Assembly: GCA_963796705.1 (NCBI GenBank)
Contig: CAWCMK010000007.1
Location: 6,641 to 70,640, forward strand
Origin: an uncultured Solirubrobacterales bacterium
Lineage (GTDB): Bacteria; Actinomycetota; Thermoleophilia; Solirubrobacterales; 70-9
Reading direction: 5' to 3'
Length of the DNA: 64,000 nt
The translations under genes and the position numbers were made by a program. Position 1 is the first letter of the stretch. Every line of letters begins with the position of its first letter. Below are positions 1-64,000 of the stretch, in pieces. The notes beneath the pieces were generated by a model. The model saw only the letters and a program-made list of their open reading frames with translations, was not told where the DNA came from and did not search any database.

Positions 1-885
1 CGGTCTACGTCGGCAAGCTCAAGTACAAGGACGAGCTGTTCGAGGGCGTGCACGAGCCGATCATCGGCGCCGAGCGCTGGGAGGAAGCCGCGCAGCTGAT
101 TGCCGCGAAACCCTCAAAGCGCGGTCGCCCGCCGAAAGCAAAGCGCCACCTGTTCACCGGCGGCTTCCTACGCTGCGCGGCCTGCGGGGATGCGATGTGT
201 CCCAGGACAAGGCCCGAGAGCGCTTACGAGTTCTATGAATGCAACGGGCGCATCCACGGCTGCAAGACGGGCGCGCTCCGCCGCGCCGATATCGACGGCG
301 CGGTGCTCGCCCACTTCGAGCAGACGGTGCTAGACGTGGAGGCAACGCGCGAGCAGGTCGCGGCGGCGATGGATCGCAAGCTGATCGAGGCAAGGGCTCT
401 CCTGGCGAGCGCCGAAGCCGAGGCCAAGGACGCCAAAGCCCGACTTGCCAAGATCAACCGTGACTACTCACACAGCGATCTCAGCATCGCCGAGTGGCGT
501 GGGTTTTGCGACGAGCTCGAGCCGGAGGAGGTGGCCGCCCGGGCAGAGGTCGAGCGCCTGCGCGAGCAGGTCAAGGCAGCCGAGTCAGGCGCGGCGGTGG
601 GTGCCGCAGAAGCCCAGGTCATCGAGCAATTGGCCGAGCTGCGCGCGGCGATCGCCGGGGACGTCAACGCGGCCGAGGGAATCGAGGCGGTGCGGGCCGT
701 GCTGCAGAGGCTCTTTGAGGGCTTCCTGCTTCATCTGGAGGTCCCGAGCGAGGCCCACGTTGAGCTGATCGGCGACGGCTACTGGATCGAGCCGATCGTC
801 AACGAGCGGGCAATCGCCGGCTATGACGAGAAGATGAAGCCGGTCCTTGCCAGGGAACCGCTTCAGCAAGCCGGAAACAATTACG
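1..885 (+). CDS. Large serine recombinase, C-terminal portion (gene begins upstream of the window)
   Basis: Frame 3 is open from base 3 (VYVGKLKYKDELFEGVHEPII...). It has a Cys-rich zinc-ribbon segment (FLRCAACGDAMCPR...YECNGRIHGCKTG) followed by a ~150-aa Ala/Glu/Arg-rich coiled-coil (AEAEAKDAKARLAKINRDY...REQVKAAES). This is the domain order of large serine recombinases. There is no stop codon before SDR-derived sequence starts at ~886-892. Confidence 0.75.
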
Positions 886-1661
886 GCGACGGTTCGGTGG
901 CGCTGCTCGACCTCGACGCCGGCGAGGCCGAGGATGCCGCCGCAAGGCTCGGCGAGCAGGCGTTCGGGATCGGGGCCGACGTCACCGACCACGGCGCGAT
1001 GATGGCCGCCGTGGCGGAGACAGTCGAGCGCTTCGGCGGCCTCGATGTGGCGGTCGCCAACGCCGGCATCGCGCAGTCGCGCCTGATGACCACGCGGGCG
1101 ATCGGCACCGAGGAATGGGAGCGGGTCTTCGAGGTCGACCTGCTCGGCGTCTGGCGAACCTGCCGGGCGGCGCTGCCGCAGGTCGTCGAGCGGCGCGGCC
1201 AGTTGGTCCTGATCTCCTCCGTCTACGCCTTCATGAACGGGATGGGCAACAGCCCCTACGCGGTCGCCAAGGCCGGGGTCGAGTCGATGGGCCGGACTCT
1301 TCGCACCGAGCTGCTGCCGCAGGGCGCGAGCGCCACCGTCGGCTACTTCGGCTGGGTCGACACGAAGCTCGTCCAGGATGCGATGGCCCAGGAGGACGCC
1401 GGGCGCCTCAACGAGTCCACCCCCGACTGGCTGCTGAAGCGGATCACCCCGGCGCAAGCCGGAGCCGCCCTGGTGAGCGGCATCGAGGAACGGGCCCCAC
1501 GGGTCTTCGCGCCGAAGTGGTGGCGCTACGTCTCGGCGATGCGCGGGATCGTGATGCCGCTGCTCGATCGGCGCATGGAACGCGACAACCGCATGGCCAC
1601 CTTCCTGCGCGACCTAGACGCGAAGACCGTCGACGCCGAGCGCACCTTCTCCGGCGGCTGA
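886..1661 (+). pseudogene. 5'-truncated short-chain dehydrogenase remnant, read in frame as the tail of the recombinase ORF (ORF track 48..1661)
   Basis: From SVALLDLDAGEAEDAAARLG... to the stop it aligns with residues ~34-286 of the intact paralogue at 1665..2525 (SVAVLDLDAGQASDAAERIG...). The N-terminal Rossmann segment (VVLITGAARGIG in the paralogue) is absent. Confidence 0.7.
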
Positions 1662-1664
1662 GAG

Positions 1665-2525
1665 GTGCCCGCCTACGACCTCAATGGCAAGGTCGTCCTG
1701 ATCACCGGCGCGGCCCGCGGCATCGGCTTTGAGACCGCGCGTCAGATGCACCTGCGCGGCGCCTCGGTCGCGGTCCTTGACCTCGACGCCGGCCAGGCTT
1801 CCGACGCCGCCGAGCGGATCGGCGAACGCACCCTGGCGATCGCCGCCGACGTCACCGACCAGGGGGCGATGCTGGCCGCCGTCGCCGAGGTGGTCGAGCG
1901 CTTCGGCGGCCTCGACGTGATCATCGCCAACGCCGGCATCGCGCCCGAAGGCGCGACCACACGGACGATGCCGCCGGAGGAATGGGAGAGGGTCGTCGAG
2001 GTCAACCTGCTCGGCGTCTGGCGCACCGTGCGAGCCGCGCTGCCGCAGATCTCCGAGCGTGGCGGGCAGGTCGTCCTGATCGGCTCGCTGGCGTCATTCC
2101 TCAACGGCATGATGCTGAGCCCCTACGCGGCCGCCAAGGCCGCGGTCGAGGCGCTCGGGAGGCCGTTGCGGGTCGAGCTGGCGCCCTTCGGGGCGAGCGC
2201 GACCGTCGCCTACTTCGGCTGGGTCGACACGGAGATGGTCCGCGATGGCCTCGACCGCCAACAGGGTGGTAAGCGCATACAGGAACTGCTGCCCAGCTTC
2301 TTCTTCAGGCGGATCCCGCCCGACGAGGCGGCGGCGGCGCTGGTCCGCGGCGTGGAGGAACGGGCGCCGCGCGTCTTCGCGCCGAAATGGTGGCGTTACG
2401 GCTCCGCCCTACGCGGGCTGCTCAACCCGGTCTTCGACCGGCGCATGGAGCGCGACGCGAAAGTGCGCGCGGCGATCCGCGGTGCCGAGTCCGACAGGGC
2501 TGCTGAGGAGGTCGACGCCGCCTGA
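1665..2525 (+). CDS. Short-chain dehydrogenase/reductase (SDR family oxidoreductase)
   Basis: 286 aa with the ITGAARGIG Rossmann motif, NAG motif (IIANAGIA) and YAAAK catalytic Tyr/Lys motif. It starts 4 nt after the stop of the upstream ORF. Confidence 0.9.
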   Translation: MPAYDLNGKVVLITGAARGIGFETARQMHLRGASVAVLDLDAGQASDAAERIGERTLAIAADVTDQGAMLAAVAEVVERFGGLDVIIANAGIAPEGATTRTMPPEEWERVVEVNLLGVWRTVRAALPQISERGGQVVLIGSLASFLNGMMLSPYAAAKAAVEALGRPLRVELAPFGASATVAYFGWVDTEMVRDGLDRQQGGKRIQELLPSFFFRRIPPDEAAAALVRGVEERAPRVFAPKWWRYGSALRGLLNPVFDRRMERDAKVRAAIRGAESDRAAEEVDAA

Positions 2526-2562
2526 GGCTCGCCGGCGACGCCGGCAAAGGGCGACGGCCGCC

Positions 2563-3189
2563 TCATGATCTCTGGCCTTCGAGCCGCGAGAACGCCCCGA
2601 GCAGGGCAAACCACCAGCCGGCGGCGAGCAACCAACCGCCGAGGACGTCGCTCGGGTAGTGGTAGTTGATGATCGGCAGCCCGAGGCTGACCGCCAGGGT
2701 GTAGAGAGCCCCGACCGCGACCGTCGGCCGCCGCCAGGTGGGCGGGACGACGGTGAGGAAGGCGAGCGAGATCGCCAGCGCCCCGGCGGAATGGCCGCTC
2801 GGATAGGAGTTGTCGAAGGGGTGAGCGCCCACGACCGCAATCGGGCGGTAGCGGGAGTGCGAAAGCAACGCCTGCAGAGCGATGTCGAGGAGGCCGGTGC
2901 CGGCGAGGAGGGCGAGGACGAGCACCGCATCCCAGACTCGGCTGCGCCCCAGCGCGATCAGGGTGGCGATCATCGCCCCGATCACCCAGGCCACGGGATC
3001 GGCGAGTTTCACGACCGCGTAGGCCGCTGCGTTGGCGAAGGACCCGGTGGGAGCGCTGAGGGCGTCGAGGACGTTGCGGTCGAGATGCTCGAGGGGCGCG
3101 ACCCAGTAGGCGAGGATGAGCACCACGGCGATGCCGGCGATACAGACGAGGCAACCCGCAACCGCATGTCGCCTGGCGCTCTCGACCAT
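2563..3189 (-). CDS. PAP2-family membrane phosphatase
   Basis: PAP2 motifs YPSGHSAG and HYPSDVLGG, with multiple TM segments. I take the start at ATG 3189 (MVESARRH...), preceded by GGAGGA. The longer ORF-track N-terminus (to 3621) is low-complexity and overlaps the divergent gene. Confidence 0.8.
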   Translation of the reverse strand: MVESARRHAVAGCLVCIAGIAVVLILAYWVAPLEHLDRNVLDALSAPTGSFANAAAYAVVKLADPVAWVIGAMIATLIALGRSRVWDAVLVLALLAGTGLLDIALQALLSHSRYRPIAVVGAHPFDNSYPSGHSAGALAISLAFLTVVPPTWRRPTVAVGALYTLAVSLGLPIINYHYPSDVLGGWLLAAGWWFALLGAFSRLEGQRS

Positions 3190-3219
3190 TCCTCCCGCAA
3201 TTAATTCAGAATCGGCCCG

Positions 3220-3759
3220 GTGAGCAGACGGTCTCGCAGGATGTGGCTGATCCTCTCCGGAGCGGCGATGATCGGCTGCTGGGTGGCGATGGGCGCGATC
3301 GAACGGCGCCTGCCCGCGGGCACACCGGGGATCATCGACTTCGAGTTCGTGGGGAACAGCTCCCGGGCGGCGCGTTTCCTCTCTGAATGGGGACCCGAAG
3401 GGCGCAACGCGGTTCGTCTCTCGCTCTGGATCGACTACGGCTTCATGCTCAGCTACGGAACGTTCGTCACCGTTGCCGGCCTGGCGACGCGCGACCTCGG
3501 CCGTGAGCGTGGACTGAGAAGGCTTGCCGGAGCGGGCCGGGTCCTCCCCTGGTTCGCGGCCGTAGCCGCGCTCTTCGACGCCGTTGAAAACGCCTTCCTG
3601 CTGCTGATAATCAGCGGCCACGGAGGCGGCGCTGCCCCGGTCCTGGCGACCGCGTGCTCGATCGTCAAGTGGACGCTGATAACTCTCGCGGTCGCCTATG
3701 TGGCCTGGGGGCTCATCGCCCGCGTCAGCTCCTCAAGGAGGATCACCACCGACTCGTAG
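3220..3759 (+). CDS. Hypothetical integral membrane protein
   Basis: 179-aa ORF with 4-5 hydrophobic segments (MWLILSGAAMIGCWVAMGAI, FMLSYGTFVTVAGLA, VLPWFAAVAALFDAV, WTLITLAVAYVAWGLIA). No recognised motif. Its 3' end overlaps the convergent oxidase gene by ~60 nt. Confidence 0.5.
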   Translation: MSRRSRRMWLILSGAAMIGCWVAMGAIERRLPAGTPGIIDFEFVGNSSRAARFLSEWGPEGRNAVRLSLWIDYGFMLSYGTFVTVAGLATRDLGRERGLRRLAGAGRVLPWFAAVAALFDAVENAFLLLIISGHGGGAAPVLATACSIVKWTLITLAVAYVAWGLIARVSSSRRITTDS

Positions 3760-6509
3760 TTCTCGCCGGTGGCGCGAGCGAGGCCGATCTCGCAGGTACG
3801 GTTGCTGGAGAGGCGAGCGTCGAAGCGGCGCCCGGCGAGCTCCGCGGCCTCCTCGCGGAGGGCCGCCTCGGTCAGCTCAGGGTGGCTGATTCCGCGGTCG
3901 CCGGCGAAGCCACAGCAGGTCGCCGAGGTCGGCACCTGAACCTGATCGGCGAGGGCCGCGGCGAGCGAGCGAAGGCGCGGGGCCAGGCCCATCAGGCGGG
4001 TCGCGCAGGTCGGGTGGATCGTCGCCGAGCCGACCCGGCGGCCGACCTCGAGGTTGGGCAGCAGGTGGTCGTGGGCCCAGATGATCGAGTCGAGGATTTC
4101 GAGCTTTGCGAGTCGCTCGGCGTTGACCTCCTCGAGCGTTCCCTCGCCGGGCGTCGCGATCGCCTGCGTGCAGGAGGTGGCGTCGACGACGATCGGCAGC
4201 TCACCTTCGCCGCTCCACTCCCAGATGCGCTCCAGCATCTCGTTGGACTTGTGACGGTGAGCCTCGGAGAAGCCTTTCGAGCCCCATGGCAGACCGCAGC
4301 AGGAGCCGGAGACCCCGTCGGGGACCCAGACAGGCAGGCCCGCCCGCCGCGAAACCTCGACCATGGCCGCGACCGGGTTGCCAGCGAAGATCCGGTTGGT
4401 GCAGGACGGGACGTAGAGTGCGGCGGCGCCCTCGCGGGCGGTCGCCGGCAGCGAGCCGCTCGCCGCGCCGGGAAGGTCGCGACCGCGCTTCGTGCGACGC
4501 ACCAGCGGCCCGCCGACGCGCAGGCCAGCTCGCGAGGCCCGCTCGACGGCGCCCCAGCGCTTCGCGGCGCGCAGCGCCCGCGCCTCGGCGCGCGGTGAAT
4601 GCCCCTCCGCCCGCAGCTCCTTGACGAGCCTGCCGGTGTCGATCCCGACCGGGCAGGCAAGCTGGCAGGAACCGTCGGCTGCACAGGTCTCGAGGCCGTC
4701 GTATTCGAACTCCTCGAGCAGCGCCGTGCGCAACCGTGAGCCCTCCGGCTGGCGGGCGATCTCGCGCCGCAGGACGATCCGCTGGCGCGGGGTCGTGGTC
4801 AGGTGGCGACTCGGGCAGACCGGCTCGCAGAAGCCGCACTCGACGCAGGTCGTCGCCGACTCCTCGATCGGCGGCGTCGTCTTCAGATTGCGCAGGTGAA
4901 CGCCAGGGTCGCGGTTGAGCACGACGCCGGGGGCGAGGACCCCGTCGGGGTCCGCCAGCGCCTTCACCCGCCACATCAACTCGGTCGCCTTGGCCCCCCA
5001 CTCGCGCTCGACGTAGGGGGCCATATTGATCCCGGTCCCATGCTCGGCCTTCAGCGAGCCGTCATACTTGCCGACGATCAGCTCGACCAGTTTCGCCATG
5101 AAGGCCTCGTAACGCTCGAGGTCCTCCTCCTTGGCGAAGTCGGGGGTCAGCATGAAGTGCAGGTTCCCGGCCGAAGCGTGGCCGGCAACCCCGGGTAGGA
5201 AGCCGTGCTCGCCAAGCAACGCCTGCAGGTCGCGGGCGCCCTCGGCGATCCGCTCCGGCGGCACGCAGACGTCCTCGACGATCAGCGAGGTGCCGGGTAC
5301 CCGCACGCGGCCGACCAGGCCGTGCAGACCCTCTCGCACGCGCCAGGCGAGCTCGATCTCGTCCGGGTCTCGGGTGAAGGTCAGCGGCCGGATCGTCTCC
5401 CGCGAGGCGAGGATCGCCTCCGCCTTCTCGAGGTAGGCGTCGAGCTGCGAATCGCTCTCGGCGCCGAACTCGACCAGCAGGGCGGCCGACTCGGGCGGCA
5501 GCTCCTTCCACTCCTCGGGGGCGCCGACCATGTTCCAGGCGGCGGTGATCAGCGCCGGAGCGACCATCAGCTCGACCGCGGTGGCGCCCGCTTCGACGAA
5601 CTCGCGGACCGGCTCGATCGCCCCGTCGATCCCGGGGAAGTGGATCCAGGCGGTGGTCGTCCGCGCGGGCACCGGGACCGTCTCGAAGACCGCCTCGCCG
5701 ATGAAGCCCAGGGTGCCCTCGGAGCCGACCAGCAGGCGCCGGAAGATCTCCAGCGGCTCCTCGGCGTCGAGGAAGGCACAGAGACGGTACCCGGTCGTGT
5801 TCTTGATCGCGAACTTGGCGCGGATCCGGGTGCGGAGCTGCTCCTCGGCGCGGATCTCGTCGCGGATCGACTCCAGCCCGGCCGCCAGCTCGGGCTCCTC
5901 GGCGGCGAAGCGCTCGGCGGCACCAGGCGCAGCGGTGTCGATCGTCGTCCCCGAGGGCAGCACGAAGGTCATCGAGCGCAGTGTCGAGTAGGAGTCCTTG
6001 GTTGTCCCGCAGCGCATGCCGCCGGAGTTATTGGCGATAACCCCGCCGACGCAGGCGATCTCGGTGCTAGCCGGGTCGGGCCCGAGTTTGCGCCCGTGCG
6101 CCGCCAGCACGCGATTCGCGTGGCCGAGGACCGTGCCCGGCTTGAGGCGCGCGAGGGCGCCCTCCCCCTCGACCGCAACCCCGGTGAAGTGGCGGCGCAC
6201 GTCGACGAGGATGCCGTCGCTCTGCCCCTGCCCGTTAAGGCTCGTGCCGCCGGCCCTGAAGGTCACCGGGACCCCCTTGCCGCGCCCGTAGTCGAGGACC
6301 TTGGCGACGTCGCCGGTGTCGTGGGCCATGACGACGACTTGCGGAAGCAGCCGATAGGGACTGGCGTCGGATGCATAGCGGACGATGTCACTCGCCCGGC
6401 CAAGGACGCGATCGGCGCCGAGAAGCGCCTCGAGCTCGCCCCGCAGCGGCTGCGCCGTGCCGCTCGCGAGCGACTCGGGGGCGCGGTCAGTGGCGGCCAC
6501 GTCGGCCAT
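3696..6509 (-). CDS. FAD-binding and (Fe-S)-binding oxidoreductase (D-lactate/glycolate dehydrogenase-like fusion, YdiJ-type)
   Basis: N-terminal FAD-binding PCMH-type region (VVVMAHDTGDVAKVLDYGRGKGVPVTFRAGGTSLNGQ), two ferredoxin-type Cys clusters (CVECGFCEPVCPS, CAADGSCQLACPVGID) and CCG-type motifs (SGSCCGLPWG, TCCGFAGDRG). Start taken at ATG 6509 (MADVAATDR...), 2 nt after the stop of the upstream gene. Confidence 0.85.
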   Translation of the reverse strand: MADVAATDRAPESLASGTAQPLRGELEALLGADRVLGRASDIVRYASDASPYRLLPQVVVMAHDTGDVAKVLDYGRGKGVPVTFRAGGTSLNGQGQSDGILVDVRRHFTGVAVEGEGALARLKPGTVLGHANRVLAAHGRKLGPDPASTEIACVGGVIANNSGGMRCGTTKDSYSTLRSMTFVLPSGTTIDTAAPGAAERFAAEEPELAAGLESIRDEIRAEEQLRTRIRAKFAIKNTTGYRLCAFLDAEEPLEIFRRLLVGSEGTLGFIGEAVFETVPVPARTTTAWIHFPGIDGAIEPVREFVEAGATAVELMVAPALITAAWNMVGAPEEWKELPPESAALLVEFGAESDSQLDAYLEKAEAILASRETIRPLTFTRDPDEIELAWRVREGLHGLVGRVRVPGTSLIVEDVCVPPERIAEGARDLQALLGEHGFLPGVAGHASAGNLHFMLTPDFAKEEDLERYEAFMAKLVELIVGKYDGSLKAEHGTGINMAPYVEREWGAKATELMWRVKALADPDGVLAPGVVLNRDPGVHLRNLKTTPPIEESATTCVECGFCEPVCPSRHLTTTPRQRIVLRREIARQPEGSRLRTALLEEFEYDGLETCAADGSCQLACPVGIDTGRLVKELRAEGHSPRAEARALRAAKRWGAVERASRAGLRVGGPLVRRTKRGRDLPGAASGSLPATAREGAAALYVPSCTNRIFAGNPVAAMVEVSRRAGLPVWVPDGVSGSCCGLPWGSKGFSEAHRHKSNEMLERIWEWSGEGELPIVVDATSCTQAIATPGEGTLEEVNAERLAKLEILDSIIWAHDHLLPNLEVGRRVGSATIHPTCATRLMGLAPRLRSLAAALADQVQVPTSATCCGFAGDRGISHPELTEAALREEAAELAGRRFDARLSSNRTCEIGLARATGENYESVVILLEELTRAMSPQAT

Positions 6510-6511
6510 CC

Positions 6512-8122
6512 TTAAAAGAGCGACATGCCCGGGGCGACCGGGACTTCGACCAGCTCGGGGGCCGAGGAGGAGATCGCCTTCTGCAGCGCCGCGGCGACCG
6601 TGTCGCGGTCCGAGGCGCGAGAGGACTCGACTCCGTATCCGCCGGCCACCGCTGCGACGTCGAGCGCCGGCAGGTCGAGGCCCGGGGCGGCGTTGACCTG
6701 CTCGACCTCCGCGAACCACTTGAGGATCGCGTACTCGGAGTTGCGCAGGACGAGGAAGGTGACAGGCACGTCATAGGCGACGGCGCTCCAGAAGGCGCTG
6801 ACCGCATACTGGACCGAGCCCTCGCCGATCACGCAGACCACGGGGCGGTCGGGCTCGGCGAGCTGCACTCCAACCGAGGCTGCGAGACCGAAGCCAAGAC
6901 CGCCTCCGGCGCTGAAGTAGTAGCTGCCCGGCCGCGAGAGGCGCAACTGGTTGCGAAGCGCCAGGGTGCTCGAGGGGGACTCGAGGACGACAATCGCGTC
7001 CTCGGGCAGGACCTCGGCCAGCGCCGAGTGGACGGTCGAGGAGTCAAGCGGCTCGCGGGGCGGGATTTCCTGCGGAGGGGGGTTGGGCTCCGGGGCGGGG
7101 CGGGAGGACTCCCCCACCGCCTCCAGCAGCGCCTCCAGGGTGAGCTTCACGTCGGCGATGATCGCGTCGCCCATCGGCGCCCGCGCCGCCTCGTCGGGAT
7201 CGCTGGTGATCGCGACAAGCGAGGCGCCCTCGGGCAGCAGCGGGCCCGGGATGTAGGGGTAGTAGGGGAAGACCGAGCTGCCGACCACGAGGATCAGGTC
7301 GTGGCCCTCAAGCGTCTGGCCGACGGGGCCGATCGCCGGTGGCAGGACACCGCGGAAATTGGCGTGGCCCTCGGGGAAGCCGAGACGGACGCCGCCGGTC
7401 GCGGGGCTGGCCCAGACGGGCAGCCGCTGGCGCTCGGCGAGCGCCACGGCGGCCTCCCAGCCACCGCTTGCATCGATGTCGGGGCCCGCGACGAGGACCG
7501 GAGCGGTCGCGGAATCAAGCCGCTCGGCGAGCGCCCGGACGGCCTCGGGATCGGCGACCGCGCGACCGCTGACGGCACGGCCGATCGCGTGACCGACGTC
7601 CGCCTCATCGACCTCGGCGTACCAGTCATCCATCGGCAGCGAGACGAAGACCGGGCCCCTGGGCGCGAGGCCGGCGAGGTGCGCGCCGCGGGCGAGGGCC
7701 AGGGGCACGTCCTGGGCCCGGGCCGGCTCATAGGACCACTTGACCAACGGATGTGGCATGCGGATCGCGTCGCGGTTGGTGAGGTTGGCCTGCAGGGTGA
7801 TCTGGGCGCGGTGCTGCTGGCCGGCGGTAATCAGCAGCGGCGAGTGGTTTGCCTGGGCATTGAAGATCGCCCCCATCGCGTTGCCGAGACCCGGTGCGGT
7901 GTGCAGATTGGCGAGGGTCGTGCGGCCCGAGGCCTGGGCGAAGCCGTCGGCCATGCCGACCACGACCGCCTCCTGCAGGCCGAGCACATAGCGAAAGTCC
8001 GCCGGGAACTCGGCGAGCATCGGCAGCTCGGTCGAGCCCGGGTTGCCGAACATCGTCGTCATCCCCCGGGCGCGGAAGAGGTCGAAGCTCGCCTCACGGA
8101 CGCTCGCCATGGGCCGCACCAT
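6512..8122 (-). CDS. mdlC: Thiamine-diphosphate enzyme, benzoylformate decarboxylase-like
   Basis: It matches my memory of Pseudomonas MdlC along the full length: MASV..., FGNPGSTELPML, FRYVLGLQEAVVVGMADGFAQAS, LVKWSYEPA, DEAARAPMGDAIIAD, PGSYYFSAGGGLGFGLAASVGVQLAEP. The real start may be the second Met (8110). Confidence 0.75.
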   Translation of the reverse strand: MVRPMASVREASFDLFRARGMTTMFGNPGSTELPMLAEFPADFRYVLGLQEAVVVGMADGFAQASGRTTLANLHTAPGLGNAMGAIFNAQANHSPLLITAGQQHRAQITLQANLTNRDAIRMPHPLVKWSYEPARAQDVPLALARGAHLAGLAPRGPVFVSLPMDDWYAEVDEADVGHAIGRAVSGRAVADPEAVRALAERLDSATAPVLVAGPDIDASGGWEAAVALAERQRLPVWASPATGGVRLGFPEGHANFRGVLPPAIGPVGQTLEGHDLILVVGSSVFPYYPYIPGPLLPEGASLVAITSDPDEAARAPMGDAIIADVKLTLEALLEAVGESSRPAPEPNPPPQEIPPREPLDSSTVHSALAEVLPEDAIVVLESPSSTLALRNQLRLSRPGSYYFSAGGGLGFGLAASVGVQLAEPDRPVVCVIGEGSVQYAVSAFWSAVAYDVPVTFLVLRNSEYAILKWFAEVEQVNAAPGLDLPALDVAAVAGGYGVESSRASDRDTVAAALQKAISSSAPELVEVPVAPGMSLF

Positions 8123-8171
8123 ATCTTCGAGGGCTCAGATCCAGCCTGGCCCTCGCCGATAAGCAGAGGAG

Positions 8172-8897
8172 ATGGCCGCACCCGGAGACATCAATCGCGC
8201 GGGCGGAGTGAGGCTGCGCATATGGCTCGCGACCCTCGCCCTGCTGATCCTCGGATCAATAGCAATAGGCGCCGGAGCCCCCGCCGCCAACGCCGGCCCG
8301 GCGAGCACCAGGATCCTCCACGCGGCCGGCAAGATCGTGCCGATCCCGGCCCAGATCCCGCACGAAGCGGGCGACATGGTCGATCGTCGCATCGTCCCCG
8401 ACCTGCTGTGGATCGCCCGCCACTACCCGATCTACATCACCGATGGCTACTCGGGTCCGCTGCCGAACGGAACCCATGTCGGTTGCGACCGTTGCCACGT
8501 GCCCGGCTCCGACCATTACGTCGGGCTGGCCGTCGACATCGTCCCGGTGGGCGGGGGAACAACCTGCGATGCCAAGTGGGCACCGATCACGCGGCTCGCC
8601 GAATGGGCCGAGCCGAGCCAGAATCACCCGGTGCCGCCCTTCCGCTGGGTCGGCTATAACGGCGACGCCGGCCACGGCTGCGGCAACCACCTGCACCTCT
8701 CCTGGAACCATGCGCCGGCGGCCGAATACACCCTCGCCGAATGGGTCGAAGTCTTCAGGGTGCCCGGCGAAGGTTCCCAGACCCCGGTCAGACCGACGAG
8801 GGCACCGCGGAAACCAAAGCAGTCACTGCCCAAGGGCCCACCCGGCGGCCTCTCTGCGGGACAGTCAGGCGGGGTCGCAGCTGGAGCGGGCGATTGA
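8172..8897 (+). CDS. Secreted LAS-family zinc peptidase (peptidase M15 / VanY-like)
   Basis: N-terminal hydrophobic signal or anchor (LRIWLATLALLILGSIAIGAGAPAANA). It has an SxHxxGxAxD-type motif (SDHYVGLAVDI) and a distal His motif (GNHLHLSW). The Pro/Gly-rich C-terminus is low complexity. Confidence 0.55.
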   Translation: MAAPGDINRAGGVRLRIWLATLALLILGSIAIGAGAPAANAGPASTRILHAAGKIVPIPAQIPHEAGDMVDRRIVPDLLWIARHYPIYITDGYSGPLPNGTHVGCDRCHVPGSDHYVGLAVDIVPVGGGTTCDAKWAPITRLAEWAEPSQNHPVPPFRWVGYNGDAGHGCGNHLHLSWNHAPAAEYTLAEWVEVFRVPGEGSQTPVRPTRAPRKPKQSLPKGPPGGLSAGQSGGVAAGAGD

Positions 8898-8948
8898 GGT
8901 TTTGCCTCACCGGCAGGGTTCTCGGGTGCCACGATAGCGTGATGAGCG

Positions 8949-9422
8949 ATGCGCATCGCACCCGCCCTGCTCGCCGCCCTGACCCTGGCCGCCGGCCTGT
9001 CCGCCTGCGGCGGGATCTCTGACACAACGCCACCGGCCTGCCTCGAAGGGCCGGCGCATTACATGGACGCGCTGGAGCGCTATCCCGGAAAGGTGGAGCT
9101 GCGTGGAGGGGTGCCGCTCAGCGCCTGTCTGGCGGAAAACCAGCAGGCTGGGGACCTGGCGAGCGTCGGCACCGCGCTGGTGGTGGTCGCCACCCGACTG
9201 AATGCCCAGGCCCGCGCCGAACCCGGCGGTCAGGCCAACCTCGAGCTCGGGTACCTGCTGGGCGCGGCGCAGCGGGGGGCCGATCGCAGTGAAGGTATCC
9301 ACGCCGAGCTGCTACGTCGCCTGAGCGCAGCCGCCCGCTACAGCCGCGACAACCGGCCGCTTCCCCCGCAATTCAACGAGACCTACGAAGAGGGCTTCAA
9401 CCTTGGGCACGCAAGCGGCTAG
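8949..9422 (+). CDS. Hypothetical lipoprotein
   Basis: Signal peptide with a lipobox (ALTLAAGLSAC-GG). 157 aa with no recognised domain. Confidence 0.65.
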   Translation: MRIAPALLAALTLAAGLSACGGISDTTPPACLEGPAHYMDALERYPGKVELRGGVPLSACLAENQQAGDLASVGTALVVVATRLNAQARAEPGGQANLELGYLLGAAQRGADRSEGIHAELLRRLSAAARYSRDNRPLPPQFNETYEEGFNLGHASG

Positions 9423-9485
9423 GCCGCGATCCACACCGACGGCAGCTGCCCCGAAGTCCAAGCGTCAGGCTGTGGCAAGGCGACC

Positions 9486-9517
9486 GGGCGTCGAGGCTAA
9501 GTGTTGCCCCGACGCCC
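9486..9517. terminator. GC-rich hairpin in a convergent intergenic region, a possible bidirectional I-shaped terminator
   Basis: GGGCGTCG (9486-9493) pairs with CGACGCCC (9510-9517), and further GGC/GCC pairs are possible inside the loop. There is no U-tract on either strand. Confidence 0.3.
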
Positions 9518-9609
9518 CGAGTCACCTCACATCACGGCGCCGCCCAGGGAAGTGACGGGAGCCGATCTACGGGATCCCTGCTGTGCGATCTCGGAAAGTA
9601 CCGCACATT
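9486..9609 (-). ncRNA. Candidate small RNA (or leaderless micro-ORF transcript) driven by the orphan consensus promoter
   Basis: The predicted TSS at ~9609 is 7 nt downstream of the -10 TACAAT. The ~125-nt transcript runs to the 9486-9517 hairpin and contains a 5' stem UGUGCG...CGCACA. The longest reading frame is a 13-codon ATG ORF starting at 9608. This is purely predictive. Confidence 0.3.
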
Positions 9610-9615
9610 ACAAAA

Positions 9616-9644
9616 ATTGTAAGCTACAGTACTTCAGCTGTCAA
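9616..9644 (-). promoter_or_regulatory. Consensus sigma70/SigA-type promoter with no annotated gene behind it
   Basis: On the minus strand: TTGACA (9644-9639), 17-nt spacer, TACAAT (9621-9616). It sits in a local AT-rich island in a ~70% GC genome. The perfect palindrome TTACAA-AAA-TTGTAA (9608-9622) overlaps the -10 and the TSS. Confidence 0.55.
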
Positions 9645-9796
9645 GGGGAGCGGCCCCGCCAGTGTCGGCTTGATTGCAGCTAGGCTCGGTGGCGCACCTT
9701 GAAGGGCCGGAAAGTTACATGCGGCGAACGCCCGGTACCGGCGACGGTTTAGGTGGCTTCGAATCGCCGTTCGATCTTGCCCGGTGAGGCGCTCGA

Positions 9797-12553
9797 CTAA
9801 CCGCGCGAATGGCGCTTGTGGCGGGCGAGACGGTGCGCCTTCTTGCCGCCGCAGGAAGCCTTGAGTCGCGCGTGCTGCACCAGCGAGCTTCTGTTCTGGC
9901 CTTCGAAGCCGATTTCGATGTTCGGAACGCGGGCGCAGAGGTTCGTCGTGTTGGCGATGTAGCCGCGCGAGCCGCCATAGAGGTTGAAGACGAAACGTCC
10001 GATCGGCACGTCCGGGACCACCGGGACGACGGTCCGAAGCCCGTTCTTGGTCTCCTTCGATTCGGCTTCGGGGGTGACCATGACCTGACCGTTGAGGATG
10101 AACGCCAGGTGCGGCAGCCCGCCGTAGCCGGACACTGCGTAGGCCGGGCCTTTGAGCGGCTGTTCGAGCAGCGGAGTTTCGTCCTTCACCGCGCCGATCG
10201 CGGAGCGCCCTGCGCAGAGGTCCGAGGCGAGTTCCGCCTTCGAGCAGAGATTGCCGAGGTGTTTCTGGTCGACCTCGAACGCTCGGGGCAGGGTGACCCG
10301 CACCGACTTGATGTTCGCATCGCCCTGGTGGGTGTTCAATTCGAAGCGCAGCGCCGGATCGGCGGCTCGGCGGGTCTGCTTCTTCGAACCGTTGAGGCGT
10401 ACCGACATCTTCGGCCGGAAGGGGAGCGTCGCGCAGTCGTCGGCGTGGAAGTAGGAGGAGAATGTGGCCGCTGTTCCCTGGTCACCGACCCCTTCTGAAA
10501 CGACGCTCATCGGCGAGCAGTTGGTTGGGTTGATCATGAAGTTCGAGCGATCGATGTTCACCCTGATTTCACGCATACGGATCGGGATGCCGCCGATGAT
10601 CTCAGGCACCGTTTCCGAGTCGGCGATCACGTGCGCGTCATGCGGGTCGATTTTGAGCGCGACCCGGACCACGACGACGCCGTAGTCGTAAGGGCCCGCG
10701 AGCGCCGGCGTGATCACCGCCAGCGAGAGCGGGGCGCCTTTGAACGGTCCCGACATGTACATCTTGCCAACCGCGTGGAACGGGTGGCTGCCGGGGCCGG
10801 CGGCTACGTTGGAGGTGCCGATCTGGCTTGACGCCGGGCAGCTCGGATTCAGCTGCTCTTCGGTGCCGGACCTATTGGCCGCCTGAAGGATGGCCGCTTC
10901 CGGGCAGTAGGTGATCCCGTGCAGGTTGCCGGTCAGGCCGGGAGGCATGCTGAAGTTGAGCTTGCCCAGGTACTGGTCCCCGTCTTCGCGGTTGAGCTGG
11001 AGCGAGAAGGAGGAGAAGGCGCCGGCCAGGGAATTCGAGGTCCCCGCCGCAAGGGTCGGGTGGAAGGGTCGCACCGAGCCCGGACAGGCAAGACCGTGCG
11101 GGCCACTTTCCAAAACGAAGCCCTGGGTCGAGGTGGCGGTCGGGATGACGTGGTTCCAGGGCACGAACGTGGCCACGGTTTTGTAGTTCGTGCATTCGAT
11201 CGGGGTCGCCACCAGGCCGCGATCTGAGGAGAACAGGTGCACGTCGAAGGAGTCGAACGGGACCTGCGGCAATCCTTCGAAGTAAATGGTCAGCTGCCCG
11301 GTCTTCGGATCGGGTTTGGCCGAGCCGATCAGCTTCGCATGGAGCCCGAAGCCGTCGACGATTAGGAAGAGCCGGTATTGATCACCCGGCTCCGGTTCGC
11401 CGATGTAGATCGAGCCCTGGAGCGGCCCGGAGAGAGCCGGGGTGTGCAGCGCGACCGAGCCGATCTTGGCGCTGTCGGGGCATTCCGCCGGGGCCTCGCT
11501 GTGGAAGTGGGCGAGGGCGTCACTGCAGGCGCTCTGTCCGTCAGCCGCATCGGGGTTGATCGTCAATCCCGGTGGCAAGGTGACGATCGCGTCGTGGATC
11601 GTCGACGGAGAGACCGCGCGTCCGAGGAACTGAGCGTCCTTGAGGATAATGTCAAGGCCCGATGGCGAGTCGGTTTCATTGCTCGTCGGCCGCGAGTAGA
11701 GCAGCGGCTTGAAGAGCATCTTTTCGCAGCCTTCAACTTCGGGGTAGCTGCTGTGGGCTTCGGAAACGTTTTCGGGATCCTGATAGGTCTGGACCTTGAG
11801 CGTCGTCAGTTGTTCTTGCCCGTTGCACTCCGATGGGTTGTCGGTCAGCGGGTGCACGGGGGCACTCACCGGATTCGGCTTCGCGATGCAGCTCGCGTCC
11901 GCCAGGCCCACGCATCCGGACGGGCGGCCGCTGGCCCCCCTCGGGAAGCGCTGGCCTTCGTGGACGTTGTCCGTCGGGAATCCCCAGAAGGTCAGGTCGG
12001 CGCCGGCCAGGGGCGTCACCTGCGTGATCTCGGAAACCTTGAAGTTCAGTCCGTAGTCGCTTCCCGTCCGTACCGAGACCGGAATCTGGATCGGGATGTT
12101 CAACGTCGGGACTATAAAACCGAAGAGAGCCGTCTCAGCTTCGGAGGGTTCGAGGTCATAGATCGGCGCGGTTCCAAGGAGATAGTTCGAGTTGCCTTCG
12201 TAGCGGGCGCGGATCGTGATCAGCCCGGCCTGGGTCGTCGGCGGGCATTCCTCCTGGGCGAAGACGACCGAGGTGCACCGTTCAAGTGAGTTCGGATTGC
12301 CGAAGATGCCTTCGGGCGTTTCCACCGTGACATTCTCGGCCGCCTCCGGAATCCCCGGGCTTTCCAGGGCGAAGGAGGTGTGCAGATCGGGATGACCTCC
12401 GGCCTGGGTCGTCGAGGCTTCCGTCGTGAAAGATTCGATGCCCTCGGTCGCCTGCGCGGTTCCGGCACCGAGTAAGGCGGCGAGAAGCAAGGCCACGCCC
12501 AGGGTCAGCCCGAATGCGCGCAGCATGCCGGTGGTCGATTGTCCAGCGGTCAT
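9797..12553 (-). CDS. Giant secreted protein D (918 aa), paralogue of B, with four Cys-bracketed beta modules and a polybasic C-terminal tail
   Basis: Signal peptide MLRAFGLTLGVALLLAALLGAGTAQA. Conserved with B: TQAGGHPDL, DSPSGLDI, GQLTIYFEGLPQVPFDSF, KGAPLSLAVITPALAGPYDYG. The ATG at 12553 overlaps the stop of C (TGATG) and is preceded by GGGAGG. The protein ends ...KASCGGKKAHRLARHKRHSRG. Confidence 0.85.
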   Translation of the reverse strand: MTAGQSTTGMLRAFGLTLGVALLLAALLGAGTAQATEGIESFTTEASTTQAGGHPDLHTSFALESPGIPEAAENVTVETPEGIFGNPNSLERCTSVVFAQEECPPTTQAGLITIRARYEGNSNYLLGTAPIYDLEPSEAETALFGFIVPTLNIPIQIPVSVRTGSDYGLNFKVSEITQVTPLAGADLTFWGFPTDNVHEGQRFPRGASGRPSGCVGLADASCIAKPNPVSAPVHPLTDNPSECNGQEQLTTLKVQTYQDPENVSEAHSSYPEVEGCEKMLFKPLLYSRPTSNETDSPSGLDIILKDAQFLGRAVSPSTIHDAIVTLPPGLTINPDAADGQSACSDALAHFHSEAPAECPDSAKIGSVALHTPALSGPLQGSIYIGEPEPGDQYRLFLIVDGFGLHAKLIGSAKPDPKTGQLTIYFEGLPQVPFDSFDVHLFSSDRGLVATPIECTNYKTVATFVPWNHVIPTATSTQGFVLESGPHGLACPGSVRPFHPTLAAGTSNSLAGAFSSFSLQLNREDGDQYLGKLNFSMPPGLTGNLHGITYCPEAAILQAANRSGTEEQLNPSCPASSQIGTSNVAAGPGSHPFHAVGKMYMSGPFKGAPLSLAVITPALAGPYDYGVVVVRVALKIDPHDAHVIADSETVPEIIGGIPIRMREIRVNIDRSNFMINPTNCSPMSVVSEGVGDQGTAATFSSYFHADDCATLPFRPKMSVRLNGSKKQTRRAADPALRFELNTHQGDANIKSVRVTLPRAFEVDQKHLGNLCSKAELASDLCAGRSAIGAVKDETPLLEQPLKGPAYAVSGYGGLPHLAFILNGQVMVTPEAESKETKNGLRTVVPVVPDVPIGRFVFNLYGGSRGYIANTTNLCARVPNIEIGFEGQNRSSLVQHARLKASCGGKKAHRLARHKRHSRG

Positions 12554-15500
12554 CACTGTCCTCCCCCACTCCGGCCGTGCGAGCGCCTCTTGCCTTGTCG
12601 GTGCTTACGATGGTGCTTCCTGCGGTGGTGAGGCTTGACGCACTGCCCGTGACGCTTGACCTTGCCCTTGGGGCAGGTCTTGGTCGGTTCGTTCCCGGGG
12701 ACATGGTTGCCGCCGGTGCCGGTGATTGTGTTGACGTTCTGCGGGGCCGGCGTCGGGCTGCTGGCGCCGTGACACTCGTCCGAAGCTTTGCAACTGGGCG
12801 GCGGCGGCACATATGGGAAGCCGCCGTTTTCGCGGGCGTCATAGACCTTGACCAAGCTGCCGTTGATGTCCTGCGGCACCAGCGTGTCGCGGGTGAAGAA
12901 GTAGGCGTCGGTGCCGTCCGCAGTGGCGCTCAGCAGGCTCGTGTTGAAGGGGCTCACGCCGGTCGAGATCAGGCTCGTCTTGCCGTTCTCCCACTCGTAG
13001 ACGTCTTCGCGATTGTCGAGATCACTCGGCACCAGCGGATCGGTCGAGTTGAAGAACACCCGTCCGTCGTCGGTTAGGCTGAGTCCGTTGCGGGCGAGGG
13101 ACGCTTCGCCGGTCGATCGAGCGTTGGTCGGAGTGCACGAGACGCAGGCGAGCCCTTCGCCCGTAGCGTCGTAACGGAAGACCTCGGCGTGCCTGCCGTT
13201 GATGTACCCGGTCAGCGGGATGGTCGAGGTGAAGACCGCGTCGTCCCCGTTCGGGGTGATCTGGAAGTCGCCCGTGTGCCGAGTGCCGCTTTCGTTGACT
13301 GAGTCGACCACCAGCGGGCTATCGGTGCGGGGGTCGGGCGCCAGCACAAGCGGGCCGAAGCTCGCCACGTTCGCGCCTTCGGAGCCGGCGTTGGTCGCGT
13401 ACAAATTGCCGGCCGAGCTGACCGCAACCGACGTCGAGTTGCTGAGTACCTTTGCTCCGACATCCGGCCCGGGAGCCCTGCGGCCGTCGGCGTGGAAGCG
13501 CAGGATCTTGTTGCCCTCATCGACGTACACTTCGTGGCGAGTCGGATCGGCGAACATCTCGGTCGCGTTGGAGACTTCCCCCGCCCCGAATGTTTCCGTG
13601 GGGTTGCATTCCGAGTTGCACGTTGAGCCGTTGGGCAGAATCACGCGGCCGCTGCTGTCGAAGGCGAAGCGCGCGACTTCAACGCCACCGAAGCCGACGT
13701 AGAGCGTGCCCGTGGTCGGGTCGACCGCGACCCCTGTCTTCGGGGGAGATTCGTATTCCCAGGTCGAGATGATGGTCGAGCCTTTGCCCTTCTGCCAACG
13801 CTCGATGTATCCGTAATAGCCCTCGTAGTAGACCCGTCCCTGATTGTCGACTGCGATGCCGATCGGCTGAGGAGCGCCGTCGACGTAGTTCCCGGCAATG
13901 AACGTCCCGTCTTCTTCGTATTCGAAGACTCGGTTGGCCGAGTTGTTTTCCTGGTGAATCGCTATGTAGAGCACGCCATTTGGGCCCACCGCGATCCCGG
14001 CGAATTCGTGGCCGAGGTTGGGTTCGAATTCCCCGTTGTTCTGCCAGCTCGTGATCAGGTGGCCTTCGGCGTCGTACTTGCGGATTACCTGTTGGTTGCC
14101 ATCGGCCACGTAGACGTCGCCGTCTGAGGGCCCGCCGGAGTTATCGACCGCGACGAATTCCGGGTTTTCGGTCGCGCCGAAGGTGCCCTTGAATTGGTGT
14201 TCTTCCAGTGCCGGGTTGGGCCCGGTGGCGCCCGACTCCAGCGTCGAGACGAATTGTGGCGTCGCCGATCCCGGCTGGTGGAGATAGAGATTGGGCTGGT
14301 TGGCCTCGCCATCCTGAGGTTCGCTGCTGCCGTCGAGCAGTTCGGGGCTGAGGAAATAGATGCTGCCGTTTTGGGCGGCGACGCCGCCGCCGCCGCCGAC
14401 AGCGACGGCGTCGCAGTTGGCGGTTGCGGCCGTCGTGTTCCAGTGCTGGTTGACGGAGTTAGGAAGCGGGCTGCAGCTGTCTGAGTTGCCCGAACCGCCC
14501 GAGCCCTTGGAAACGAGGTGCAGGGTGGCCGAGGAGGCTCCGACCTGTGCTTCGTAGACGTCGGCCGAGTTGTCGCTGTCTTCGCCGTTGAGGCGGTCGG
14601 CGGTCGTGAAGTACACCGTGGACCCGTCTTCGGTCATCCCGTCGTAAAAGGCGCCGCTCGTCGTCCCCGGCGTCAGGTCGACGGTTTTCGACGAATCGCC
14701 GATGTTCATGTACAGGTGCCAGTAGCGGTTCCCCTTCGAGTCCTTGGAGATCAGCTGCCCGATCACGACCCGCGAGCCGTCGGCCGAGACGTCGAGCTCG
14801 GCGAGGCCGTCCGAGGTGCAGTCCATCAGGCATGGGATGCTGCCGCCGCCGGGCAGCTTCGAGATAGCGTGGGTCGATTTGGTGGCGAGGTCGCGGTCGT
14901 AGATTGCCGGGCTGCCGGCGCCGCTCTCGAATTCCGAGCTCGAGCCGAAGATCAGGTGCTTGCCGTTGGCCGAGACGGGCTTCTTGACGAGCATGGCCGC
15001 GGTGGCGCTGGGGCCCGCGTTCAGCGATCCGGCCATTCCCTGAACGAGTTCCCCGTTCGGGAGGGCGACCGGAACGCCGGTCGTACCGTCTGCGAAACAG
15101 GGTGAGCAGAGCCCGGAGCCGCCGAAGGCGAAGGTGTCCAGCGAGGCATCGGCCCCGGCCAGCGGCGAGGCGAACGATTCGGCCGAGTAGGGCAGGTTTG
15201 CCGGGATGCCGACGTAGGAGGTGCTCCAGCCGTCAGCACCTCGGGTGGCGACGTAGGGATCGAGGCCGTGGTTCGTCGGGTGTCCGCTGCCCGGGATCGC
15301 GCCGTCGTGAACCCCGTAGAGAACGCGGGTCGGGTCTTGCGCGTCGGGATAGCCACCGAACGGTTCCTGTTCGGCATTCAGATAGGACTCGACGTCATAT
15401 CCGCCGGCGTTCGCCGCGGAGACGAGCTCGTAGGCGCGGCAGTCGGCGAGCAGCGCGGCGCCGGTCTGCTGGCGGACGTGGGCGTTGGCGCACTTGTCTT

Positions 15501-17103
15501 CGAGGACCGGCGTGTAGGGGAACGTCGTGAAAGTCTCTTCGGTGGATTCGGAGGTTCCGCTCTGATTCGTCGCAACGATCACGTAGTGATAGGTCGTCCC
15601 GGCCTGTAGGCCGGTCGCTTTCGTTGTTTCCGCGATCGAGACAAGCCCGGCGCCGACCGAGGGGCTCTCCGGAGTTTCATCGCAGGTTTCCGGTTCCGTC
15701 GTGCAGTCGCCGGTCCCGTAGAGGACGTGGTAGGTCGTCGGCGCGCCTTCCGGTGTGATTTCGAAATGGAAGACGACGCTGTCGGAGTGGACGTCGGTGA
15801 TGTAAGGGTCTTCGACGACCGCCTGTTCGGAGGGAACGACTTCCTGCTCCTTGGTGCGAACGAATCCGTTGCTGTTAGCGACCTTCAGGCGGGTGTAATA
15901 GGTGCTCCCCTTGGTTAGGCCGGTGAGCGTGGCGCTGACCTTGGTCGGTGAGCTCCCGGAGATCGCCTGCCCCCCTTCGCATGGGGCTTCTTCTTCGAAG
16001 TAGATGTAGCCGTATTCGATCACGGTCCCGTATTCGAAGACGCATTCGCTCGTGGTAACGCCGTCGGGGTTGACCGAGGCATCGAGCTTCAAGGAGGTGC
16101 CCGTGATTTCCGACGGCGGTTCGTTCTGGACGTCGGGCAGGGTCACTTGGGTCTGCGGGGAGAAGATGGCAATTCTGTTTTCGTAGGCCAGGTAGTAGTA
16201 GCCGTTGACCCCGTTCATCGCGACCCAGCGCGGTTCCCCTTCATAGAGGAGGCCCGGCAGTTCGTTCCCGTGGGGATCGTATTCGACGCCTTCTTCGTAT
16301 CTGGCGGAGAACACGATCCCGGAGACAGGATCGACGTTGAAGACGTTCGAGAAACCCGCCGGCAGGCTTTCGATCACTTCACCGCTCAGGGTGAACTTCA
16401 TCAACCCGTGGCCTTCGAGCCCTCCCTGGTAGTCGATGAGTTCGTTGTTGGGCCCGGCCTGCAGTCGATAGGAGTAGCCGTACTGGCTCATGTCGACGAC
16501 GTTCCCGGTTTTCACGCCTTCCGGGTTGTATTCGTAGGCACGCTGCGAGAGAGGGGTGCCGGTCAGGAAGAAGTTCCCGGTGACCGGGCTGACCGCCATG
16601 TCGTCGGCGCCGTAGGGCAGCGGGAAGTTTCCGCCGACCGGCGCCCCGCTCGGTTCGAAGGCCCAGACATGGCTATCGATGAAGGAGTAGTCGAGGTAGA
16701 TGCGTCCCTGGTGCGGTCCGCCCGAGTTGTCCACGTCGAGCACCGGAGTCGCGCATCCGCAGGTGTCTTCGGGCGGGACTCCCATGTTGAGCACGTTGGT
16801 GCCATTGGCCGCCGGATCGGTGAACGGCAGGGGTTCGCCCTCCGAGTTGAATTTGAAGAGATTGAGGCCGCTCTGTGTCGTGACGGCGTAGACGTCTCCG
16901 GTCTGCTGGTCAACGGCGATGCTCGAGACTCCGCTCAAGGTGGTCGCCGCCGGCGAGCCGTTGAAATATTTTTCGAATTCGTGAGGCGTGTACTGGACCG
17001 CCTCCGCCGGGGCGGTTGTGCAGAGTGGCACGGCCGTCGCCAGGCAGGCGCCGATGATCGCCAGGCGGATGCGCCGCCCGAGCTTCACTTTCGAACCCGT
17101 CAT
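12553..17103 (-). CDS. Giant secreted protein C (1516 aa), paralogue of A: beta-propeller, Fn3-like, PD40/TolB-like repeats and an extra NHL-like propeller, with a polybasic C-terminal tail
   Basis: Signal peptide RIRLAIIGACLATAVPLCTTAPAEA. Fn3-like signatures (ECVFEYGTVIEYGY, TYHVLYGTG...TTYHYVIVATN). Junction motif CANAHVRQQ...LADCRAYELVS. NHL-like VYVADGNQQVIRKYDAEG. PD40-like DDGRVFFNSTDPLVPSDLDNREDVYEW. C-terminal CKASDECHG plus a K/R/H tail. The ATG at 17103 overlaps the stop of B (TGATG), with AGGAGG 8 nt upstream. Confidence 0.9.
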   Translation of the reverse strand: MTGSKVKLGRRIRLAIIGACLATAVPLCTTAPAEAVQYTPHEFEKYFNGSPAATTLSGVSSIAVDQQTGDVYAVTTQSGLNLFKFNSEGEPLPFTDPAANGTNVLNMGVPPEDTCGCATPVLDVDNSGGPHQGRIYLDYSFIDSHVWAFEPSGAPVGGNFPLPYGADDMAVSPVTGNFFLTGTPLSQRAYEYNPEGVKTGNVVDMSQYGYSYRLQAGPNNELIDYQGGLEGHGLMKFTLSGEVIESLPAGFSNVFNVDPVSGIVFSARYEEGVEYDPHGNELPGLLYEGEPRWVAMNGVNGYYYLAYENRIAIFSPQTQVTLPDVQNEPPSEITGTSLKLDASVNPDGVTTSECVFEYGTVIEYGYIYFEEEAPCEGGQAISGSSPTKVSATLTGLTKGSTYYTRLKVANSNGFVRTKEQEVVPSEQAVVEDPYITDVHSDSVVFHFEITPEGAPTTYHVLYGTGDCTTEPETCDETPESPSVGAGLVSIAETTKATGLQAGTTYHYVIVATNQSGTSESTEETFTTFPYTPVLEDKCANAHVRQQTGAALLADCRAYELVSAANAGGYDVESYLNAEQEPFGGYPDAQDPTRVLYGVHDGAIPGSGHPTNHGLDPYVATRGADGWSTSYVGIPANLPYSAESFASPLAGADASLDTFAFGGSGLCSPCFADGTTGVPVALPNGELVQGMAGSLNAGPSATAAMLVKKPVSANGKHLIFGSSSEFESGAGSPAIYDRDLATKSTHAISKLPGGGSIPCLMDCTSDGLAELDVSADGSRVVIGQLISKDSKGNRYWHLYMNIGDSSKTVDLTPGTTSGAFYDGMTEDGSTVYFTTADRLNGEDSDNSADVYEAQVGASSATLHLVSKGSGGSGNSDSCSPLPNSVNQHWNTTAATANCDAVAVGGGGGVAAQNGSIYFLSPELLDGSSEPQDGEANQPNLYLHQPGSATPQFVSTLESGATGPNPALEEHQFKGTFGATENPEFVAVDNSGGPSDGDVYVADGNQQVIRKYDAEGHLITSWQNNGEFEPNLGHEFAGIAVGPNGVLYIAIHQENNSANRVFEYEEDGTFIAGNYVDGAPQPIGIAVDNQGRVYYEGYYGYIERWQKGKGSTIISTWEYESPPKTGVAVDPTTGTLYVGFGGVEVARFAFDSSGRVILPNGSTCNSECNPTETFGAGEVSNATEMFADPTRHEVYVDEGNKILRFHADGRRAPGPDVGAKVLSNSTSVAVSSAGNLYATNAGSEGANVASFGPLVLAPDPRTDSPLVVDSVNESGTRHTGDFQITPNGDDAVFTSTIPLTGYINGRHAEVFRYDATGEGLACVSCTPTNARSTGEASLARNGLSLTDDGRVFFNSTDPLVPSDLDNREDVYEWENGKTSLISTGVSPFNTSLLSATADGTDAYFFTRDTLVPQDINGSLVKVYDARENGGFPYVPPPPSCKASDECHGASSPTPAPQNVNTITGTGGNHVPGNEPTKTCPKGKVKRHGQCVKPHHRRKHHRKHRQGKRRSHGRSGGGQ

Positions 17104-19850
17104 CAGCCGGTCCTCCTCGCCGAGCTCGCGCGCCTATGTCGGCTGCGGTTGGCTTGTTTGCCACATGACAGGCGGATCTTCGGCCGCGTGTTGGCGCGCC
17201 GATTGCTCTGGCCCGTCATTTCCACTGTCGCCCGCCGGACGTGCGAGCAGAGGTTTTCGGCGCTGGTCTGCAGGAGGCCGCGCTTGCCTCCGAGCAAGCT
17301 CAGCGTGAACCTGGTCACAGGCACGTCGGGGACCGTCTGGAAGCTGGTCCTCAACCCGCCGTTCTTGCTGCTGACGACGCCGTCAAGATTGACATCGACC
17401 TGGCCTTTGAGCGCGGCGAGGACGTCGGGCAGCTTGTGCCCGTACCCGGTGGCGAGGTAGACGGTTCCTTCCAGCGGCTTTTCGAGCAACGGGGATTCGG
17501 CGCGCGCGCTGCCCATCACGGAGTTGGCGGGACAGCTTTCGGCGGCAAATTGGACCTTGGTGCAGGTGTTGCCGATGTGGCCGTTGTCCAGGATCAACGC
17601 TGGCGGCATCGTCACAACGGCCTTCGCGATGTTCGCTTCGCCAGGCTTCGCTGTCAGAGTCGCCGTGAGCGCCGGGTTCTGGGTCCGCTTGTTGCCGCCG
17701 CGGAGCCGCAGGGCGAGCTTTGGCCCGAACGGCAGTTCGGAGCAGTTGGCAGCCTGGAACGGCACCGCCGGGCTGGCTTCGCCTCCCTGGTCCCCGAAGA
17801 CCCGGGCCTGCAGCGAGAACCGGTCGCAGTTGGTCGGGTTGAGAGTAAAACCGGAGCGGTCGAGGTTGATCAGGACCTGCCGCAGCCGCAGCGGGACGCC
17901 GTCGACGATCTGAGGCAAGGGATCGGAGACGGCCGTCAGCTGGGCGCTCGTCGGATCGACATGGATCGCGGCGCGAACCACGACGTTGCCGAGGTCGTAG
18001 GGCCCCGAGACGGCCGGCGTCACGACCGCCAGACTGAGCGGAGCGCCCTTGTAGGGGCCCGCCAGGTAGACCGAGCCCGGCAGGTGCACCGGGTGGTCCC
18101 CGGCGCCGGCGGCGGTCGAGGAGCTCCCGATCCTGGAGCTGGCCGGGCAGCGCTGGCTGGCGAGCTCTTCGAGGCCCGAGACGGTGGTCGAGGCGGCGGC
18201 GAGGGTCGAGTCGGGGCAGTAGGTGACACCCGCCAGGGTGGCGCTGAAACCGGGGGGCGTGGTCACGTCCACCCCGGTCAGGTTCTGTTCGCCGTCAGCG
18301 CGATCCAGGGTCAGCGAGAAGGGAGAGTGCTGGCCCGCGGTCCGGTCGGCGACACCGCCGTGGAAGCTCGAGTTGAAGGAGCGCACGCCATTCGAGCAGC
18401 CGCTACCGCCCGGCCCGCTGGCGAGGGTGAAGTACTGGGTCGAGGTCTGTTCAGAGATCCCGGCGTCCCAGGGGGTGAAGGTGCTGCTCACCCCGTAGGT
18501 TCCACACTGGGTCGGCGTCGCCAGCAAAGCGCGTTCGGACCCGAAGAAGTGCATGTTGAATTCGGAGAACGGGGTTTGCGGCAGATCCTGGAAGGAGATG
18601 GTCAGCTGCCCCGTCCGTTCGTCGGCGATCACCGAGCCCGCCAGCTTGACGTGGACGTTGTAGCCATTGGCGGTGAGGATCAGCCGGTAGCGATCACCGG
18701 GCAGCGGGGTCCCCAGGTAGATGTAGCCGGGTATCGGCCCGGGCAGGGCCGAACTGTTGACGCTCAGGGTCCCGACCTTCGAGTCCTCGGGGCAGTGCGC
18801 TTCTTCGCGGGTACCGATCGAAGCTTCGGCGTTCGAGCAGGAGGTCTTCCCGTCGGCGGCGTTCGGATTGATGGTGAGGCCGGCCGGCAGGGCCACGGTC
18901 GTGCCGCGAATCTCCGACGGCGAGGAGACGTTCGGGCTCGACTGCTGCGGGACCTGGAGGTCGACGTCGAGCCCGGAGGGGCTGTCGGTCGCGGTGCCGG
19001 TCGGCTGCGCGTAGAGGCTCGGGTTGAAGGTCAGCTGGTCGCAGCCCGTGGTCGGCGGGTACGGGGTGGTGGCGTTGGTCACGCCTCTGTCGTAGGAGGT
19101 GATGCTGACGTTGGCCGCCAGGTTCTGCTGGTCGCAGGTCGTCGGATTGCTGAGGAACGCCTTTTCGGGCGCGTTCGATCGGGTCGGTGGGTTCTGGCCT
19201 TCGAGGAACGAGTCCCACCCGGTCGGGAAGCGTTCGGCGTCGTTTTCCGAGGCTGCCGGCACGCCCCAGAGCTTCTCTTCGACGAAGGCGAGCGGCAGGA
19301 GGTGGGTGATGTTGACCGTGGTCACGTCGAGGCCGTAGTCGCTCTCGGTCCGCGAGTTGATCGACTGGAATATCGGGAAATGCAGGAACGGGAAGGTCAT
19401 GCCGATCAGGCCGGCATCGCCCGGATGGGGTTCGAGGTTGTATACGGCGATCAGACCGAAGCCTTCGGTGCCCGGCGGTTCGGCGTTGACGCTGATGGTC
19501 GCCGTCCCGACCTGTGTCTCGGGCGGGCAGTTTTCGGTGGCGAAGTCTTCCGCGTCACAGGTCGGCGTCGCGTGCGGGTCGCCGATCACCCCGGGAGGCA
19601 TTTCGACGTTGATATCCCTGGCATCCTGACAATCGCAGGTGGGAGGAGGGATGTGCTGGGTATAGCGATTTCCCACCCAGACCACGGTTTCGAGATTCGG
19701 GTGCCCGCCGGCCTGGGTGTTCGAGGGAGTCACTTCGAACTGGTAGATCGGGGAGTCCGCGGCAGCGCGCCCCGGCGCCAGTGCGGCGAGCAGGGCGACG
19801 GCGGCGATCGCGGTCGCGCAGAGCACGGGGATGATGCGCTTGCGTGTCAT
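17103..19850 (-). CDS. Giant secreted protein B (916 aa), paralogue of D
   Basis: I take the start at ATG 19850 (MTRKRIIPVLCATAIAAVALLAALAPGRAAA, a clean signal peptide). The ORF-track extension to 20198 overlaps the end of gene A and is low-complexity. Motifs TQAGGHPNL, DSPSGLDV, GQLTISFQDLPQTPFSEF, KGAPLSLAVVTPAVSGPYDLG. The protein ends ...RLSCGKQANRSRHRRASSARRTG. Confidence 0.85.
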   Translation of the reverse strand: MTRKRIIPVLCATAIAAVALLAALAPGRAAADSPIYQFEVTPSNTQAGGHPNLETVVWVGNRYTQHIPPPTCDCQDARDINVEMPPGVIGDPHATPTCDAEDFATENCPPETQVGTATISVNAEPPGTEGFGLIAVYNLEPHPGDAGLIGMTFPFLHFPIFQSINSRTESDYGLDVTTVNITHLLPLAFVEEKLWGVPAASENDAERFPTGWDSFLEGQNPPTRSNAPEKAFLSNPTTCDQQNLAANVSITSYDRGVTNATTPYPPTTGCDQLTFNPSLYAQPTGTATDSPSGLDVDLQVPQQSSPNVSSPSEIRGTTVALPAGLTINPNAADGKTSCSNAEASIGTREEAHCPEDSKVGTLSVNSSALPGPIPGYIYLGTPLPGDRYRLILTANGYNVHVKLAGSVIADERTGQLTISFQDLPQTPFSEFNMHFFGSERALLATPTQCGTYGVSSTFTPWDAGISEQTSTQYFTLASGPGGSGCSNGVRSFNSSFHGGVADRTAGQHSPFSLTLDRADGEQNLTGVDVTTPPGFSATLAGVTYCPDSTLAAASTTVSGLEELASQRCPASSRIGSSSTAAGAGDHPVHLPGSVYLAGPYKGAPLSLAVVTPAVSGPYDLGNVVVRAAIHVDPTSAQLTAVSDPLPQIVDGVPLRLRQVLINLDRSGFTLNPTNCDRFSLQARVFGDQGGEASPAVPFQAANCSELPFGPKLALRLRGGNKRTQNPALTATLTAKPGEANIAKAVVTMPPALILDNGHIGNTCTKVQFAAESCPANSVMGSARAESPLLEKPLEGTVYLATGYGHKLPDVLAALKGQVDVNLDGVVSSKNGGLRTSFQTVPDVPVTRFTLSLLGGKRGLLQTSAENLCSHVRRATVEMTGQSNRRANTRPKIRLSCGKQANRSRHRRASSARRTG

Positions 19851-19881
19851 CACGGGGATCAGCGTCTCGCTTGCGATCTGG

Positions 19882-22800
19882 CTAGGCACGGTTGTTCCCC
19901 CGCTTGTGCTTACGATGGTGCTTTGCCTTGTGCTTCCTCCGCTTCTGCTTGGGCTTCGACTTGTGCGCGCTCGGGTTGGGCGCGTTGCCGCGCGAGCCGA
20001 GGTCGCCTTCGCTGGTGACCGTCGGGGCGGCGGGCGCGGCGTTGCCTTCGCCATGGCACTCATCGGCGGCTTCGCAGGGCGCCAGGGCCGGTTCGTAGGG
20101 GAAGCCGCCGTCGGTGCGGGCGTCGTAGTAGGCGAGGAACGGGCCGTTGTGGTTCTGCGGCACGAGGATGTCGCGGGTCGAGAAGTAGACGTTGACACCG
20201 TCGGCGCTGACCCCCGCGAGCCCTTCTTCGCCGGCGTTGCCGGAGCCGCCGTAAATCGCGTGTCTGGTCAAGGTCGTCCCGGTCCCGGTGGTGATCAGCT
20301 GGGGCCGGCCTTCGGTGTACTCGTAGACGTCCAGCTGTTCGTTGGTGTCGGTCGGGACCAGGGGATCCTTGGTGGCGAAGAACGTCCGCCCGTCGTTCGA
20401 CATGAAGATCCCCATTTTGCTGGCTTCGACGTTGAAGGCCGGGGGCTGGCCGTCGGGGCGGCAGGAGACGCAGATGAGCTTCCGCGCGGCCGGTTCGTAG
20501 GCGTACATCTCCTTGAGGCCCACGTTGTCGTAACCGGTCAGCTTGGTGGTGGTGATGAAAGCCATGTGACCGTCGTTAGGCGAAACCTGCATACGGGTGA
20601 TCGGGCCGTGTTCCCCGCTGGACGGGTTCAACGAGGCGACGAACTGCGGCTCGCCGTTGCGGTAGACGTAGAGGTTCTCCCTGTTCGGCGTCCCCTTCCT
20701 GCCGTCGAGCTGTTCGGGCGAGTAGAAGTAGATTTCGCCGGATTCAGAGGAAATCGAGTTGTCGGTGAGAGTTTCGCCGGTGACCGCCGCGACACCACAT
20801 TGGGTCGTCCAGGTTGCGGTGCATTCGTCGCTGTTGCCGCTGCCTTCGGCTTCGGGCCCGGCTTTCGAGACGAGCGTCAGTTTGTCCCCTTCCTCACTCC
20901 ACATGTAGAGGTCGACGCTTTCGTCGGTGTCTTCGGAGGTGAGCTGTTCCGGCGAGGTGAAGAAAACCCTGGTGCCGTCGGCGGTCATGCCAACGTAGTT
21001 GACGTCTTTTTTGTCCGAGACTTCGTAGGTCACCGCGTCGTTGACCCTCATGTAGAGACGGGTGGGCTTCGGCGGTTCGTTGAAGTGGTTGTAGGGCGCG
21101 CTCGCCGTCGACATCAGGATGTGCGTCCCGTCCGTCGACACACCCGGGTGCGCGGGCGATGCCATCGAACCGTAGCCGTATCCACCGTATTCGGGATTTA
21201 CGCCTGGGAAGAGAATGGCCTCTTCGGTAGCGCTGGTGTTGCCGGGCTCCTGTTGGATGTCTTCGCCGTTCGCATCTTTGGAGATCAGCGCCGTCGTGCC
21301 GGTCGCCGCGTTGTAGTCATACGCCGAGCCGACCCCGGTCGTGAGCCCTCCGGGTGCGAATGCGATGTTGGTCGAGGAAATTGCCAGGTGGCTCAAATCC
21401 GGCGAGGGCTGGAACGCGCCTTTGCTTTCTTCGACATTCGGGATGCTTTCGAAGTTCTGTGGCCACCTTTCCAGCAGGTTTCCTTCACTGTCCCAGACGT
21501 ACGGGATGCTATGGGGCGGCTGCGGTTCTCCTTCGAAGCCACCGTTTTCGCGGAAGTCCAGGAACTTGCTGAAGTTCGCGTTGGCAAATAGCGCGCCTGC
21601 GGCGGTTCCTTCATATCCCCGCAATCCGACCAGGTGGGTTTTCCAGCCGGTGTTCGTGCGGGTCGCGATGTAGGTGTCGGCGCCAAGAGCATTGGTCGGT
21701 TCGGTTCCGTTGACGCCACCGAGGTATCCGTTGAAGGCGAACCTCGGGGGACTGACCGCGTAAGGATCCGCGTCGGGCTCGGCGTTGGTCAGCTCGACAT
21801 TGCCGGTTTCTTCGGGGGAGACGAGCTCAAAGGCGCGACAGTCCGGCAGGTACTGGCTTTCGTTCTGCTGGCGCACGGTCGAGTTAGGGCAAGTCTGCGG
21901 GTAGAAGTTGAAGCTCTGGTCTTCGGTGCGAACCGCACCCCATTTACTTTCGGCGACGACCCTGAAGTGATAGAGAACTCCCTGGAGTTCTGTGAGGTGC
22001 ACCACGACGGCTTCGGAGGCGTTGCCGGCGGGTAGCGTTTGGCTCGGAGTGACCGAGCCATACTGGGTCGTCGGCCCGTATTCGATGTAATAGGTTGTTT
22101 CGAAGCCGTGCGGATTGACCTCTGCGTCGATGTCCGCCGACGTGGCCGTCAGATGGCTGCTCGTGGCGGCTTCGATCGAGGGCAGTTCGTAGGTTTTGAA
22201 GCTCTTATCGGTCCCCTTGGAGACGCCGATCGAGTTTTCGGCGACGACGCGATAGTGATAGGTGAACCCGGGTTCCAGGCCCGTGATTTCGGAGGAGACG
22301 TGGGTCAGTTCCGTCGTCACGCCGGCGTCTTCGCCAGGCGGAATCGCGGTCTTGTGACCGTAGGCGGTGGTCTGGCCCCATTCAAAGTAGTAATGGGTGT
22401 CTTCTCCGGTCCCTTCGTATTTGGCGTTGAGAAGGGCCGAGTTCTGGGTAATTTCCGTAGCCGCTTCGGTGCCAAGGCCTTTGACGTTGTGCGGTGTGAT
22501 GGTCTTGTCGGCACCCCTGCCGATGACGTGCGGTTCACCGTTTGTCAGCACAAGGCGGTAGTGGTAGGTTTCCTCGCCAACGAGTCCCGGCAGGTTCGCG
22601 TGGACCGTCTCTTCGCTTGAAATCGGCGTCGACTCCGAGCAGTTCTGTTTGCTGCCGTAGGCGCTCGTCAGGCCGTATTCGAAATAGCATTCGGTGATCG
22701 GACCGACCCCATTGGGATCCGCAGTGCCGCTCACTTCGCTGTTCCCCGTCGGTTCGCCGGTTGTCGCCTTCGGGGTGGTTAGCCCGAGGTATTCGACTAT

Positions 22801-23730
22801 GTAGCCGCTGGAGCCCGAGCCGATGGTGACGAAGAGGGTGTCGGTCGCTTCGTCGACGGCGAGGCCGTGCCCTCCGTTTTCGGGGAGGGTGATCGTTTCA
22901 ACGAGACTCGCGGTTTCGGTGTCATAAACATTGACAGTCGTGCCGCCGTTGCCAACGTAGAGCTTGTGTTCGGCGTCGTTGACGGCGAGGCCAGGTTCGC
23001 CTGAAGGCGCCGGGAAGCTGAGTTTGGTCGTGTAGCCGCTTTCGGCGGTGAACTTGACCAGCTGGCCGCCGCCGTAGGAGGCGGCATAAACGTCACCGTT
23101 TGCGTGATCGACTGCAAGCTTGCAGAGGCTGAAACCGATTTCGATCGATCCAGTGGCGGTCCCAGCAGCCGAGTATTTGAAGACTTTGTGTTGCGTGTAG
23201 TCGCCGGCCCAGGGTCCGCCACCCGGCCCGACGTCAACGCCGCAGATTTCGCCGCCGCCAGGGATGACGACCGGCCACGGCGCGCCGAGCGCGTTACCGC
23301 TCGAGTTCCAGCCGTAGATCCTTTCGCTGCTGCCGGACTGGACGCCGTAGATGTTGCCGGCCCCCGAGCTTTCCACTTCGATGTCGGGTTCCCCGCATTC
23401 GGTGCTGATCCCGGCACTGAAGGGGAATTTGCCGCCGAGTGGAGTCGCCGATCCGGAGCTGATGGCGAGGCCGTAGATCTTGCCTTCAGAGGCGAGGTAG
23501 AGGTCCCCGGAAGAGCCGTTGTAGGCGATGTGGCAGCCAAAGCCGACACCGCTCGATTTCGGGCCTTCCTTGCCGTATTCGCCGGTGACTTCGGTATGTT
23601 CGCTGGCGAGGCTCTGTGACACCGGCAGGGCGAGCAGCAACCAGGCCGCGGCGCAGAAGGTTGCGACACCGGCGCGCACCGATGCGGTCCTCAGGCGATC
23701 GCCGCGGCCCAGGTTCTCCTCTGCCCTCAA
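19882..23730 (-). CDS. Giant secreted protein A (1282 aa): N-terminal beta-propeller-like region, three Fn3-like units, PD40/TolB-like repeats and a polybasic C-terminal tail
   Basis: TTG start at 23730 with AAGGAG 7 nt upstream. Signal peptide VATFCAAAWLLLALPVSQSLA-SE. Fn3-like signatures ECYFEYGLTSAYG, HYYFEWGQTTAYG, TYYIEYGPTTQYG, each followed by (T/L)YH(Y/F)R(L/V)V. Junction CPNSTVRQQ...LPDCRAFELVS. PD40-like NDGRTFFATKDPLVPTDTNEQLDVYEY. C-terminal CEAADECHG and KSKPKQKRRKHKAKHHRKHKRGNNRA. Confidence 0.9.
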   Translation of the reverse strand: MRAEENLGRGDRLRTASVRAGVATFCAAAWLLLALPVSQSLASEHTEVTGEYGKEGPKSSGVGFGCHIAYNGSSGDLYLASEGKIYGLAISSGSATPLGGKFPFSAGISTECGEPDIEVESSGAGNIYGVQSGSSERIYGWNSSGNALGAPWPVVIPGGGEICGVDVGPGGGPWAGDYTQHKVFKYSAAGTATGSIEIGFSLCKLAVDHANGDVYAASYGGGQLVKFTAESGYTTKLSFPAPSGEPGLAVNDAEHKLYVGNGGTTVNVYDTETASLVETITLPENGGHGLAVDEATDTLFVTIGSGSSGYIVEYLGLTTPKATTGEPTGNSEVSGTADPNGVGPITECYFEYGLTSAYGSKQNCSESTPISSEETVHANLPGLVGEETYHYRLVLTNGEPHVIGRGADKTITPHNVKGLGTEAATEITQNSALLNAKYEGTGEDTHYYFEWGQTTAYGHKTAIPPGEDAGVTTELTHVSSEITGLEPGFTYHYRVVAENSIGVSKGTDKSFKTYELPSIEAATSSHLTATSADIDAEVNPHGFETTYYIEYGPTTQYGSVTPSQTLPAGNASEAVVVHLTELQGVLYHFRVVAESKWGAVRTEDQSFNFYPQTCPNSTVRQQNESQYLPDCRAFELVSPEETGNVELTNAEPDADPYAVSPPRFAFNGYLGGVNGTEPTNALGADTYIATRTNTGWKTHLVGLRGYEGTAAGALFANANFSKFLDFRENGGFEGEPQPPHSIPYVWDSEGNLLERWPQNFESIPNVEESKGAFQPSPDLSHLAISSTNIAFAPGGLTTGVGSAYDYNAATGTTALISKDANGEDIQQEPGNTSATEEAILFPGVNPEYGGYGYGSMASPAHPGVSTDGTHILMSTASAPYNHFNEPPKPTRLYMRVNDAVTYEVSDKKDVNYVGMTADGTRVFFTSPEQLTSEDTDESVDLYMWSEEGDKLTLVSKAGPEAEGSGNSDECTATWTTQCGVAAVTGETLTDNSISSESGEIYFYSPEQLDGRKGTPNRENLYVYRNGEPQFVASLNPSSGEHGPITRMQVSPNDGHMAFITTTKLTGYDNVGLKEMYAYEPAARKLICVSCRPDGQPPAFNVEASKMGIFMSNDGRTFFATKDPLVPTDTNEQLDVYEYTEGRPQLITTGTGTTLTRHAIYGGSGNAGEEGLAGVSADGVNVYFSTRDILVPQNHNGPFLAYYDARTDGGFPYEPALAPCEAADECHGEGNAAPAAPTVTSEGDLGSRGNAPNPSAHKSKPKQKRRKHKAKHHRKHKRGNNRA

Positions 23731-23842
23731 GCTTCTTCTCCTTGACCGGCCGTCTTCCCCTGCCCGTGATTCCCTGTGGTGGGCGTGGGGCCCCTGGCCC
23801 TGTCGATTGATGTCCCAGCCCGCTCCCTAGCGAGCAAGCGGC

Positions 23843-23872
23843 ACTGTAAACGGGTTCGTGCATTTTTGTCAA
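23843..23872 (-). promoter_or_regulatory. Predicted promoter of the A-B-C-D operon
   Basis: On the minus strand: TTGACA (23872-23867), 18-nt spacer, TACAGT (23848-23843). This predicts a ~105-nt leader before the AAGGAG/TTG start of gene A. The -35 lies inside motif site 1. Confidence 0.55.
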
Positions 23873-23881
23873 GCCCGGTAC
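23867..23881 (+). promoter_or_regulatory. Motif site 1: TGTCAAGCCCGGTAC (candidate TetR operator overlapping the operon -35)
   Basis: One of four sites matching TGTCAAG-N4-GTAC with identical spacing. It lies in the divergent region between gene A and the first double-TetR gene. Confidence 0.5.
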
Positions 23882-23890
23882 GCGAGAAAA

Positions 23891-23905
23891 TGTAAAAGTC
23901 GGTAC
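23891..23905 (+). promoter_or_regulatory. Degenerate second copy of the motif: TGTAAAAGTCGGTAC
   Basis: Same length and spacing as site 1, 24 bp downstream (start to start), with 2 mismatches in the heptamer. It ends 5 nt before GTG 23911. Confidence 0.3.
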
Positions 23906-23910
23906 CAGAA

Positions 23911-25308
23911 GTGTCAGCGATCGGACATTTCGCTGTCATATCTCGTACACGCCAAATAATGGCCTGCGGGTTATGGTCTGCCGCCGGGATGGTGCCTGGG
24001 GAGCTAGGTTCTCAGCCGGTCGAGCCGCTTTTCCCTCAGCTCATCGAGGGACTGCGGGGCATGCCTCCTGCCGCGGTCGCAGAGCACCAGCGCATCCGGC
24101 TCGAGGCGGCGATGGTCGAGGCGGTGGCCCGTCATGGATACGCCGGGACAACCCTGCGCGAGCTCGTTCGGATCGCAGGCGTTTCCAAGTCGACCTTCTA
24201 CGACCACTTCGAGACCAAGCAGGACGCGTTCCTTGCAACCGCGGACTCGATCGTGACCCAGATCAGCGAACGGGTGCGGGTCGCCTATCGGGAGGGCTCA
24301 GACCATCGCGACCGACTCGTCCGGGCGCTCGCCACCTTCATGGATCTGGTCGCCAGCGAGCCGCAGGCCGCCACACTGACCATCGTCGAGACGCTCAGCC
24401 TCGGCCGGGCTGGGATCGAGGCCCGCGATCGCGGCTCGGAGGTATTCGAAGAGGCCTTGCGGAGCAGCTTCGAAAGCTCGGCCTCCAAGGTCGAGGTCCC
24501 GCTGCGCACCGTCAACGCGATAGCCGCCGGATTTCGCGGCGTCGTCTACCGCAACCTGCGCGCCGGCACCGCCAGCGCACTTCCCGGCCTCGTCGAGGCA
24601 TTGGCCGACTGGGCCCTCGGATATCAGGTGGCACCGAACGCCGCGGTGCGGCGCGCCGCCGTGGCGGCGGCCAGGCCGGCACCGGCCGCCGAGCGGAACG
24701 CCGAGGCACTCGATTGGAGCGAGCCTCCGGACAGCCCTCGCAGTCGTGTCCAGCTGAGCCAGCGCGAGCGAATCGTCCGCGCAATCGGCCTCCTGGTCGT
24801 CGAGAGAGGCTATGAGACACTGACGATTCCCGCGATCTCCGCGACCGCCGGGACATCGAATCAGACCTTCTACGAACACTTTGAAAACAAACGCGAGGCC
24901 TTCGTGGCGGCATTTGACGACAGCGCCGCCGAGGCCCTGGAGGCGACAACCCGTGCCTTCCGAACCTCCCAGGGCCCGGAGGCAATCGGGGTCGCACTGC
25001 GCGCGATGCTCCAATACATCGCCGCCCACCCGCTCTTCGCTCGGCTTGCCTTCTTCGATCTGCAGACCGCCGGCCCGGCGGCGCTGGACCGCGCAGATTC
25101 CGTGATGAGAAGCTTCGGTGCATTCCTGGAACCAGGCGTGGCTCCCGAGGAGCTCAACGTCGGGCCGTCGGAGACCGTCCTGCAGGCGATAACCAGCGGT
25201 GCCTGGGGCGTAATCCAGCATGAGCTTGCACACGAGAAAATCGAGACGCTGCCCGAGCTCGCCCCAGAGCTTGCCCAGATAGTCCTTGGGTCGCTACCCT
25301 CGACCTAG
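23911..25308 (+). CDS. Single-chain double TetR-family regulator (two complete TetR units in one polypeptide)
   Basis: First HTH: GYAGTTLRELVRIAGVSKSTFYDHFETKQDAF. Second HTH ~220 aa later: GYETLTIPAISATAGTSNQTFYEHFENKREAF. Each is followed by a helical ligand-domain-sized region. The start is uncertain (GTG 23911, ATG 23959 or later). Confidence 0.8.
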   Translation: MSAIGHFAVISRTRQIMACGLWSAAGMVPGELGSQPVEPLFPQLIEGLRGMPPAAVAEHQRIRLEAAMVEAVARHGYAGTTLRELVRIAGVSKSTFYDHFETKQDAFLATADSIVTQISERVRVAYREGSDHRDRLVRALATFMDLVASEPQAATLTIVETLSLGRAGIEARDRGSEVFEEALRSSFESSASKVEVPLRTVNAIAAGFRGVVYRNLRAGTASALPGLVEALADWALGYQVAPNAAVRRAAVAAARPAPAAERNAEALDWSEPPDSPRSRVQLSQRERIVRAIGLLVVERGYETLTIPAISATAGTSNQTFYEHFENKREAFVAAFDDSAAEALEATTRAFRTSQGPEAIGVALRAMLQYIAAHPLFARLAFFDLQTAGPAALDRADSVMRSFGAFLEPGVAPEELNVGPSETVLQAITSGAWGVIQHELAHEKIETLPELAPELAQIVLGSLPST

Positions 25309-25356
25309 GCTCCAGCGGGCGCCGGTCCCCCGCAACTTGGAGCTTGGGAGCGGATC

Positions 25357-25371
25357 TGTCAAGCTGCGTAC
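25357..25371 (+). promoter_or_regulatory. Motif site 2: TGTCAAGCTGCGTAC, abutting the ATG of the second double-TetR gene
   Basis: Exact match to TGTCAAG-N4-GTAC. The GTAC is immediately followed by ATG 25372. Confidence 0.45.
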
Positions 25372-26688
25372 ATGGCGCCAGAAGCAACCGGAGATAGAGC
25401 CATCCAAGGAAGATCTCGGGCTGAGCCGGCCAGCCTGGGTCGCACCGTCACCGAACGGCGCCAGCGGTCCAGGTTGGAAGCAGCGATGGTCAGGTCGGTG
25501 GCTCAGCACGGTTACGCGGAAACGACGGTGGCCGAGCTGGTCCGGGTCGCCGCCGTGTCGAAGTCAACGTTCTACGCGCACTTTCGCGACAAGGAAGACT
25601 GCTTTTTCGTCACCCTCGACACGATCGTCGACGAAGTCAGCGCCAGGGTTGGAGTTGCCTTCCGCTCCCAGACCGGCCTCGAGCGGAGCCTCGCCGCGGC
25701 GCTCTCCAACTTCGCCGACTTCCTGGTCGGCGAAGCCGACGCAGCTTCGCTGGTCGTCGTCCACTCGCTCAGTCTGGGCGCGGCCGCGGTCCCCCATATC
25801 GAGCGCGCCGGCGAGGCCTTCGAACGAACGCTCCGCCAGAGCCTCGCCGAAGAGCCGATCGAGACCGGCCGGCCCTCGGAGCTCGCCGTTCGTGCGATCG
25901 TCGGCGGGATTCGCACGGTGATCTACCGGTGCCTTCGCGATCGACGCCCCGAGCAATTCATCGACTGGCTGGAGCCGCTGCTGAGCTGGGCCCTCTCCTA
26001 CGTCTCCGAGAGGGCCGGGACATACCCGATCGCGCAGCGGCCGCTGCCGGCGGAGGCGCTGGCCAACCCGGACCCCGACTACATCCCCTGGGATGAGCCG
26101 GCCGACAGCCCGCTGAGCCGCGAACGGCTGACCCAGCGCCAGCGGATACTCCGCGCCACCGCCCAGGAGGCGTCCCGTGTCGGCTATCCAAGCCTGACGA
26201 TCCCCACGATCTCGGCCGCTGCCGGAACCTCCAATCAGACCTTCTATGAGCACTTCGAGAGCAAGGAGCAGGCCTTCATCTTCGCCTTCGAGAAAGTGGC
26301 CAAACGAGCGATGGCCGCGGTATTTGCAGCGGCGCTGACCGAGAAGGATTGGCGGGCGGTCGTTGAAGCGGGCCTCCGCGGCTTTCTCGAGTATCTGGCC
26401 CATGAACCGCTCTTCGCCCGGCTCGCGTTCTTCGAGCTGCCAGCCGCCGGCGCCGCGGCCCTTAGTCACGGTGATTCCACCGTGCAGATGTTCACCTCCT
26501 TTCTCGCCCCCGAGGCGCTGCCGCCGGGCGTCCCGACCCTGCCGGCGGTTGAGGTCGAGGTGATCGGCGGCGCCATCTGGTGGACGATCCAGTGCGAGAT
26601 CGCGGCCGGAAACATTGAGAAGCTGCCGGATATGGCGGCCGCCATCTGCGACATCCTCTTCGTGCCCCTCTTGGCGCGCCAGGCGTGA
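25372..26688 (+). CDS. Single-chain double TetR-family regulator, paralogue of 23911..25308
   Basis: First HTH: GYAETTVAELVRVAAVSKSTFYAHFRDKEDCF. Second HTH: GYPSLTIPTISAAAGTSNQTFYEHFESKEQAF. It is colinear with the upstream paralogue throughout. Confidence 0.85.
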   Translation: MAPEATGDRAIQGRSRAEPASLGRTVTERRQRSRLEAAMVRSVAQHGYAETTVAELVRVAAVSKSTFYAHFRDKEDCFFVTLDTIVDEVSARVGVAFRSQTGLERSLAAALSNFADFLVGEADAASLVVVHSLSLGAAAVPHIERAGEAFERTLRQSLAEEPIETGRPSELAVRAIVGGIRTVIYRCLRDRRPEQFIDWLEPLLSWALSYVSERAGTYPIAQRPLPAEALANPDPDYIPWDEPADSPLSRERLTQRQRILRATAQEASRVGYPSLTIPTISAAAGTSNQTFYEHFESKEQAFIFAFEKVAKRAMAAVFAAALTEKDWRAVVEAGLRGFLEYLAHEPLFARLAFFELPAAGAAALSHGDSTVQMFTSFLAPEALPPGVPTLPAVEVEVIGGAIWWTIQCEIAAGNIEKLPDMAAAICDILFVPLLARQA

Positions 26689-27350
26689 TCAGCCGGCGAT
26701 TCGCCTGGCCTCGGCGGATCCCAGATAGGGGCTCAGCAGGATTTCGACGAGCTCTCGCTCGAGCCTCCCGACGGGCAGCGGCAGCTCGGCGAGCAGTGTC
26801 CCCCTGACCACATATGCGGCTCCCCCGACCAGCAGTGTCTCGGTCAGGGCCGGCAACCCTGCCGCCTCGGGGTTGCGCTCGCGCCCCTCGCGCAGCATCG
26901 GCACACCCGCTCCATCTCCGCGGCCTGCCGCTCGAGGATCACGGGGCCCGCGGCCAGCGCCTCGATTACGAAAAAGCGCGCCCGACTGGCGGTTTCTTCG
27001 ATGAACTCGAGGATCGCGGCGACCCCGACCCTGACACGCCTCGGCCAGTCATCGAGGGGGTCGATCGCGCCTGCCGCTTCACTCATCAGCCGCTCGAAGA
27101 AGGCGTCGTGGGCGGCGCTCAGACATTGGCCAGTGCTCTCGAAGTGCGCGTGGAAGACGGCCTCGGAGACGCCCGCGGCCGCGACGACGTCCCCGACGGT
27201 CGTCTCCGAGTAGCCACGTTCAGACGCGACCTTCGTGAAGGCATTGATGAGGCGCTCGCGCTGAGCCTGCGATTCGGGGCTCCCAGACCCGTTCTCGCCG
27301 ACCTCCCGCTCGCGACCGCCCGACTCGCGGCGTCGAGGGTCCCCTGTCAC
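26689..27350 (-). pseudogene. TetR-family regulator disrupted by a frameshift (ORF-track pieces 26844..27350 and 26689..26904)
   Basis: The N-terminal piece carries the HTH (GYSETTVGDVVAAAGVSEAVFHAHFESTGQCL). The C-terminal piece (PMLREGRERNPEAAGLP...LSPYLGSAEARRIAG) is in another frame, yet it aligns with the C-terminus of the paralogue at 27426..28067 (...AAGLPDALEQ...LSPYIGTEEARLAASA). The frames switch at GTGTG (26902-26906). Confidence 0.7.
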
Positions 27351-27358
27351 GGCGCGGC

Positions 27359-27388
27359 AGCTTACGCAGGCTTCACCGAAAATGTCAA
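27359..27388 (-). promoter_or_regulatory. Predicted promoter of the frameshifted TetR gene (near-leaderless)
   Basis: On the minus strand: TTGACA (27388-27383), 18-nt spacer, TAAGCT (27364-27359), then 8 nt before GTG 27350. Confidence 0.5.
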
Positions 27389-27397
27389 GAGCGGTAC
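27383..27397 (+). promoter_or_regulatory. Motif site 3: TGTCAAGAGCGGTAC
   Basis: Exact match to TGTCAAG-N4-GTAC. It overlaps the -35 of the promoter above. Confidence 0.5.
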
Positions 27398-27425
27398 ATC
27401 AAATCGATCGGCGATCGACGGTAAC

Positions 27426-28067
27426 TCAGGCGCTCGCGGCCAGCCGCGCCTCCTCGGTGCCGATGTAGGGGGAGAGAACCATCTCGATCGCTTCCGGTTC
27501 AACCTCGGCGAGCATCTCGCCCTCGTCGCCGAGCAGGTGACCACAGACGATCACCACGACTCCGGCGATCAGGACCTGCTCGAGGGCATCGGGGAGGCCG
27601 GCCGCGGGCGGGTAGAGCAGGCGCCCCTGCTTGAGCTGCGAAGCGGCGCGCTCGATGGAGGCGTAGCGGCGCTCAATTCCGGCCGGACCGACGCGCACCG
27701 CGTCGATCGCGAAGAGTCGCGCCACCGGCTCGACCTCGGCGATGAACTCAAAGACGGCGCGAATCGATGCCCTAACCCTCATCGACCAGTCCTCGATGTC
27801 CTCGCAGGCTTCGGCGACGTGTTCGAGCATCCGCTCCAAGAAGCGGTCGAACGCCGCCAGAAGGCACTGCTCGACGTTCTCGAAGTGAAGATCGAAGTCC
27901 TCCGTCGAGAGCCCTGCGGACCGCGCCACGGTCTCGCGATCAACGCCCCGCAGGCCACGCTCTGTGGCGATCCTGGTGGCAGACTCGATGAAACGCTCGC
28001 GCACCTCCGCCGGCGCCCACTCGGCCGTCGCCTGGGCTGAAACGCCTCCCACCATCAGATCCGGCAT
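27426..28067 (-). CDS. TetR-family transcriptional regulator (single unit)
   Basis: 213 aa with HTH region RERFIESATRIATERGLRGVDRETVARSAGLSTEDFDLHFENVEQCL. Paralogous to the frameshifted neighbour. Confidence 0.8.
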   Translation of the reverse strand: MPDLMVGGVSAQATAEWAPAEVRERFIESATRIATERGLRGVDRETVARSAGLSTEDFDLHFENVEQCLLAAFDRFLERMLEHVAEACEDIEDWSMRVRASIRAVFEFIAEVEPVARLFAIDAVRVGPAGIERRYASIERAASQLKQGRLLYPPAAGLPDALEQVLIAGVVVIVCGHLLGDEGEMLAEVEPEAIEMVLSPYIGTEEARLAASA

Positions 28068-28073
28068 GGGTCA

Positions 28074-28102
28074 ACAATGACCGGTACACATTCTCCTGTC
28101 AA
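28074..28102 (-). promoter_or_regulatory. Predicted promoter of TetR 27426..28067 (leaderless mRNA predicted)
   Basis: On the minus strand: TTGACA (28102-28097), 17-nt spacer, CATTGT (28079-28074), then 6 nt before ATG 28067. Confidence 0.45.
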
Positions 28103-28111
28103 GGAAAGTAC
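28097..28111 (+). promoter_or_regulatory. Motif site 4: TGTCAAGGAAAGTAC
   Basis: Exact match to TGTCAAG-N4-GTAC, in the divergent region between the TetR gene and fumC. Confidence 0.5.
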
Positions 28112-28177
28112 TCGCTTCTGATCCGAGCGGATGCCGGCTCCAATACGCTCTTCGCACCCGACGATGGAGGCAGGACT

Positions 28178-29491
<1,314 letters not shown>

Positions 29492-29540
29492 GCTGCTCCT
29501 GTGGGCCCCGGCACCCCGACGCCGACAGGAGGCGGGATCC

Positions 29541-30986
29541 TCAGCCCTGCAGGGTGATGAAGCGCTCCTCGGTCAGCTCGAGCACCGCGAAGGCGGGGCC
29601 CTCACGCGTGTTGCCGGAATCCTTGACACCGCCGTAGGGCTGCTGATCGGCGCGGAATGTCGGCACCTCGTTGATCAGCACGCCGCCGAACTCGAGATCG
29701 CGCCCCGCCGCGAGCCCGCGCCCGATGTCGCGGGTGAAGACGCCGGCCTGAAGGCCGAACTTGGAGTCGTTGGCGAGACGCAGGGCCTCCTCGAAATCGG
29801 AGTAGCGGTCGATCGTCGCAACCGGTCCAAAGATCTCCTCGCACCAGACCTTCGCCTTCCGCGGCGGCGACCCGAGCAGGGTCGGCGCCAGGCAGCGGCC
29901 CTCGTCGACGAGCTCGCCGCCGGTGAGAAGCTCCGCTCCTTCCCCGACCGCCTCCTCCACCCACCGCTTGACGCGATCGCGGTCGCCGGGGGTGATCAGC
30001 GGCCCGACGTCGGTCTCATCATCGAAGGGATTGCCGACCCTGAGCGACTCGACGTTGGCTACCAGCCTCGCGATGAACTCCTCGGCGATCTCCTCGTGGA
30101 CGAGGATTCGTTGGATCGAGATGCAGCTCTGTCCCGCGTGGGAGAAGGCGTGGATCTGGGCCTTGTCGGCGGCGGTCTCCCAGTCGCCGTCGGAGTGGAC
30201 AATCAGCGGCGCGTTTGAGCCCAGCTCAAGGCTGACCTTCTTGTGGGGGACGCGACTGCGGATCTCCCAGCCGACCTTTGCCGAACCGGTGAAGGTGAGC
30301 GCCGCGGTCAGCTGGTGCTCGACGATCGCCCCCCCGACCTCGGCGCCGGGACCCGGAATGACGTTCAGCCAGCCCTCGGGCAGCCCCGCCTCGACCAGGA
30401 TTTCGGCCAGCTTCAGGGCGCAGATCGGCGTCTGACCGGCGGGCTTCAGGACGATCGCATTGCCCGCCGCGATCGCCGGCCCGAGCTTGTGGGCGACCAG
30501 GTTGAGCGGAAAGTTGAAGGGGCTGATCGCGCCGAGGACCCCGTAGGGCACGCGCAGCATCACGCCGAGCTTGCCCGCTCCGGCCGGCGAGGCGTCCATC
30601 GGAACGGTGCCCCCGGTCAGCTTGCGCGCCTCGACGGCCGAGAAGGTCAGGGTCTCGACACAGCGCTGGGCCTCGACCCGCGCGGTCTTGATCGGCTTGC
30701 CCGCCTCGGCCGAGATCGCCAGAGCCAACTCCTCGACCCGCGCCGCGACCAGCTCGGCAGCCCGTTCCAGGGTCGCGGCCCGCTCATGCTGGGGAAAGTC
30801 CGCCGTCTCAAATGCCCGCCGCGCGGCCCGCGCGGCACGGTCAACGACTTGCGCATCCCCCAGGGCCACCCGGCCGACGGGGCTGCCGTCATAGGGGCTC
30901 TCGACCTCGTCCCACTCGCCGGTCTCGAGCCACTCGCCGGCGACCAGAAGCCGGTGATCGGTCGCCTCGAGTGTCTGCGTCGCCAT
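29541..30986 (-). CDS. NAD(P)-dependent aldehyde dehydrogenase
   Basis: ALDH family features (FTGSAKVGWEI, VSLELGSNAPLIV, catalytic-Cys region HAGQSCISIQR). Start taken at ATG 30986 (MATQTLEATDHRLLVAGEW). Confidence 0.85.
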   Translation of the reverse strand: MATQTLEATDHRLLVAGEWLETGEWDEVESPYDGSPVGRVALGDAQVVDRAARAARRAFETADFPQHERAATLERAAELVAARVEELALAISAEAGKPIKTARVEAQRCVETLTFSAVEARKLTGGTVPMDASPAGAGKLGVMLRVPYGVLGAISPFNFPLNLVAHKLGPAIAAGNAIVLKPAGQTPICALKLAEILVEAGLPEGWLNVIPGPGAEVGGAIVEHQLTAALTFTGSAKVGWEIRSRVPHKKVSLELGSNAPLIVHSDGDWETAADKAQIHAFSHAGQSCISIQRILVHEEIAEEFIARLVANVESLRVGNPFDDETDVGPLITPGDRDRVKRWVEEAVGEGAELLTGGELVDEGRCLAPTLLGSPPRKAKVWCEEIFGPVATIDRYSDFEEALRLANDSKFGLQAGVFTRDIGRGLAAGRDLEFGGVLINEVPTFRADQQPYGGVKDSGNTREGPAFAVLELTEERFITLQG

Positions 30987-31086
30987 TGCACGGACCTCCG
31001 TTTCGGTCGCATTCTCCAACCGGTTCCTGGGACTCAGACTAGTGCAGGCGGCGAGCGGCCCACCCCGGCACTCCGTGGGTCGCCGC

Positions 31087-32079
31087 TCAGCCGTCCGGAT
31101 AGGGCTGAATCGGGATGCCGTGATCGGTCTCGCGCATCCCGCACTCATAGGCGGCGCCCGCCGCGAGCCTCAGCGTGCGCGCGGCCCGCCCCGGGCGGTC
31201 GATGCTCAGCTCGAGGTCGGCGACCGAGCAGTTGACGGTGTTGTGCTCGGGCCCCTCGGGGTCCGCGTAGACCCAACCGACGAAATCCTTTTGGGGAGCG
31301 GAGACGCGGCCCCGGACGACTATCTCGCGGCCCGGCAGGACAAAGGAGCATTCGGCCGGGGCCTCCTCGATCACCGTGGAGCGAATCCCGCCCAAGCCAC
31401 CGAGCCGATGTGCCTCGCCCTCGAGAACCAGCATTCCCGAGGGGATCCAGGGGGTGGTGCGGCGGCCGAACCTGACCCGTGCGGCGCCGGCGTCGAAGTA
31501 GGAGCCGGGGGCGTCCTCAAAGCCGGTGCCCTCGAGCCAGACCCAGCGCTCGGCGTGCTCGCTGCCCCAGTTGTGGCCGATCATCCCCGGCCAGCCGGCG
31601 AGCTCGATCGGCTCGGCGCCGGCGATCTCAAGATGGCCCTCAAAGCGCGCGTCCGGGTAGGGCGCGACGAACTTCGTGCGCGGCACGGGCGCCTCATAGA
31701 GCCAGTCCGCCGGCAGGTATTTGCAGGGGCGGGCGTCGCCCCTGAAGCGCAGATCCCAGGAGGCCTCAAGGGCATCGGTGCTGAGCCCACCCGCCGCCCG
31801 GCCGGGTCCGATCTCCGCCTCTGAAACACGAATCCAACCGCGATCTGGAACCGAGATCCCCGAGGCCGCAACGGTGAGCTTGCTCGCCCGCGGCCCGGGT
31901 GCGTCGCGGTCAAAGAGGACGAACCAGAGCGAACCCGTGGGCTCGGCCCGCGGGCGCTTGTGGACCGTATGGCGGATCCACAGACCCCGCCCGCCGGCGG
32001 GCTCGCAGGCCTTCAGGTAAAAGCTCTCGTAGTGGCCGGCTCTTGCCGAGACCTCCGAGAACCTGGCGCGTTCCTCCAC
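31087..32079 (-). CDS. Conserved hypothetical protein
   Basis: 330-aa ORF with coding-like composition and no motif I can name with confidence (GHNWGSEHAERWVWLEG). Confidence 0.55.
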   Translation of the reverse strand: MEERARFSEVSARAGHYESFYLKACEPAGGRGLWIRHTVHKRPRAEPTGSLWFVLFDRDAPGPRASKLTVAASGISVPDRGWIRVSEAEIGPGRAAGGLSTDALEASWDLRFRGDARPCKYLPADWLYEAPVPRTKFVAPYPDARFEGHLEIAGAEPIELAGWPGMIGHNWGSEHAERWVWLEGTGFEDAPGSYFDAGAARVRFGRRTTPWIPSGMLVLEGEAHRLGGLGGIRSTVIEEAPAECSFVLPGREIVVRGRVSAPQKDFVGWVYADPEGPEHNTVNCSVADLELSIDRPGRAARTLRLAAGAAYECGMRETDHGIPIQPYPDG

Positions 32080-32081
32080 GC

Positions 32082-33158
32082 CTAGACCCTAATCGTGATC
32101 ACATCGCCATCGGCGACAACGTAATCCCGGCCCTCCACTCGCAGGCGGCCGCGATCGCGGGCCGCGGCGTAGCCGCCGCACTCGATCAGCTCCCGCCAGG
32201 CGATCACCTCGGCCTTGACGAACGCCTCCTGGATCTCGGTGTGGATCGTGCCCGCCGCCTCCCAGGCGCTGGCTCCGCGGGGCAGGGGACGCGCGACAGC
32301 CTCCTTGTCCTCACCGGCGGTGAAGAAGGTGATCAGCTCGAGCAGGTCATAGGCGGCGCGCACCAACCGTGCCAGCCCCGACCCCTGGACTCCGTAGGAC
32401 TCGCGCATCTCCTCGGCTTCGGCGGCGTCGAGCTCGGCAAGCTCGCCCTCGATGCGAGCGCTGAGGGCGACGACGCCGGCGCCGACCGAGGCGGCATGGG
32501 CGCGAATCGCCGCCGGCGCCTCGGCGTCTCCCTCATCGACGTTGGCGACGTAGAGGACCGGCTTGCTGGTCAGCGCCTGCAGGTTGGCCGGCCCCTGCAC
32601 CGCGGCCTTGGGGACCGGCACCGAGCGCGCCGGCCTGCCGGCACCGAGCGCCTCGAGGACCTGCTCGAGCCAGTCGCGCTCGGCGAGCGCCGCGGCCTCC
32701 CCTGACTTCGCGCCCTTGCGGACCCGTTCAAGGCGGCGCTCGGCCTGCTCGTAATCGGCGAGGATCAACTCGGTCTCGATCGTCTCGATATCGGCCATCG
32801 GGTCAACCCGCCCGTCGGGATGGGGCACGCCGGTCTCCAGGCTGTGGCAGCGGACCACGTGGCAGATCGCGTCGGTCTCCCGAATCGAGGCGAGGAACCG
32901 GTTGCCCAGACCCTCCCCCTCCGAGGCCCCCCTCACCAGTCCGGCGATGTCGTGGAAGGAGATCGTCGCCGGAAGCGTCTCGGAGCTGTGCACGGTTGCC
33001 GCGACCTGCTCGAGGCGCTCGTCGGGGACCTGGGCGATCGCGACGTTCGGCTCGATCGTCGTGAACGGGTAATCGCCGGTCTGGGCGCCACCCTGGGTGA
33101 GGGCATTGAAGAGCGTTGACTTGCCCGCATTCGGGAGCCCCACGATGCCCACCTTCAC
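32082..33158 (-). CDS. ychF: Redox-regulated ATPase YchF (Obg-family GTPase-like)
   Basis: MKVGIVGLPNAGKSTLFNALT P-loop, PFTTIEPN, TGS-like C-terminus (FIRAEVI-type: FVKAEVIAW). 358 aa. Confidence 0.9.
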   Translation of the reverse strand: MKVGIVGLPNAGKSTLFNALTQGGAQTGDYPFTTIEPNVAIAQVPDERLEQVAATVHSSETLPATISFHDIAGLVRGASEGEGLGNRFLASIRETDAICHVVRCHSLETGVPHPDGRVDPMADIETIETELILADYEQAERRLERVRKGAKSGEAAALAERDWLEQVLEALGAGRPARSVPVPKAAVQGPANLQALTSKPVLYVANVDEGDAEAPAAIRAHAASVGAGVVALSARIEGELAELDAAEAEEMRESYGVQGSGLARLVRAAYDLLELITFFTAGEDKEAVARPLPRGASAWEAAGTIHTEIQEAFVKAEVIAWRELIECGGYAAARDRGRLRVEGRDYVVADGDVITIRV

Positions 33159-33247
33159 CGGCTCTGGCCCCAGTTCTCGGCTCCCGCCGAACCCAGAGGT
33201 CGCGCTCGGATGAGGGCTCTCAGCGATGCGGTGACCACGCCAGGTTC

Positions 33248-33769
33248 CTACAGCGAGAGCGGCACGAGGAGGCCGAGGATCACGCCGAGGATCACGCCTG
33301 CGGCGACGTCGGAGGGATAGTGCATTCCCAGATAGGGACGGCCCAGGGCGAGGGCCAGGGCGGGGATGAACGCCAGGGCGCCGAGCGGATCCACGCGGCT
33401 CATCGCGGTCGCCACCGCGAATGAGGAGGTCGCGTGGGCTGAGGGAAAGCTCAGCGAGCTCGGGGCGCCGCCCAGCGGCGGCAGACCATCAAGGACGGGG
33501 CGGGGCCGTTTGACGATCGCCTTGACCACATAGTTGAGGCCGATCGCCACGGGGCCCAGGGCTCCGCAGATCAGCCACGCTTCGCGTCGGGAGGAGTCGA
33601 GGAGCGCCAGCACGACCCCGATCGCGAGCCAGATCGCGCCGTTGTTGCCGGCCTTGCCGAGCAGCTTCGCGGCCCGCTCCAGGGCGGGCGTGTGCCAGCG
33701 GGTGCGCATCGTGCGCAGCAGGGCGAGGTCAGTCTCCACGGCGGCGCAGGATAATCGCGATCGTGCCAT
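33248..33769 (-). CDS. PAP2-family membrane phosphatase
   Basis: Motifs SFPSAHATSSFAVA and HYPSDVAAGVILG. The start is uncertain (ATG 33769 or 33709; the ORF track gives 33814). Any of the earlier starts overlaps the divergent gene. Confidence 0.7.
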   Translation of the reverse strand: MARSRLSCAAVETDLALLRTMRTRWHTPALERAAKLLGKAGNNGAIWLAIGVVLALLDSSRREAWLICGALGPVAIGLNYVVKAIVKRPRPVLDGLPPLGGAPSSLSFPSAHATSSFAVATAMSRVDPLGALAFIPALALALGRPYLGMHYPSDVAAGVILGVILGLLVPLSL

Positions 33770-34734
33770 CAGTCCCCGGCTACACCCACCACCCCGGCCA
33801 TCACTGCGGCTCAACCGCGCTCCGCAACCTGCTCGGCTTCCACGGCGTTCAGATCAGCGAGGAGCTCGCCTTCGGCCTCGGGGCCGGCCCCTGCTTTTAC
33901 TACGTGACCCTTCCCGAGGCCTCTCCGAGCCGCTGGTTCAACGGCCGCACCGCAAGGCTCGAGGAGAACTTTGGCGAGCTGACCGGGGCGGCGCTTGCGA
34001 TGCGCACCTTCGAGCCCGGTGAGGAGGATGCCTGGCAGGCGGCGCGCGAACAGATCGATGGCGGGACTCCGGTGCTCTTGCTCACCGATCTCTACTACCT
34101 GGACCACTACGGCAATTCAGCGCACTTCCCGGGCCACGCCGTCGTCCTCGCCGGCTATGACGAGGAGGTCGCACTGCTCTCCGATACCGGCTTTGAGGAG
34201 CTGCAGAGGACGCGTCTTGCAAACCTCGACCGCGCCCGCCACAGCGAGCATCCCGCCTACCCGTTGGCCGGCCACATGTTCAGCGTCACCGGGGAGATCG
34301 ACATTCGTTCGCTGCGGGAGGCGATCCCGGCCGCGATCGAGCGCGCCACCGGCGCGATGCTCGAACCGCAGTTCCGCGAATTCTCCGGGCTCGAGGCGGT
34401 CCGGCGCCTCTCCGAGGAGGCCGGCGCCTGGCCCGAGACGGCCGAGGACTGGCGCTGGTGTGCGCGCTTCGGCTACCAGGTGATCGAGCGTCGCGGCACC
34501 GGCGGCGGCGCCTTCCGCCTGATGTATTCGCGTTTCCTCGAAGAGGCCGAGCGTCCCGAGGCGCCGCTGGCCGCCGATGCCGCGGCACGCTGGACGGAGC
34601 TTGCCGCGAGCCTGCGTGCGGCGAGCGAGGCAGAGGAACCCGGGGTCCGCCTCTGGCGCGAGGTGGACGCCGCCGCCCAGCGCGTCTTCGCCGCCGAGGA
34701 GCGACTCTGGACGACATTGGCGGCAGCGAGCTAG
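33763..34734 (+). CDS. BtrH-N / DUF4872-like protein (papain-like fold family)
   Basis: N-terminal HHPGHHCGSTALRNLLGFHG is typical of the butirosin BtrH N-terminal domain family. 323 aa, GTG start. Confidence 0.6.
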   Translation: MPSVPGYTHHPGHHCGSTALRNLLGFHGVQISEELAFGLGAGPCFYYVTLPEASPSRWFNGRTARLEENFGELTGAALAMRTFEPGEEDAWQAAREQIDGGTPVLLLTDLYYLDHYGNSAHFPGHAVVLAGYDEEVALLSDTGFEELQRTRLANLDRARHSEHPAYPLAGHMFSVTGEIDIRSLREAIPAAIERATGAMLEPQFREFSGLEAVRRLSEEAGAWPETAEDWRWCARFGYQVIERRGTGGGAFRLMYSRFLEEAERPEAPLAADAAARWTELAASLRAASEAEEPGVRLWREVDAAAQRVFAAEERLWTTLAAAS

Positions 34735-34843
34735 GCAATCGGTGCATCGCGATTGGATCGGGATACGCTCGGCGGCGAGCGGCGGCCCGAACCGATTGCT
34801 CTGCGGCGGAGCCGTTCCTTCACTCCAACTGAGGGAATGATGT

Positions 34844-35461
34844 TCAGTCGCGCAGCGGCCTCAGCCGCGCGAAGTAGCCGAACCAGTTGCCGGAGTGCTC
34901 GGTGTAGGCAAGCCCGGCGGCAAGCGCGGCTCGCCGCAGTGCGGCGAGCGTCGTGAAGTGCGGATCGCCGAACAGCTCGCCGACCAGGAGACGACCGTCG
35001 GGTCGCAGGACGCGCTCGATCTCGCCCAGCGCCGCGTCTGGGTTCGGAATCTCGCCCAGCACCGCGGTCAGGATGACGGCGTCCATCGAGTCATCCTCGT
35101 AGGGGAGGGTGGTTGCATCTCCCTGGGTCGGGACGAGGTTGCCGAGTCCACGCTCGCTCGCGCGCCTCATCGTGTGCTCGAGAAACTCCTGCTGCAGATC
35201 GAAGATCTCAACCACACCGTCTGGCCCCACCCACTCGGCGATATTGAGCGTGTAGTAACCGACCCCCGGGCCGATCTCGAGAACCCGCTCCTCCGGCGCG
35301 GGGCGCAACACCGATCGCAGCCGCGCCCGGGTGATGATCGGGTGCGGAGCTTCAACCCAGAATCGCTGTCCGTAGGGGCAGGCGGAGGGATTCCTGCGCC
35401 ACCAGAGCGCCGCCCCGAGGGTCGCCAGGCCCGCCACGACCAGCAGGGTGCGGATCCGCAT
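34844..35461 (-). CDS. Class I SAM-dependent methyltransferase with an N-terminal membrane anchor
   Basis: Motif I VLEIGPGVGYYT and an N-terminal hydrophobic segment. The start overlaps the upstream stop (TGATG). Confidence 0.8.
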   Translation of the reverse strand: MRIRTLLVVAGLATLGAALWWRRNPSACPYGQRFWVEAPHPIITRARLRSVLRPAPEERVLEIGPGVGYYTLNIAEWVGPDGVVEIFDLQQEFLEHTMRRASERGLGNLVPTQGDATTLPYEDDSMDAVILTAVLGEIPNPDAALGEIERVLRPDGRLLVGELFGDPHFTTLAALRRAALAAGLAYTEHSGNWFGYFARLRPLRD

Positions 35462-35685
35462 CAGCTCTCGTCGAAGGCGAACCCGACCCGGCTATCTCCC
35501 GAGTCAATGCGCAAGAACGCGACCTTGCCGAGATACACGGAGAGGACACCATCCTCGGTCTGCAGGTCGTGCCAGCCGCCCTTCTCGAGCTGCTTGCGGA
35601 GGCTCTTCAGCTGCTCCTCGGAGAGTCTCACGGAGACGACCTGCCCCCCCTCAAAGCCGATCTCGACGCGCTGGGTGTTCGCCAT
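35461..35685 (-). CDS. Small conserved protein (DUF3107-like)
   Basis: 74 aa, translationally coupled at both ends (TGATG overlaps). Its general resemblance to actinobacterial DUF3107 proteins (...RVGF near the C-terminus) is from memory only. Confidence 0.45.
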   Translation of the reverse strand: MANTQRVEIGFEGGQVVSVRLSEEQLKSLRKQLEKGGWHDLQTEDGVLSVYLGKVAFLRIDSGDSRVGFAFDES

Positions 35686-36098
35686 CAGTGGCCTCCGGCC
35701 TCCGGCTCGACGATCTCGGTCAGCACCCCACCGGTCGAGCGCGGGTGCAGAAAGGCAACACGGCTCTGGCGGATCCCGACCCGCGGCTCGCTGTCGATCA
35801 GCTCGAGGCCCTTCGCGGAGAGCGCCCGCAGCGTCGCCTCGATGTCCTTCACCGCGTAGGCGATGTGGTGCAACCCCGGGCCCTTGCGATCGAGGAACCT
35901 GCCGACCGCCGTCTCGGGCCCGAGCGGCCGCAGCAGCTCAATGTGTCCCTCGCCGACGTCGAGCAGGACCGCCTCAACACCCTGCTCCTCGACCGTCTCA
36001 CGATGGGTAAGCGCCATCTCGAAGGAATCCTCGTAGAGCTTCAAAGTGGCGTCGATGTCCTCCACGGCGACGCCAACGTGATCGATCCTTCCGAACAT
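35685..36098 (-). CDS. mce: Methylmalonyl-CoA epimerase (VOC family)
   Basis: IDHVGVAVEDIDATLKLY, GHIELLRPL, GPGLHHIAYAVKDIEA, IRQSRVAFLHP. 137 aa, typical for the epimerase. Confidence 0.8.
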   Translation of the reverse strand: MFGRIDHVGVAVEDIDATLKLYEDSFEMALTHRETVEEQGVEAVLLDVGEGHIELLRPLGPETAVGRFLDRKGPGLHHIAYAVKDIEATLRALSAKGLELIDSEPRVGIRQSRVAFLHPRSTGGVLTEIVEPEAGGH

Positions 36099-36109
36099 CG
36101 GCGCGCAGT

Positions 36110-36952
36110 CTATGCGCCCTCGGCGCGAAGAATCTCAGCGAGCGCCGCGATCCCCACCTCGAGCTGCTCGGCGTTCGGCTCCTTGGTCGCCAGGTGCCGC
36201 TGAATCTCGCGCCCGGGAGTGTGAAAGGCCTCCGCCAGCGGCGTCCCGTGGTGGCGGTCGCTCCAGGCGAACATCTCGACGGCAAGCGAGGCGCCGCCGA
36301 GACCGACGGCGGTGCGCACCAGCGGCCCTGGCTTCTCGATCACCCGCTCGAGCAGCACCGTGCCGCCCGCGGATAGAAGCATCATCGGGGCCACCAGGTT
36401 AGAGCCGCAGCGGTCATGCTCCTTGGGGACTTGGCTCGGATCCTCAACTCCCTGCTCATAGGCGGCGATCGCCTTGTGCTCGACGCCGTGATAGGCGGCG
36501 AGGTCCCGGTCGGAGAGGGCGATGAGCGCCGGCACCAGGCCCAGGGCCTGGACGATCCCCTCGCGCATCGGCGAGGGGCCCGACCGCCTGCGAAGCACGG
36601 CGCTGGCAAGCAGGGTGGCGCCGATCGCGGCCGCCACGCGCGGGTCCTCAAAGGGGAGCCGCGCCGCGGGCATGCGGCGGCGCAGGAGCGGCAGCACCGC
36701 CATTGCCTCCGCCAGTTTTAGGGGTCCGCGCAGTCCCGGCACCCGGGCGGCAAGCTTCGGTGCCAGCTCGAGCTTGCGCTCGGAGGCGACCTCGATCTCG
36801 CCGGCCGGCCCGCGCACCGCCGCGGCCCAGTGCGTCGGCCCGTGGATCAGGAGGCCGTTGCGCAGCGCCATGCCTCCCAGCCTCAGCTTTTCCTTTTCTT
36901 CGGCCACCGACCCAAGATAGACCCTGGACCCCACAACCCGACGGCCGCGCAT
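36110..36952 (-). CDS. DUF1385 domain-containing membrane protein
   Basis: LGGMALRNGLLIHGP..., HGVEHKAIAAYE, EHDRCGSNL. Start uncertain (ATG 36952 or GTG 36907). The ORF-track extension to 37471 overlaps rarA and is rejected. Confidence 0.65.
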   Translation of the reverse strand: MRGRRVVGSRVYLGSVAEEKEKLRLGGMALRNGLLIHGPTHWAAAVRGPAGEIEVASERKLELAPKLAARVPGLRGPLKLAEAMAVLPLLRRRMPAARLPFEDPRVAAAIGATLLASAVLRRRSGPSPMREGIVQALGLVPALIALSDRDLAAYHGVEHKAIAAYEQGVEDPSQVPKEHDRCGSNLVAPMMLLSAGGTVLLERVIEKPGPLVRTAVGLGGASLAVEMFAWSDRHHGTPLAEAFHTPGREIQRHLATKEPNAEQLEVGIAALAEILRAEGA

Positions 36953-37103
36953 TGCGCGGCACGTCGAGTTTCCCCCCTGATCTCCCTTTAGGTCCTGCCG
37001 GAGGCCCCCAGTCCAGGCCTCCGGCAGGTGTTCGGCTCTCCCTGGCTCTAGCTTGGAAAGCCGACCCTGAAAACACCGGTGCATTCTTGAAGTTGCGCCA
37101 AGG

Positions 37104-38516
37104 TTAATTTTTCTCGAGCCGTCTGCGGAGCTCCACCAGTCGCCTGCCCAGCTCCGCCTCATGGCCACGGTCGCTCGGCTCGTAAAAGCGCCTTCCGCGC
37201 AGCTCCTCGGGCAACAACGGCTGGTCGACGAGCGCCCCCGGCTCGTCGTGGGGGTAGCGGTAACCACGACCCCGGCCGAGCTTCTCGGCGCCCGGATAAT
37301 GCGCGTCTCGCAGATGGTCGGGTGGTGTCCTGGCGCCGTTGGCACGAACCTCGGCCCGGGCCGCAGCAAGCGCCGTGTAGGAGGCGTTGGACTTCGGCGC
37401 GAGCGCCAGATAGACAGAGGCCTGGGCGAGGTTGAGGGCGCACTCGGGGAGACCGACGCGATCGACCCCACGAGCCGCCGCCTCGGCGATCAGCAACGCC
37501 TGGGGGTCGGCGTTGCCGATGTCCTCGGATGCGAGGATCACCATCCGGCGGGCGATGAAGCGCGGGTCCTCCCCGCCCTCGAGCATCACCGCCAGGTAAT
37601 AGAGCGAGGCATCCACATCAGAGCCGCGGGTCGCCTTGATCCAGGCCGAGATGAAGTCGTAATGTCGATCTCCGGTGCGGTCGTATTGGACCGCGCGGCG
37701 CTGCAGGGCATCTTCGGCCGCCGCCACGTCGATCTCGGCGCCGGCGCTGCGCTGGACGGCACGCTCGAGCGCCGACAGCGCGACCCGGGCGTCTCCGCCC
37801 GAGCGCTGGGCCAGCATCTCCAGGGCAGCCTCGGAAACCGCCGGCGGATCGGCAATCCCGCGCTCGGGATCAGCCAGGGCCCGAAGCAGCAGCCCCCGCA
37901 CCTGCTCGGCGGCGAGCGGACGCAGCTCATAGAGCTGGCAGCGTGAGAGCAGCGCCGAGTTGACCTCGAAATAGGGGTTCTCGGTCGTTGCCCCGATCAG
38001 CGTCAGCAGGCCCTCCTCGACAGCCGGCAAGAGCGCATCCTGCTGGGCCTTGTTGAAGCGGTGAATCTCGTCAAGGAAGAGGATCGTCGAGCGACCGGCG
38101 CCCCGGCGGCGCTCGCGGGCGCGCTCGATCACCGCCCGGATCTCGGCCCGGCCGGCGTTGACCGCCGACTCCTCCTCGAAGGCACCGTCGGCCTTCGAGG
38201 CGGCGATCCGGGCCAGCGTCGTCTTCCCGGAGCCAGGTGGCCCGTAGAGGATCGCGCTGTGTGGACGGGCGTCCTCGATCGCCGTGCGCAGCGCCGACCC
38301 CGCGCCGAGTACGTGCTCCTGCCCGACGAGCTCATCGAGCGCCCGCGGTCTCATGCGGACGGCCAGGGGCGCGGCGGCCGCCGAAACCTCGCCGGCGCGG
38401 CGGCCGCGGTGCCCTGGGGCACCGGGCGCGTCTGCGTCAAACAGCTTCTCGGTCACTGAGTCGGAGTATGGGGGGTCGGGCGGGTCTTGAGCGGGCACCG
38501 CGGCCGTTGCCCCCAA
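37104..38516 (-). CDS. rarA: Replication-associated recombination protein A (AAA+ ATPase)
   Basis: Walker A GPPGSGKTTLARIAA, Walker B ILFLDEIHRFNKAQQDALLP and the MgsA C-terminal region (HYDFISAWIKATRGSDVDASLYYLA). Confidence 0.9.
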   Translation of the reverse strand: MGATAAVPAQDPPDPPYSDSVTEKLFDADAPGAPGHRGRRAGEVSAAAAPLAVRMRPRALDELVGQEHVLGAGSALRTAIEDARPHSAILYGPPGSGKTTLARIAASKADGAFEEESAVNAGRAEIRAVIERARERRRGAGRSTILFLDEIHRFNKAQQDALLPAVEEGLLTLIGATTENPYFEVNSALLSRCQLYELRPLAAEQVRGLLLRALADPERGIADPPAVSEAALEMLAQRSGGDARVALSALERAVQRSAGAEIDVAAAEDALQRRAVQYDRTGDRHYDFISAWIKATRGSDVDASLYYLAVMLEGGEDPRFIARRMVILASEDIGNADPQALLIAEAAARGVDRVGLPECALNLAQASVYLALAPKSNASYTALAAARAEVRANGARTPPDHLRDAHYPGAEKLGRGRGYRYPHDEPGALVDQPLLPEELRGRRFYEPSDRGHEAELGRRLVELRRRLEKN

Positions 38517-38558
38517 GAGATTTGCCCAGGCTCAGCATTTCAACCTTAGAATCAACCA

Positions 38559-40151
38559 ATGGCCACGACACAGACGCGCCCCGCCGCCTCCACCCTTGAG
38601 TCCTTTAACCCCGCCACGGGCGAGCTCGTCGGCTCCGTTGCGACGATCACGCCCGACCAGGTACAGGGCGTGGTCGACGACGTCGCCCGCATCCAGCCGG
38701 CCTGGGCCGAACTCGCGCTGGGCGACCGTGGCCGCTACATGCGCCACACCGCCGAGGCGCTGCTCGAGGAGATCGACGAGATCGCCGAGCTGCTGGTCAG
38801 CGAGCAGGGCAAGCCTCGCGCCGAGGCCTACACGATGGAGTTGCTGCCAACCGTCGACGCCCTGCGCTGGGTCGCGAAGCAGGGTCCGAAGATCCTCGCC
38901 GAGGAGAAGGTCCGCATGTCCCAGGCCTTCCTGGCGAGCAAGAAAAGCCGCTTCACCTACGAGCCGATCGGCGTCGTCGGCGTGATCGCGCCCTGGAACT
39001 ACCCCTGGTCGATCCCCTTCGGTGAGGTGGCGATCGCCCTGATGGCCGGCAACGGCGTCGTCCTCAAGCCGGCCAGCCTGACGCCGTTGCTGGGCGAGGC
39101 GATCGCCCGGGTCTTCGAGAAGGGAGGCCTGCCCGAGGGACTGCTGAGGGTCGTGCACGGCGGCGGCATGGTCGGCGACGCGCTCGCGCGCTCAAGCGTC
39201 GGCAAGATCTTCTTCACCGGTTCGGTCGAGGTCGGCCGCAAGGTCGGTGAGGTCTGCGCCCAGAACCTCAAGGGCTCGGTCCTCGAGCTCGGCGGCAAGG
39301 ACCCGATGATCGTCTGCGCCGACGCCGAGCTGGGCAATGCGATCTCCGGTGCGGTATGGGGTGGCTTTGCCAACGCCGGCCAGACCTGTTCGGGGATCGA
39401 GCGGGTCTACGTCGTGCGGAAGATCGCCGAACCCTTCATCGAGGGGGTCATCGCCGAGAGCGAGCGACTGCGGCTCGGCGACCCGATGCAGTGGGAGACC
39501 GAGATCGGGCCGATGACCTCCCAGGACCAGTATGAGATCGTCGTCGAGCTGATCGAGGACGCCCTCGCCAGCGGCGCGGAGAAGCGCTGCGGGGGGCCCG
39601 CCGAGCTGGCCGGGCTGAGCGGCAAGTTCGTCGCTCCGACGGTCCTCACCGGCGTCACCCACGAGATGCGGATCATGAGGGAGGAGGTCTTCGGAGCGGT
39701 CCTGCCGATCGTCGTCGTCGAGGACGAGCAGGAGGCGATCGAACTCGCCAACGACTCGCAGTTCGGACTCGGCGCCTCGGTCTGGACGAAGGACCGCCAG
39801 AAGGGGGAGCGGATCGCGCGGCGGCTTGAATCGGGGATGGTCTGGATCAACGACCACTCCTTCAGCCACGGCGCCTGTCAGTGCGCCTGGGGCGGAGTCA
39901 AGGACTCCGGGGTCGGCCGCTCGCACTCCAAATTCGGCTTCTATGAGTGCGTCAACATCAAGCAGAACTCCTGGGAGCCCGGACTGACTCGGGACTTCTG
40001 GTGGCATCCCTACGACAGAACCCTGGGCGAAGCCGTTCGCGCCTCGGCGAAGCTGCTCTATGGCAGGGGCGCAACTCGGACCAGGGCGCTGCGCGAAGGC
40101 GCAGGGCCGCTGCTCACGGTCGGCCGCCGGACACTGCGCAAACGCCGCTAG
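38559..40151 (+). CDS. Aldehyde dehydrogenase family protein
   Basis: FFTGSVEVGRKV, LELGGKDPMIV, NAGQTCSGIERVYV, EEVFGAVLPIV. 530 aa with a C-terminal extension. Confidence 0.85.
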   Translation: MATTQTRPAASTLESFNPATGELVGSVATITPDQVQGVVDDVARIQPAWAELALGDRGRYMRHTAEALLEEIDEIAELLVSEQGKPRAEAYTMELLPTVDALRWVAKQGPKILAEEKVRMSQAFLASKKSRFTYEPIGVVGVIAPWNYPWSIPFGEVAIALMAGNGVVLKPASLTPLLGEAIARVFEKGGLPEGLLRVVHGGGMVGDALARSSVGKIFFTGSVEVGRKVGEVCAQNLKGSVLELGGKDPMIVCADAELGNAISGAVWGGFANAGQTCSGIERVYVVRKIAEPFIEGVIAESERLRLGDPMQWETEIGPMTSQDQYEIVVELIEDALASGAEKRCGGPAELAGLSGKFVAPTVLTGVTHEMRIMREEVFGAVLPIVVVEDEQEAIELANDSQFGLGASVWTKDRQKGERIARRLESGMVWINDHSFSHGACQCAWGGVKDSGVGRSHSKFGFYECVNIKQNSWEPGLTRDFWWHPYDRTLGEAVRASAKLLYGRGATRTRALREGAGPLLTVGRRTLRKRR

Positions 40152-42037
40152 CGCGGCACTCGCACGATCACCAGGCGGTGCTTGACACCGGGTCCGGTGA
40201 GCTGTGCCTTGAGGCCGTCCGGCATCGCTTCGCGCACCAGCGTGGCGCCCCGGGTCGACAGCGGGACGCCGACCGTGACCTCCGGCCCGCCGGAGATTGC
40301 AAAGGGACCGCCGCCGATCTGCACCCGGTGACCGACCAGATGGCCGCGGCGCTCGATCCTGGCGACCGCAATCAGCCGGATTCGCCCGCCGCAGCCGGCC
40401 GGGCTCGGACAGTGCAGCCGCAGCCTCGCCCGGCGGCCCCGAAGGAGTGCGTTGCGGCTGGCGCGGGCGCCCGGGTAGACCCTGATGGCGCCTCCCGCGG
40501 TGGCCGCGTTGCCGAAGGCGTCGGTCGCCGTCACGGTCACGATTCGCGAGCCGAGGCTGTCGAAGACGTGGGTGCTCGCCGGGCCGCTGGCGATCGCCCC
40601 ATCGCCAAAGCTCCAGGCGGTCGATTCGATCGGCGACCAGACGTCGAAGGGGTCGACCGAGAACGCGACCGGGCGATCGATCGTCGCTGCCGGCGGGATT
40701 GAGAGTGAGTCCAGGTCGGGCGGCGCTCCGTCGAGAGCGGCCGCTTGGATCAGGTGCTGGCCGCCTTCCTCGAGCACCCAGGCCGCGAGAGCGTTGCCGC
40801 TCGGGTCGAGGGCCAGCGCGGGTTCGACCGAGTCCACCCCGAGTCGGGAGACGGTGAGCTGCGGCTGCCAGCTCCCTCCCGCCGAGCGCAGCGAGCCCTC
40901 GACCACCGTCGGGGTCGCATTGGAGAACGACCAGAGGGCGAGCGCGTCGCCGGCGCCGTTGATCGCAACCCGCGGCGCGACCGCGGCGCCACCGGTCTGC
41001 GAGAGGTCAAGTGGCGCGCTCCAGGCACCGTTCGGGTCGCGGCTGGTGCCCTGCACGACGGTCGAGCCGCCGCCGTTGCCGCGCGACCAGGCAACCACCC
41101 CCCGGCCGGCCGCGTCGAGCGCCACCTGCGGTGCTTCCGCATTCTGACCGGGCGCCGAGAGTTCGGCGGGCGTGCTCCAAGCGCCGCCCGGCGGCCTGTC
41201 GGCGCTCTCGATCACGTAGTTGGAGCCGTTTGAGCGCGACCAGACCGCGGTCGCGATGCCGGCACCGTCGATCGCAACCTGGGGGGCCACCGCGTTCTCA
41301 CCGGTCGCGGAGAGGATGAGCGCTTCGCCCCAGTTGCTGCCAGCGTCCAGCGCGGCGCCCTGAACGACGAAGTTGGAGCCGTCGAAGCGGCGCCAGACGG
41401 CGACCGCGTCGCCGGCGGCGTTGAGCGCAAGCCGCGGCGTTTCGGCGTTCTGCCCCGTCGCGGAGAGATCGCGCGGCGCACTCCAGGTGCCGCCCGCCGT
41501 GCGGGTCGCCGCCTGGACGATGAAGTCGAAGCCATCGAAGCGGCGCCAGAGGGCGACCGCCTCGCCGGCGGCGTCGAGGCCCACCTGCGCCAGCTCGGCA
41601 TTGCGTCCGGGCAGCGAGAGGTCGACCGGCGAGCCCCACGGCCCGCCCGCTCCTCGCGCCGCCGCCTGGACGATCGAGTTGGAGCCGGTTTCGGCGCCGT
41701 TGAAGCGCGCCCAGACCGCGACCGCGTCGCCGGCGGCGTCCTCGGCGAAGGATGGCGCCTCGGCATCCTGGCCCGCCGCGGAGAGATCGACCGGCGAGCT
41801 CCACGTCCCGCCGGCGGGGCGGTAGGCGCTCTGCACGATGTAGTTGGCGCCGTCGAGGCGCCGCCAGACGGCGGTCGCATCGCCGGCAGCGTCAAGTGCG
41901 ACCTGGGGGGTTTCGGCCTTCTGACCCGGAAGTGAGAGGGCCTCGGGCCTGAGCCAGGTCGGAGCTGCAGCTGCTCCGGCCGGCAGCACCGCAAAAGGCG
42001 CGGCCGCGAGCACGACAAGCAGGCTCCGCCAGCGCAT
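40148..42037 (-). CDS. Secreted protein with eight ~50-aa tandem repeats (propeller-like), a PKD-like domain and a C-terminal domain
   Basis: Signal peptide MRWRSLLVVLAAAPFAVLPAGAAAA. The repeats have consensus P.VALDAAGDAVAVWRRFDGSN.IVQAA.R.AGG.WS.P.DLSA.GQNAE. The PKD-like segment is WSFGDGAIASGPASTHVFDSLGSRIVTVTATDAFGN. Confidence 0.8.
   Translation of the reverse strand: MRWRSLLVVLAAAPFAVLPAGAAAAPTWLRPEALSLPGQKAETPQVALDAAGDATAVWRRLDGANYIVQSAYRPAGGTWSSPVDLSAAGQDAEAPSFAEDAAGDAVAVWARFNGAETGSNSIVQAAARGAGGPWGSPVDLSLPGRNAELAQVGLDAAGEAVALWRRFDGFDFIVQAATRTAGGTWSAPRDLSATGQNAETPRLALNAAGDAVAVWRRFDGSNFVVQGAALDAGSNWGEALILSATGENAVAPQVAIDGAGIATAVWSRSNGSNYVIESADRPPGGAWSTPAELSAPGQNAEAPQVALDAAGRGVVAWSRGNGGGSTVVQGTSRDPNGAWSAPLDLSQTGGAAVAPRVAINGAGDALALWSFSNATPTVVEGSLRSAGGSWQPQLTVSRLGVDSVEPALALDPSGNALAAWVLEEGGQHLIQAAALDGAPPDLDSLSIPPAATIDRPVAFSVDPFDVWSPIESTAWSFGDGAIASGPASTHVFDSLGSRIVTVTATDAFGNAATAGGAIRVYPGARASRNALLRGRRARLRLHCPSPAGCGGRIRLIAVARIERRGHLVGHRVQIGGGPFAISGGPEVTVGVPLSTRGATLVREAMPDGLKAQLTGPGVKHRLVIVRVPR
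40727..41908 (-). repeat. Eight tandem in-frame coding repeats (~150-168 nt each) inside 40148..42037
   Basis: Repeat units start at residues ~44, 95, 151, 201, 252, 303, 355 and 406 of the protein. Confidence 0.75.
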
Positions 42038-42053
42038 CGGCGCCGCCAGGCGC

Positions 42054-42884
42054 TCAGCCCCTCACGGCGCAGGTGCGGGTCAGCGTCGCCGAGAGCGAGC
42101 GCCCGTCGGCGAAGGACATCGAGGCGCGAACGAACGGGAAGGATGCCCTCTGCAGGCCCCGCGGCGCGCTGCAGGGAGCCGACAGATAGCTGTGGGATCG
42201 GCCGTGGTAAGCGTAGCTGCGGTGCAGCTTCAGGCTGATCCGCTTCAGGTAACTGAAGCGCGAGAGCGAGCCCGGTACCGAGCCGTCGAGGACGGTCCCG
42301 AATTCACCCGGGCCGCGCTTGATCGCGAAGTCGATCACGCTGGTCGACTGGGCGGGCTGTGTGGTGAAGACCTGGCCGAGGATCGCTTCCCGACCGCCGA
42401 CCTTCGAGTTGAAGGCGAGGATCTTTCCGATCGAGGGGGTCGGGGGCTGGCCGGGAAAGGTGGTCCTCGCCCGGTAGCGGCCGGTGCCGACCAGCGCGTC
42501 GCCGCAGGCCCGCATCGCCTGGGCACTTGTCGCGGCCTCGATCTGCGACCTGCGGCAGATCGGCAGGCCCTGCGTTTCCAGCCTGCCGTTGCGGTTCAGG
42601 GCGATCGTCACGGTCCGCAGGGACGGCGGCTTTTCGCCCGAGAGCGTCCTCACCTTGCCGGCCATCCAGACGCTGATCGGTGCCCGCGAGTCACGCGGCA
42701 GCGCTTTCGGCAAGATGCCGCCGTTGAAGGTGATGAAGAGGTTCCCGCTGGAGCTCAGCTCAGCTCGGGCCAGGGCGGCGGCGACACAGAGCCCGGCGAG
42801 CGCCGCCAGCAGCGCAGCGCCCGCTCGGCGCCTTCGAGGCAGCCACTCAAGCACGCGCCCTGCGAGGGTTTGACTCTTCACCAA
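42054..42884 (-). CDS. Secreted hypothetical protein, apparently a single-module relative of the B/D internal repeat
   Basis: Signal peptide (AALLAALAGLCVAAALARA). The Cys pattern ...LPICRRSQIEAATSAQAMRACGDALVGTG...SLKLHRS...YLSAPC...FADGRSLSATLTRTC resembles the last module of protein D. TTG start, uncertain. Confidence 0.6.
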   Translation of the reverse strand: MVKSQTLAGRVLEWLPRRRRAGAALLAALAGLCVAAALARAELSSSGNLFITFNGGILPKALPRDSRAPISVWMAGKVRTLSGEKPPSLRTVTIALNRNGRLETQGLPICRRSQIEAATSAQAMRACGDALVGTGRYRARTTFPGQPPTPSIGKILAFNSKVGGREAILGQVFTTQPAQSTSVIDFAIKRGPGEFGTVLDGSVPGSLSRFSYLKRISLKLHRSYAYHGRSHSYLSAPCSAPRGLQRASFPFVRASMSFADGRSLSATLTRTCAVRG

Positions 42885-43005
42885 CTCATCCGCTCCCCGG
42901 CCTCCGAATGGAGACCAGGCCAGCTTACATCACAAATATCCAGTTCCCCTCTCGCGGGCGCCGGGATCGACCCGGGCGCGGGGCGATACGGACGCCCCTC
43001 GTGGC

Positions 43006-43407
43006 TCAGCCGCCGCTGATTTCGACGATCTTCGACCTCGCCCCCCGACACCTGTAGATCGTCCCGGCGGCACCCTCGCTGCTGGGCTTCACTTCCGCAT
43101 AGAGCTTGTAGGGGAGCTGGCCCTTGAATTTCAGTTCTTCGGGCGGGATTTCCCAACTCCCAGACGCCTTTGATTTCGTCCGGCCGAGGACCCCGTGGCC
43201 CTTCTGCTTGAGCACCACCGTCCGCTCAGAAACACAGCCGTGGTTGGGCGAGGTGACCGCGCCCCTGTCACCGTAGACGCTGAGCTTGATCGCGGAGGGG
43301 ATCGTGACGATCCGGGTCGCCAGGGCGCTCCCCGCCAGCCCCGCCAGCCCCGCCGCCGCGAGCGCCAGCATCAGCATCCCTCGATTCAGTTTCCTGTGCG
43401 TGCTCAT
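43006..43407 (-). CDS. Small secreted hypothetical protein
   Basis: 133 aa, ATG with AGGAGG upstream, signal peptide MLMLALAAAGLAGLAGSALA, two Cys. Confidence 0.65.
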   Translation of the reverse strand: MSTHRKLNRGMLMLALAAAGLAGLAGSALATRIVTIPSAIKLSVYGDRGAVTSPNHGCVSERTVVLKQKGHGVLGRTKSKASGSWEIPPEELKFKGQLPYKLYAEVKPSSEGAAGTIYRCRGARSKIVEISGG

Positions 43408-43463
43408 GCATCCCTCCTTTGAAAGTGTCCCGTGCCAGCCTAGACGTTCACAATCCCGCCTAC

Positions 43464-44138
43464 GTGGAGCCAGGCACGGCCACAGACCAGCCCGCGCTCA
43501 GCCTGACCGGGTTGCGCCGCGACTTCGGCGAACGGACGGCGCTTGACGGGATCACGGTTGAGCTCGCGCCCGGACGCACGCTGCTCGTCCTAGGCCCCAA
43601 CGGAGCCGGCAAGACGACCCTGCTGCGGGTCCTGGCGACCCTGCTGCGGCCGAGCGGCGGCGAGGTCCGGGTCCTCGGCTGCGAGTTACCGCGCGAAGCC
43701 TGGCGGCTGCGCGGCCGGATCGGCTACCTCGGTCACGAACCGCTCCTCTATCGTGACCTCAGCGGCCGCGAGAACCTCACCTTCCAAGCCCGCCTGCACG
43801 GGATCGGCCGCGAGCGTGCGAGAGCCCGCATCTCCGCCCTGCTCGAGGCGGTGGGAATGCAGCGCCGCGCCGATCAGCGTGTCGCGGAGCTCTCGGCGGG
43901 AATGCGGCAGCGCCTCTCGATCTGCCGCTGCGTGCTGCATGAGCCCGATCTCCTGCTGCTCGACGAGCCGGACTCTAACCTCGACGCCGAGGGTCGCGAA
44001 TTGGTCCGCGCTCTGATCGGACCCGATGCGGGCGCGGCCCGGGTCCTCGTCACCCACGACCCCGAGCGACACATGCCCGAGGCCGAGCGCGTCCTTCGAC
44101 TTGGAATCGGCGAGGCCGCGGTGGAGGTGGCGGCGTGA
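43464..44138 (+). CDS. ccmA: Heme ABC exporter ATP-binding protein CcmA
   Basis: Walker A GPNGAGKTTLLR, signature LSAGMRQRL, Walker B LLLLDEP. It is followed by ccmB and ccmC. Start uncertain (GTG 43464, or TTG 43419 in the ORF track). Confidence 0.75.
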   Translation: MEPGTATDQPALSLTGLRRDFGERTALDGITVELAPGRTLLVLGPNGAGKTTLLRVLATLLRPSGGEVRVLGCELPREAWRLRGRIGYLGHEPLLYRDLSGRENLTFQARLHGIGRERARARISALLEAVGMQRRADQRVAELSAGMRQRLSICRCVLHEPDLLLLDEPDSNLDAEGRELVRALIGPDAGAARVLVTHDPERHMPEAERVLRLGIGEAAVEVAA

Positions 44139-44815
44139 CCAGCTTCCGCTCGGCCTACTGGGCGATCCTCACAAAGGACCTGCGGGCCGAGCTGCGCACC
44201 CTGCAGTCGCTGCCGGCGATGGCCCTCTTCGCGGTCACCGCCTTCATCATCTTCCGCTTCGCTCTGGACCGCACGAGCCTCTCGGGGAGCCTTGCCGCCG
44301 GCGTCCTGTGGGCGACGCTGCTGTTCGCCGCGGTGCTCGGCATCAACCGCCTGTTCGTCGCCGAGCGCGAGGAGGGAGGCTTTGACGCGATCCGCCTGGC
44401 GCCGATCGACCGCACCGTCCTGTTCGCGGCCAAGGCGAGCGCGCTGCTGGTCTTCCTCGGCGCCCTGGAGCTGGTCGCGGTGCCGGTCTTTGCTCTCTTC
44501 TTCCTCGGCTCGCTCGCCGGCCTGGCGCCGCTGGTCGCAGTGCTCGTCCTCGCCGACCTCGGTCTCGCCGCGACCGGGACGCTGATCTCCTCGATGGCGG
44601 TCAACTCGCGGGCCCGCGACCTGCTCGTGCCGCTTGTCCTGCTGCCCTTGGTCGTGCCGCTGATGATCGCCGCCGCCGGTGCGACCGAGCCGCTGCTCGC
44701 CCTCGGCGGACCCGGCTATCACCGCTTCGGAACCTGGCTGGCGGTGCTCGGCCTATACGATTCGGTCTTCCTGTTGGTCGGATACGCGGTCTTCGACTTC
44801 CTGCTCGAGGATTGA
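44135..44815 (+). CDS. ccmB: Heme exporter protein CcmB
   Basis: 226-aa polytopic protein. GVLWATLLFAAVLGINRLFVAEREEGGFDAIRLAPI aligns with the E. coli CcmB block GIIWVAALLSSLLALERLFRDDLQDGSLEQLMLLPL (from memory). It overlaps the ccmA stop (GTGA). Confidence 0.75.
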   Translation: MTSFRSAYWAILTKDLRAELRTLQSLPAMALFAVTAFIIFRFALDRTSLSGSLAAGVLWATLLFAAVLGINRLFVAEREEGGFDAIRLAPIDRTVLFAAKASALLVFLGALELVAVPVFALFFLGSLAGLAPLVAVLVLADLGLAATGTLISSMAVNSRARDLLVPLVLLPLVVPLMIAAAGATEPLLALGGPGYHRFGTWLAVLGLYDSVFLLVGYAVFDFLLED

Positions 44816-44845
44816 GCGCAACCCGCTCGGCACCGCGATGAACCC

Positions 44846-45568
44846 ATGTACGGCAAAGGCCTGAGACCCCTCTCGATAGCGACCGTGGTTGCGATCGCCG
44901 CGGCGCTCTCGCTGGTCTTCTTCTACGCGCCGCTGGATGCCGACCAGGGCTTCATCCAGAAGATCTTCTACCTGCACGTGCCGCTGGCGATGACGGCCCT
45001 CGTCGGTTTCATCCTCGGCGGCCTCTTCGCGATCGCCCACCTGCGCAGTGGCAACCGCAAGTGGGATGCCTACTCCTACGTCTCGATCCATATCTCGGTG
45101 ATCTTCGGCGTCGCCGTTTTGATCACGGGGGCGATCTGGGCGAAGGCCTCCTGGGGCCACTGGTGGGTCTGGAACGAGCCGACGCTGGTCAGCTTCCTGA
45201 TCGTCTTCCTGCTCTATGCGACCTACTACCCGTTCCGCTACGCGATCGAGGACCCCGAGCGGCAGGCTCGCTACGCGTCGGTCTTCGCGGTCACGGCGGG
45301 GGCCTTCGTGCCGCTGAACTTCATCGCCGTGCGGATGGCGCAGAGCCTCGTCCATCCTCGGGTCTTCGGAACCGCAAACGGCGGCCTGCCGGGCGCGATG
45401 ATGTTCACCTTCCTGATCAGCCTCCTCGCGATCGCCCTGCTCTGGGTGACGCTCGTCAAGTTCGAGCTGACCGCGAAGAGCGCCAGGGGGCAGGTCAAGC
45501 GCCTGCGGCGCGCGCTCGACGCGCCCCTCCCCGGCGGCGGCTCGCGCGTCGCCCCGGAGGTGAGATAG
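44846..45568 (+). CDS. ccmC: Heme exporter protein CcmC (WWD-domain protein)
   Basis: 240 aa with the Trp-rich motif WGHWWVWNEPTL (compare WGxxWxWDxRLT) and flanking His residues. Confidence 0.75.
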   Translation: MYGKGLRPLSIATVVAIAAALSLVFFYAPLDADQGFIQKIFYLHVPLAMTALVGFILGGLFAIAHLRSGNRKWDAYSYVSIHISVIFGVAVLITGAIWAKASWGHWWVWNEPTLVSFLIVFLLYATYYPFRYAIEDPERQARYASVFAVTAGAFVPLNFIAVRMAQSLVHPRVFGTANGGLPGAMMFTFLISLLAIALLWVTLVKFELTAKSARGQVKRLRRALDAPLPGGGSRVAPEVR

Positions 45569-45841
45569 GTGCTGGCATTGCTCGCCGAGGCCCCGGCGCT
45601 GCCGCTCCATGAGGCCGGCAAGTACGTCGCCGGTGCCTATGTCGTCTTCCTCGTGCTGGTCGTCGTCTACGTCGCGATCATGGCCGCCCGCCTGCACCGC
45701 ATCGAGCGCGAACTGCGGGAACTGGCCAGCTTCGCGGAGACCCGATCGAAGGTCGATGAGATCGCCTCTGAAGCCGGGAGCGAGGAGGACTCCGTATCGG
45801 TCTCCTCCGCTCCGGCCAAGAGCAGCGGAGGCGAGGCCTGA
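45569..45841 (+). CDS. Small single-TM protein, CcmD-like
   Basis: It starts immediately after the ccmC stop. It has a single TM (YVAGAYVVFLVLVVVYVAIMAA) followed by a charged tail, like CcmD in position and topology. Confidence 0.45.
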   Translation: MLALLAEAPALPLHEAGKYVAGAYVVFLVLVVVYVAIMAARLHRIERELRELASFAETRSKVDEIASEAGSEEDSVSVSSAPAKSSGGEA

Positions 45842-45869
45842 TGGCCGCCGGGCGGGCGGGCGGAACTCG

Positions 45870-47201
45870 ATGAGCGAGCTGCTCGCCCTCGGGGTATCCC
45901 ACAAGACGGCGCCGCTCGACCTGCGCGAGCGCCTCTCGCTGACCGAGGGCAGCGCCCTCGGCGCCCTGCGCGAGCTGCACACCGCCGAGGGGATCCACGA
46001 GGCGGCGGCGATCTCGACCTGCAACCGGACCGAGCTCTACCTGATCGTCTCCGACACGGTCGCCGCCGAGTCGACGGCGCTCGGCGTCCTCACCCGCCAG
46101 GCGGAGATCCCCCCCACCGAGCTTCTCGGCCACCTCTACTCGCACCGTGGCGGCGAGGCCGCTCACCACCTTTTCCGGGTCACCGCGGGACTCGACTCGA
46201 TGGTCGTCGGCGAGGCCGAGATCCAGGGGCAGGTCAAACGCGCCTACGAGCTGGCCCTGGTGGAGGGGGCGACGGGACCGATCCTCAACCGTCTCTTCCG
46301 CGGCGCCCTCGCCGCCGGCGGTCGCGTCCGCGGGGAGACGCGAATCGGCGAGAAGGGCGTCTCGATCCCCTCGGTGGCGGTCGAGCTGGCGCGGCGAACC
46401 CTGGGCGACCTGGCCGAGCGGCGGGTGCTCGTGGTGGGCGCCGGGGAGACCGCCGAGCTGGTCGCCCGGGCGCTGGTCGCCCGCGGCGTCGCCAGCGTCT
46501 TTGTCGCCAACCGCCATTACGACCGGGCGATCGGGCTCGCCCAACAGTTCCACGGCGAGGCGGTGCGATTCGACGAGCTGCCCGCGCAGCTGCAGGCGGC
46601 CGACATCGTCGTCTCGGCCACCAACTCCCCCCACCACATCGTCGAGCGCGACGAGCTGACCGAGGTGATGCTGACGAGGCAGGGACGGCCACTGCTGCTC
46701 GTCGATATCGCCGTCCCACGCGACATCGAGCCGGCCTGTCGAGAGATCGCCGGAGTCAGCCTGCACGACCTCGACGACGTGCAGCAGATCGCCGAGCGCA
46801 ACGCCAGCGGCCGTGGCGCCGAGGCGCGTCGCGCGGAGCCGATCCTCGCCGCCGAGCTCGACCGATTCGAGGGCTGGCTCGCCTCACTTGAAGTGGTACC
46901 GACGATCGCCGCCCTGCGCGAACGCGGCGAGGAGATCGCGCGCCGCGTGCTGGCCGAGAATGAGGGTCGCTGGGAGGGCGACCTCACGGAGGCCGACCGG
47001 GAGCGCCTGGGGGCGATGGCCAGAGCGATCGCCTCCCGTCTCCTGCACGACCCCACCCTGAGGATCAAGCGCTCGGCCGGCAGCGAGGATGCCTACCTCT
47101 ACGTCAGCGCCCTGCGCGAGCTTTTCGGCCTCGACGGCGAGACCAGGCCCGAGGGCGAGGCGGGGGCGAGCGTCACCGAGCTTCGCCGCAAAGAGGTCTG
47201 A
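45870..47201 (+). CDS. hemA: Glutamyl-tRNA reductase
   Basis: MSELLALGVSHKTAPLDLRERL, CNRTELY, NADPH-binding VLVVGAGETAELV. Start taken at ATG 45870; the ORF-track upstream extension is rejected. Confidence 0.9.
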   Translation: MSELLALGVSHKTAPLDLRERLSLTEGSALGALRELHTAEGIHEAAAISTCNRTELYLIVSDTVAAESTALGVLTRQAEIPPTELLGHLYSHRGGEAAHHLFRVTAGLDSMVVGEAEIQGQVKRAYELALVEGATGPILNRLFRGALAAGGRVRGETRIGEKGVSIPSVAVELARRTLGDLAERRVLVVGAGETAELVARALVARGVASVFVANRHYDRAIGLAQQFHGEAVRFDELPAQLQAADIVVSATNSPHHIVERDELTEVMLTRQGRPLLLVDIAVPRDIEPACREIAGVSLHDLDDVQQIAERNASGRGAEARRAEPILAAELDRFEGWLASLEVVPTIAALRERGEEIARRVLAENEGRWEGDLTEADRERLGAMARAIASRLLHDPTLRIKRSAGSEDAYLYVSALRELFGLDGETRPEGEAGASVTELRRKEV

Positions 47202-47210
47202 GGTCTGTGC

Positions 47211-48092
47211 GTGGCGCTGCGAATCGCCAGCCGCGCTAGCGCCCTGGCGCTCGCCCAGGCAGGCCAGGTGGCCGAAATGCTCGGCGGCGCCGAGTTGATC
47301 GAGGTCTCCTCAGACGGGGCTCGGGGAGATAAGAGCCGCTTCGTGCGCGGGGTCGAGCGCGCCCTGTTGGCCGGCGAAGCCGACGTCGGCGTGCACTCGG
47401 CGAAGGACCTCCCGGCCGAGCTGACCGAAGGCCTGACCCTGGCCTCGGTGCCGCCGCGCGAGGACCCGGCCGACGCGTGGGTGGGAGCCGAGGGGGGACT
47501 CGACCAGGTGCCCGAGGGGGCACGGGTCGGGACCGCCAGCCTGCGGCGCCGCGCCCAGCTGTTGGCCGAGCGACCAGACCTGGAAGTGAGCGAGCTGCAC
47601 GGCAACGTCGATACCAGGCTGCGAGAACTCTCGCAGGGAGACCTGGACGCGATCGTGCTGGCCGTCGCCGGGCTGCGCAGACTGGGGCGCGAGGCTGAGG
47701 TCTCCTTCCGGCTGCCGTTTAACTCGATGACCCCTGCGGCCGGCCAGGGAGCGCTGCTATTGCAAACCCGGGCCGATGATGGGGCGGCATTGGCCGCGGT
47801 CGAGCCGCTGACCGATGGCCCGGCCCTGCGCGAGGTGACCGCCGAGCGGACCGTGGTGGCCCTTCTTCGGGCGACCTGCAACAGCCCGCTGGGCGTCCGC
47901 GGCGCCGTCGACCTGACCACCCGTCGGATGCGGATCGAGGCCTTCGTCGGCCTTCCCGACGGGGGCGATTGGATCCGCGACCGGATCGAGGGCGACTCGA
48001 CGGAGCCGAGCCTGCTGGGGGCCGAACTCGCGAGGCGTCTGCTCGGTGCGGGGGCCCGCGAGATTCTTGACCGAGCGGAGCAGATGGCGTGA
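47211..48092 (+). CDS. hemC: Hydroxymethylbilane synthase (porphobilinogen deaminase)
   Basis: LRIASRASALALAQA, GVHSAKDLP, GTASLRRRAQL, GNVDTRLREL. Confidence 0.9.
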   Translation: MALRIASRASALALAQAGQVAEMLGGAELIEVSSDGARGDKSRFVRGVERALLAGEADVGVHSAKDLPAELTEGLTLASVPPREDPADAWVGAEGGLDQVPEGARVGTASLRRRAQLLAERPDLEVSELHGNVDTRLRELSQGDLDAIVLAVAGLRRLGREAEVSFRLPFNSMTPAAGQGALLLQTRADDGAALAAVEPLTDGPALREVTAERTVVALLRATCNSPLGVRGAVDLTTRRMRIEAFVGLPDGGDWIRDRIEGDSTEPSLLGAELARRLLGAGAREILDRAEQMA

Positions 48093-49594
48093 GCGCGCGG
48101 CCGGGAATCGTCTATTTGGTCGGCGCCGGTCCCGGCGACCGCGGGCTGATGACCGCCCGCTCGCTGGAGCTGATCGCCAGCGCCGACGTGATCCTTCATG
48201 ACCGGCTGATCCCAGCCGGGGCGCTCGATGGGGCCCGCGAGGGGGCCGAGCTCCTCTACGTGGGCAAGGAGCCGGGCGCCGCATCGGTGCCCCAGGAGGA
48301 GATCGCCGCGCGGCTGATCGAGGCGGCTCGCGGCGGTCGCAGCGTCGTGCGACTCAAGGGCGGTGACCCGTTCGTCTTCGGTCGCGGCGGCGAGGAGGGC
48401 GAAGCCCTGCACGAGGCGGGAGTCGAGTTCGAGGTCGTCCCCGGGGTCACGGCCGGCGTCGGCGCCCCGGCCTACGCCGGCATCCCCCTCACCCACCGCG
48501 AGGACGCCTCCGCCGTTGCCTTTGTGACCGGTCACGAGGACCCCGCGAAGCCCGGCACGGCGCTTGACTGGGAGGCGCTGGCGCGCTTCCCGGGGACGCT
48601 CGTCTTCTACATGGGCATCCGCAACCTGGGAGCCAACGTGCAGGCGCTGATCGACGCCGGCCGCGATCCCGGGGAGCCCGCGGCCGCGATCGAGCGCGGC
48701 ACCAGCGAGCGCCAGCGCACGGTCACGGCGACGCTCGCGACGCTCGCGGCCGAGGTCGAGCGGGCCCGGGTGGGCGCTCCGGCGCTGATCGTCCTCGGTG
48801 AGGTCGTCCGACGTCGCCAGGCCCTTGCCTGGTTTGAGCGCCGTCCCCTGCAAGGCCGCCGCGTCCTCATCACCCGCGCCCGCGCCCAGGCGAGTGACCT
48901 GGCGGCGACCCTGCGGGCGCTCGGCGCCGCGGTGGTCGAGCTCCCGGGGATTCGCATCGAGCCCCGCCTCGACAGCGAGGCGGTGCGCAGGATGCTCGAG
49001 GCACTCGACGAGTACGAGCTCATCTGCCTGACCAGCCCCAACGCGGTGGCGCTCCTCTTCGAGGCGCTTGCAGGCGCGGGCCGCGATGCGCGCGCCCTCG
49101 CCGCCGCGAGAGTCGCCGCGATCGGCCCGGCCAGCGCCCGGGAGCTCGGCCGCCACGGAGTCATCGCCGACGTGGTGGCCGAGCGCTTCATCGCCGAGGG
49201 CCTGATCGAAGCCCTCGCTGAGATCGAGCTAGGGGGCATGCGAGTGCTCCTCGCCCGGGCCGCCGAGGCCCGCGACACGCTTCCCGACTGGCTGCGCGAG
49301 CGCGGTGCCGAGGTCGACATCGTGGCTCTGTATGAGACGGTCCGCGAGCAGCCTGATGGGGCGGCGATCGAGGCGGCGCTGGAAGCCGACTACGTCACCT
49401 TCACCTCCTCCTCGACGGTGCGCAACCTGACCGAGGCGCTTGGCGAGCGTTTCCCGCGGGCCGCGCGCATCGTCTCGATCGGACCGATGACCAGCGCGGC
49501 CGTGCGAGAGGCGGGTCTCGAGGTCGCCCTCGAGGCCGAACGCCACGACCTCGAGGGCCTGGTGTCCGCCCTCCTCACCGATGCAGCGAATTGA
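48089..49594 (+). CDS. Bifunctional uroporphyrinogen-III C-methyltransferase / uroporphyrinogen-III synthase
   Basis: N-terminal SUMT motifs (VYLVGAGPGDRGLMT, VVRLKGGDPFVFGRGGEE) and a C-terminal HemD-like half (RVLITRARAQASDLAATLRALGA...). It overlaps the hemC stop. Confidence 0.85.
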   Translation: MSARPGIVYLVGAGPGDRGLMTARSLELIASADVILHDRLIPAGALDGAREGAELLYVGKEPGAASVPQEEIAARLIEAARGGRSVVRLKGGDPFVFGRGGEEGEALHEAGVEFEVVPGVTAGVGAPAYAGIPLTHREDASAVAFVTGHEDPAKPGTALDWEALARFPGTLVFYMGIRNLGANVQALIDAGRDPGEPAAAIERGTSERQRTVTATLATLAAEVERARVGAPALIVLGEVVRRRQALAWFERRPLQGRRVLITRARAQASDLAATLRALGAAVVELPGIRIEPRLDSEAVRRMLEALDEYELICLTSPNAVALLFEALAGAGRDARALAAARVAAIGPASARELGRHGVIADVVAERFIAEGLIEALAEIELGGMRVLLARAAEARDTLPDWLRERGAEVDIVALYETVREQPDGAAIEAALEADYVTFTSSSTVRNLTEALGERFPRAARIVSIGPMTSAAVREAGLEVALEAERHDLEGLVSALLTDAAN

Positions 49595-49627
49595 TCGCGC
49601 CATGGACCCGAATCTCGGCGCGCGACG

Positions 49628-50341
49628 ATGATCGGCACCGGGTTCGGAGCGCCCCACAGGCACCTCCGCCTGACGGATTCGACGAACAACCGCGCCCGGG
49701 AGCTGGCCGAAGCGGGCGCATCGCACGGCACCGTGGTGACCGCCGAGGAGCAGAGCGCAGGACGCGGGCGCCTGGGTCGCACCTGGACGGCTCCCAGGGG
49801 TAAGGCGCTGCTCTATTCGGCGATCGTGACGCCCCTCGATGAGCGCCATCTGCTGCTGCCGTTGGCTGTGCCGATCGCCGTGTGTGAGGCCGCCGAGTCC
49901 CTCCAAGAGGGTCTCGAGTGCGCGATCAAGTGGCCGAATGACATCTGGGTCGCGGGGCGCAAGCTGGCCGGGGTCCTGATCGAGGCGCGGCCTCAGGAGG
50001 GCTGGGCGGTGATCGGCGTCGGGCTAAATCTGGCGATCGCGCCGCAGGAGTTCCCACCGCAGCTGCGCCAGAGTGCGACCTCGCTCTCCCTTCAGGGGTC
50101 GGCGATCCGCGAGACGGCGCGGCGAGAACTCGACGCCGCACTCGATCGCTGGGTGATCGCCGAGGGGGAGGCGATTCTCGATGAGTGGCGGGCGCGAGAT
50201 GCCCTCTGCGGCCGCCAGATCTCCTGGGAGGGCGGCTCAGGAGTCGCCGACGGCGTCGACGAGACCGGCAGACTCATCGTCCTGCTCGCCGGCGGCGAGC
50301 CCATCGCCCTCGGCGCCGGCGAGGTCAGCCTCCGGCTCTGA
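49628..50341 (+). CDS. birA: Biotin--[acetyl-CoA-carboxylase] ligase (group I, no HTH)
   Basis: GRGRLGRTW motif, KWPNDIWV, GVLIE. 237 aa. Confidence 0.85.
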   Translation: MIGTGFGAPHRHLRLTDSTNNRARELAEAGASHGTVVTAEEQSAGRGRLGRTWTAPRGKALLYSAIVTPLDERHLLLPLAVPIAVCEAAESLQEGLECAIKWPNDIWVAGRKLAGVLIEARPQEGWAVIGVGLNLAIAPQEFPPQLRQSATSLSLQGSAIRETARRELDAALDRWVIAEGEAILDEWRARDALCGRQISWEGGSGVADGVDETGRLIVLLAGGEPIALGAGEVSLRL

Positions 50342-52855
50342 GGCCCGATCCGACTCCCCGCCGGCCGTCTCCGAGTCCTCGCCTGCTGGGGCACCGTCGG
50401 GTCCCTCCGCGTCCTCGAGCTGCGCCAGATCGCCGTTCGCCGCCTCCGCGACCCCCTCGACATCCTTTCCGCCCCTCTGCTTGCGGCTCCGCTTGCGGCG
50501 CCGCTTGCCGCCCTTGGGGAAGTTGCGCAGAAGCTCGCGTGCGATCGCCGAGGGTTTCCTCGCCATCCGCATCCGCGCCCCGCGGAGCACCTCTTCGCCC
50601 TCGGGTGTGTGGGAAACCGCGGCCGCCAGCAGGGCCACCGCCAGTCGCCGGTCCTGTTTGCGGGCCGCGTGCACCAGACGCCGCGCATTGCGCCCGTGCG
50701 CCCGTCCTGAGGAGTTGACCAGCAGGCCCAGCAACCGCTTGGTCTCGGGCCAGCGCTGCACCGCATACTCTTCGTGCAGCTCGCGGGTGTAGGAGGCGAG
50801 TCGCCAAACCCAGGCCTGGGCCTGGTCGCGGCGGCCGATGCGCTTATCAACCAGCGCCTGCAGCAGGGTCTTGGTTCCCGCGCGCTTGTCGTCGCGGCTC
50901 CAGGCGCCGACGATTTCGATCGCATCATCGAAGGCCTCCGCGTCCCTGAGATCGGCGATCTCGGTCAGGGCTTTGAGCCGTAGCTGGGAGTTGCGGTTGC
51001 GCTGCACGCAGGTCAGCAGGAAGCGCCGTCGCAGCTCCTTGGTCCGCTCGCCCTGCAGCATCGCCCGTGCCCGCCGCCAGCCCTGCGGGTTGACGCGTGC
51101 CCCGGCCAGCGCGGCCCAGGCGTGCTGCTCGGGATAGTCGAGGTTCTCGACCGCGATCCGCCAGATCTCCCGTTCGAGAACCTGCATGCGGCTCTCCTCG
51201 GAGTCAGATACCGGGACGATCCGCCGCTCGACCCGCACCCTTCGCCCCCGCGAGCGTCGCACCGGGCCGACGACGATCGCCCCGCCCCGATAGACCTCGC
51301 GGTCGAGCAGGCTGTGCAGGGTGACGATCGTCTCATCGTGGGTCGTCGCCGGGTGGACAAAGTCGATCACCAGGCCGGCCTCCTTACCCGGGGCGCGGCG
51401 CGTGACCCGCCCCACCCGCTGCTGGTAGACGCGCCGTGAGGCTGTTGGCGCCAGGTGCATACAGATCGTCGCTCGGGGGCTGTTCCACCCCTCCGCCAGA
51501 AGCATCGCGTTGCAGAGCACGTCGACCTCGCCGCGCTCGAAGGCGGCGAGGATCTCGGCCAGCTCACGCTTGGGGGTCTCGCCGGAGACGGCGCGGGCGT
51601 TGATGCCGGCGTCCTGAAAGGCCTTGGCGACGTTCTTCGCGTGCTCCACCCCGGCCGTGTAGAGGACGCCCGGGACCCCGTCGAAACGCGTCCTGTAGAG
51701 GTCGGCGATGGCGACGTTGAAGGGCGCCTGGTCGAGCAGCGCGGCCAGCTCCTCCTGGTCGAAGTCCTGGTCGACCTCGCCTTTGCGCAGCGGCACCTTG
51801 GCGATCGTCCGCACTCCCGGCCCCGGGGGGATGCGCAGGCAGCGCAGCGGCGCGATCACCCCGCGTCGCGCCGCCTGAGCGAGGTCGAAGCGCGAGGTCT
51901 GGGTCGGGAACAGGTCGGCCACGTGGCGGGCGATCAGCGCCCCGGTGGCGGTCATCCCGATGAAGACGGGGCCGGGCCAGGCGCGAATGCAGGCGCTGGT
52001 CTTCTCGCCGAGCGCCGTATGGGCCTCGTCGCAGATCACAATCGAGTAGGCGTCCGAGACGCGCTTGTGGTTGCGGACGAACCACTGGTAGGTCTCCACC
52101 GTCACCGGCCCGTCGGGATCGTCGCGCCCGTCGAGCAGCGGCGGCCGCAGCCGCTCCTTGTAGCCGCGGTCTGAAATCTCGCCGATGAACTGGTCGACGA
52201 GGTTGCGGCGGTGGGTGAGGATCAGGACGCCACCGGTCCGCGATGCCTCGATGAAGCCGACCGCGGCGACCGTCTTACCGGCCCCGGTCGCGTGCTCGAA
52301 CCAGAAGCGGCGCTCGGCTCCAGGGTCCTCGGGAGCGACCTCAACCGTCTCCTCATCCTCGTTCCCGGCCCCCGACTCCTCCCAGTCGCGGGGCTCCTCA
52401 TCGGGGGCCAGCTCCTCGCCCGCCAGCGCCTCCTCGTCGACCTCGCCGTTCTCGGAGGCCTCGGGCAGCTCGCCTTCGGCGGTTGGCGGAGTGCCGTTCT
52501 CGGCCGCTGTCTGCTGCTCGGTCATCAGCTCGGCAAGCGTTCCCGAGAGCGCGTCGACCTGGTGGGGGTTCAGCTCCGCACCGTCGCGCAACTGCGGTGG
52601 TTCATCGGCCAAGAGCCGCTCGAGCCCGAGCAGCAGTGAGAAGTCGCGGCGCCACTGAATCGACGGGTACTCAGCTCCCTCATCGATCTCGGCCAGGGCG
52701 GCGTCGAGCGCGCGGCGGCGGGCCGTGCCGAGCGCCAGCGCCTCAGGGCCCTCGCCGTCGAGCAGGAACGGCTCGCGGGCAAACTCCGCCGCCCGCTCGA
52801 TGTCGGCATCTGAAGGAACTGCCGCCTGCGCGGCAACTTCGCTGGTTTTGGCCAT
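50237..52855 (-). CDS. DEAD/DEAH-box (type III restriction Res-like) helicase with a long C-terminal extension
   Basis: Walker A ATGAGKT, DEAH-like VICDEAH, helicase-C motifs (YQQRVGRVTRR), then a ~330-aa C-terminal region ending in a basic cluster (GGKRRRKRSRKQRGGK) and an acidic tail. Start taken at ATG 52855. The 3' end overlaps birA by ~105 nt. Confidence 0.8.
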   Translation of the reverse strand: MAKTSEVAAQAAVPSDADIERAAEFAREPFLLDGEGPEALALGTARRRALDAALAEIDEGAEYPSIQWRRDFSLLLGLERLLADEPPQLRDGAELNPHQVDALSGTLAELMTEQQTAAENGTPPTAEGELPEASENGEVDEEALAGEELAPDEEPRDWEESGAGNEDEETVEVAPEDPGAERRFWFEHATGAGKTVAAVGFIEASRTGGVLILTHRRNLVDQFIGEISDRGYKERLRPPLLDGRDDPDGPVTVETYQWFVRNHKRVSDAYSIVICDEAHTALGEKTSACIRAWPGPVFIGMTATGALIARHVADLFPTQTSRFDLAQAARRGVIAPLRCLRIPPGPGVRTIAKVPLRKGEVDQDFDQEELAALLDQAPFNVAIADLYRTRFDGVPGVLYTAGVEHAKNVAKAFQDAGINARAVSGETPKRELAEILAAFERGEVDVLCNAMLLAEGWNSPRATICMHLAPTASRRVYQQRVGRVTRRAPGKEAGLVIDFVHPATTHDETIVTLHSLLDREVYRGGAIVVGPVRRSRGRRVRVERRIVPVSDSEESRMQVLEREIWRIAVENLDYPEQHAWAALAGARVNPQGWRRARAMLQGERTKELRRRFLLTCVQRNRNSQLRLKALTEIADLRDAEAFDDAIEIVGAWSRDDKRAGTKTLLQALVDKRIGRRDQAQAWVWRLASYTRELHEEYAVQRWPETKRLLGLLVNSSGRAHGRNARRLVHAARKQDRRLAVALLAAAVSHTPEGEEVLRGARMRMARKPSAIARELLRNFPKGGKRRRKRSRKQRGGKDVEGVAEAANGDLAQLEDAEGPDGAPAGEDSETAGGESDRASEPEADLAGAEGDGLAAGEQDDESAGLVDAVGDS

Positions 52856-53021
52856 CGCGGCTTGTGATTCCGGCCCCCCGGCGCGCGCTCTCCTGCGCCC
52901 GGCGGGGGAAACAGTCGGTGAGGGGGGCCGAGAGTTCGCTGTCTCGCGGCGCTCCCAGAAGGCCCGCAAAATCACAGAGCGGACCGAACGAGCTACGTAT
53001 TGTAGTCATCCCGTGCCGAGG

Positions 53022-53591
53022 ATGGGGCAAAGCCGAAAAATCGCCCTGGCGGCGCTGGCCGTGCTCGCCGCGGGGCTGGGGGGCTGTGGCGGCTCAAGCG
53101 AAGGCGAGCAGGGCAGACACCCCGACTACGCCGCGGCGCTGGCCGGCTCGCCGCCGCCGCTCGCGGCTCTGCACCGCGAGGCGGACGATCTGCTGGGGGG
53201 CGGAACCAGCGCCTTTGAAAGGAGGATCGCTGCGCTGCGCGGCTACCCGGTGATCGTCAACGTCTGGGCCTCCTGGTGCGGAAACTGCCGCTATGAGTTC
53301 CCGACGCTGCAAGGGCTCTCTGCCCGATACGGCAAGCGGGTCGCCTTCCTCGGCGTCGACAGCCAGGACTCCAACGGCGAGGCGAAGGCCTTTCTCGGCG
53401 AAGACCCGGTCCCCTACCCGAGCTATGCCGACCCCGACAGGAGCATCGCCGAAAGCCTCGGCGTCACCTCAGGCATTCCCGACACCGCCTTCTACAACCG
53501 CGCCGGAAAACTTGTCTATCTGAAACGGGGCCCCTACTCACAAGGCTCCGATCTCGAAGCCGATGTCCGCAGCTACGCGCTGGGGTCATGA
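53022..53591 (+). CDS. TlpA/ResA/CcmG-like thiol:disulfide oxidoreductase lipoprotein
   Basis: Lipobox LAAGLGGC-GG, thioredoxin motif VWASWCGNCRYEFP. Start taken at ATG 53022. Confidence 0.8.
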   Translation: MGQSRKIALAALAVLAAGLGGCGGSSEGEQGRHPDYAAALAGSPPPLAALHREADDLLGGGTSAFERRIAALRGYPVIVNVWASWCGNCRYEFPTLQGLSARYGKRVAFLGVDSQDSNGEAKAFLGEDPVPYPSYADPDRSIAESLGVTSGIPDTAFYNRAGKLVYLKRGPYSQGSDLEADVRSYALGS

Positions 53592-53598
53592 TGTAGCC

Positions 53599-54057
53599 AT
53601 GACCACGACGATCGTCCTCCTGCTCCTGATCGCGATGGTGCTCTTCATCGCCGAGGCGCACGTGCCGAGCGGGGTCCTCGGCATCCTCGGCATCGGCGCC
53701 CTCATCGGCGCCGGGCTGATCTATCGCGACGAGGGCCACGAACTGCCGGTCGCCGTGATCGTCGCTGTCGCCCTGGTGCTCGGCGCCCTGGTGCTGTTCG
53801 CGGCCCGCAAAGCGCTCGCCGCGTATCGCAACGAGCCGGTCCGCACCGGCAACGAGGAGATAAGAGGAGCGATCGCAGAGGTTCGACGCACCCTCGACCC
53901 CGAGGGCCAGGTGTTCGTTCAGGGGGCGGTCTGGCACGCTCGCCTCGTCGATCCCGGGAAACCGGTACCACTTGGAGATAGAGTCAGGGTTGAGTCGGTT
54001 GACGGACTGACGTTGATGGTGGGGCCCGTGACCGGAACCGAGGAAGGAACACGCTAG
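53599..54057 (+). CDS. NfeD-family membrane protein
   Basis: N-terminal TM segments and a C-terminal OB-like segment (VFVQGAVWHARLVD...GDRVRVESVDGLTLMV). It lies directly upstream of an SPFH gene. Confidence 0.75.
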   Translation: MTTTIVLLLLIAMVLFIAEAHVPSGVLGILGIGALIGAGLIYRDEGHELPVAVIVAVALVLGALVLFAARKALAAYRNEPVRTGNEEIRGAIAEVRRTLDPEGQVFVQGAVWHARLVDPGKPVPLGDRVRVESVDGLTLMVGPVTGTEEGTR

Positions 54058-54894
54058 ATGGCAGGGCTGATTGCGGTCGTGGTGGTGCTGGCGATTCTCT
54101 TCGTCGTCCTGGCCTCCTCTGTACGGATCCTGCGCGAGTACGAACGAGGGGTGATCTTTCGCCTCGGACGCCTGATCGCTCAGAAGGGCCCGGGGCTGAT
54201 CCTGCTGATCCCTTTGGTCGACCGCATGGTCAAGGTCGACCTGCGAACTGTGACCCTCAACATCCCACCTCAGGAGGTGATCACACGCGACAACGTCCCC
54301 GCCGGCGTCAACGCGGTCGCCTACTTCCGCGTGATGGATCCGCGCAAGGCGATCACAGAGGTCGAAAACTTCCTCCTCGCCACCTCACAGATCTCGCAGA
54401 CGGCATTGCGCTCCGTGCTGGGCAAGGCTGAGTTCGACCAGCTCCTCTCCGAGCGCGAGCGCCTCAACGAGGAGCTGCAGAAGATCATCGATGAGTCGAC
54501 CGAGCCCTGGGGTGTGAAGGTGACGGCGGTCGAGATCAAGGACGTCGAGATCCCCGAACAGATGCAGCGGGCGATCGCGCGCCAGGCCGAGGCCGAGCGC
54601 GAGCGACGTGCCAAGATCATCAACTCAGAGGGCGAGTACCAGGCCGCCCAGAAGCTCACCGACGCCGCCGACATCATCAGCACCAACCCGGCCTCGCTGC
54701 AGCTGCGCTATCTGCAGACGCTGCTCGAAATCGGCAGCAATCAGAACACGACGGTCGTCTTCCCCCTGCCGATGGACATGATCGAGCCCTTCGTCGCCTC
54801 GGCCGGGGGGAGGCCCAAGCCGCCGACGCCGCCTCCTCCCCCACCGCCGGCGGACCCTGACCTCGGGGCCGACCTTCCCCCCTCCCGCTCCTGA
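54058..54894 (+). CDS. SPFH/band-7 (stomatin-like) protein
   Basis: [37 protein letters not shown], a coiled-coil [10 protein letters not shown] and a Pro-rich tail. Confidence 0.85.
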
Positions 54895-55994
54895 GCTCGC
54901 GGCGCGCGCCAGAGATCCGCATCGACCAGCTGAGTGGGCTGCGGACGATTCTCGCGCCGGGACGCGCCGAGCGGCCGGACCAGTTCAGCATCGGCGGCGA
55001 TGCCCAGCGTGGGGCCAAGGCCGAGGCCTGTCCGTTCTGCGAGGGCCACGAGGACCGCACGCCGCCTGAGGTCGACGCAAGGCGGCCGCACGGCGGTCCG
55101 CCGGACACGCCCGGCTGGATGACGCGCGTCGTGCCAAACCTCTACCCCGCCCTCGAGGATGAGGAGAGCTACGGGGGCGCGACCGCGGGTGGGCCGGGTG
55201 GCGCTTTGCGGGAAGGGACGAGCGCCGAAGCCGGCGCCTTCGCCAGCGGCGGAGATCCGCTGCTCGCGACGCGGCGGGCCGGCGAGCCCGACCTCTTCGC
55301 CTCACGGCCGGCGAGCGGCGCCCACGAGGTGATCATCCACGCGCCCCAGCACCTGACGGCCATGTCCGAGCTCGGCGACGAGCGCTTCGCCGCGGCGATC
55401 GAGACCTGGCGCGAGCGGATGCGCGCCCACCGCGAGGCGGCCTATGTGCAGCTGATCGTCAACGAGGGCGGCAGCGCCGGAGCTTCGCTGGAGCACACCC
55501 ACGCGCAGCTCTATGCGCTGCCCTTCGTGCCGGCAGCGGTGGCGCGCGAGCGGGAGCGGGCGGGTGCCTACAGCGAGCGGACCGCGGGCGGCGGCCTGCT
55601 GAGTGACGTCCTCGTCGAGGAGGTGCGGCGCAAGGAGCGGCTGGTCGCGATCGATGACGAGGCGGCGCTGATCTGCCCTTGGGCGTCGCGCTCACCCTTC
55701 GAGCTTCGCGTGCTGCCGCGTCGCGAGGCGCCCGCCTTCGAGGATGATGAGGCGGGCACGGCGATGATCGCCATGGCGCTGCGTTTGTTGGCAGCGCGCT
55801 TCGATGGTCCGCCGGAGCTGAACCTCTGGGTGCGGACTGCCCCGCGGGGCAGCAGTGAGGGCTTTCAGTGGCACGTCGACATCGCCCCGCGATTGACCGT
55901 CAAGGCGGGCTTCGAGCTGGCGACGGGGGTTGACATCAACATCTACGCGCCGGAGCGCGCGGCGGCCGATCTGCGGGATTGCATCCCAGGCTAG
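54891..55994 (+). CDS. galT: Galactose-1-phosphate uridylyltransferase. The N-terminal ~75 codons have no canonical start codon (possible CTG start overlapping the upstream TGA).
   Basis: Zinc motif [14 protein letters not shown] (55029..), VVPNLYPAL, active-site HTHAQ (HxHxQ). Between the in-frame stop at 54858-54860 and ATG 55119 the frame is open and clearly GalT-like ([22 protein letters not shown]), but it contains no ATG, GTG or TTG. Confidence 0.7.
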
Positions 55995-56305
55995 GCCGCG
56001 GTCTCCCGCTCGGCACTCAGCACCGCGTCGAGCAAGCCGGGGAAGCGTCGCTCGAGGTCGGCGCGACGCAGCGTGCTGAGCCGACTGGTGCCCTCGCGCC
56101 TCTGTTCGATGATCCCCGCCTCGCGCAGCACTCGGAAATGGTGCGTGCGGGTCGACTTGCCGATCTCGAGGGCAAAGCTGCCACAGGCCCGGGGCGATTC
56201 GCTTGCCGCGAGTTCGCGGACGATCCGCAGCCGCTGCGGGTCGCTCAGTGCGTGCAACACGGAGGCGAGCTCGATCTCATCACCCTGCGGATGGACAAAA
56301 TTCAT
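55991..56305 (-). CDS. ArsR/SmtB-family transcriptional regulator
   Basis: 104 aa: LHALSDPQRLRIVRELA...GKSTRTHHFRVLREAGII, a winged HTH. Confidence 0.8.
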   Translation of the reverse strand: MNFVHPQGDEIELASVLHALSDPQRLRIVRELAASESPRACGSFALEIGKSTRTHHFRVLREAGIIEQRREGTSRLSTLRRADLERRFPGLLDAVLSAERETAA

Positions 56306-56316
56306 CAGCCAATGAT

Positions 56317-56336
56317 AGTACGACGATCTTCGTACT
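56317..56336. promoter_or_regulatory. Perfect inverted repeat AGTACGA-N6-TCGTACT between the ArsR and MFS genes (candidate ArsR operator)
   Basis: 7-bp arms at 56317-56323 and 56330-56336 within the 53-bp divergent intergenic region. Confidence 0.5.
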
Positions 56337-56358
56337 TTGGTACGGTAATCGTCGAACT

Positions 56359-57798
56359 ATGAGCACCGCCCGTGACCGCCGCAGCTCCGACGTCCTGATC
56401 CTCGTCGTGTGCCTGGCCCAGTTCATGGTCATCCTCGACATCTCGATCGTCAACGTCTCCCTGCCGCGGATCCACGACTCGCTCGGCTTCTCGCAGACGG
56501 GGCTGCAATGGGTCGTCAACGCCTACACGCTCGCCTTCGCCGGCTTCCTGATGCTGGGCGGACGGGCGAACGACCTGATCGGACGGCGGCGCGTGTTCCT
56601 GGTCGGCGTGGCGCTCTTCTCCTTCGCCTCGCTGGGCTGCGCCCTCGCCGACAGCCAACCGACGCTGATCGTCGCCCGCACGGTCCAGGGCCTCGGCGCG
56701 GCGATCATCTCCCCGGCCAGCCTTGCGATTCTCACCGCCTGCTTCGCCGAGGGTCGCGAACGCAACCGGGCTCTGGGAATCTGGGGGGCGATGGCCGGGC
56801 TCGGTGGCTCGGCCGGGGCGCTGCTCGGCGGCGTCCTCACACAGAGTTTCGGCTGGGAGGCGGTCTTCCTGATCAACGTCCCGATCGGCGCCGCGGTCGT
56901 CCTCGCCGGGCGGGCGGTCATCCCGCGCAAGCAGGTGCTCGCCGAGGAGCGGCACTTTGACCTTGCCGGGGCGGTCCTGATCAGCGGCGGACTGAGCGCC
57001 ATCGTCTTCGGCATCGTCCGCACCGACGTGCTCTCCTGGGCCAGCCCCGGGGTGCTCGGCCCGCTCCTGGCCGGGGTGGTGATGCTCGCCCTGTTCGTCC
57101 TCGTCGAGGGGCGCCTCGCGCGCGACCCGCTGATCCCGCTGCGGGTCTTCCGGATGCCGACACTGCGGGCCGCGAACCTGATCATCGCCCTGCTCTTCGC
57201 GGGGATCTTCGCGATGTGGTTCTTCGTCTCGCTCTACCTGCAGCAGGTCCACCATGACGACCCTCTCGAGGCGGGAATCGCCTTCCTGCCGATGACCCTG
57301 AGCATCGCCGCCGCCTCGACGTTGGCGCCACGGCTGATCGAGCGCTTCGGGGTGCGCCGCGTGCTGAGCGTCGGGATGCTGACCGCTGGGGCCGGGCTGC
57401 TGCTGCTGTCGGGAATCAGCGCCGATGGCACCTACGCGAGCAACGTGCTGCCCGGTGGGGTGCTGGCGACGCTTGGGGCTGGATCCTCGATGGTTCCGGC
57501 GACGATCGTCGCGGTGCGCGGCGTGCCCCAGCAGGAAAGCGGGTTGGCCTCGGGGGTGCTGAACACCTCGCGCCTGACCGGGGGAACAATCGGCCTGGCG
57601 GTGCTGAGCACGATCGCCACCTCACAGACCCACGCGAAGCTGGCCGCGGGAGTGGCGAGCGGCGCGGCTTTCACCGACGGATACCGGGTGGCCTTCGAGC
57701 TGGGGGCAGCCTGCTGCCTGGTGGGCGCGGTCGCGGCGGCGGTCCTCCTGCGGGCGCGCCGCCCGGTCGAGGGCGAGGTCGAGCCCGAACCGGCCTGA
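56359..57798 (+). CDS. MFS transporter, DHA2/EmrB-type (14-TMS drug:H+ antiporter family)
   Basis: LAQFMVILDISIVNVSLPRI, LGGRANDLIGRRRVFL, ~14 hydrophobic segments. Start taken at ATG 56359. Confidence 0.85.
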   Translation: MSTARDRRSSDVLILVVCLAQFMVILDISIVNVSLPRIHDSLGFSQTGLQWVVNAYTLAFAGFLMLGGRANDLIGRRRVFLVGVALFSFASLGCALADSQPTLIVARTVQGLGAAIISPASLAILTACFAEGRERNRALGIWGAMAGLGGSAGALLGGVLTQSFGWEAVFLINVPIGAAVVLAGRAVIPRKQVLAEERHFDLAGAVLISGGLSAIVFGIVRTDVLSWASPGVLGPLLAGVVMLALFVLVEGRLARDPLIPLRVFRMPTLRAANLIIALLFAGIFAMWFFVSLYLQQVHHDDPLEAGIAFLPMTLSIAAASTLAPRLIERFGVRRVLSVGMLTAGAGLLLLSGISADGTYASNVLPGGVLATLGAGSSMVPATIVAVRGVPQQESGLASGVLNTSRLTGGTIGLAVLSTIATSQTHAKLAAGVASGAAFTDGYRVAFELGAACCLVGAVAAAVLLRARRPVEGEVEPEPA

Positions 57799-57842
57799 GT
57801 CCTCGGCGGGCGGACTGGCCACGCGCCAGATAGGGTCACGGG

Positions 57843-58496
57843 GTGCCGCCGAACCCGAGGCCGATACCGCGGTTCATTGCCGACACCACACAGGAGGGGA
57901 TCCCGCACGGGCGCTTTGCGGAATCCCTTGGCGCCGCCTTCCGGGAGGCGTGCGACGCAATCCACGAGCTGCCCGAGGGAAGCGAGGCGAGCGGCGACCT
58001 CGAGTGGTTCCCCGAGCGGGCCTGGGGCGGGCGCGTTTGGGTCCCTTGCTGCACACGCGCGCGTGGGCCCCAGGGTGAGCTCGAGCTCTTCGGGCATGTG
58101 TCCTATGTTCAGCCCGAGGTGGGAGACCCCGAGGACGTGAGGGCGAAGGCTGACTTCACGGACGTCCTGGCCGAGGAGAACCCTGACTGGAAGATCGACC
58201 TGAACGATGACGTTATTGGGCGCTGGCGGGGGGAGAACGGGCGGGCCGGCGAGGTCACCCTCGTTTGGGGTCGGCCGCTCCTCCAGGGAGCCGTCGCGGC
58301 CACCGCCGAGCTCGATAATGAGACGGTCGATCAGGAAGCGATCTCAAACGATCGCTTCACCTTGATATCCCTCGATGCCCTGGTCGGCTACGGCGATGAC
58401 ATCTTCATGCAGGTGCGCCTCTGGAATCGCAGAGCCCAGGAGCTGGCCTCAGAGAGCCTCTACGACGAGCCCTCCGACCCCGCTGACTCAGGCTGA
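57843..58496 (+). CDS. Hypothetical protein
   Basis: 217-aa ORF with coding-like composition and no recognised motif. Confidence 0.5.
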   Translation: MPPNPRPIPRFIADTTQEGIPHGRFAESLGAAFREACDAIHELPEGSEASGDLEWFPERAWGGRVWVPCCTRARGPQGELELFGHVSYVQPEVGDPEDVRAKADFTDVLAEENPDWKIDLNDDVIGRWRGENGRAGEVTLVWGRPLLQGAVAATAELDNETVDQEAISNDRFTLISLDALVGYGDDIFMQVRLWNRRAQELASESLYDEPSDPADSG

Positions 58497-58536
58497 TAGC
58501 GCCTCCCTCCTCTGGGGAGTCACTCACAATTCGGAC

Positions 58537-58558
58537 TTCGGCTGGGTCTCTAGCCGAA
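58537..58558. terminator. Hairpin TTCGGCT-N8-AGCCGAA in a convergent intergenic region
   Basis: 7-bp perfect stem between the 3' ends of 57843..58496 (+) and 58621..59349 (-). No U-tract. Confidence 0.25.
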
Positions 58559-58620
58559 CCGCCCGGCTCCAGCCTCGACCTCGGACCCGGCCTGACTGAC
58601 GGTCCCCGTCGTCGGTGGTG

Positions 58621-59349
58621 CTAGCGAACCAGCGGGTAGACGCAGATGTAGTCGTAGCTCGCGATGATTTCGTGCGTGATTTCGTTTTCGAGCTTGACGT
58701 CTTCGACACCGGCTTCGCTGACGATCTGAGTGAAGTATTCGCTTTTGGTGGCGGCGTTTGCAAGGTAGGTGTCGGTGAACTCCGCGTTTGAGCCGTTGCC
58801 GTCCCCGAGGGGGATCTGGTGGCGCAGGGCCAGCAGCTGTCCGGGAGCCGGGAGGAAACCGCCACGTGCGGCGCACGCATCGGCCGCCGCCTTGACGCCA
58901 AGGACGGGTCCTGAGGGGGCGCTGTCATAGCAGAGGCCACCGATCAGCTTCGTGCCGGCCGGGCAGGACGCCGAGTGGCCCCCTTCAAGTTCTTGGGCGT
59001 CCGCGACCTTGCTGGCTTCGGCGGCCTTGGGGACCGCTCCGAGCGCTTCCGTATTGATGTCAGCTCCGGTCAGGGTGCCGTTGGCGACCGTAGTGGCGTT
59101 GATGGCTCCGTTGGCAATTTTGCTGCTTTTCACGGCCTTGGCCTTCAGCTGGGGGGTGCCAATCGAGTGCGGGGGGATCGAAAACTTCGCGTAGGCGGTG
59201 CCGCCTAGGGCAATCGCCAGAGCGATCAGAGCGACCACCATCGCCGGGCTCAAACGCCGTCTGCGCCTGCTCTCATCGCGCCTCAAAATCCGTCCCTCCC
59301 GTTTCATGTTCTCCCGTTGTGCCAAGCCCGGTCCCGCGCCCTGGCTCAC
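58621..59349 (-). CDS. Membrane-anchored or secreted hypothetical protein
   Basis: Arg-rich n-region plus hydrophobic segment (RRRRRLSPAMVVALIALAIALGGTAYA), short repeats (ANGAINATTVANGTLTGADIN) and a Cys-containing C-terminal domain. The start may be ATG 59307. Confidence 0.6.
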   Translation of the reverse strand: MSQGAGPGLAQRENMKREGRILRRDESRRRRRLSPAMVVALIALAIALGGTAYAKFSIPPHSIGTPQLKAKAVKSSKIANGAINATTVANGTLTGADINTEALGAVPKAAEASKVADAQELEGGHSASCPAGTKLIGGLCYDSAPSGPVLGVKAAADACAARGGFLPAPGQLLALRHQIPLGDGNGSNAEFTDTYLANAATKSEYFTQIVSEAGVEDVKLENEITHEIIASYDYICVYPLVR

Positions 59350-59769
59350 TACACCATATTTGATCCGCTCTCATAAAGTCTCTCCGGCACCCGAAGTTGC
59401 GGTCGGGACGGCCGGCAGACGCGAGCTCCGCCGCGGCCCCAGCACTCCTCCTCTGGGTTGCAGGTCGAGCCGCTTGGTTCGTGCTCGGGCCGGGTCCAAC
59501 GTGTTCGCGCTTTTGCCCTTGCGCTGTCCTGGCGATCGGGTTGCCCTGGAATATTGTTTGTCATCGAGGTCCGTGGTATCCAAGAAGTTGCCCGATCAAC
59601 CATTTGCCGCGATGGTGAGTGATATGACTTCGACGAACTTCCAGGAAGCCGGCTGGTTCGCATCGCACGCGAAAGAGGGCTCAGAAAAGAAAGGCGTCGA
59701 GCCCTCCGCTGATCTCAGAACGATGACCGTGCGATCGGCAGCTCGCGGATTGAAGGGGGCTGCTCGGAG

Positions 59770-60723
59770 ATGACAGCGCTGGTCGATTTGCGTCGGTTGC
59801 CGGTGCCGATCGTTCAGGCGGGGATGGGCGCCGTGGCCCGTCATGAGCTCGCTGCGGCTGTCTCGGAGGCCGGTGGACTGGGGACGATCGGCGGTGCCCG
59901 CGCGCCGATCACCGAGGAGCTTGGTGCAGCCCGCAGGCTCACCGACCGACCGATCGCGGTCAACCTGGTGCTGCCGCTGCTTCGACCAGGCGATGTGCAG
60001 GCGGCGGCCGCCGCCGACGTGATCGTCACCTTCTGGGGAAAGCCACGCAGGCTCGCCGAGGGTACGTGGGTCCACCAGTGCGGCTCGGTCGAGGAAGCAA
60101 GAGCCGCTGTGGGGGCGGGTGCCGATGCGGTGATCGCCCAGGGTGTCGAGGCTGGCGGGCACGTGCGTGGCACAACCTCGGTTCTCGATTTGGTCGAGCG
60201 GATTCGGGCAGCGGTCAAGGTCCCGGTGCTGGCGGCCGGCGGGATCGTTGAGCGAGCGGGTGTGGAGGAGGCGCTCAACGCTGGCGCTGTCGCCGCGCTT
60301 TTGGGCACTCGCTTCCTCCTCAGCGAGGAGAGCCGCGCGCATCCGGACTACAAGCGGCGCTGCCTGGAGGCCGAGGGCACGGTACTGACCGAGTTCTTCG
60401 GGCTGGGATGGGCCAACGCACCGCACAGGGTGATCCCAAACGCCGCGACCCGCCGCTGGCTGGGCCACGAGCCGCGTGGGCCGGGCTGGATCCGGCTCAT
60501 CAACCGGCTCGCCTCGCCGCTTGCGAGGCGCCTGCCACCAACGCTCCAGGAGCGCTGGCTCGCGACCCAGCGGCCCTCACTTCCCTTCCTGGCCCCGCCA
60601 ATGGCCTTGGATGACGGGCCCTCGAGCCTGCTGGATGCTGGACCGCTCTACGCGGGCGCGAACGTGACCCGAATATCCGACATTCGCCCGGCCGCGCAAA
60701 TAGTCAGCCTCCTCACTCCCTAG
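59770..60723 (+). CDS. Nitronate monooxygenase (NMO / 2-nitropropane dioxygenase family)
   Basis: PIVQAGMGAVARHELAAAVSEAGGLGTIG, IAQGVEAGGH. Its TAG stop (60721-60723) lies inside the IS481 target duplication. Confidence 0.8.
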   Translation: MTALVDLRRLPVPIVQAGMGAVARHELAAAVSEAGGLGTIGGARAPITEELGAARRLTDRPIAVNLVLPLLRPGDVQAAAAADVIVTFWGKPRRLAEGTWVHQCGSVEEARAAVGAGADAVIAQGVEAGGHVRGTTSVLDLVERIRAAVKVPVLAAGGIVERAGVEEALNAGAVAALLGTRFLLSEESRAHPDYKRRCLEAEGTVLTEFFGLGWANAPHRVIPNAATRRWLGHEPRGPGWIRLINRLASPLARRLPPTLQERWLATQRPSLPFLAPPMALDDGPSSLLDAGPLYAGANVTRISDIRPAAQIVSLLTP

Positions 60724-60724
60724 A
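60719..60724. repeat. Target-site duplication CCTAGA (left copy)
   Basis: Identical hexamer at 61753-61758. It fits the NCTAGN target preference known for IS481. Confidence 0.8.
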
Positions 60725-61752
60725 TGTAGTTCCTAACAACGTTGTTCATCCGGGCCTCCTTGGAGGCTGGGGGTGTCTACCCACCCAGCAACAAGGAGGA
60801 CACCGGATGAAGCTCCACGCTAATGCCCCCTTCGGCCCGAAGGGGAGACTGACGATGGTCAGGCGCGTCACCGAGCAACGGTGGTCGCTCGCGGAGGCGG
60901 CCGAGGCCGCCGGAGTGAGCGAGCGCACCGCCTGCAAGTGGACCCAGCGCTACCGCTCCGAAGGAGAGGTCGGCCTCTGGGATCGAAGCTCGGCACCGCG
61001 CTCGGTGCCAAACCGCACCCCCGAGGACCGCGTCGCGGCGATCGCCGCCTTGCGTCGGGTGCGAATGACCGGGCCCGAGATCGCCGAGGTGCTGGAGATG
61101 GCGAGTTCCACGGTCTCCGCGGTGCTGTCGCGGATCGGCCTGGGCACGCTCGCCCGCCTGGAGCCCCCGGAGCCTCCCAACCGATACGAGCGAGCCAACC
61201 CGGGGGAGCTGATCCACATCGACGTCAAGAAGCTGGTGCGGATCGAGAAGGGTGCCGGTCACCGGGTGACCGGCAAGCGCACCTCCCAGGCCAAGGGCGC
61301 CGGCTGGGAGCGGGTCCACGTCTGCGTCGACGATGCGACCCGTCTCGCCTACGTGGAGGTCCTCAGCGACGAAAAGGGGAGGACCGCCGTCGGCTTCCTG
61401 AAGCGCGCCCTCGCCTTCTACTCAGCCCACGGCATCACCGTCGAGCGGGTGATGACCGACAACGGCCCGGCCTACCTCTCGATCGCCCATGCCATCGCCT
61501 GCCGGGCCTTGGGGGTCCGCCACATCCGCACCCGTCCCTACCGGCCGCGCACCAACGGCAAGGCCGAGCGCTTCATCCGCACGATGCTCGGCGGCTGGGC
61601 CTACGGGGCCATCTACCGCGACTCCGCCCAACGCACCGCGGCGCTATCCGGCTGGCTGGAGTTCTATAACTGGCGCAGACCGCATGGCTCTCTCAGTCAC
61701 AAGTCGCCCGGGGCTCGCCTTCGCGAGCTGAACAACGTTGCTGGGTCTTACA
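60725..61752 (+). mobile_element. Complete IS481-family insertion sequence (1028 bp)
   Basis: Imperfect 24-bp terminal inverted repeats (19/24): TGTAGTTCCTAACAACGTTGTTCA at 60725-60748, and TGTAAGACCCAGCAACGTTGTTCA as the reverse complement of 61729-61752. Flanked by identical 6-bp CCTAGA direct repeats. It encodes one DDE transposase. Confidence 0.85.
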
Positions 61753-61757
61753 CCTAG
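60807..61757 (+). CDS. IS481-family transposase (DDE integrase core)
   Basis: N-terminal HTH (WSLAEAAEAAGVSERTACKWTQRY), then HIDVKK...VCVDDATRLAYVEVL...MTDNGPAY...FYNWRRPHGSL. AAGGAGGA RBS. Confidence 0.9.
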   Translation: MKLHANAPFGPKGRLTMVRRVTEQRWSLAEAAEAAGVSERTACKWTQRYRSEGEVGLWDRSSAPRSVPNRTPEDRVAAIAALRRVRMTGPEIAEVLEMASSTVSAVLSRIGLGTLARLEPPEPPNRYERANPGELIHIDVKKLVRIEKGAGHRVTGKRTSQAKGAGWERVHVCVDDATRLAYVEVLSDEKGRTAVGFLKRALAFYSAHGITVERVMTDNGPAYLSIAHAIACRALGVRHIRTRPYRPRTNGKAERFIRTMLGGWAYGAIYRDSAQRTAALSGWLEFYNWRRPHGSLSHKSPGARLRELNNVAGSYT

Positions 61758-61758
61758 A
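61753..61758. repeat. Target-site duplication CCTAGA (right copy)
   Basis: Identical to 60719-60724. It supplies the TAG stop of the transposase ORF. Confidence 0.8.
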
Positions 61759-61911
61759 CGATCGGCTTCCGCACCTGGGCTCGAACGTTTAGCTGCCCCC
61801 GTAGCGGCTCGAGCGCTCCCCAAACGTCGCCCGAGAAATGCCCGAGAGAGCAGCGGTGTAGCTGACGCACGCCCGCGGGGAGCGGCGCAGCGTGCAGTAC
61901 GCTGGGAAGCG

Positions 61912-62619
61912 ATGCACCGCGACACCCAGCGGACTCCAAAGCGAGTCATCCTCGCCGCCGCGGTGATCGTGGCCGCCGCGCTGACGCTGATTGTGGTGGT
62001 GGCCGCGCCTGTTGCGACGGCCACAAAGCAGAAGAAATCGGGTACGCACCCAGCGAACGCGACGGTCCTGCACCTCTGCGAATGGGGCAACGCCAGCGGC
62101 GCCGTTGCGAGCGCGGAAGTCTCCGGCGGATGCCACGAAAAACATGGTCACAGCAAGACGCAGCACACCCCGTTCGGCACAGTTGGCTTGACCATCTACT
62201 CGGCCGAATGGGGCAGCCTGACACCGGGACTCGTTCCCCAGCACACGCTGCTGGTGACCGCATTGCGGGAGACCGGAACCGGCAAAGCCGCCAGGTACAT
62301 CGAGAAGCAGGCGCGCCTCAAGGTGCTCGAAGAAGGCTCTCCGGTGAGCCCGGTCGGCAGCAAGGTCACCGCGTCTTGGAGCGGCGACACCTACTCGTGT
62401 GAAAACCCTCCCACGGGAGATTGCACCAACAGCGAATTCCAGGCGGCGAAGGGCCGCTGGGTCCTCGGTGCGGGGCTGAGCGGGGCACCTCCTGGCATCC
62501 CGGGCAGCGAAGAAAACGCTGCAGAACAGAATGAAGATGATCCTCAGGACCTTCAGCAGGAGGAAGCGCTGAAGGGGCCGGTCGTCTCGCTCGGCCTCTA
62601 CATCGCCGCGCGGCTGTAG
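61912..62619 (+). CDS. Hypothetical membrane-anchored or secreted protein between two IS elements
   Basis: N-terminal TM or signal (RVILAAAVIVAAALTLIVVVAAPVATA). 235 aa from ATG 61912, no recognised domain. Confidence 0.5.
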   Translation: MHRDTQRTPKRVILAAAVIVAAALTLIVVVAAPVATATKQKKSGTHPANATVLHLCEWGNASGAVASAEVSGGCHEKHGHSKTQHTPFGTVGLTIYSAEWGSLTPGLVPQHTLLVTALRETGTGKAARYIEKQARLKVLEEGSPVSPVGSKVTASWSGDTYSCENPPTGDCTNSEFQAAKGRWVLGAGLSGAPPGIPGSEENAAEQNEDDPQDLQQEEALKGPVVSLGLYIAARL

Positions 62620-62892
62620 CGTCTCGATTCTAGGTTCGGGCCCAGTGGACAGTGACTGAAAGCGAGTATCGCGCGATCAGTCCACCCTGGCCAGAAAAGC
62701 CCCACTTGAGCAGTGAAACCGGTTTTCGGCCGCCGAGATCACGGAGGATCCGTTGACCTCAGGCTCGCCCTTTCTGGTGGCGGTGCCGCCGGGGGCAGTC
62801 GGCCTTGACCTCGGGATGGGCCTTGAAGACCTTGCCGTCGAGGATGTCCGAATCCCCGTGGAATTTCGACGGCGATCCCCACGGGTTGACGA

Positions 62893-64000
62893 TCACACCG
62901 TAACGGCCTCGGTCACCTCCTGACGGTCGGTGTTCGGTTGCGTGGTGTGCAGGGCATCTCGCTCGATCGCGACCACGAGCTTGGCGAGGTCGCTATAGCC
63001 GATGATCTTGCGGAACTGTTGCTCGGCGACGAGCATGCCGGCGGCGGTCCACCGCTTGCGCATATCGCCCCCGCGCCAGCGCTTCACGTTGCGCTGGGTG
63101 TGGCGGACGATCTCGATCATCGACTCAATCGGGTTGGTCGAGGAGAGCGTCTTGGCGAGGTTGCCGTCGATCCCGAGCCCGATCAGCGTCAGCGTCTCCT
63201 CCATCCCCTCCCGTAGTGAGCCGCCCGCGTCCGGCCAGGAGCGCTCCAGCTCGCCGGCGAGCAACTCGAGGCGCTGGCGGGCGAGATCGGGGTCGCTCAG
63301 CGACCAGGCGGCGCGCATCCGGCCGCGGACCCCATCACGGTCTGCCTCGGGCAGCAGATCGGTGACGTTGCGCTCCTTGTGGCGGTGGCAGCGATGGATG
63401 AGGGCGTGGGTGCCGAAGACCTCGCGGATCGCCTTTGCGAGCGCCTTGGCGCCGTCGATCACGAAGAGGATCGCCTGCTCGGGGTCAAGGCCGCGGTCGA
63501 TGAGATCGGCGAGCAGCGTGCGCGCCAGGGTGGCGTTCTCGGTCGAGCCCTCCCAGAGCCCGAGCGGGATCTTGACGCCCTCGGTGGTGATCCCCAGGCA
63601 GACCACGTGCGTGCGCTCGGCGATCTCCAGGCCGTCGAGCATCATCGCCGCCAGGCGCACGTCCTCGAGACGGCGGCTCATCAGCTTCTCCAGCGCCGTG
63701 GTGGTGCGCTCGACGAACGCCTCCGAGACCGAGGAGCGCGAGGTAGCCGAGGCGCCGCCCTCGACATCCTCTCCGACCGGCTCCCCGACGCCGGCGAAGC
63801 GGCGGGTGGAGACCCCGGCGAGCATCCGGTTCATCACCGCTCTGGTCAGGGGATCGCGGTCGGCGAAGTGCTCGTAGGTGCCGAGCGCCAGCTCGCGCTC
63901 ATCGTCGGCTGAGCGCATCCGCGGGCGGCTGACCTTGACCCGTCGCCCGCCGAGGGTCATCGAGCCGTCCTCATGGCCATGGCGCTTGGCGGTGCGCTCG
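62893..64000 (-). CDS. IS256-family (Mutator-type) transposase, 5' end beyond the window
   Basis: LTRAVMNRMLAGVSTRRF, HVVCLGITTEGVKIPLGLWEGSTEN, FVIDGAKALAKAIREVFG, HRCHRHKERNV, TNPIESMIEIVR. The frame stays open to base 64000. Confidence 0.85.
   Translation of the reverse strand, partial: ERTAKRHGHEDGSMTLGGRRVKVSRPRMRSADDERELALGTYEHFADRDPLTRAVMNRMLAGVSTRRFAGVGEPVGEDVEGGASATSRSSVSEAFVERTTTALEKLMSRRLEDVRLAAMMLDGLEIAERTHVVCLGITTEGVKIPLGLWEGSTENATLARTLLADLIDRGLDPEQAILFVIDGAKALAKAIREVFGTHALIHRCHRHKERNVTDLLPEADRDGVRGRMRAAWSLSDPDLARQRLELLAGELERSWPDAGGSLREGMEETLTLIGLGIDGNLAKTLSSTNPIESMIEIVRHTQRNVKRWRGGDMRKRWTAAGMLVAEQQFRKIIGYSDLAKLVVAIERDALHTTQPNTDRQEVTEAVTV

Follow-up and report, generated by a model that had tools for sequence, protein, structure and literature searches.

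What reads the asymmetric word TGTCAAG-N4-GTAC, which recurs at the promoters of four TetR genes (T1 to T4) and of a divergent operon encoding giant proteins, and what does binding there do? An earlier note on the 64-kb window (the whole stretch of DNA analyzed here) had taken the word for a shared operator of the TetR genes and the giant operon. A pattern scan of the window returned the four exact sites named there, at 23867-23881 (TGTCAAGCCCGGTAC), 25357-25371 (TGTCAAGCTGCGTAC), 27383-27397 (TGTCAAGAGCGGTAC), and 28097-28111 (TGTCAAGGAAAGTAC), all on the + strand, where 0 were expected; none of 100 dinucleotide-preserving shuffles of the window gave any match. The degenerate fifth copy reported at 23891-23905 (TGTAAAAGTCGGTAC, + strand) is also present, its start 24 bp from that of copy 1. 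Two further degenerate copies on the + strand of the same intergenic region, at 23912-23926 (TGTCAGCGATCGGAC; PWM score 3.0) and at 23934-23948 (TGTCATATCTCGTAC; immediately upstream of the T1 promoter), were found by allowing up to two mismatches or with a PWM trained on other genomes alone. Between the giant operon and T1 there is, thus, a four-copy array with start-to-start distances of 24, 21, and 22 bp. The other TGTCAAG occurrences (9639 and 28633) lack an in-register GTAC, as had been stated; the one at 9639 is the −35 of a separate near-consensus promoter on the minus strand (9644-9616), which has no GTAC. A cluster at 9590-9645 was considered as an additional regulon site and rejected (its inverted copies are only weakly motif-like, and related loci contain no related sequence).

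The observed promoter geometry is of two kinds. At sites 1, 3, and 4, TGTCAA is, read on the minus strand, the TTGACA of a sigma-70-type −35, which agrees with the earlier reading. The giant-operon promoter TTGACA-18-TACAGT (minus strand, 23872..23843; −10 at 23843..23848) was recovered by the promoter scan with 10/12 matches, and its TSS would lie at ∼23836. The promoters TTGACA-18-TAAGCT of T3 (−10 at 27364..27359, minus strand) and TTGACA-17-CATTGT of T4 (−10 at 28079..28074, minus strand, 6 nt before the ATG) were both read in the sequence. All three sites are upstream of the inferred TSS and Rfam gave no match, which rules out an RNA-level element at these positions. At site 2, the GTAC ends at 25371 and abuts the ATG at 25372, as had been noted; what had been missed is that the site overlaps the extended −10 and the +1 of a predicted leaderless T2 promoter, TTGGAG-17-CAAGCT-6-ATG. 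The −35 TTGGAG (25337..25342, + strand) lies 17 nt upstream of the −10 candidate CAAGCT (25360-25365, + strand), which is preceded by TGn and lacks the usual first T; the predicted operator spans TGn and the −10 down to −1, and the A of ATG 25372 is the putative +1. In ∼6/9 orthologous loci, the −35 position is occupied by TTGAAn, TTGCAA, or TTGACC; orthologous T2 sites are directly followed by ATG/GTG in 10 of 10 cases, and none of the 10 has a minus-strand −10. For T1, a candidate −10, TATGGT (23972..23977, + strand), precedes ATG 23989 by 11 nt, and TAT(C/G)GT is conserved at this position in related loci. Predicted operators are found at the promoters of T1, T2, T3, T4, and the giant operon.

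Phylogenetic footprinting, which the earlier note had suggested, was conducted on 77 related loci (1.53 Mb) from Solirubrobacterales MAGs, the same DNA serving as background. Allowing up to one mismatch, 151 sites were found in the orientation of the double-TetR gene (see below) versus 4 in the opposite one, and the promoter positions they occupy were always the same. The exact motif occurs 90 times, always on one strand, versus ∼0.2 expected from base-composition arithmetic; 90/165 TGTCAAG occurrences in this data set are followed by GTAC in register. An enrichment of 7-mers upstream of 70 single TetR genes, made without a seed, returned CTTGACA (45/70 versus 0.47 expected), followed by (G/A)TGTACC. 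Where the double TetR of a syntenic locus shares 74-79% identity with T2, the motif is present at every orthologous position and in unchanged orientation; it is also retained in most of the loci in which identity to the window's double TetR is just 40-58%. The complete chromosomes OY970329.1, OY970365.1, and OY970376.1 likewise have the cassette. Within the array, 38 loci have kept the ortholog of copy 1 and 20 that of copy 4; copy 2 has the form TGTAA-N6-GTA[CT] at +22..25 in 18 of 33 copy-1 loci, and copy 3 is visible as (T/C)GTCA-N6-GTAC at +45..47. Distances between neighboring sites in these loci peak at 21-24 bp and at 43-47 bp. The conserved positions and orientation seen in this computational footprinting support the shared-operator reading. 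A mobile element or repeat was ruled out, since the sites are in syntenic promoters and flanking repeats are absent. Occupation of the site by a DNA-binding protein whose gene is unlinked and lies in another part of the genome is highly improbable: nothing specific speaks for it (64 kb of the genome are in view), and against it stands the tight linkage of the site to TetR genes in ∼60 loci from different genomes. TetR genes are, moreover, typically autoregulated via operators in their own promoters.

Could the word be a regulator-free composite promoter element, either a consensus −35 plus a GTAC contact upstream of it or else an extended −10, kept because the promoters are strong? The TTGACA of most sites is indeed a −35 with a properly spaced TAnnnT: TAnnnT follows within 16-19 nt at 40/53 sites upstream of single TetR genes (mostly at 18 nt) and at 19/38 copy-1 sites, compared with 0.56% of random positions, and TGTCAAGCT is compatible with TGn plus −10 at T2. 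However, one and the same 15-mer is kept in two incompatible positions, as −35 and as −10/+1 of the opposite strand. Furthermore, 42 conserved sites are not positioned as a minus-strand −35, and only 7 of them have a TAnnnT in range; among the internal array copies, which are conserved nevertheless, it is just 7/32. GTAC is, in turn, absent from 26 of 91 consensus-type promoters in the data set, and from the 9644-9616 promoter. A promoter element alone is, therefore, a very unlikely explanation, and the comparison supports the view that the motif would be more than that.

The sites also have a shape of their own. The extended consensus is t-TGTCAAG-nnn-gGTAC-A (16 bp). In 104/151 sites, an A occupies position 16, and when this position is counted, the site is a pseudo-dyad, TGT-N10-ACA, which had been missed before. 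Only these outer TGT/ACA are symmetric; the inner halves are unlike (TGTCAA versus TGTACC), and in none of the 151 sites are positions 4-7 complementary to positions 10-13. The two equivalent inverted half-sites of a palindromic operator for a TetR homodimer are, thus, not what is found, but rather a non-palindromic, oriented element with constant inner halves (CAAG versus TACC) at the genes' own and target promoters. A full palindrome centered on GTAC (TGTCAAG-N4-GTAC-N4-CTTGACA), as suggested by one site of locus L010, was rejected because positions 20-26 are uninformative over the 151 sites.

The asymmetry would be explained by the observed domain architecture of the TetR proteins: two of the four genes encode tandem, single-chain double TetRs, which had not been recognized. 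Pfam TetR_N matches twice, giving two HTH domains, in both T1 (23989..25308, + strand; 465/439 aa, the 439 aa being counted from ATG 23989, with homology beginning at residue 1) and T2 (25372..26688, + strand; 438 aa). The AF2 model of T2 (pLDDT 91, pTM 0.87) is a single-chain pseudo-dimer, and its top PDB match in Foldseek is 9b7y_A, the Mce3R-DNA complex (432 aligned columns, TM 0.55/0.60). This is the only full-length PDB match, all others covering one half, so the modeled fold is that of an Mce3R-like intramolecular pseudo-dimer. The recognition helices of the two halves, GVSKSTFY and GTSNQTFY, are unlike each other, and in 88 double TetRs of 28-100% identity each shows conservation of at least 90%. 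The other two genes encode single TetRs: T3 (26692..27350, minus strand; GTG start at 27350, predicted to be leaderless or near-leaderless), in which the frameshift reported earlier is real (near 26905), and T4 (27426..28067, minus strand; predicted leaderless ATG at 28067), a TetR-like protein with the acidic recognition helix LSTEDFDLHF.

A single TetR of the T3/T4 type, rather than a double TetR, might read the operator as a homodimer that uses the weak dyad TGT-N10-ACA, and double TetRs would then be co-regulated targets only. The dyad would be usable by a homodimer, a site lies just upstream of 53 of 72 single TetR genes, and loci that have the motif also tend to have a single TetR gene (counted per double TetR gene, 55 + 14 cases are concordant and 11 + 7 discordant). 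There are also orphan double TetRs: 14 paralogs from loci without a single TetR have unchanged recognition helices, yet the motif is absent within 450 nt upstream, and for 13 of them also within 10 kb, so gene family and motif are not strictly coupled. Since no target is more constant than the single TetR gene, however, the reader has to be judged by conservation of the recognition helix and not by co-occurrence. Compared with the nearly invariant motif, that helix is hypervariable in single TetRs (conservation of 20-40%), frequently acidic (LSTEDFDLHF, VTPEEFEAHF), and frequently without the conserved Tyr; T4 does not match Pfam TetR_N at E ≤ 0.01. For a homodimer, one would likewise not expect more than 150 sites whose inner halves differ and of which none is symmetrized. 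A single-TetR reader is, thus, unlikely.

We infer, with reasonable though far from full confidence, that the double TetRs T1 and T2 are the readers of the pseudo-dyad operator and would repress a small regulon by promoter occlusion. Each protein, a pseudo-dimer within one polypeptide, would place its heads GVSKSTFY and GTSNQTFY in successive major grooves ∼10 bp apart, one half-site each; unlike heads on half-sites of their own would make the site directional. The bound protein would block RNA polymerase: at the promoters of T3, T4, and the giant operon it would cover the −35 (about −30 to −45), and at T2 the extended −10 through +1 of the leaderless promoter, while four copies phased at ∼22 bp (two helical turns) would fill the divergent region between the giant operon and T1. 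Occlusion at these promoters would amount to autoregulation together with co-regulation of the giant secreted-protein operon. A ligand presumably releases T1/T2; as each half of both proteins resembles FadR/FasR-type acyl-CoA sensors, it may be a lipid or acyl-CoA-like.

The bound protein could instead activate, class II-type over the −35. The site center is near −38 at three promoters, and for all four TetRs the closest named family in NCBIfam is FasR, although far under the cutoff; FasR is an activator. The −35 within the site is, however, already the consensus TTGACA, so no activator would be needed to help; binding at the T2 site (−15 to −1) must block polymerase; and a divergent promoter region covered by a four-copy array typically points to repression. 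A FasR-like mode of action is, hence, quite unlikely, and repression by T1/T2 is retained.

To our knowledge, Mce3R is the sole characterized double-TetR regulator, its operator being long and poorly defined. In this double TFR (Rv1963c) of Mycobacterium tuberculosis, two unlike HTHs bind a non-palindromic operator (PMC11667970; PDB 9b7y). Shared with it are, as predicted for T1/T2, two TetR units in one polypeptide that form an asymmetric pseudo-dimer with unlike HTHs; a non-palindromic operator (here predicted from sequence); presumed autoregulation and divergence from a large operon of envelope or secreted function; and a control region holding more than one site. In contrast, Mce3R is only 14% identical to T2 in the structural alignment and was absent from the phmmer matches at E ≤ 0.001 as well as from the best 60 profile matches among PDB sequences. 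A same-lineage sequence link was dropped, since similarity does not exceed the TetR-family level and the fold alone connects the proteins; the double TetRs of this locus may, thus, stem from an independent duplication or fusion. Mce3R sites are also longer, at ∼25 bp, lack a crisp consensus, and include a pair spaced by 53 bp, whereas the word found here is sharp (15-16 bp), phased in arrays at 21-24 bp, and embedded in −35 or −10/+1 elements, and two double-TetR paralogs with the same heads occur alongside single TetRs with degenerate heads.

TetR-tetO, QacR, FadR of Bacillus, FasR, and KstR/KstR2 resemble the system in the ∼15-16-bp footprint with half-sites one helical turn apart, in the operator over promoter elements, in autoregulation, and in the divergent target operon; these classical regulators are homodimers on palindromes, unlike the constantly unequal inner halves and strict orientation (151 versus 4) seen here. 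A predicted tandem TetR family of Actinomycetes, cataloged with 204 proteins, shares domain architecture and phylum with T1/T2, but that catalog covers proteins only, leaves the operator undefined, and predates the Solirubrobacterales MAGs (PMC3711444). The locus is, most likely, an additional Mce3R-type single-chain TetR system with an asymmetric operator. As this predicted operator is sharply defined, short, and directional, occurs naturally more than 150 times, and has two half-sites that clearly differ, the assignment of head to half-site in a single-chain TetR becomes directly testable. One DNA word would serve as operator, as −35, or as −10/+1, depending on the strand read, and a natural single-chain TetR with its asymmetric site would be a compact, orientation-specific part for synthetic biology. 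Possible, but rather doubtful, is a Solirubrobacterales-specific multilayer switch, in which T1 and T2 with their identical heads compete for phased 16-bp arrays doubling as −35 and extended −10/+1 on opposite strands, the conserved, convergent single TetR with its hypervariable, acidic helix is a regulated partner that does not read DNA (such as a ligand sink or anti-repressor), and a leader RNA acts as a second checkpoint on the giant operons.

The predicted regulated target, the giant operon (9797..23730, minus strand), comprises four ORFs of 1282, 1031, 1516, and 919 aa. All four proteins have a signal peptide and a basic C-terminal tail, and two have fn3-like domains; searches of Pfam and NCBIfam gave weak fn3 and beta-propeller-like matches and nothing else. 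Forty-five loci have kept a divergent giant-protein operon, and the operator would provide the first regulatory handle on these widespread, uncharacterized giant secreted proteins of soil Solirubrobacterales. The 5′ leader of the operon (23731..23836, minus strand) lies outside the operator, in the same control region. In Rfam, the window had no match at the gathering score, and 23690-23870 had none at E ≤ 1. This leader RNA, previously undescribed, came to light in passing; it is conserved and structured, with three helices.

The exact word TGTCAAG-N4-GTAC occurred four times in the 64-kb window, only on the + strand and at the positions given in the earlier note, 23867, 25357, 27383 and 28097 (sites 1 to 4); none of 100 dinucleotide-preserving shuffles of the window contained any exact match. 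With up to two mismatches, extra copies were recovered at 23891, the degenerate fifth copy of that note, and at 23934, both in the intergenic region between the giant operon and T1. A weight matrix trained on other genomes only placed the four exact sites on top of the whole window, followed by an opposite-strand match inside the fumarase gene (28205-28225), which is a probable chance match, then by 23934 and 23891 and, lower in the ranking, by a weak copy at 23912. Thus, the intergenic region carries four tandem copies (copies 1 to 4; 23867, 23891, 23912 and 23934), with start-to-start distances of 24, 21 and 22 bp.

The giant operon (9797-23730, minus strand) consists of four very large ORFs (1282, 1031, 1516 and 919 aa). 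T1 (23989-25308) and T2 (25372-26688), both on the + strand, each encode two TetR_N domains; beyond T2, on the minus strand, lie the single TetR-like genes T3 (about 26692-27350) and T4 (27426-28067), with fumC, the fumarase gene, next after T4. The DNA-binding region of T4 is very divergent and gave no match to Pfam TetR_N at E ≤ 0.01. A single frameshift near 26905 (frame -2 to -1) interrupts T3, which was confirmed by comparison with the ortholog in the related locus L002. The truncated product of 168 aa is also encoded, with 100% identity, by L001, which comes from an independent short-read assembly and in which the gene is called as two ORFs; the frameshift is therefore probably a real pseudogene mutation or a programmed shift, not an assembly error. 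For T2, ATG 25372 is the sole in-frame start retaining helix 1 of the DNA-binding domain. The public gene call (P0001, 400 aa) begins 38 codons downstream, so that helix 1 of the first DNA-binding domain is largely lost, and is probably too short; homologs 84% and 76% identical align from query residue 1.

Homologs came nearly all from uncultured Solirubrobacterales (Thermoleophilia). In two syntenic contigs, whose double TetRs are 76% and 74% identical to T2, the motif was present at each orthologous position in unchanged orientation. A double-TetR profile scan of one genome per species yielded 77 loci which, together with L002 and the window and after removal of duplicates, made up a comparison set of 1.53 Mb. 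There, the exact motif was found 90 times on the strand of the double-TetR gene and never on the other, with about 0.2 matches expected from base composition; the corresponding counts were 151 and 4 with up to one mismatch, and 231 and 23 at a PWM score ≥8. TGTCAAG was followed by GTAC in register in 90 of its 165 occurrences. When 7-mers were counted, unseeded, in the 130-nt upstream regions of 70 single TetR genes, CTTGACA came first (45/70; 0.47 expected) and (G/A)TGTACC second. In 45 loci, giant-protein homologs and the double TetR are arranged divergently, and additional giant operons without a neighbouring TetR have the same promoter and operator array. Phylogenetic footprinting, showing the motif kept at orthologous promoters, thus supports the proposal of a shared operator linking the TetR genes and the giant operon.

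The extended consensus reads t-TGTCAAG-nnn-gGTAC-A-y-G-a. Position 16 is A in 104 of 151 sites, and once it is counted, a 16-bp pseudo-dyad (TGT-N10-ACA) emerges, whose inner halves differ throughout: TGTCAA on one side and, read on the opposite strand, TGTACC. About 10 bp separate the centres of the half-sites, the spacing of a single TetR dimer.

How the site is placed relative to the promoter differed between classes. In the first (53 sites, including sites 3 and 4), upstream of convergent single TetR genes, TAnnnT followed the minus-strand TTGACA at 16-19 nt (mostly 18) in 40 of 53 cases, compared with 0.56% of positions taken at random. A few nucleotides further on lies the start codon, so these genes appear to be leaderless; the promoters previously proposed for T3 and T4 read TTGACA-18-TAAGCT-8-GTG and TTGACA-17-CATTGT-6-ATG. 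In the second class (38 sites), copy 1 provides the divergent giant operon with its -35, and the -10 is TACAGT or TAAAGT; TTGACA-18-TACAGT was also recovered by a promoter scan of the window. The third class comprises the internal array copies 2 to 4. Copy 2, TGTAAAA-N4-GTAC at +22 to 25, was found in 18 of 33 loci, and distances between neighbouring sites across all loci peaked at 21-24 and 43-47 bp. In the fourth class, adjoining the T2 start, ATG or GTG directly followed GTAC in 10 of 10 orthologous loci, as noted earlier for ATG 25372, and a minus-strand -10 was present in none of the 10. At about two-thirds of these sites, a TTG-type hexamer on the + strand precedes by 17 nt the sequence CAAGCT, itself part of the motif and with TG-n just ahead; in the window, the promoter reads TTGGAG(25337)-17-CAAGCT(25360)-6-A(25372)TG. 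With the ATG abutting, the motif would thus reach from the extended -10 to position -1 of a leaderless T2 promoter. In a clade with T1 only, copy 4 also adjoins the start codon, in frame.

Does the motif serve solely as a promoter element? Conservation of this one 15-mer extends over two promoter positions that are incompatible with each other and over internal array copies, most of which have no promoter of their own. Moreover, consensus-type promoters lacking GTAC exist: 26 of 91 in the comparison set, and a near-perfect one at 9644-9616 of the window. From this pattern, we infer that the motif is an operator, more than a promoter element.

The AF2 model of T2 (pLDDT 91, pTM 0.87) had a sole full-length PDB match, 9b7y, the cryo-EM structure of Mce3R of M. 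tuberculosis with DNA (432 columns, TM 0.55/0.60, 14% identity). A single Mce3R chain folds into an asymmetric pseudo-dimer that places two unlike HTHs on a non-palindromic operator (PMC11667970); about 200 such double-TetR proteins are predicted in Actinomycetes (PMC3711444). The present system is predicted to resemble Mce3R in pairing a single-chain double TetR with an asymmetric operator, in regulating its own genes and in facing a large divergent operon. However, no common lineage between Mce3R and the T1/T2 family was detectable, and the operator described here is short, sharply defined, arranged in a two-turn-phased array and fused to core promoter elements. The two recognition helices of the double TetRs, GVSKSTFY and GTSNQTFY, differ from each other and are each ≥90% conserved among 88 proteins. 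Two conserved but unlike helices fit a nearly invariant two-part site, and T1 and T2 are therefore the predicted readers. In single TetRs convergent to a double TetR (T4; L002-L074), the helix is hypervariable and often acidic (LSTEDFDLHF, VTPEEFEAHF, TSQQQVEAHF), which is hard to reconcile with an invariant word, and its conserved Tyr is often missing. These proteins may have lost specific DNA binding and could serve as partners or ligand sinks.

Motif presence follows that of the single TetR gene across loci, and we take this to mean that the single TetR is the most constant of the targets. Fourteen double-TetR paralogs, all from loci that lack a single TetR, have the same helices; none has the motif within 450 nt upstream, and 13 of 14 have none within 10 kb. 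Just upstream of at least five of these orphans (L045, L047, L050, L059 and L064), about 30-90 nt before the estimated start (near locus position 9900-9970), lies the perfect palindrome GTTCGTTCGAACGAAC, which suggests that some members of the family are under an additional, conventional layer of control. By eye, the flanking sequence resembles a divergent canonical TetR gene.

A bound repressor would cover about -30 to -45 at the giant-operon, T3 and T4 promoters, where the -35 is already consensus, and -15 to -1 at T2, and the phased four-copy array would span the divergent giant operon/T1 control region. Repression by occlusion, with all four TetR genes autoregulated, is the mechanism that these positions suggest. 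As each T2 half by itself resembles FadR and FasR, one may speculate that the ligand is an acyl-CoA or lipid.

The giant operon has a 5′ leader of ∼105 nt (23731-23836, minus strand), strongly conserved in at least 27 operons (L016:9646-9763, L042:9647-9764, L061:1102-1219 and more than 20 others), with the pattern GTCCGCnGGGnnGCGGAC ... GACCGGGCCAGGGGCCCG ... CCTCC/GGAGG ... GGCCGGTC ... AAGGAGAGA. The fold consists of three helices and shows covariation: of 15 pairs (94.6% of cells paired), 11 have changes on both sides, whereas shuffles gave 3.1 such pairs and slid controls 3-4. Rfam returned no match to the leader, even at E ≤ 1, and it is a candidate new cis-regulatory RNA. GGG/GGA motifs seemingly lie in its loops.

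Downstream of the giant operon, the near-consensus minus-strand promoter TTGACA-17-TACAAT (9644-9616) has a motif-like TGTAATGTGCGGTAC (9612-9598) at its inferred start and an inverted partner, TGTAAGCTACAGTAC (9620-9634). The following 169 nt (9440-9608, minus strand) are unusually well structured (z = -4.75), with a strong GC hairpin at their end. The longest ORF in that direction has 24 aa, and no relatives of 9590-9645 or 9440-9608 were found among the related loci compared; the transcript may be a small RNA or a peptide gene. A 13-codon ORF, read by eye, opens at the inferred start.

Each of the four giant proteins begins with a signal peptide and ends in a strongly basic tail rich in K, R and H (e.g. 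...HKSKPKQKRRKHKAKHHRKHKRGNNRA), which may act in sorting or wall anchoring as a signal not yet described. The only matches in Pfam and NCBIfam, in two of the four proteins, were weak ones to fn3, NHL and beta-propeller-like domains. A cysteine lies just ahead of the tail in two of the four. Compared with its flanks, the giant operon (10000-24000) is 5-8 points lower in G+C (62-65% versus 69-72%) and its AT skew is strongly negative.
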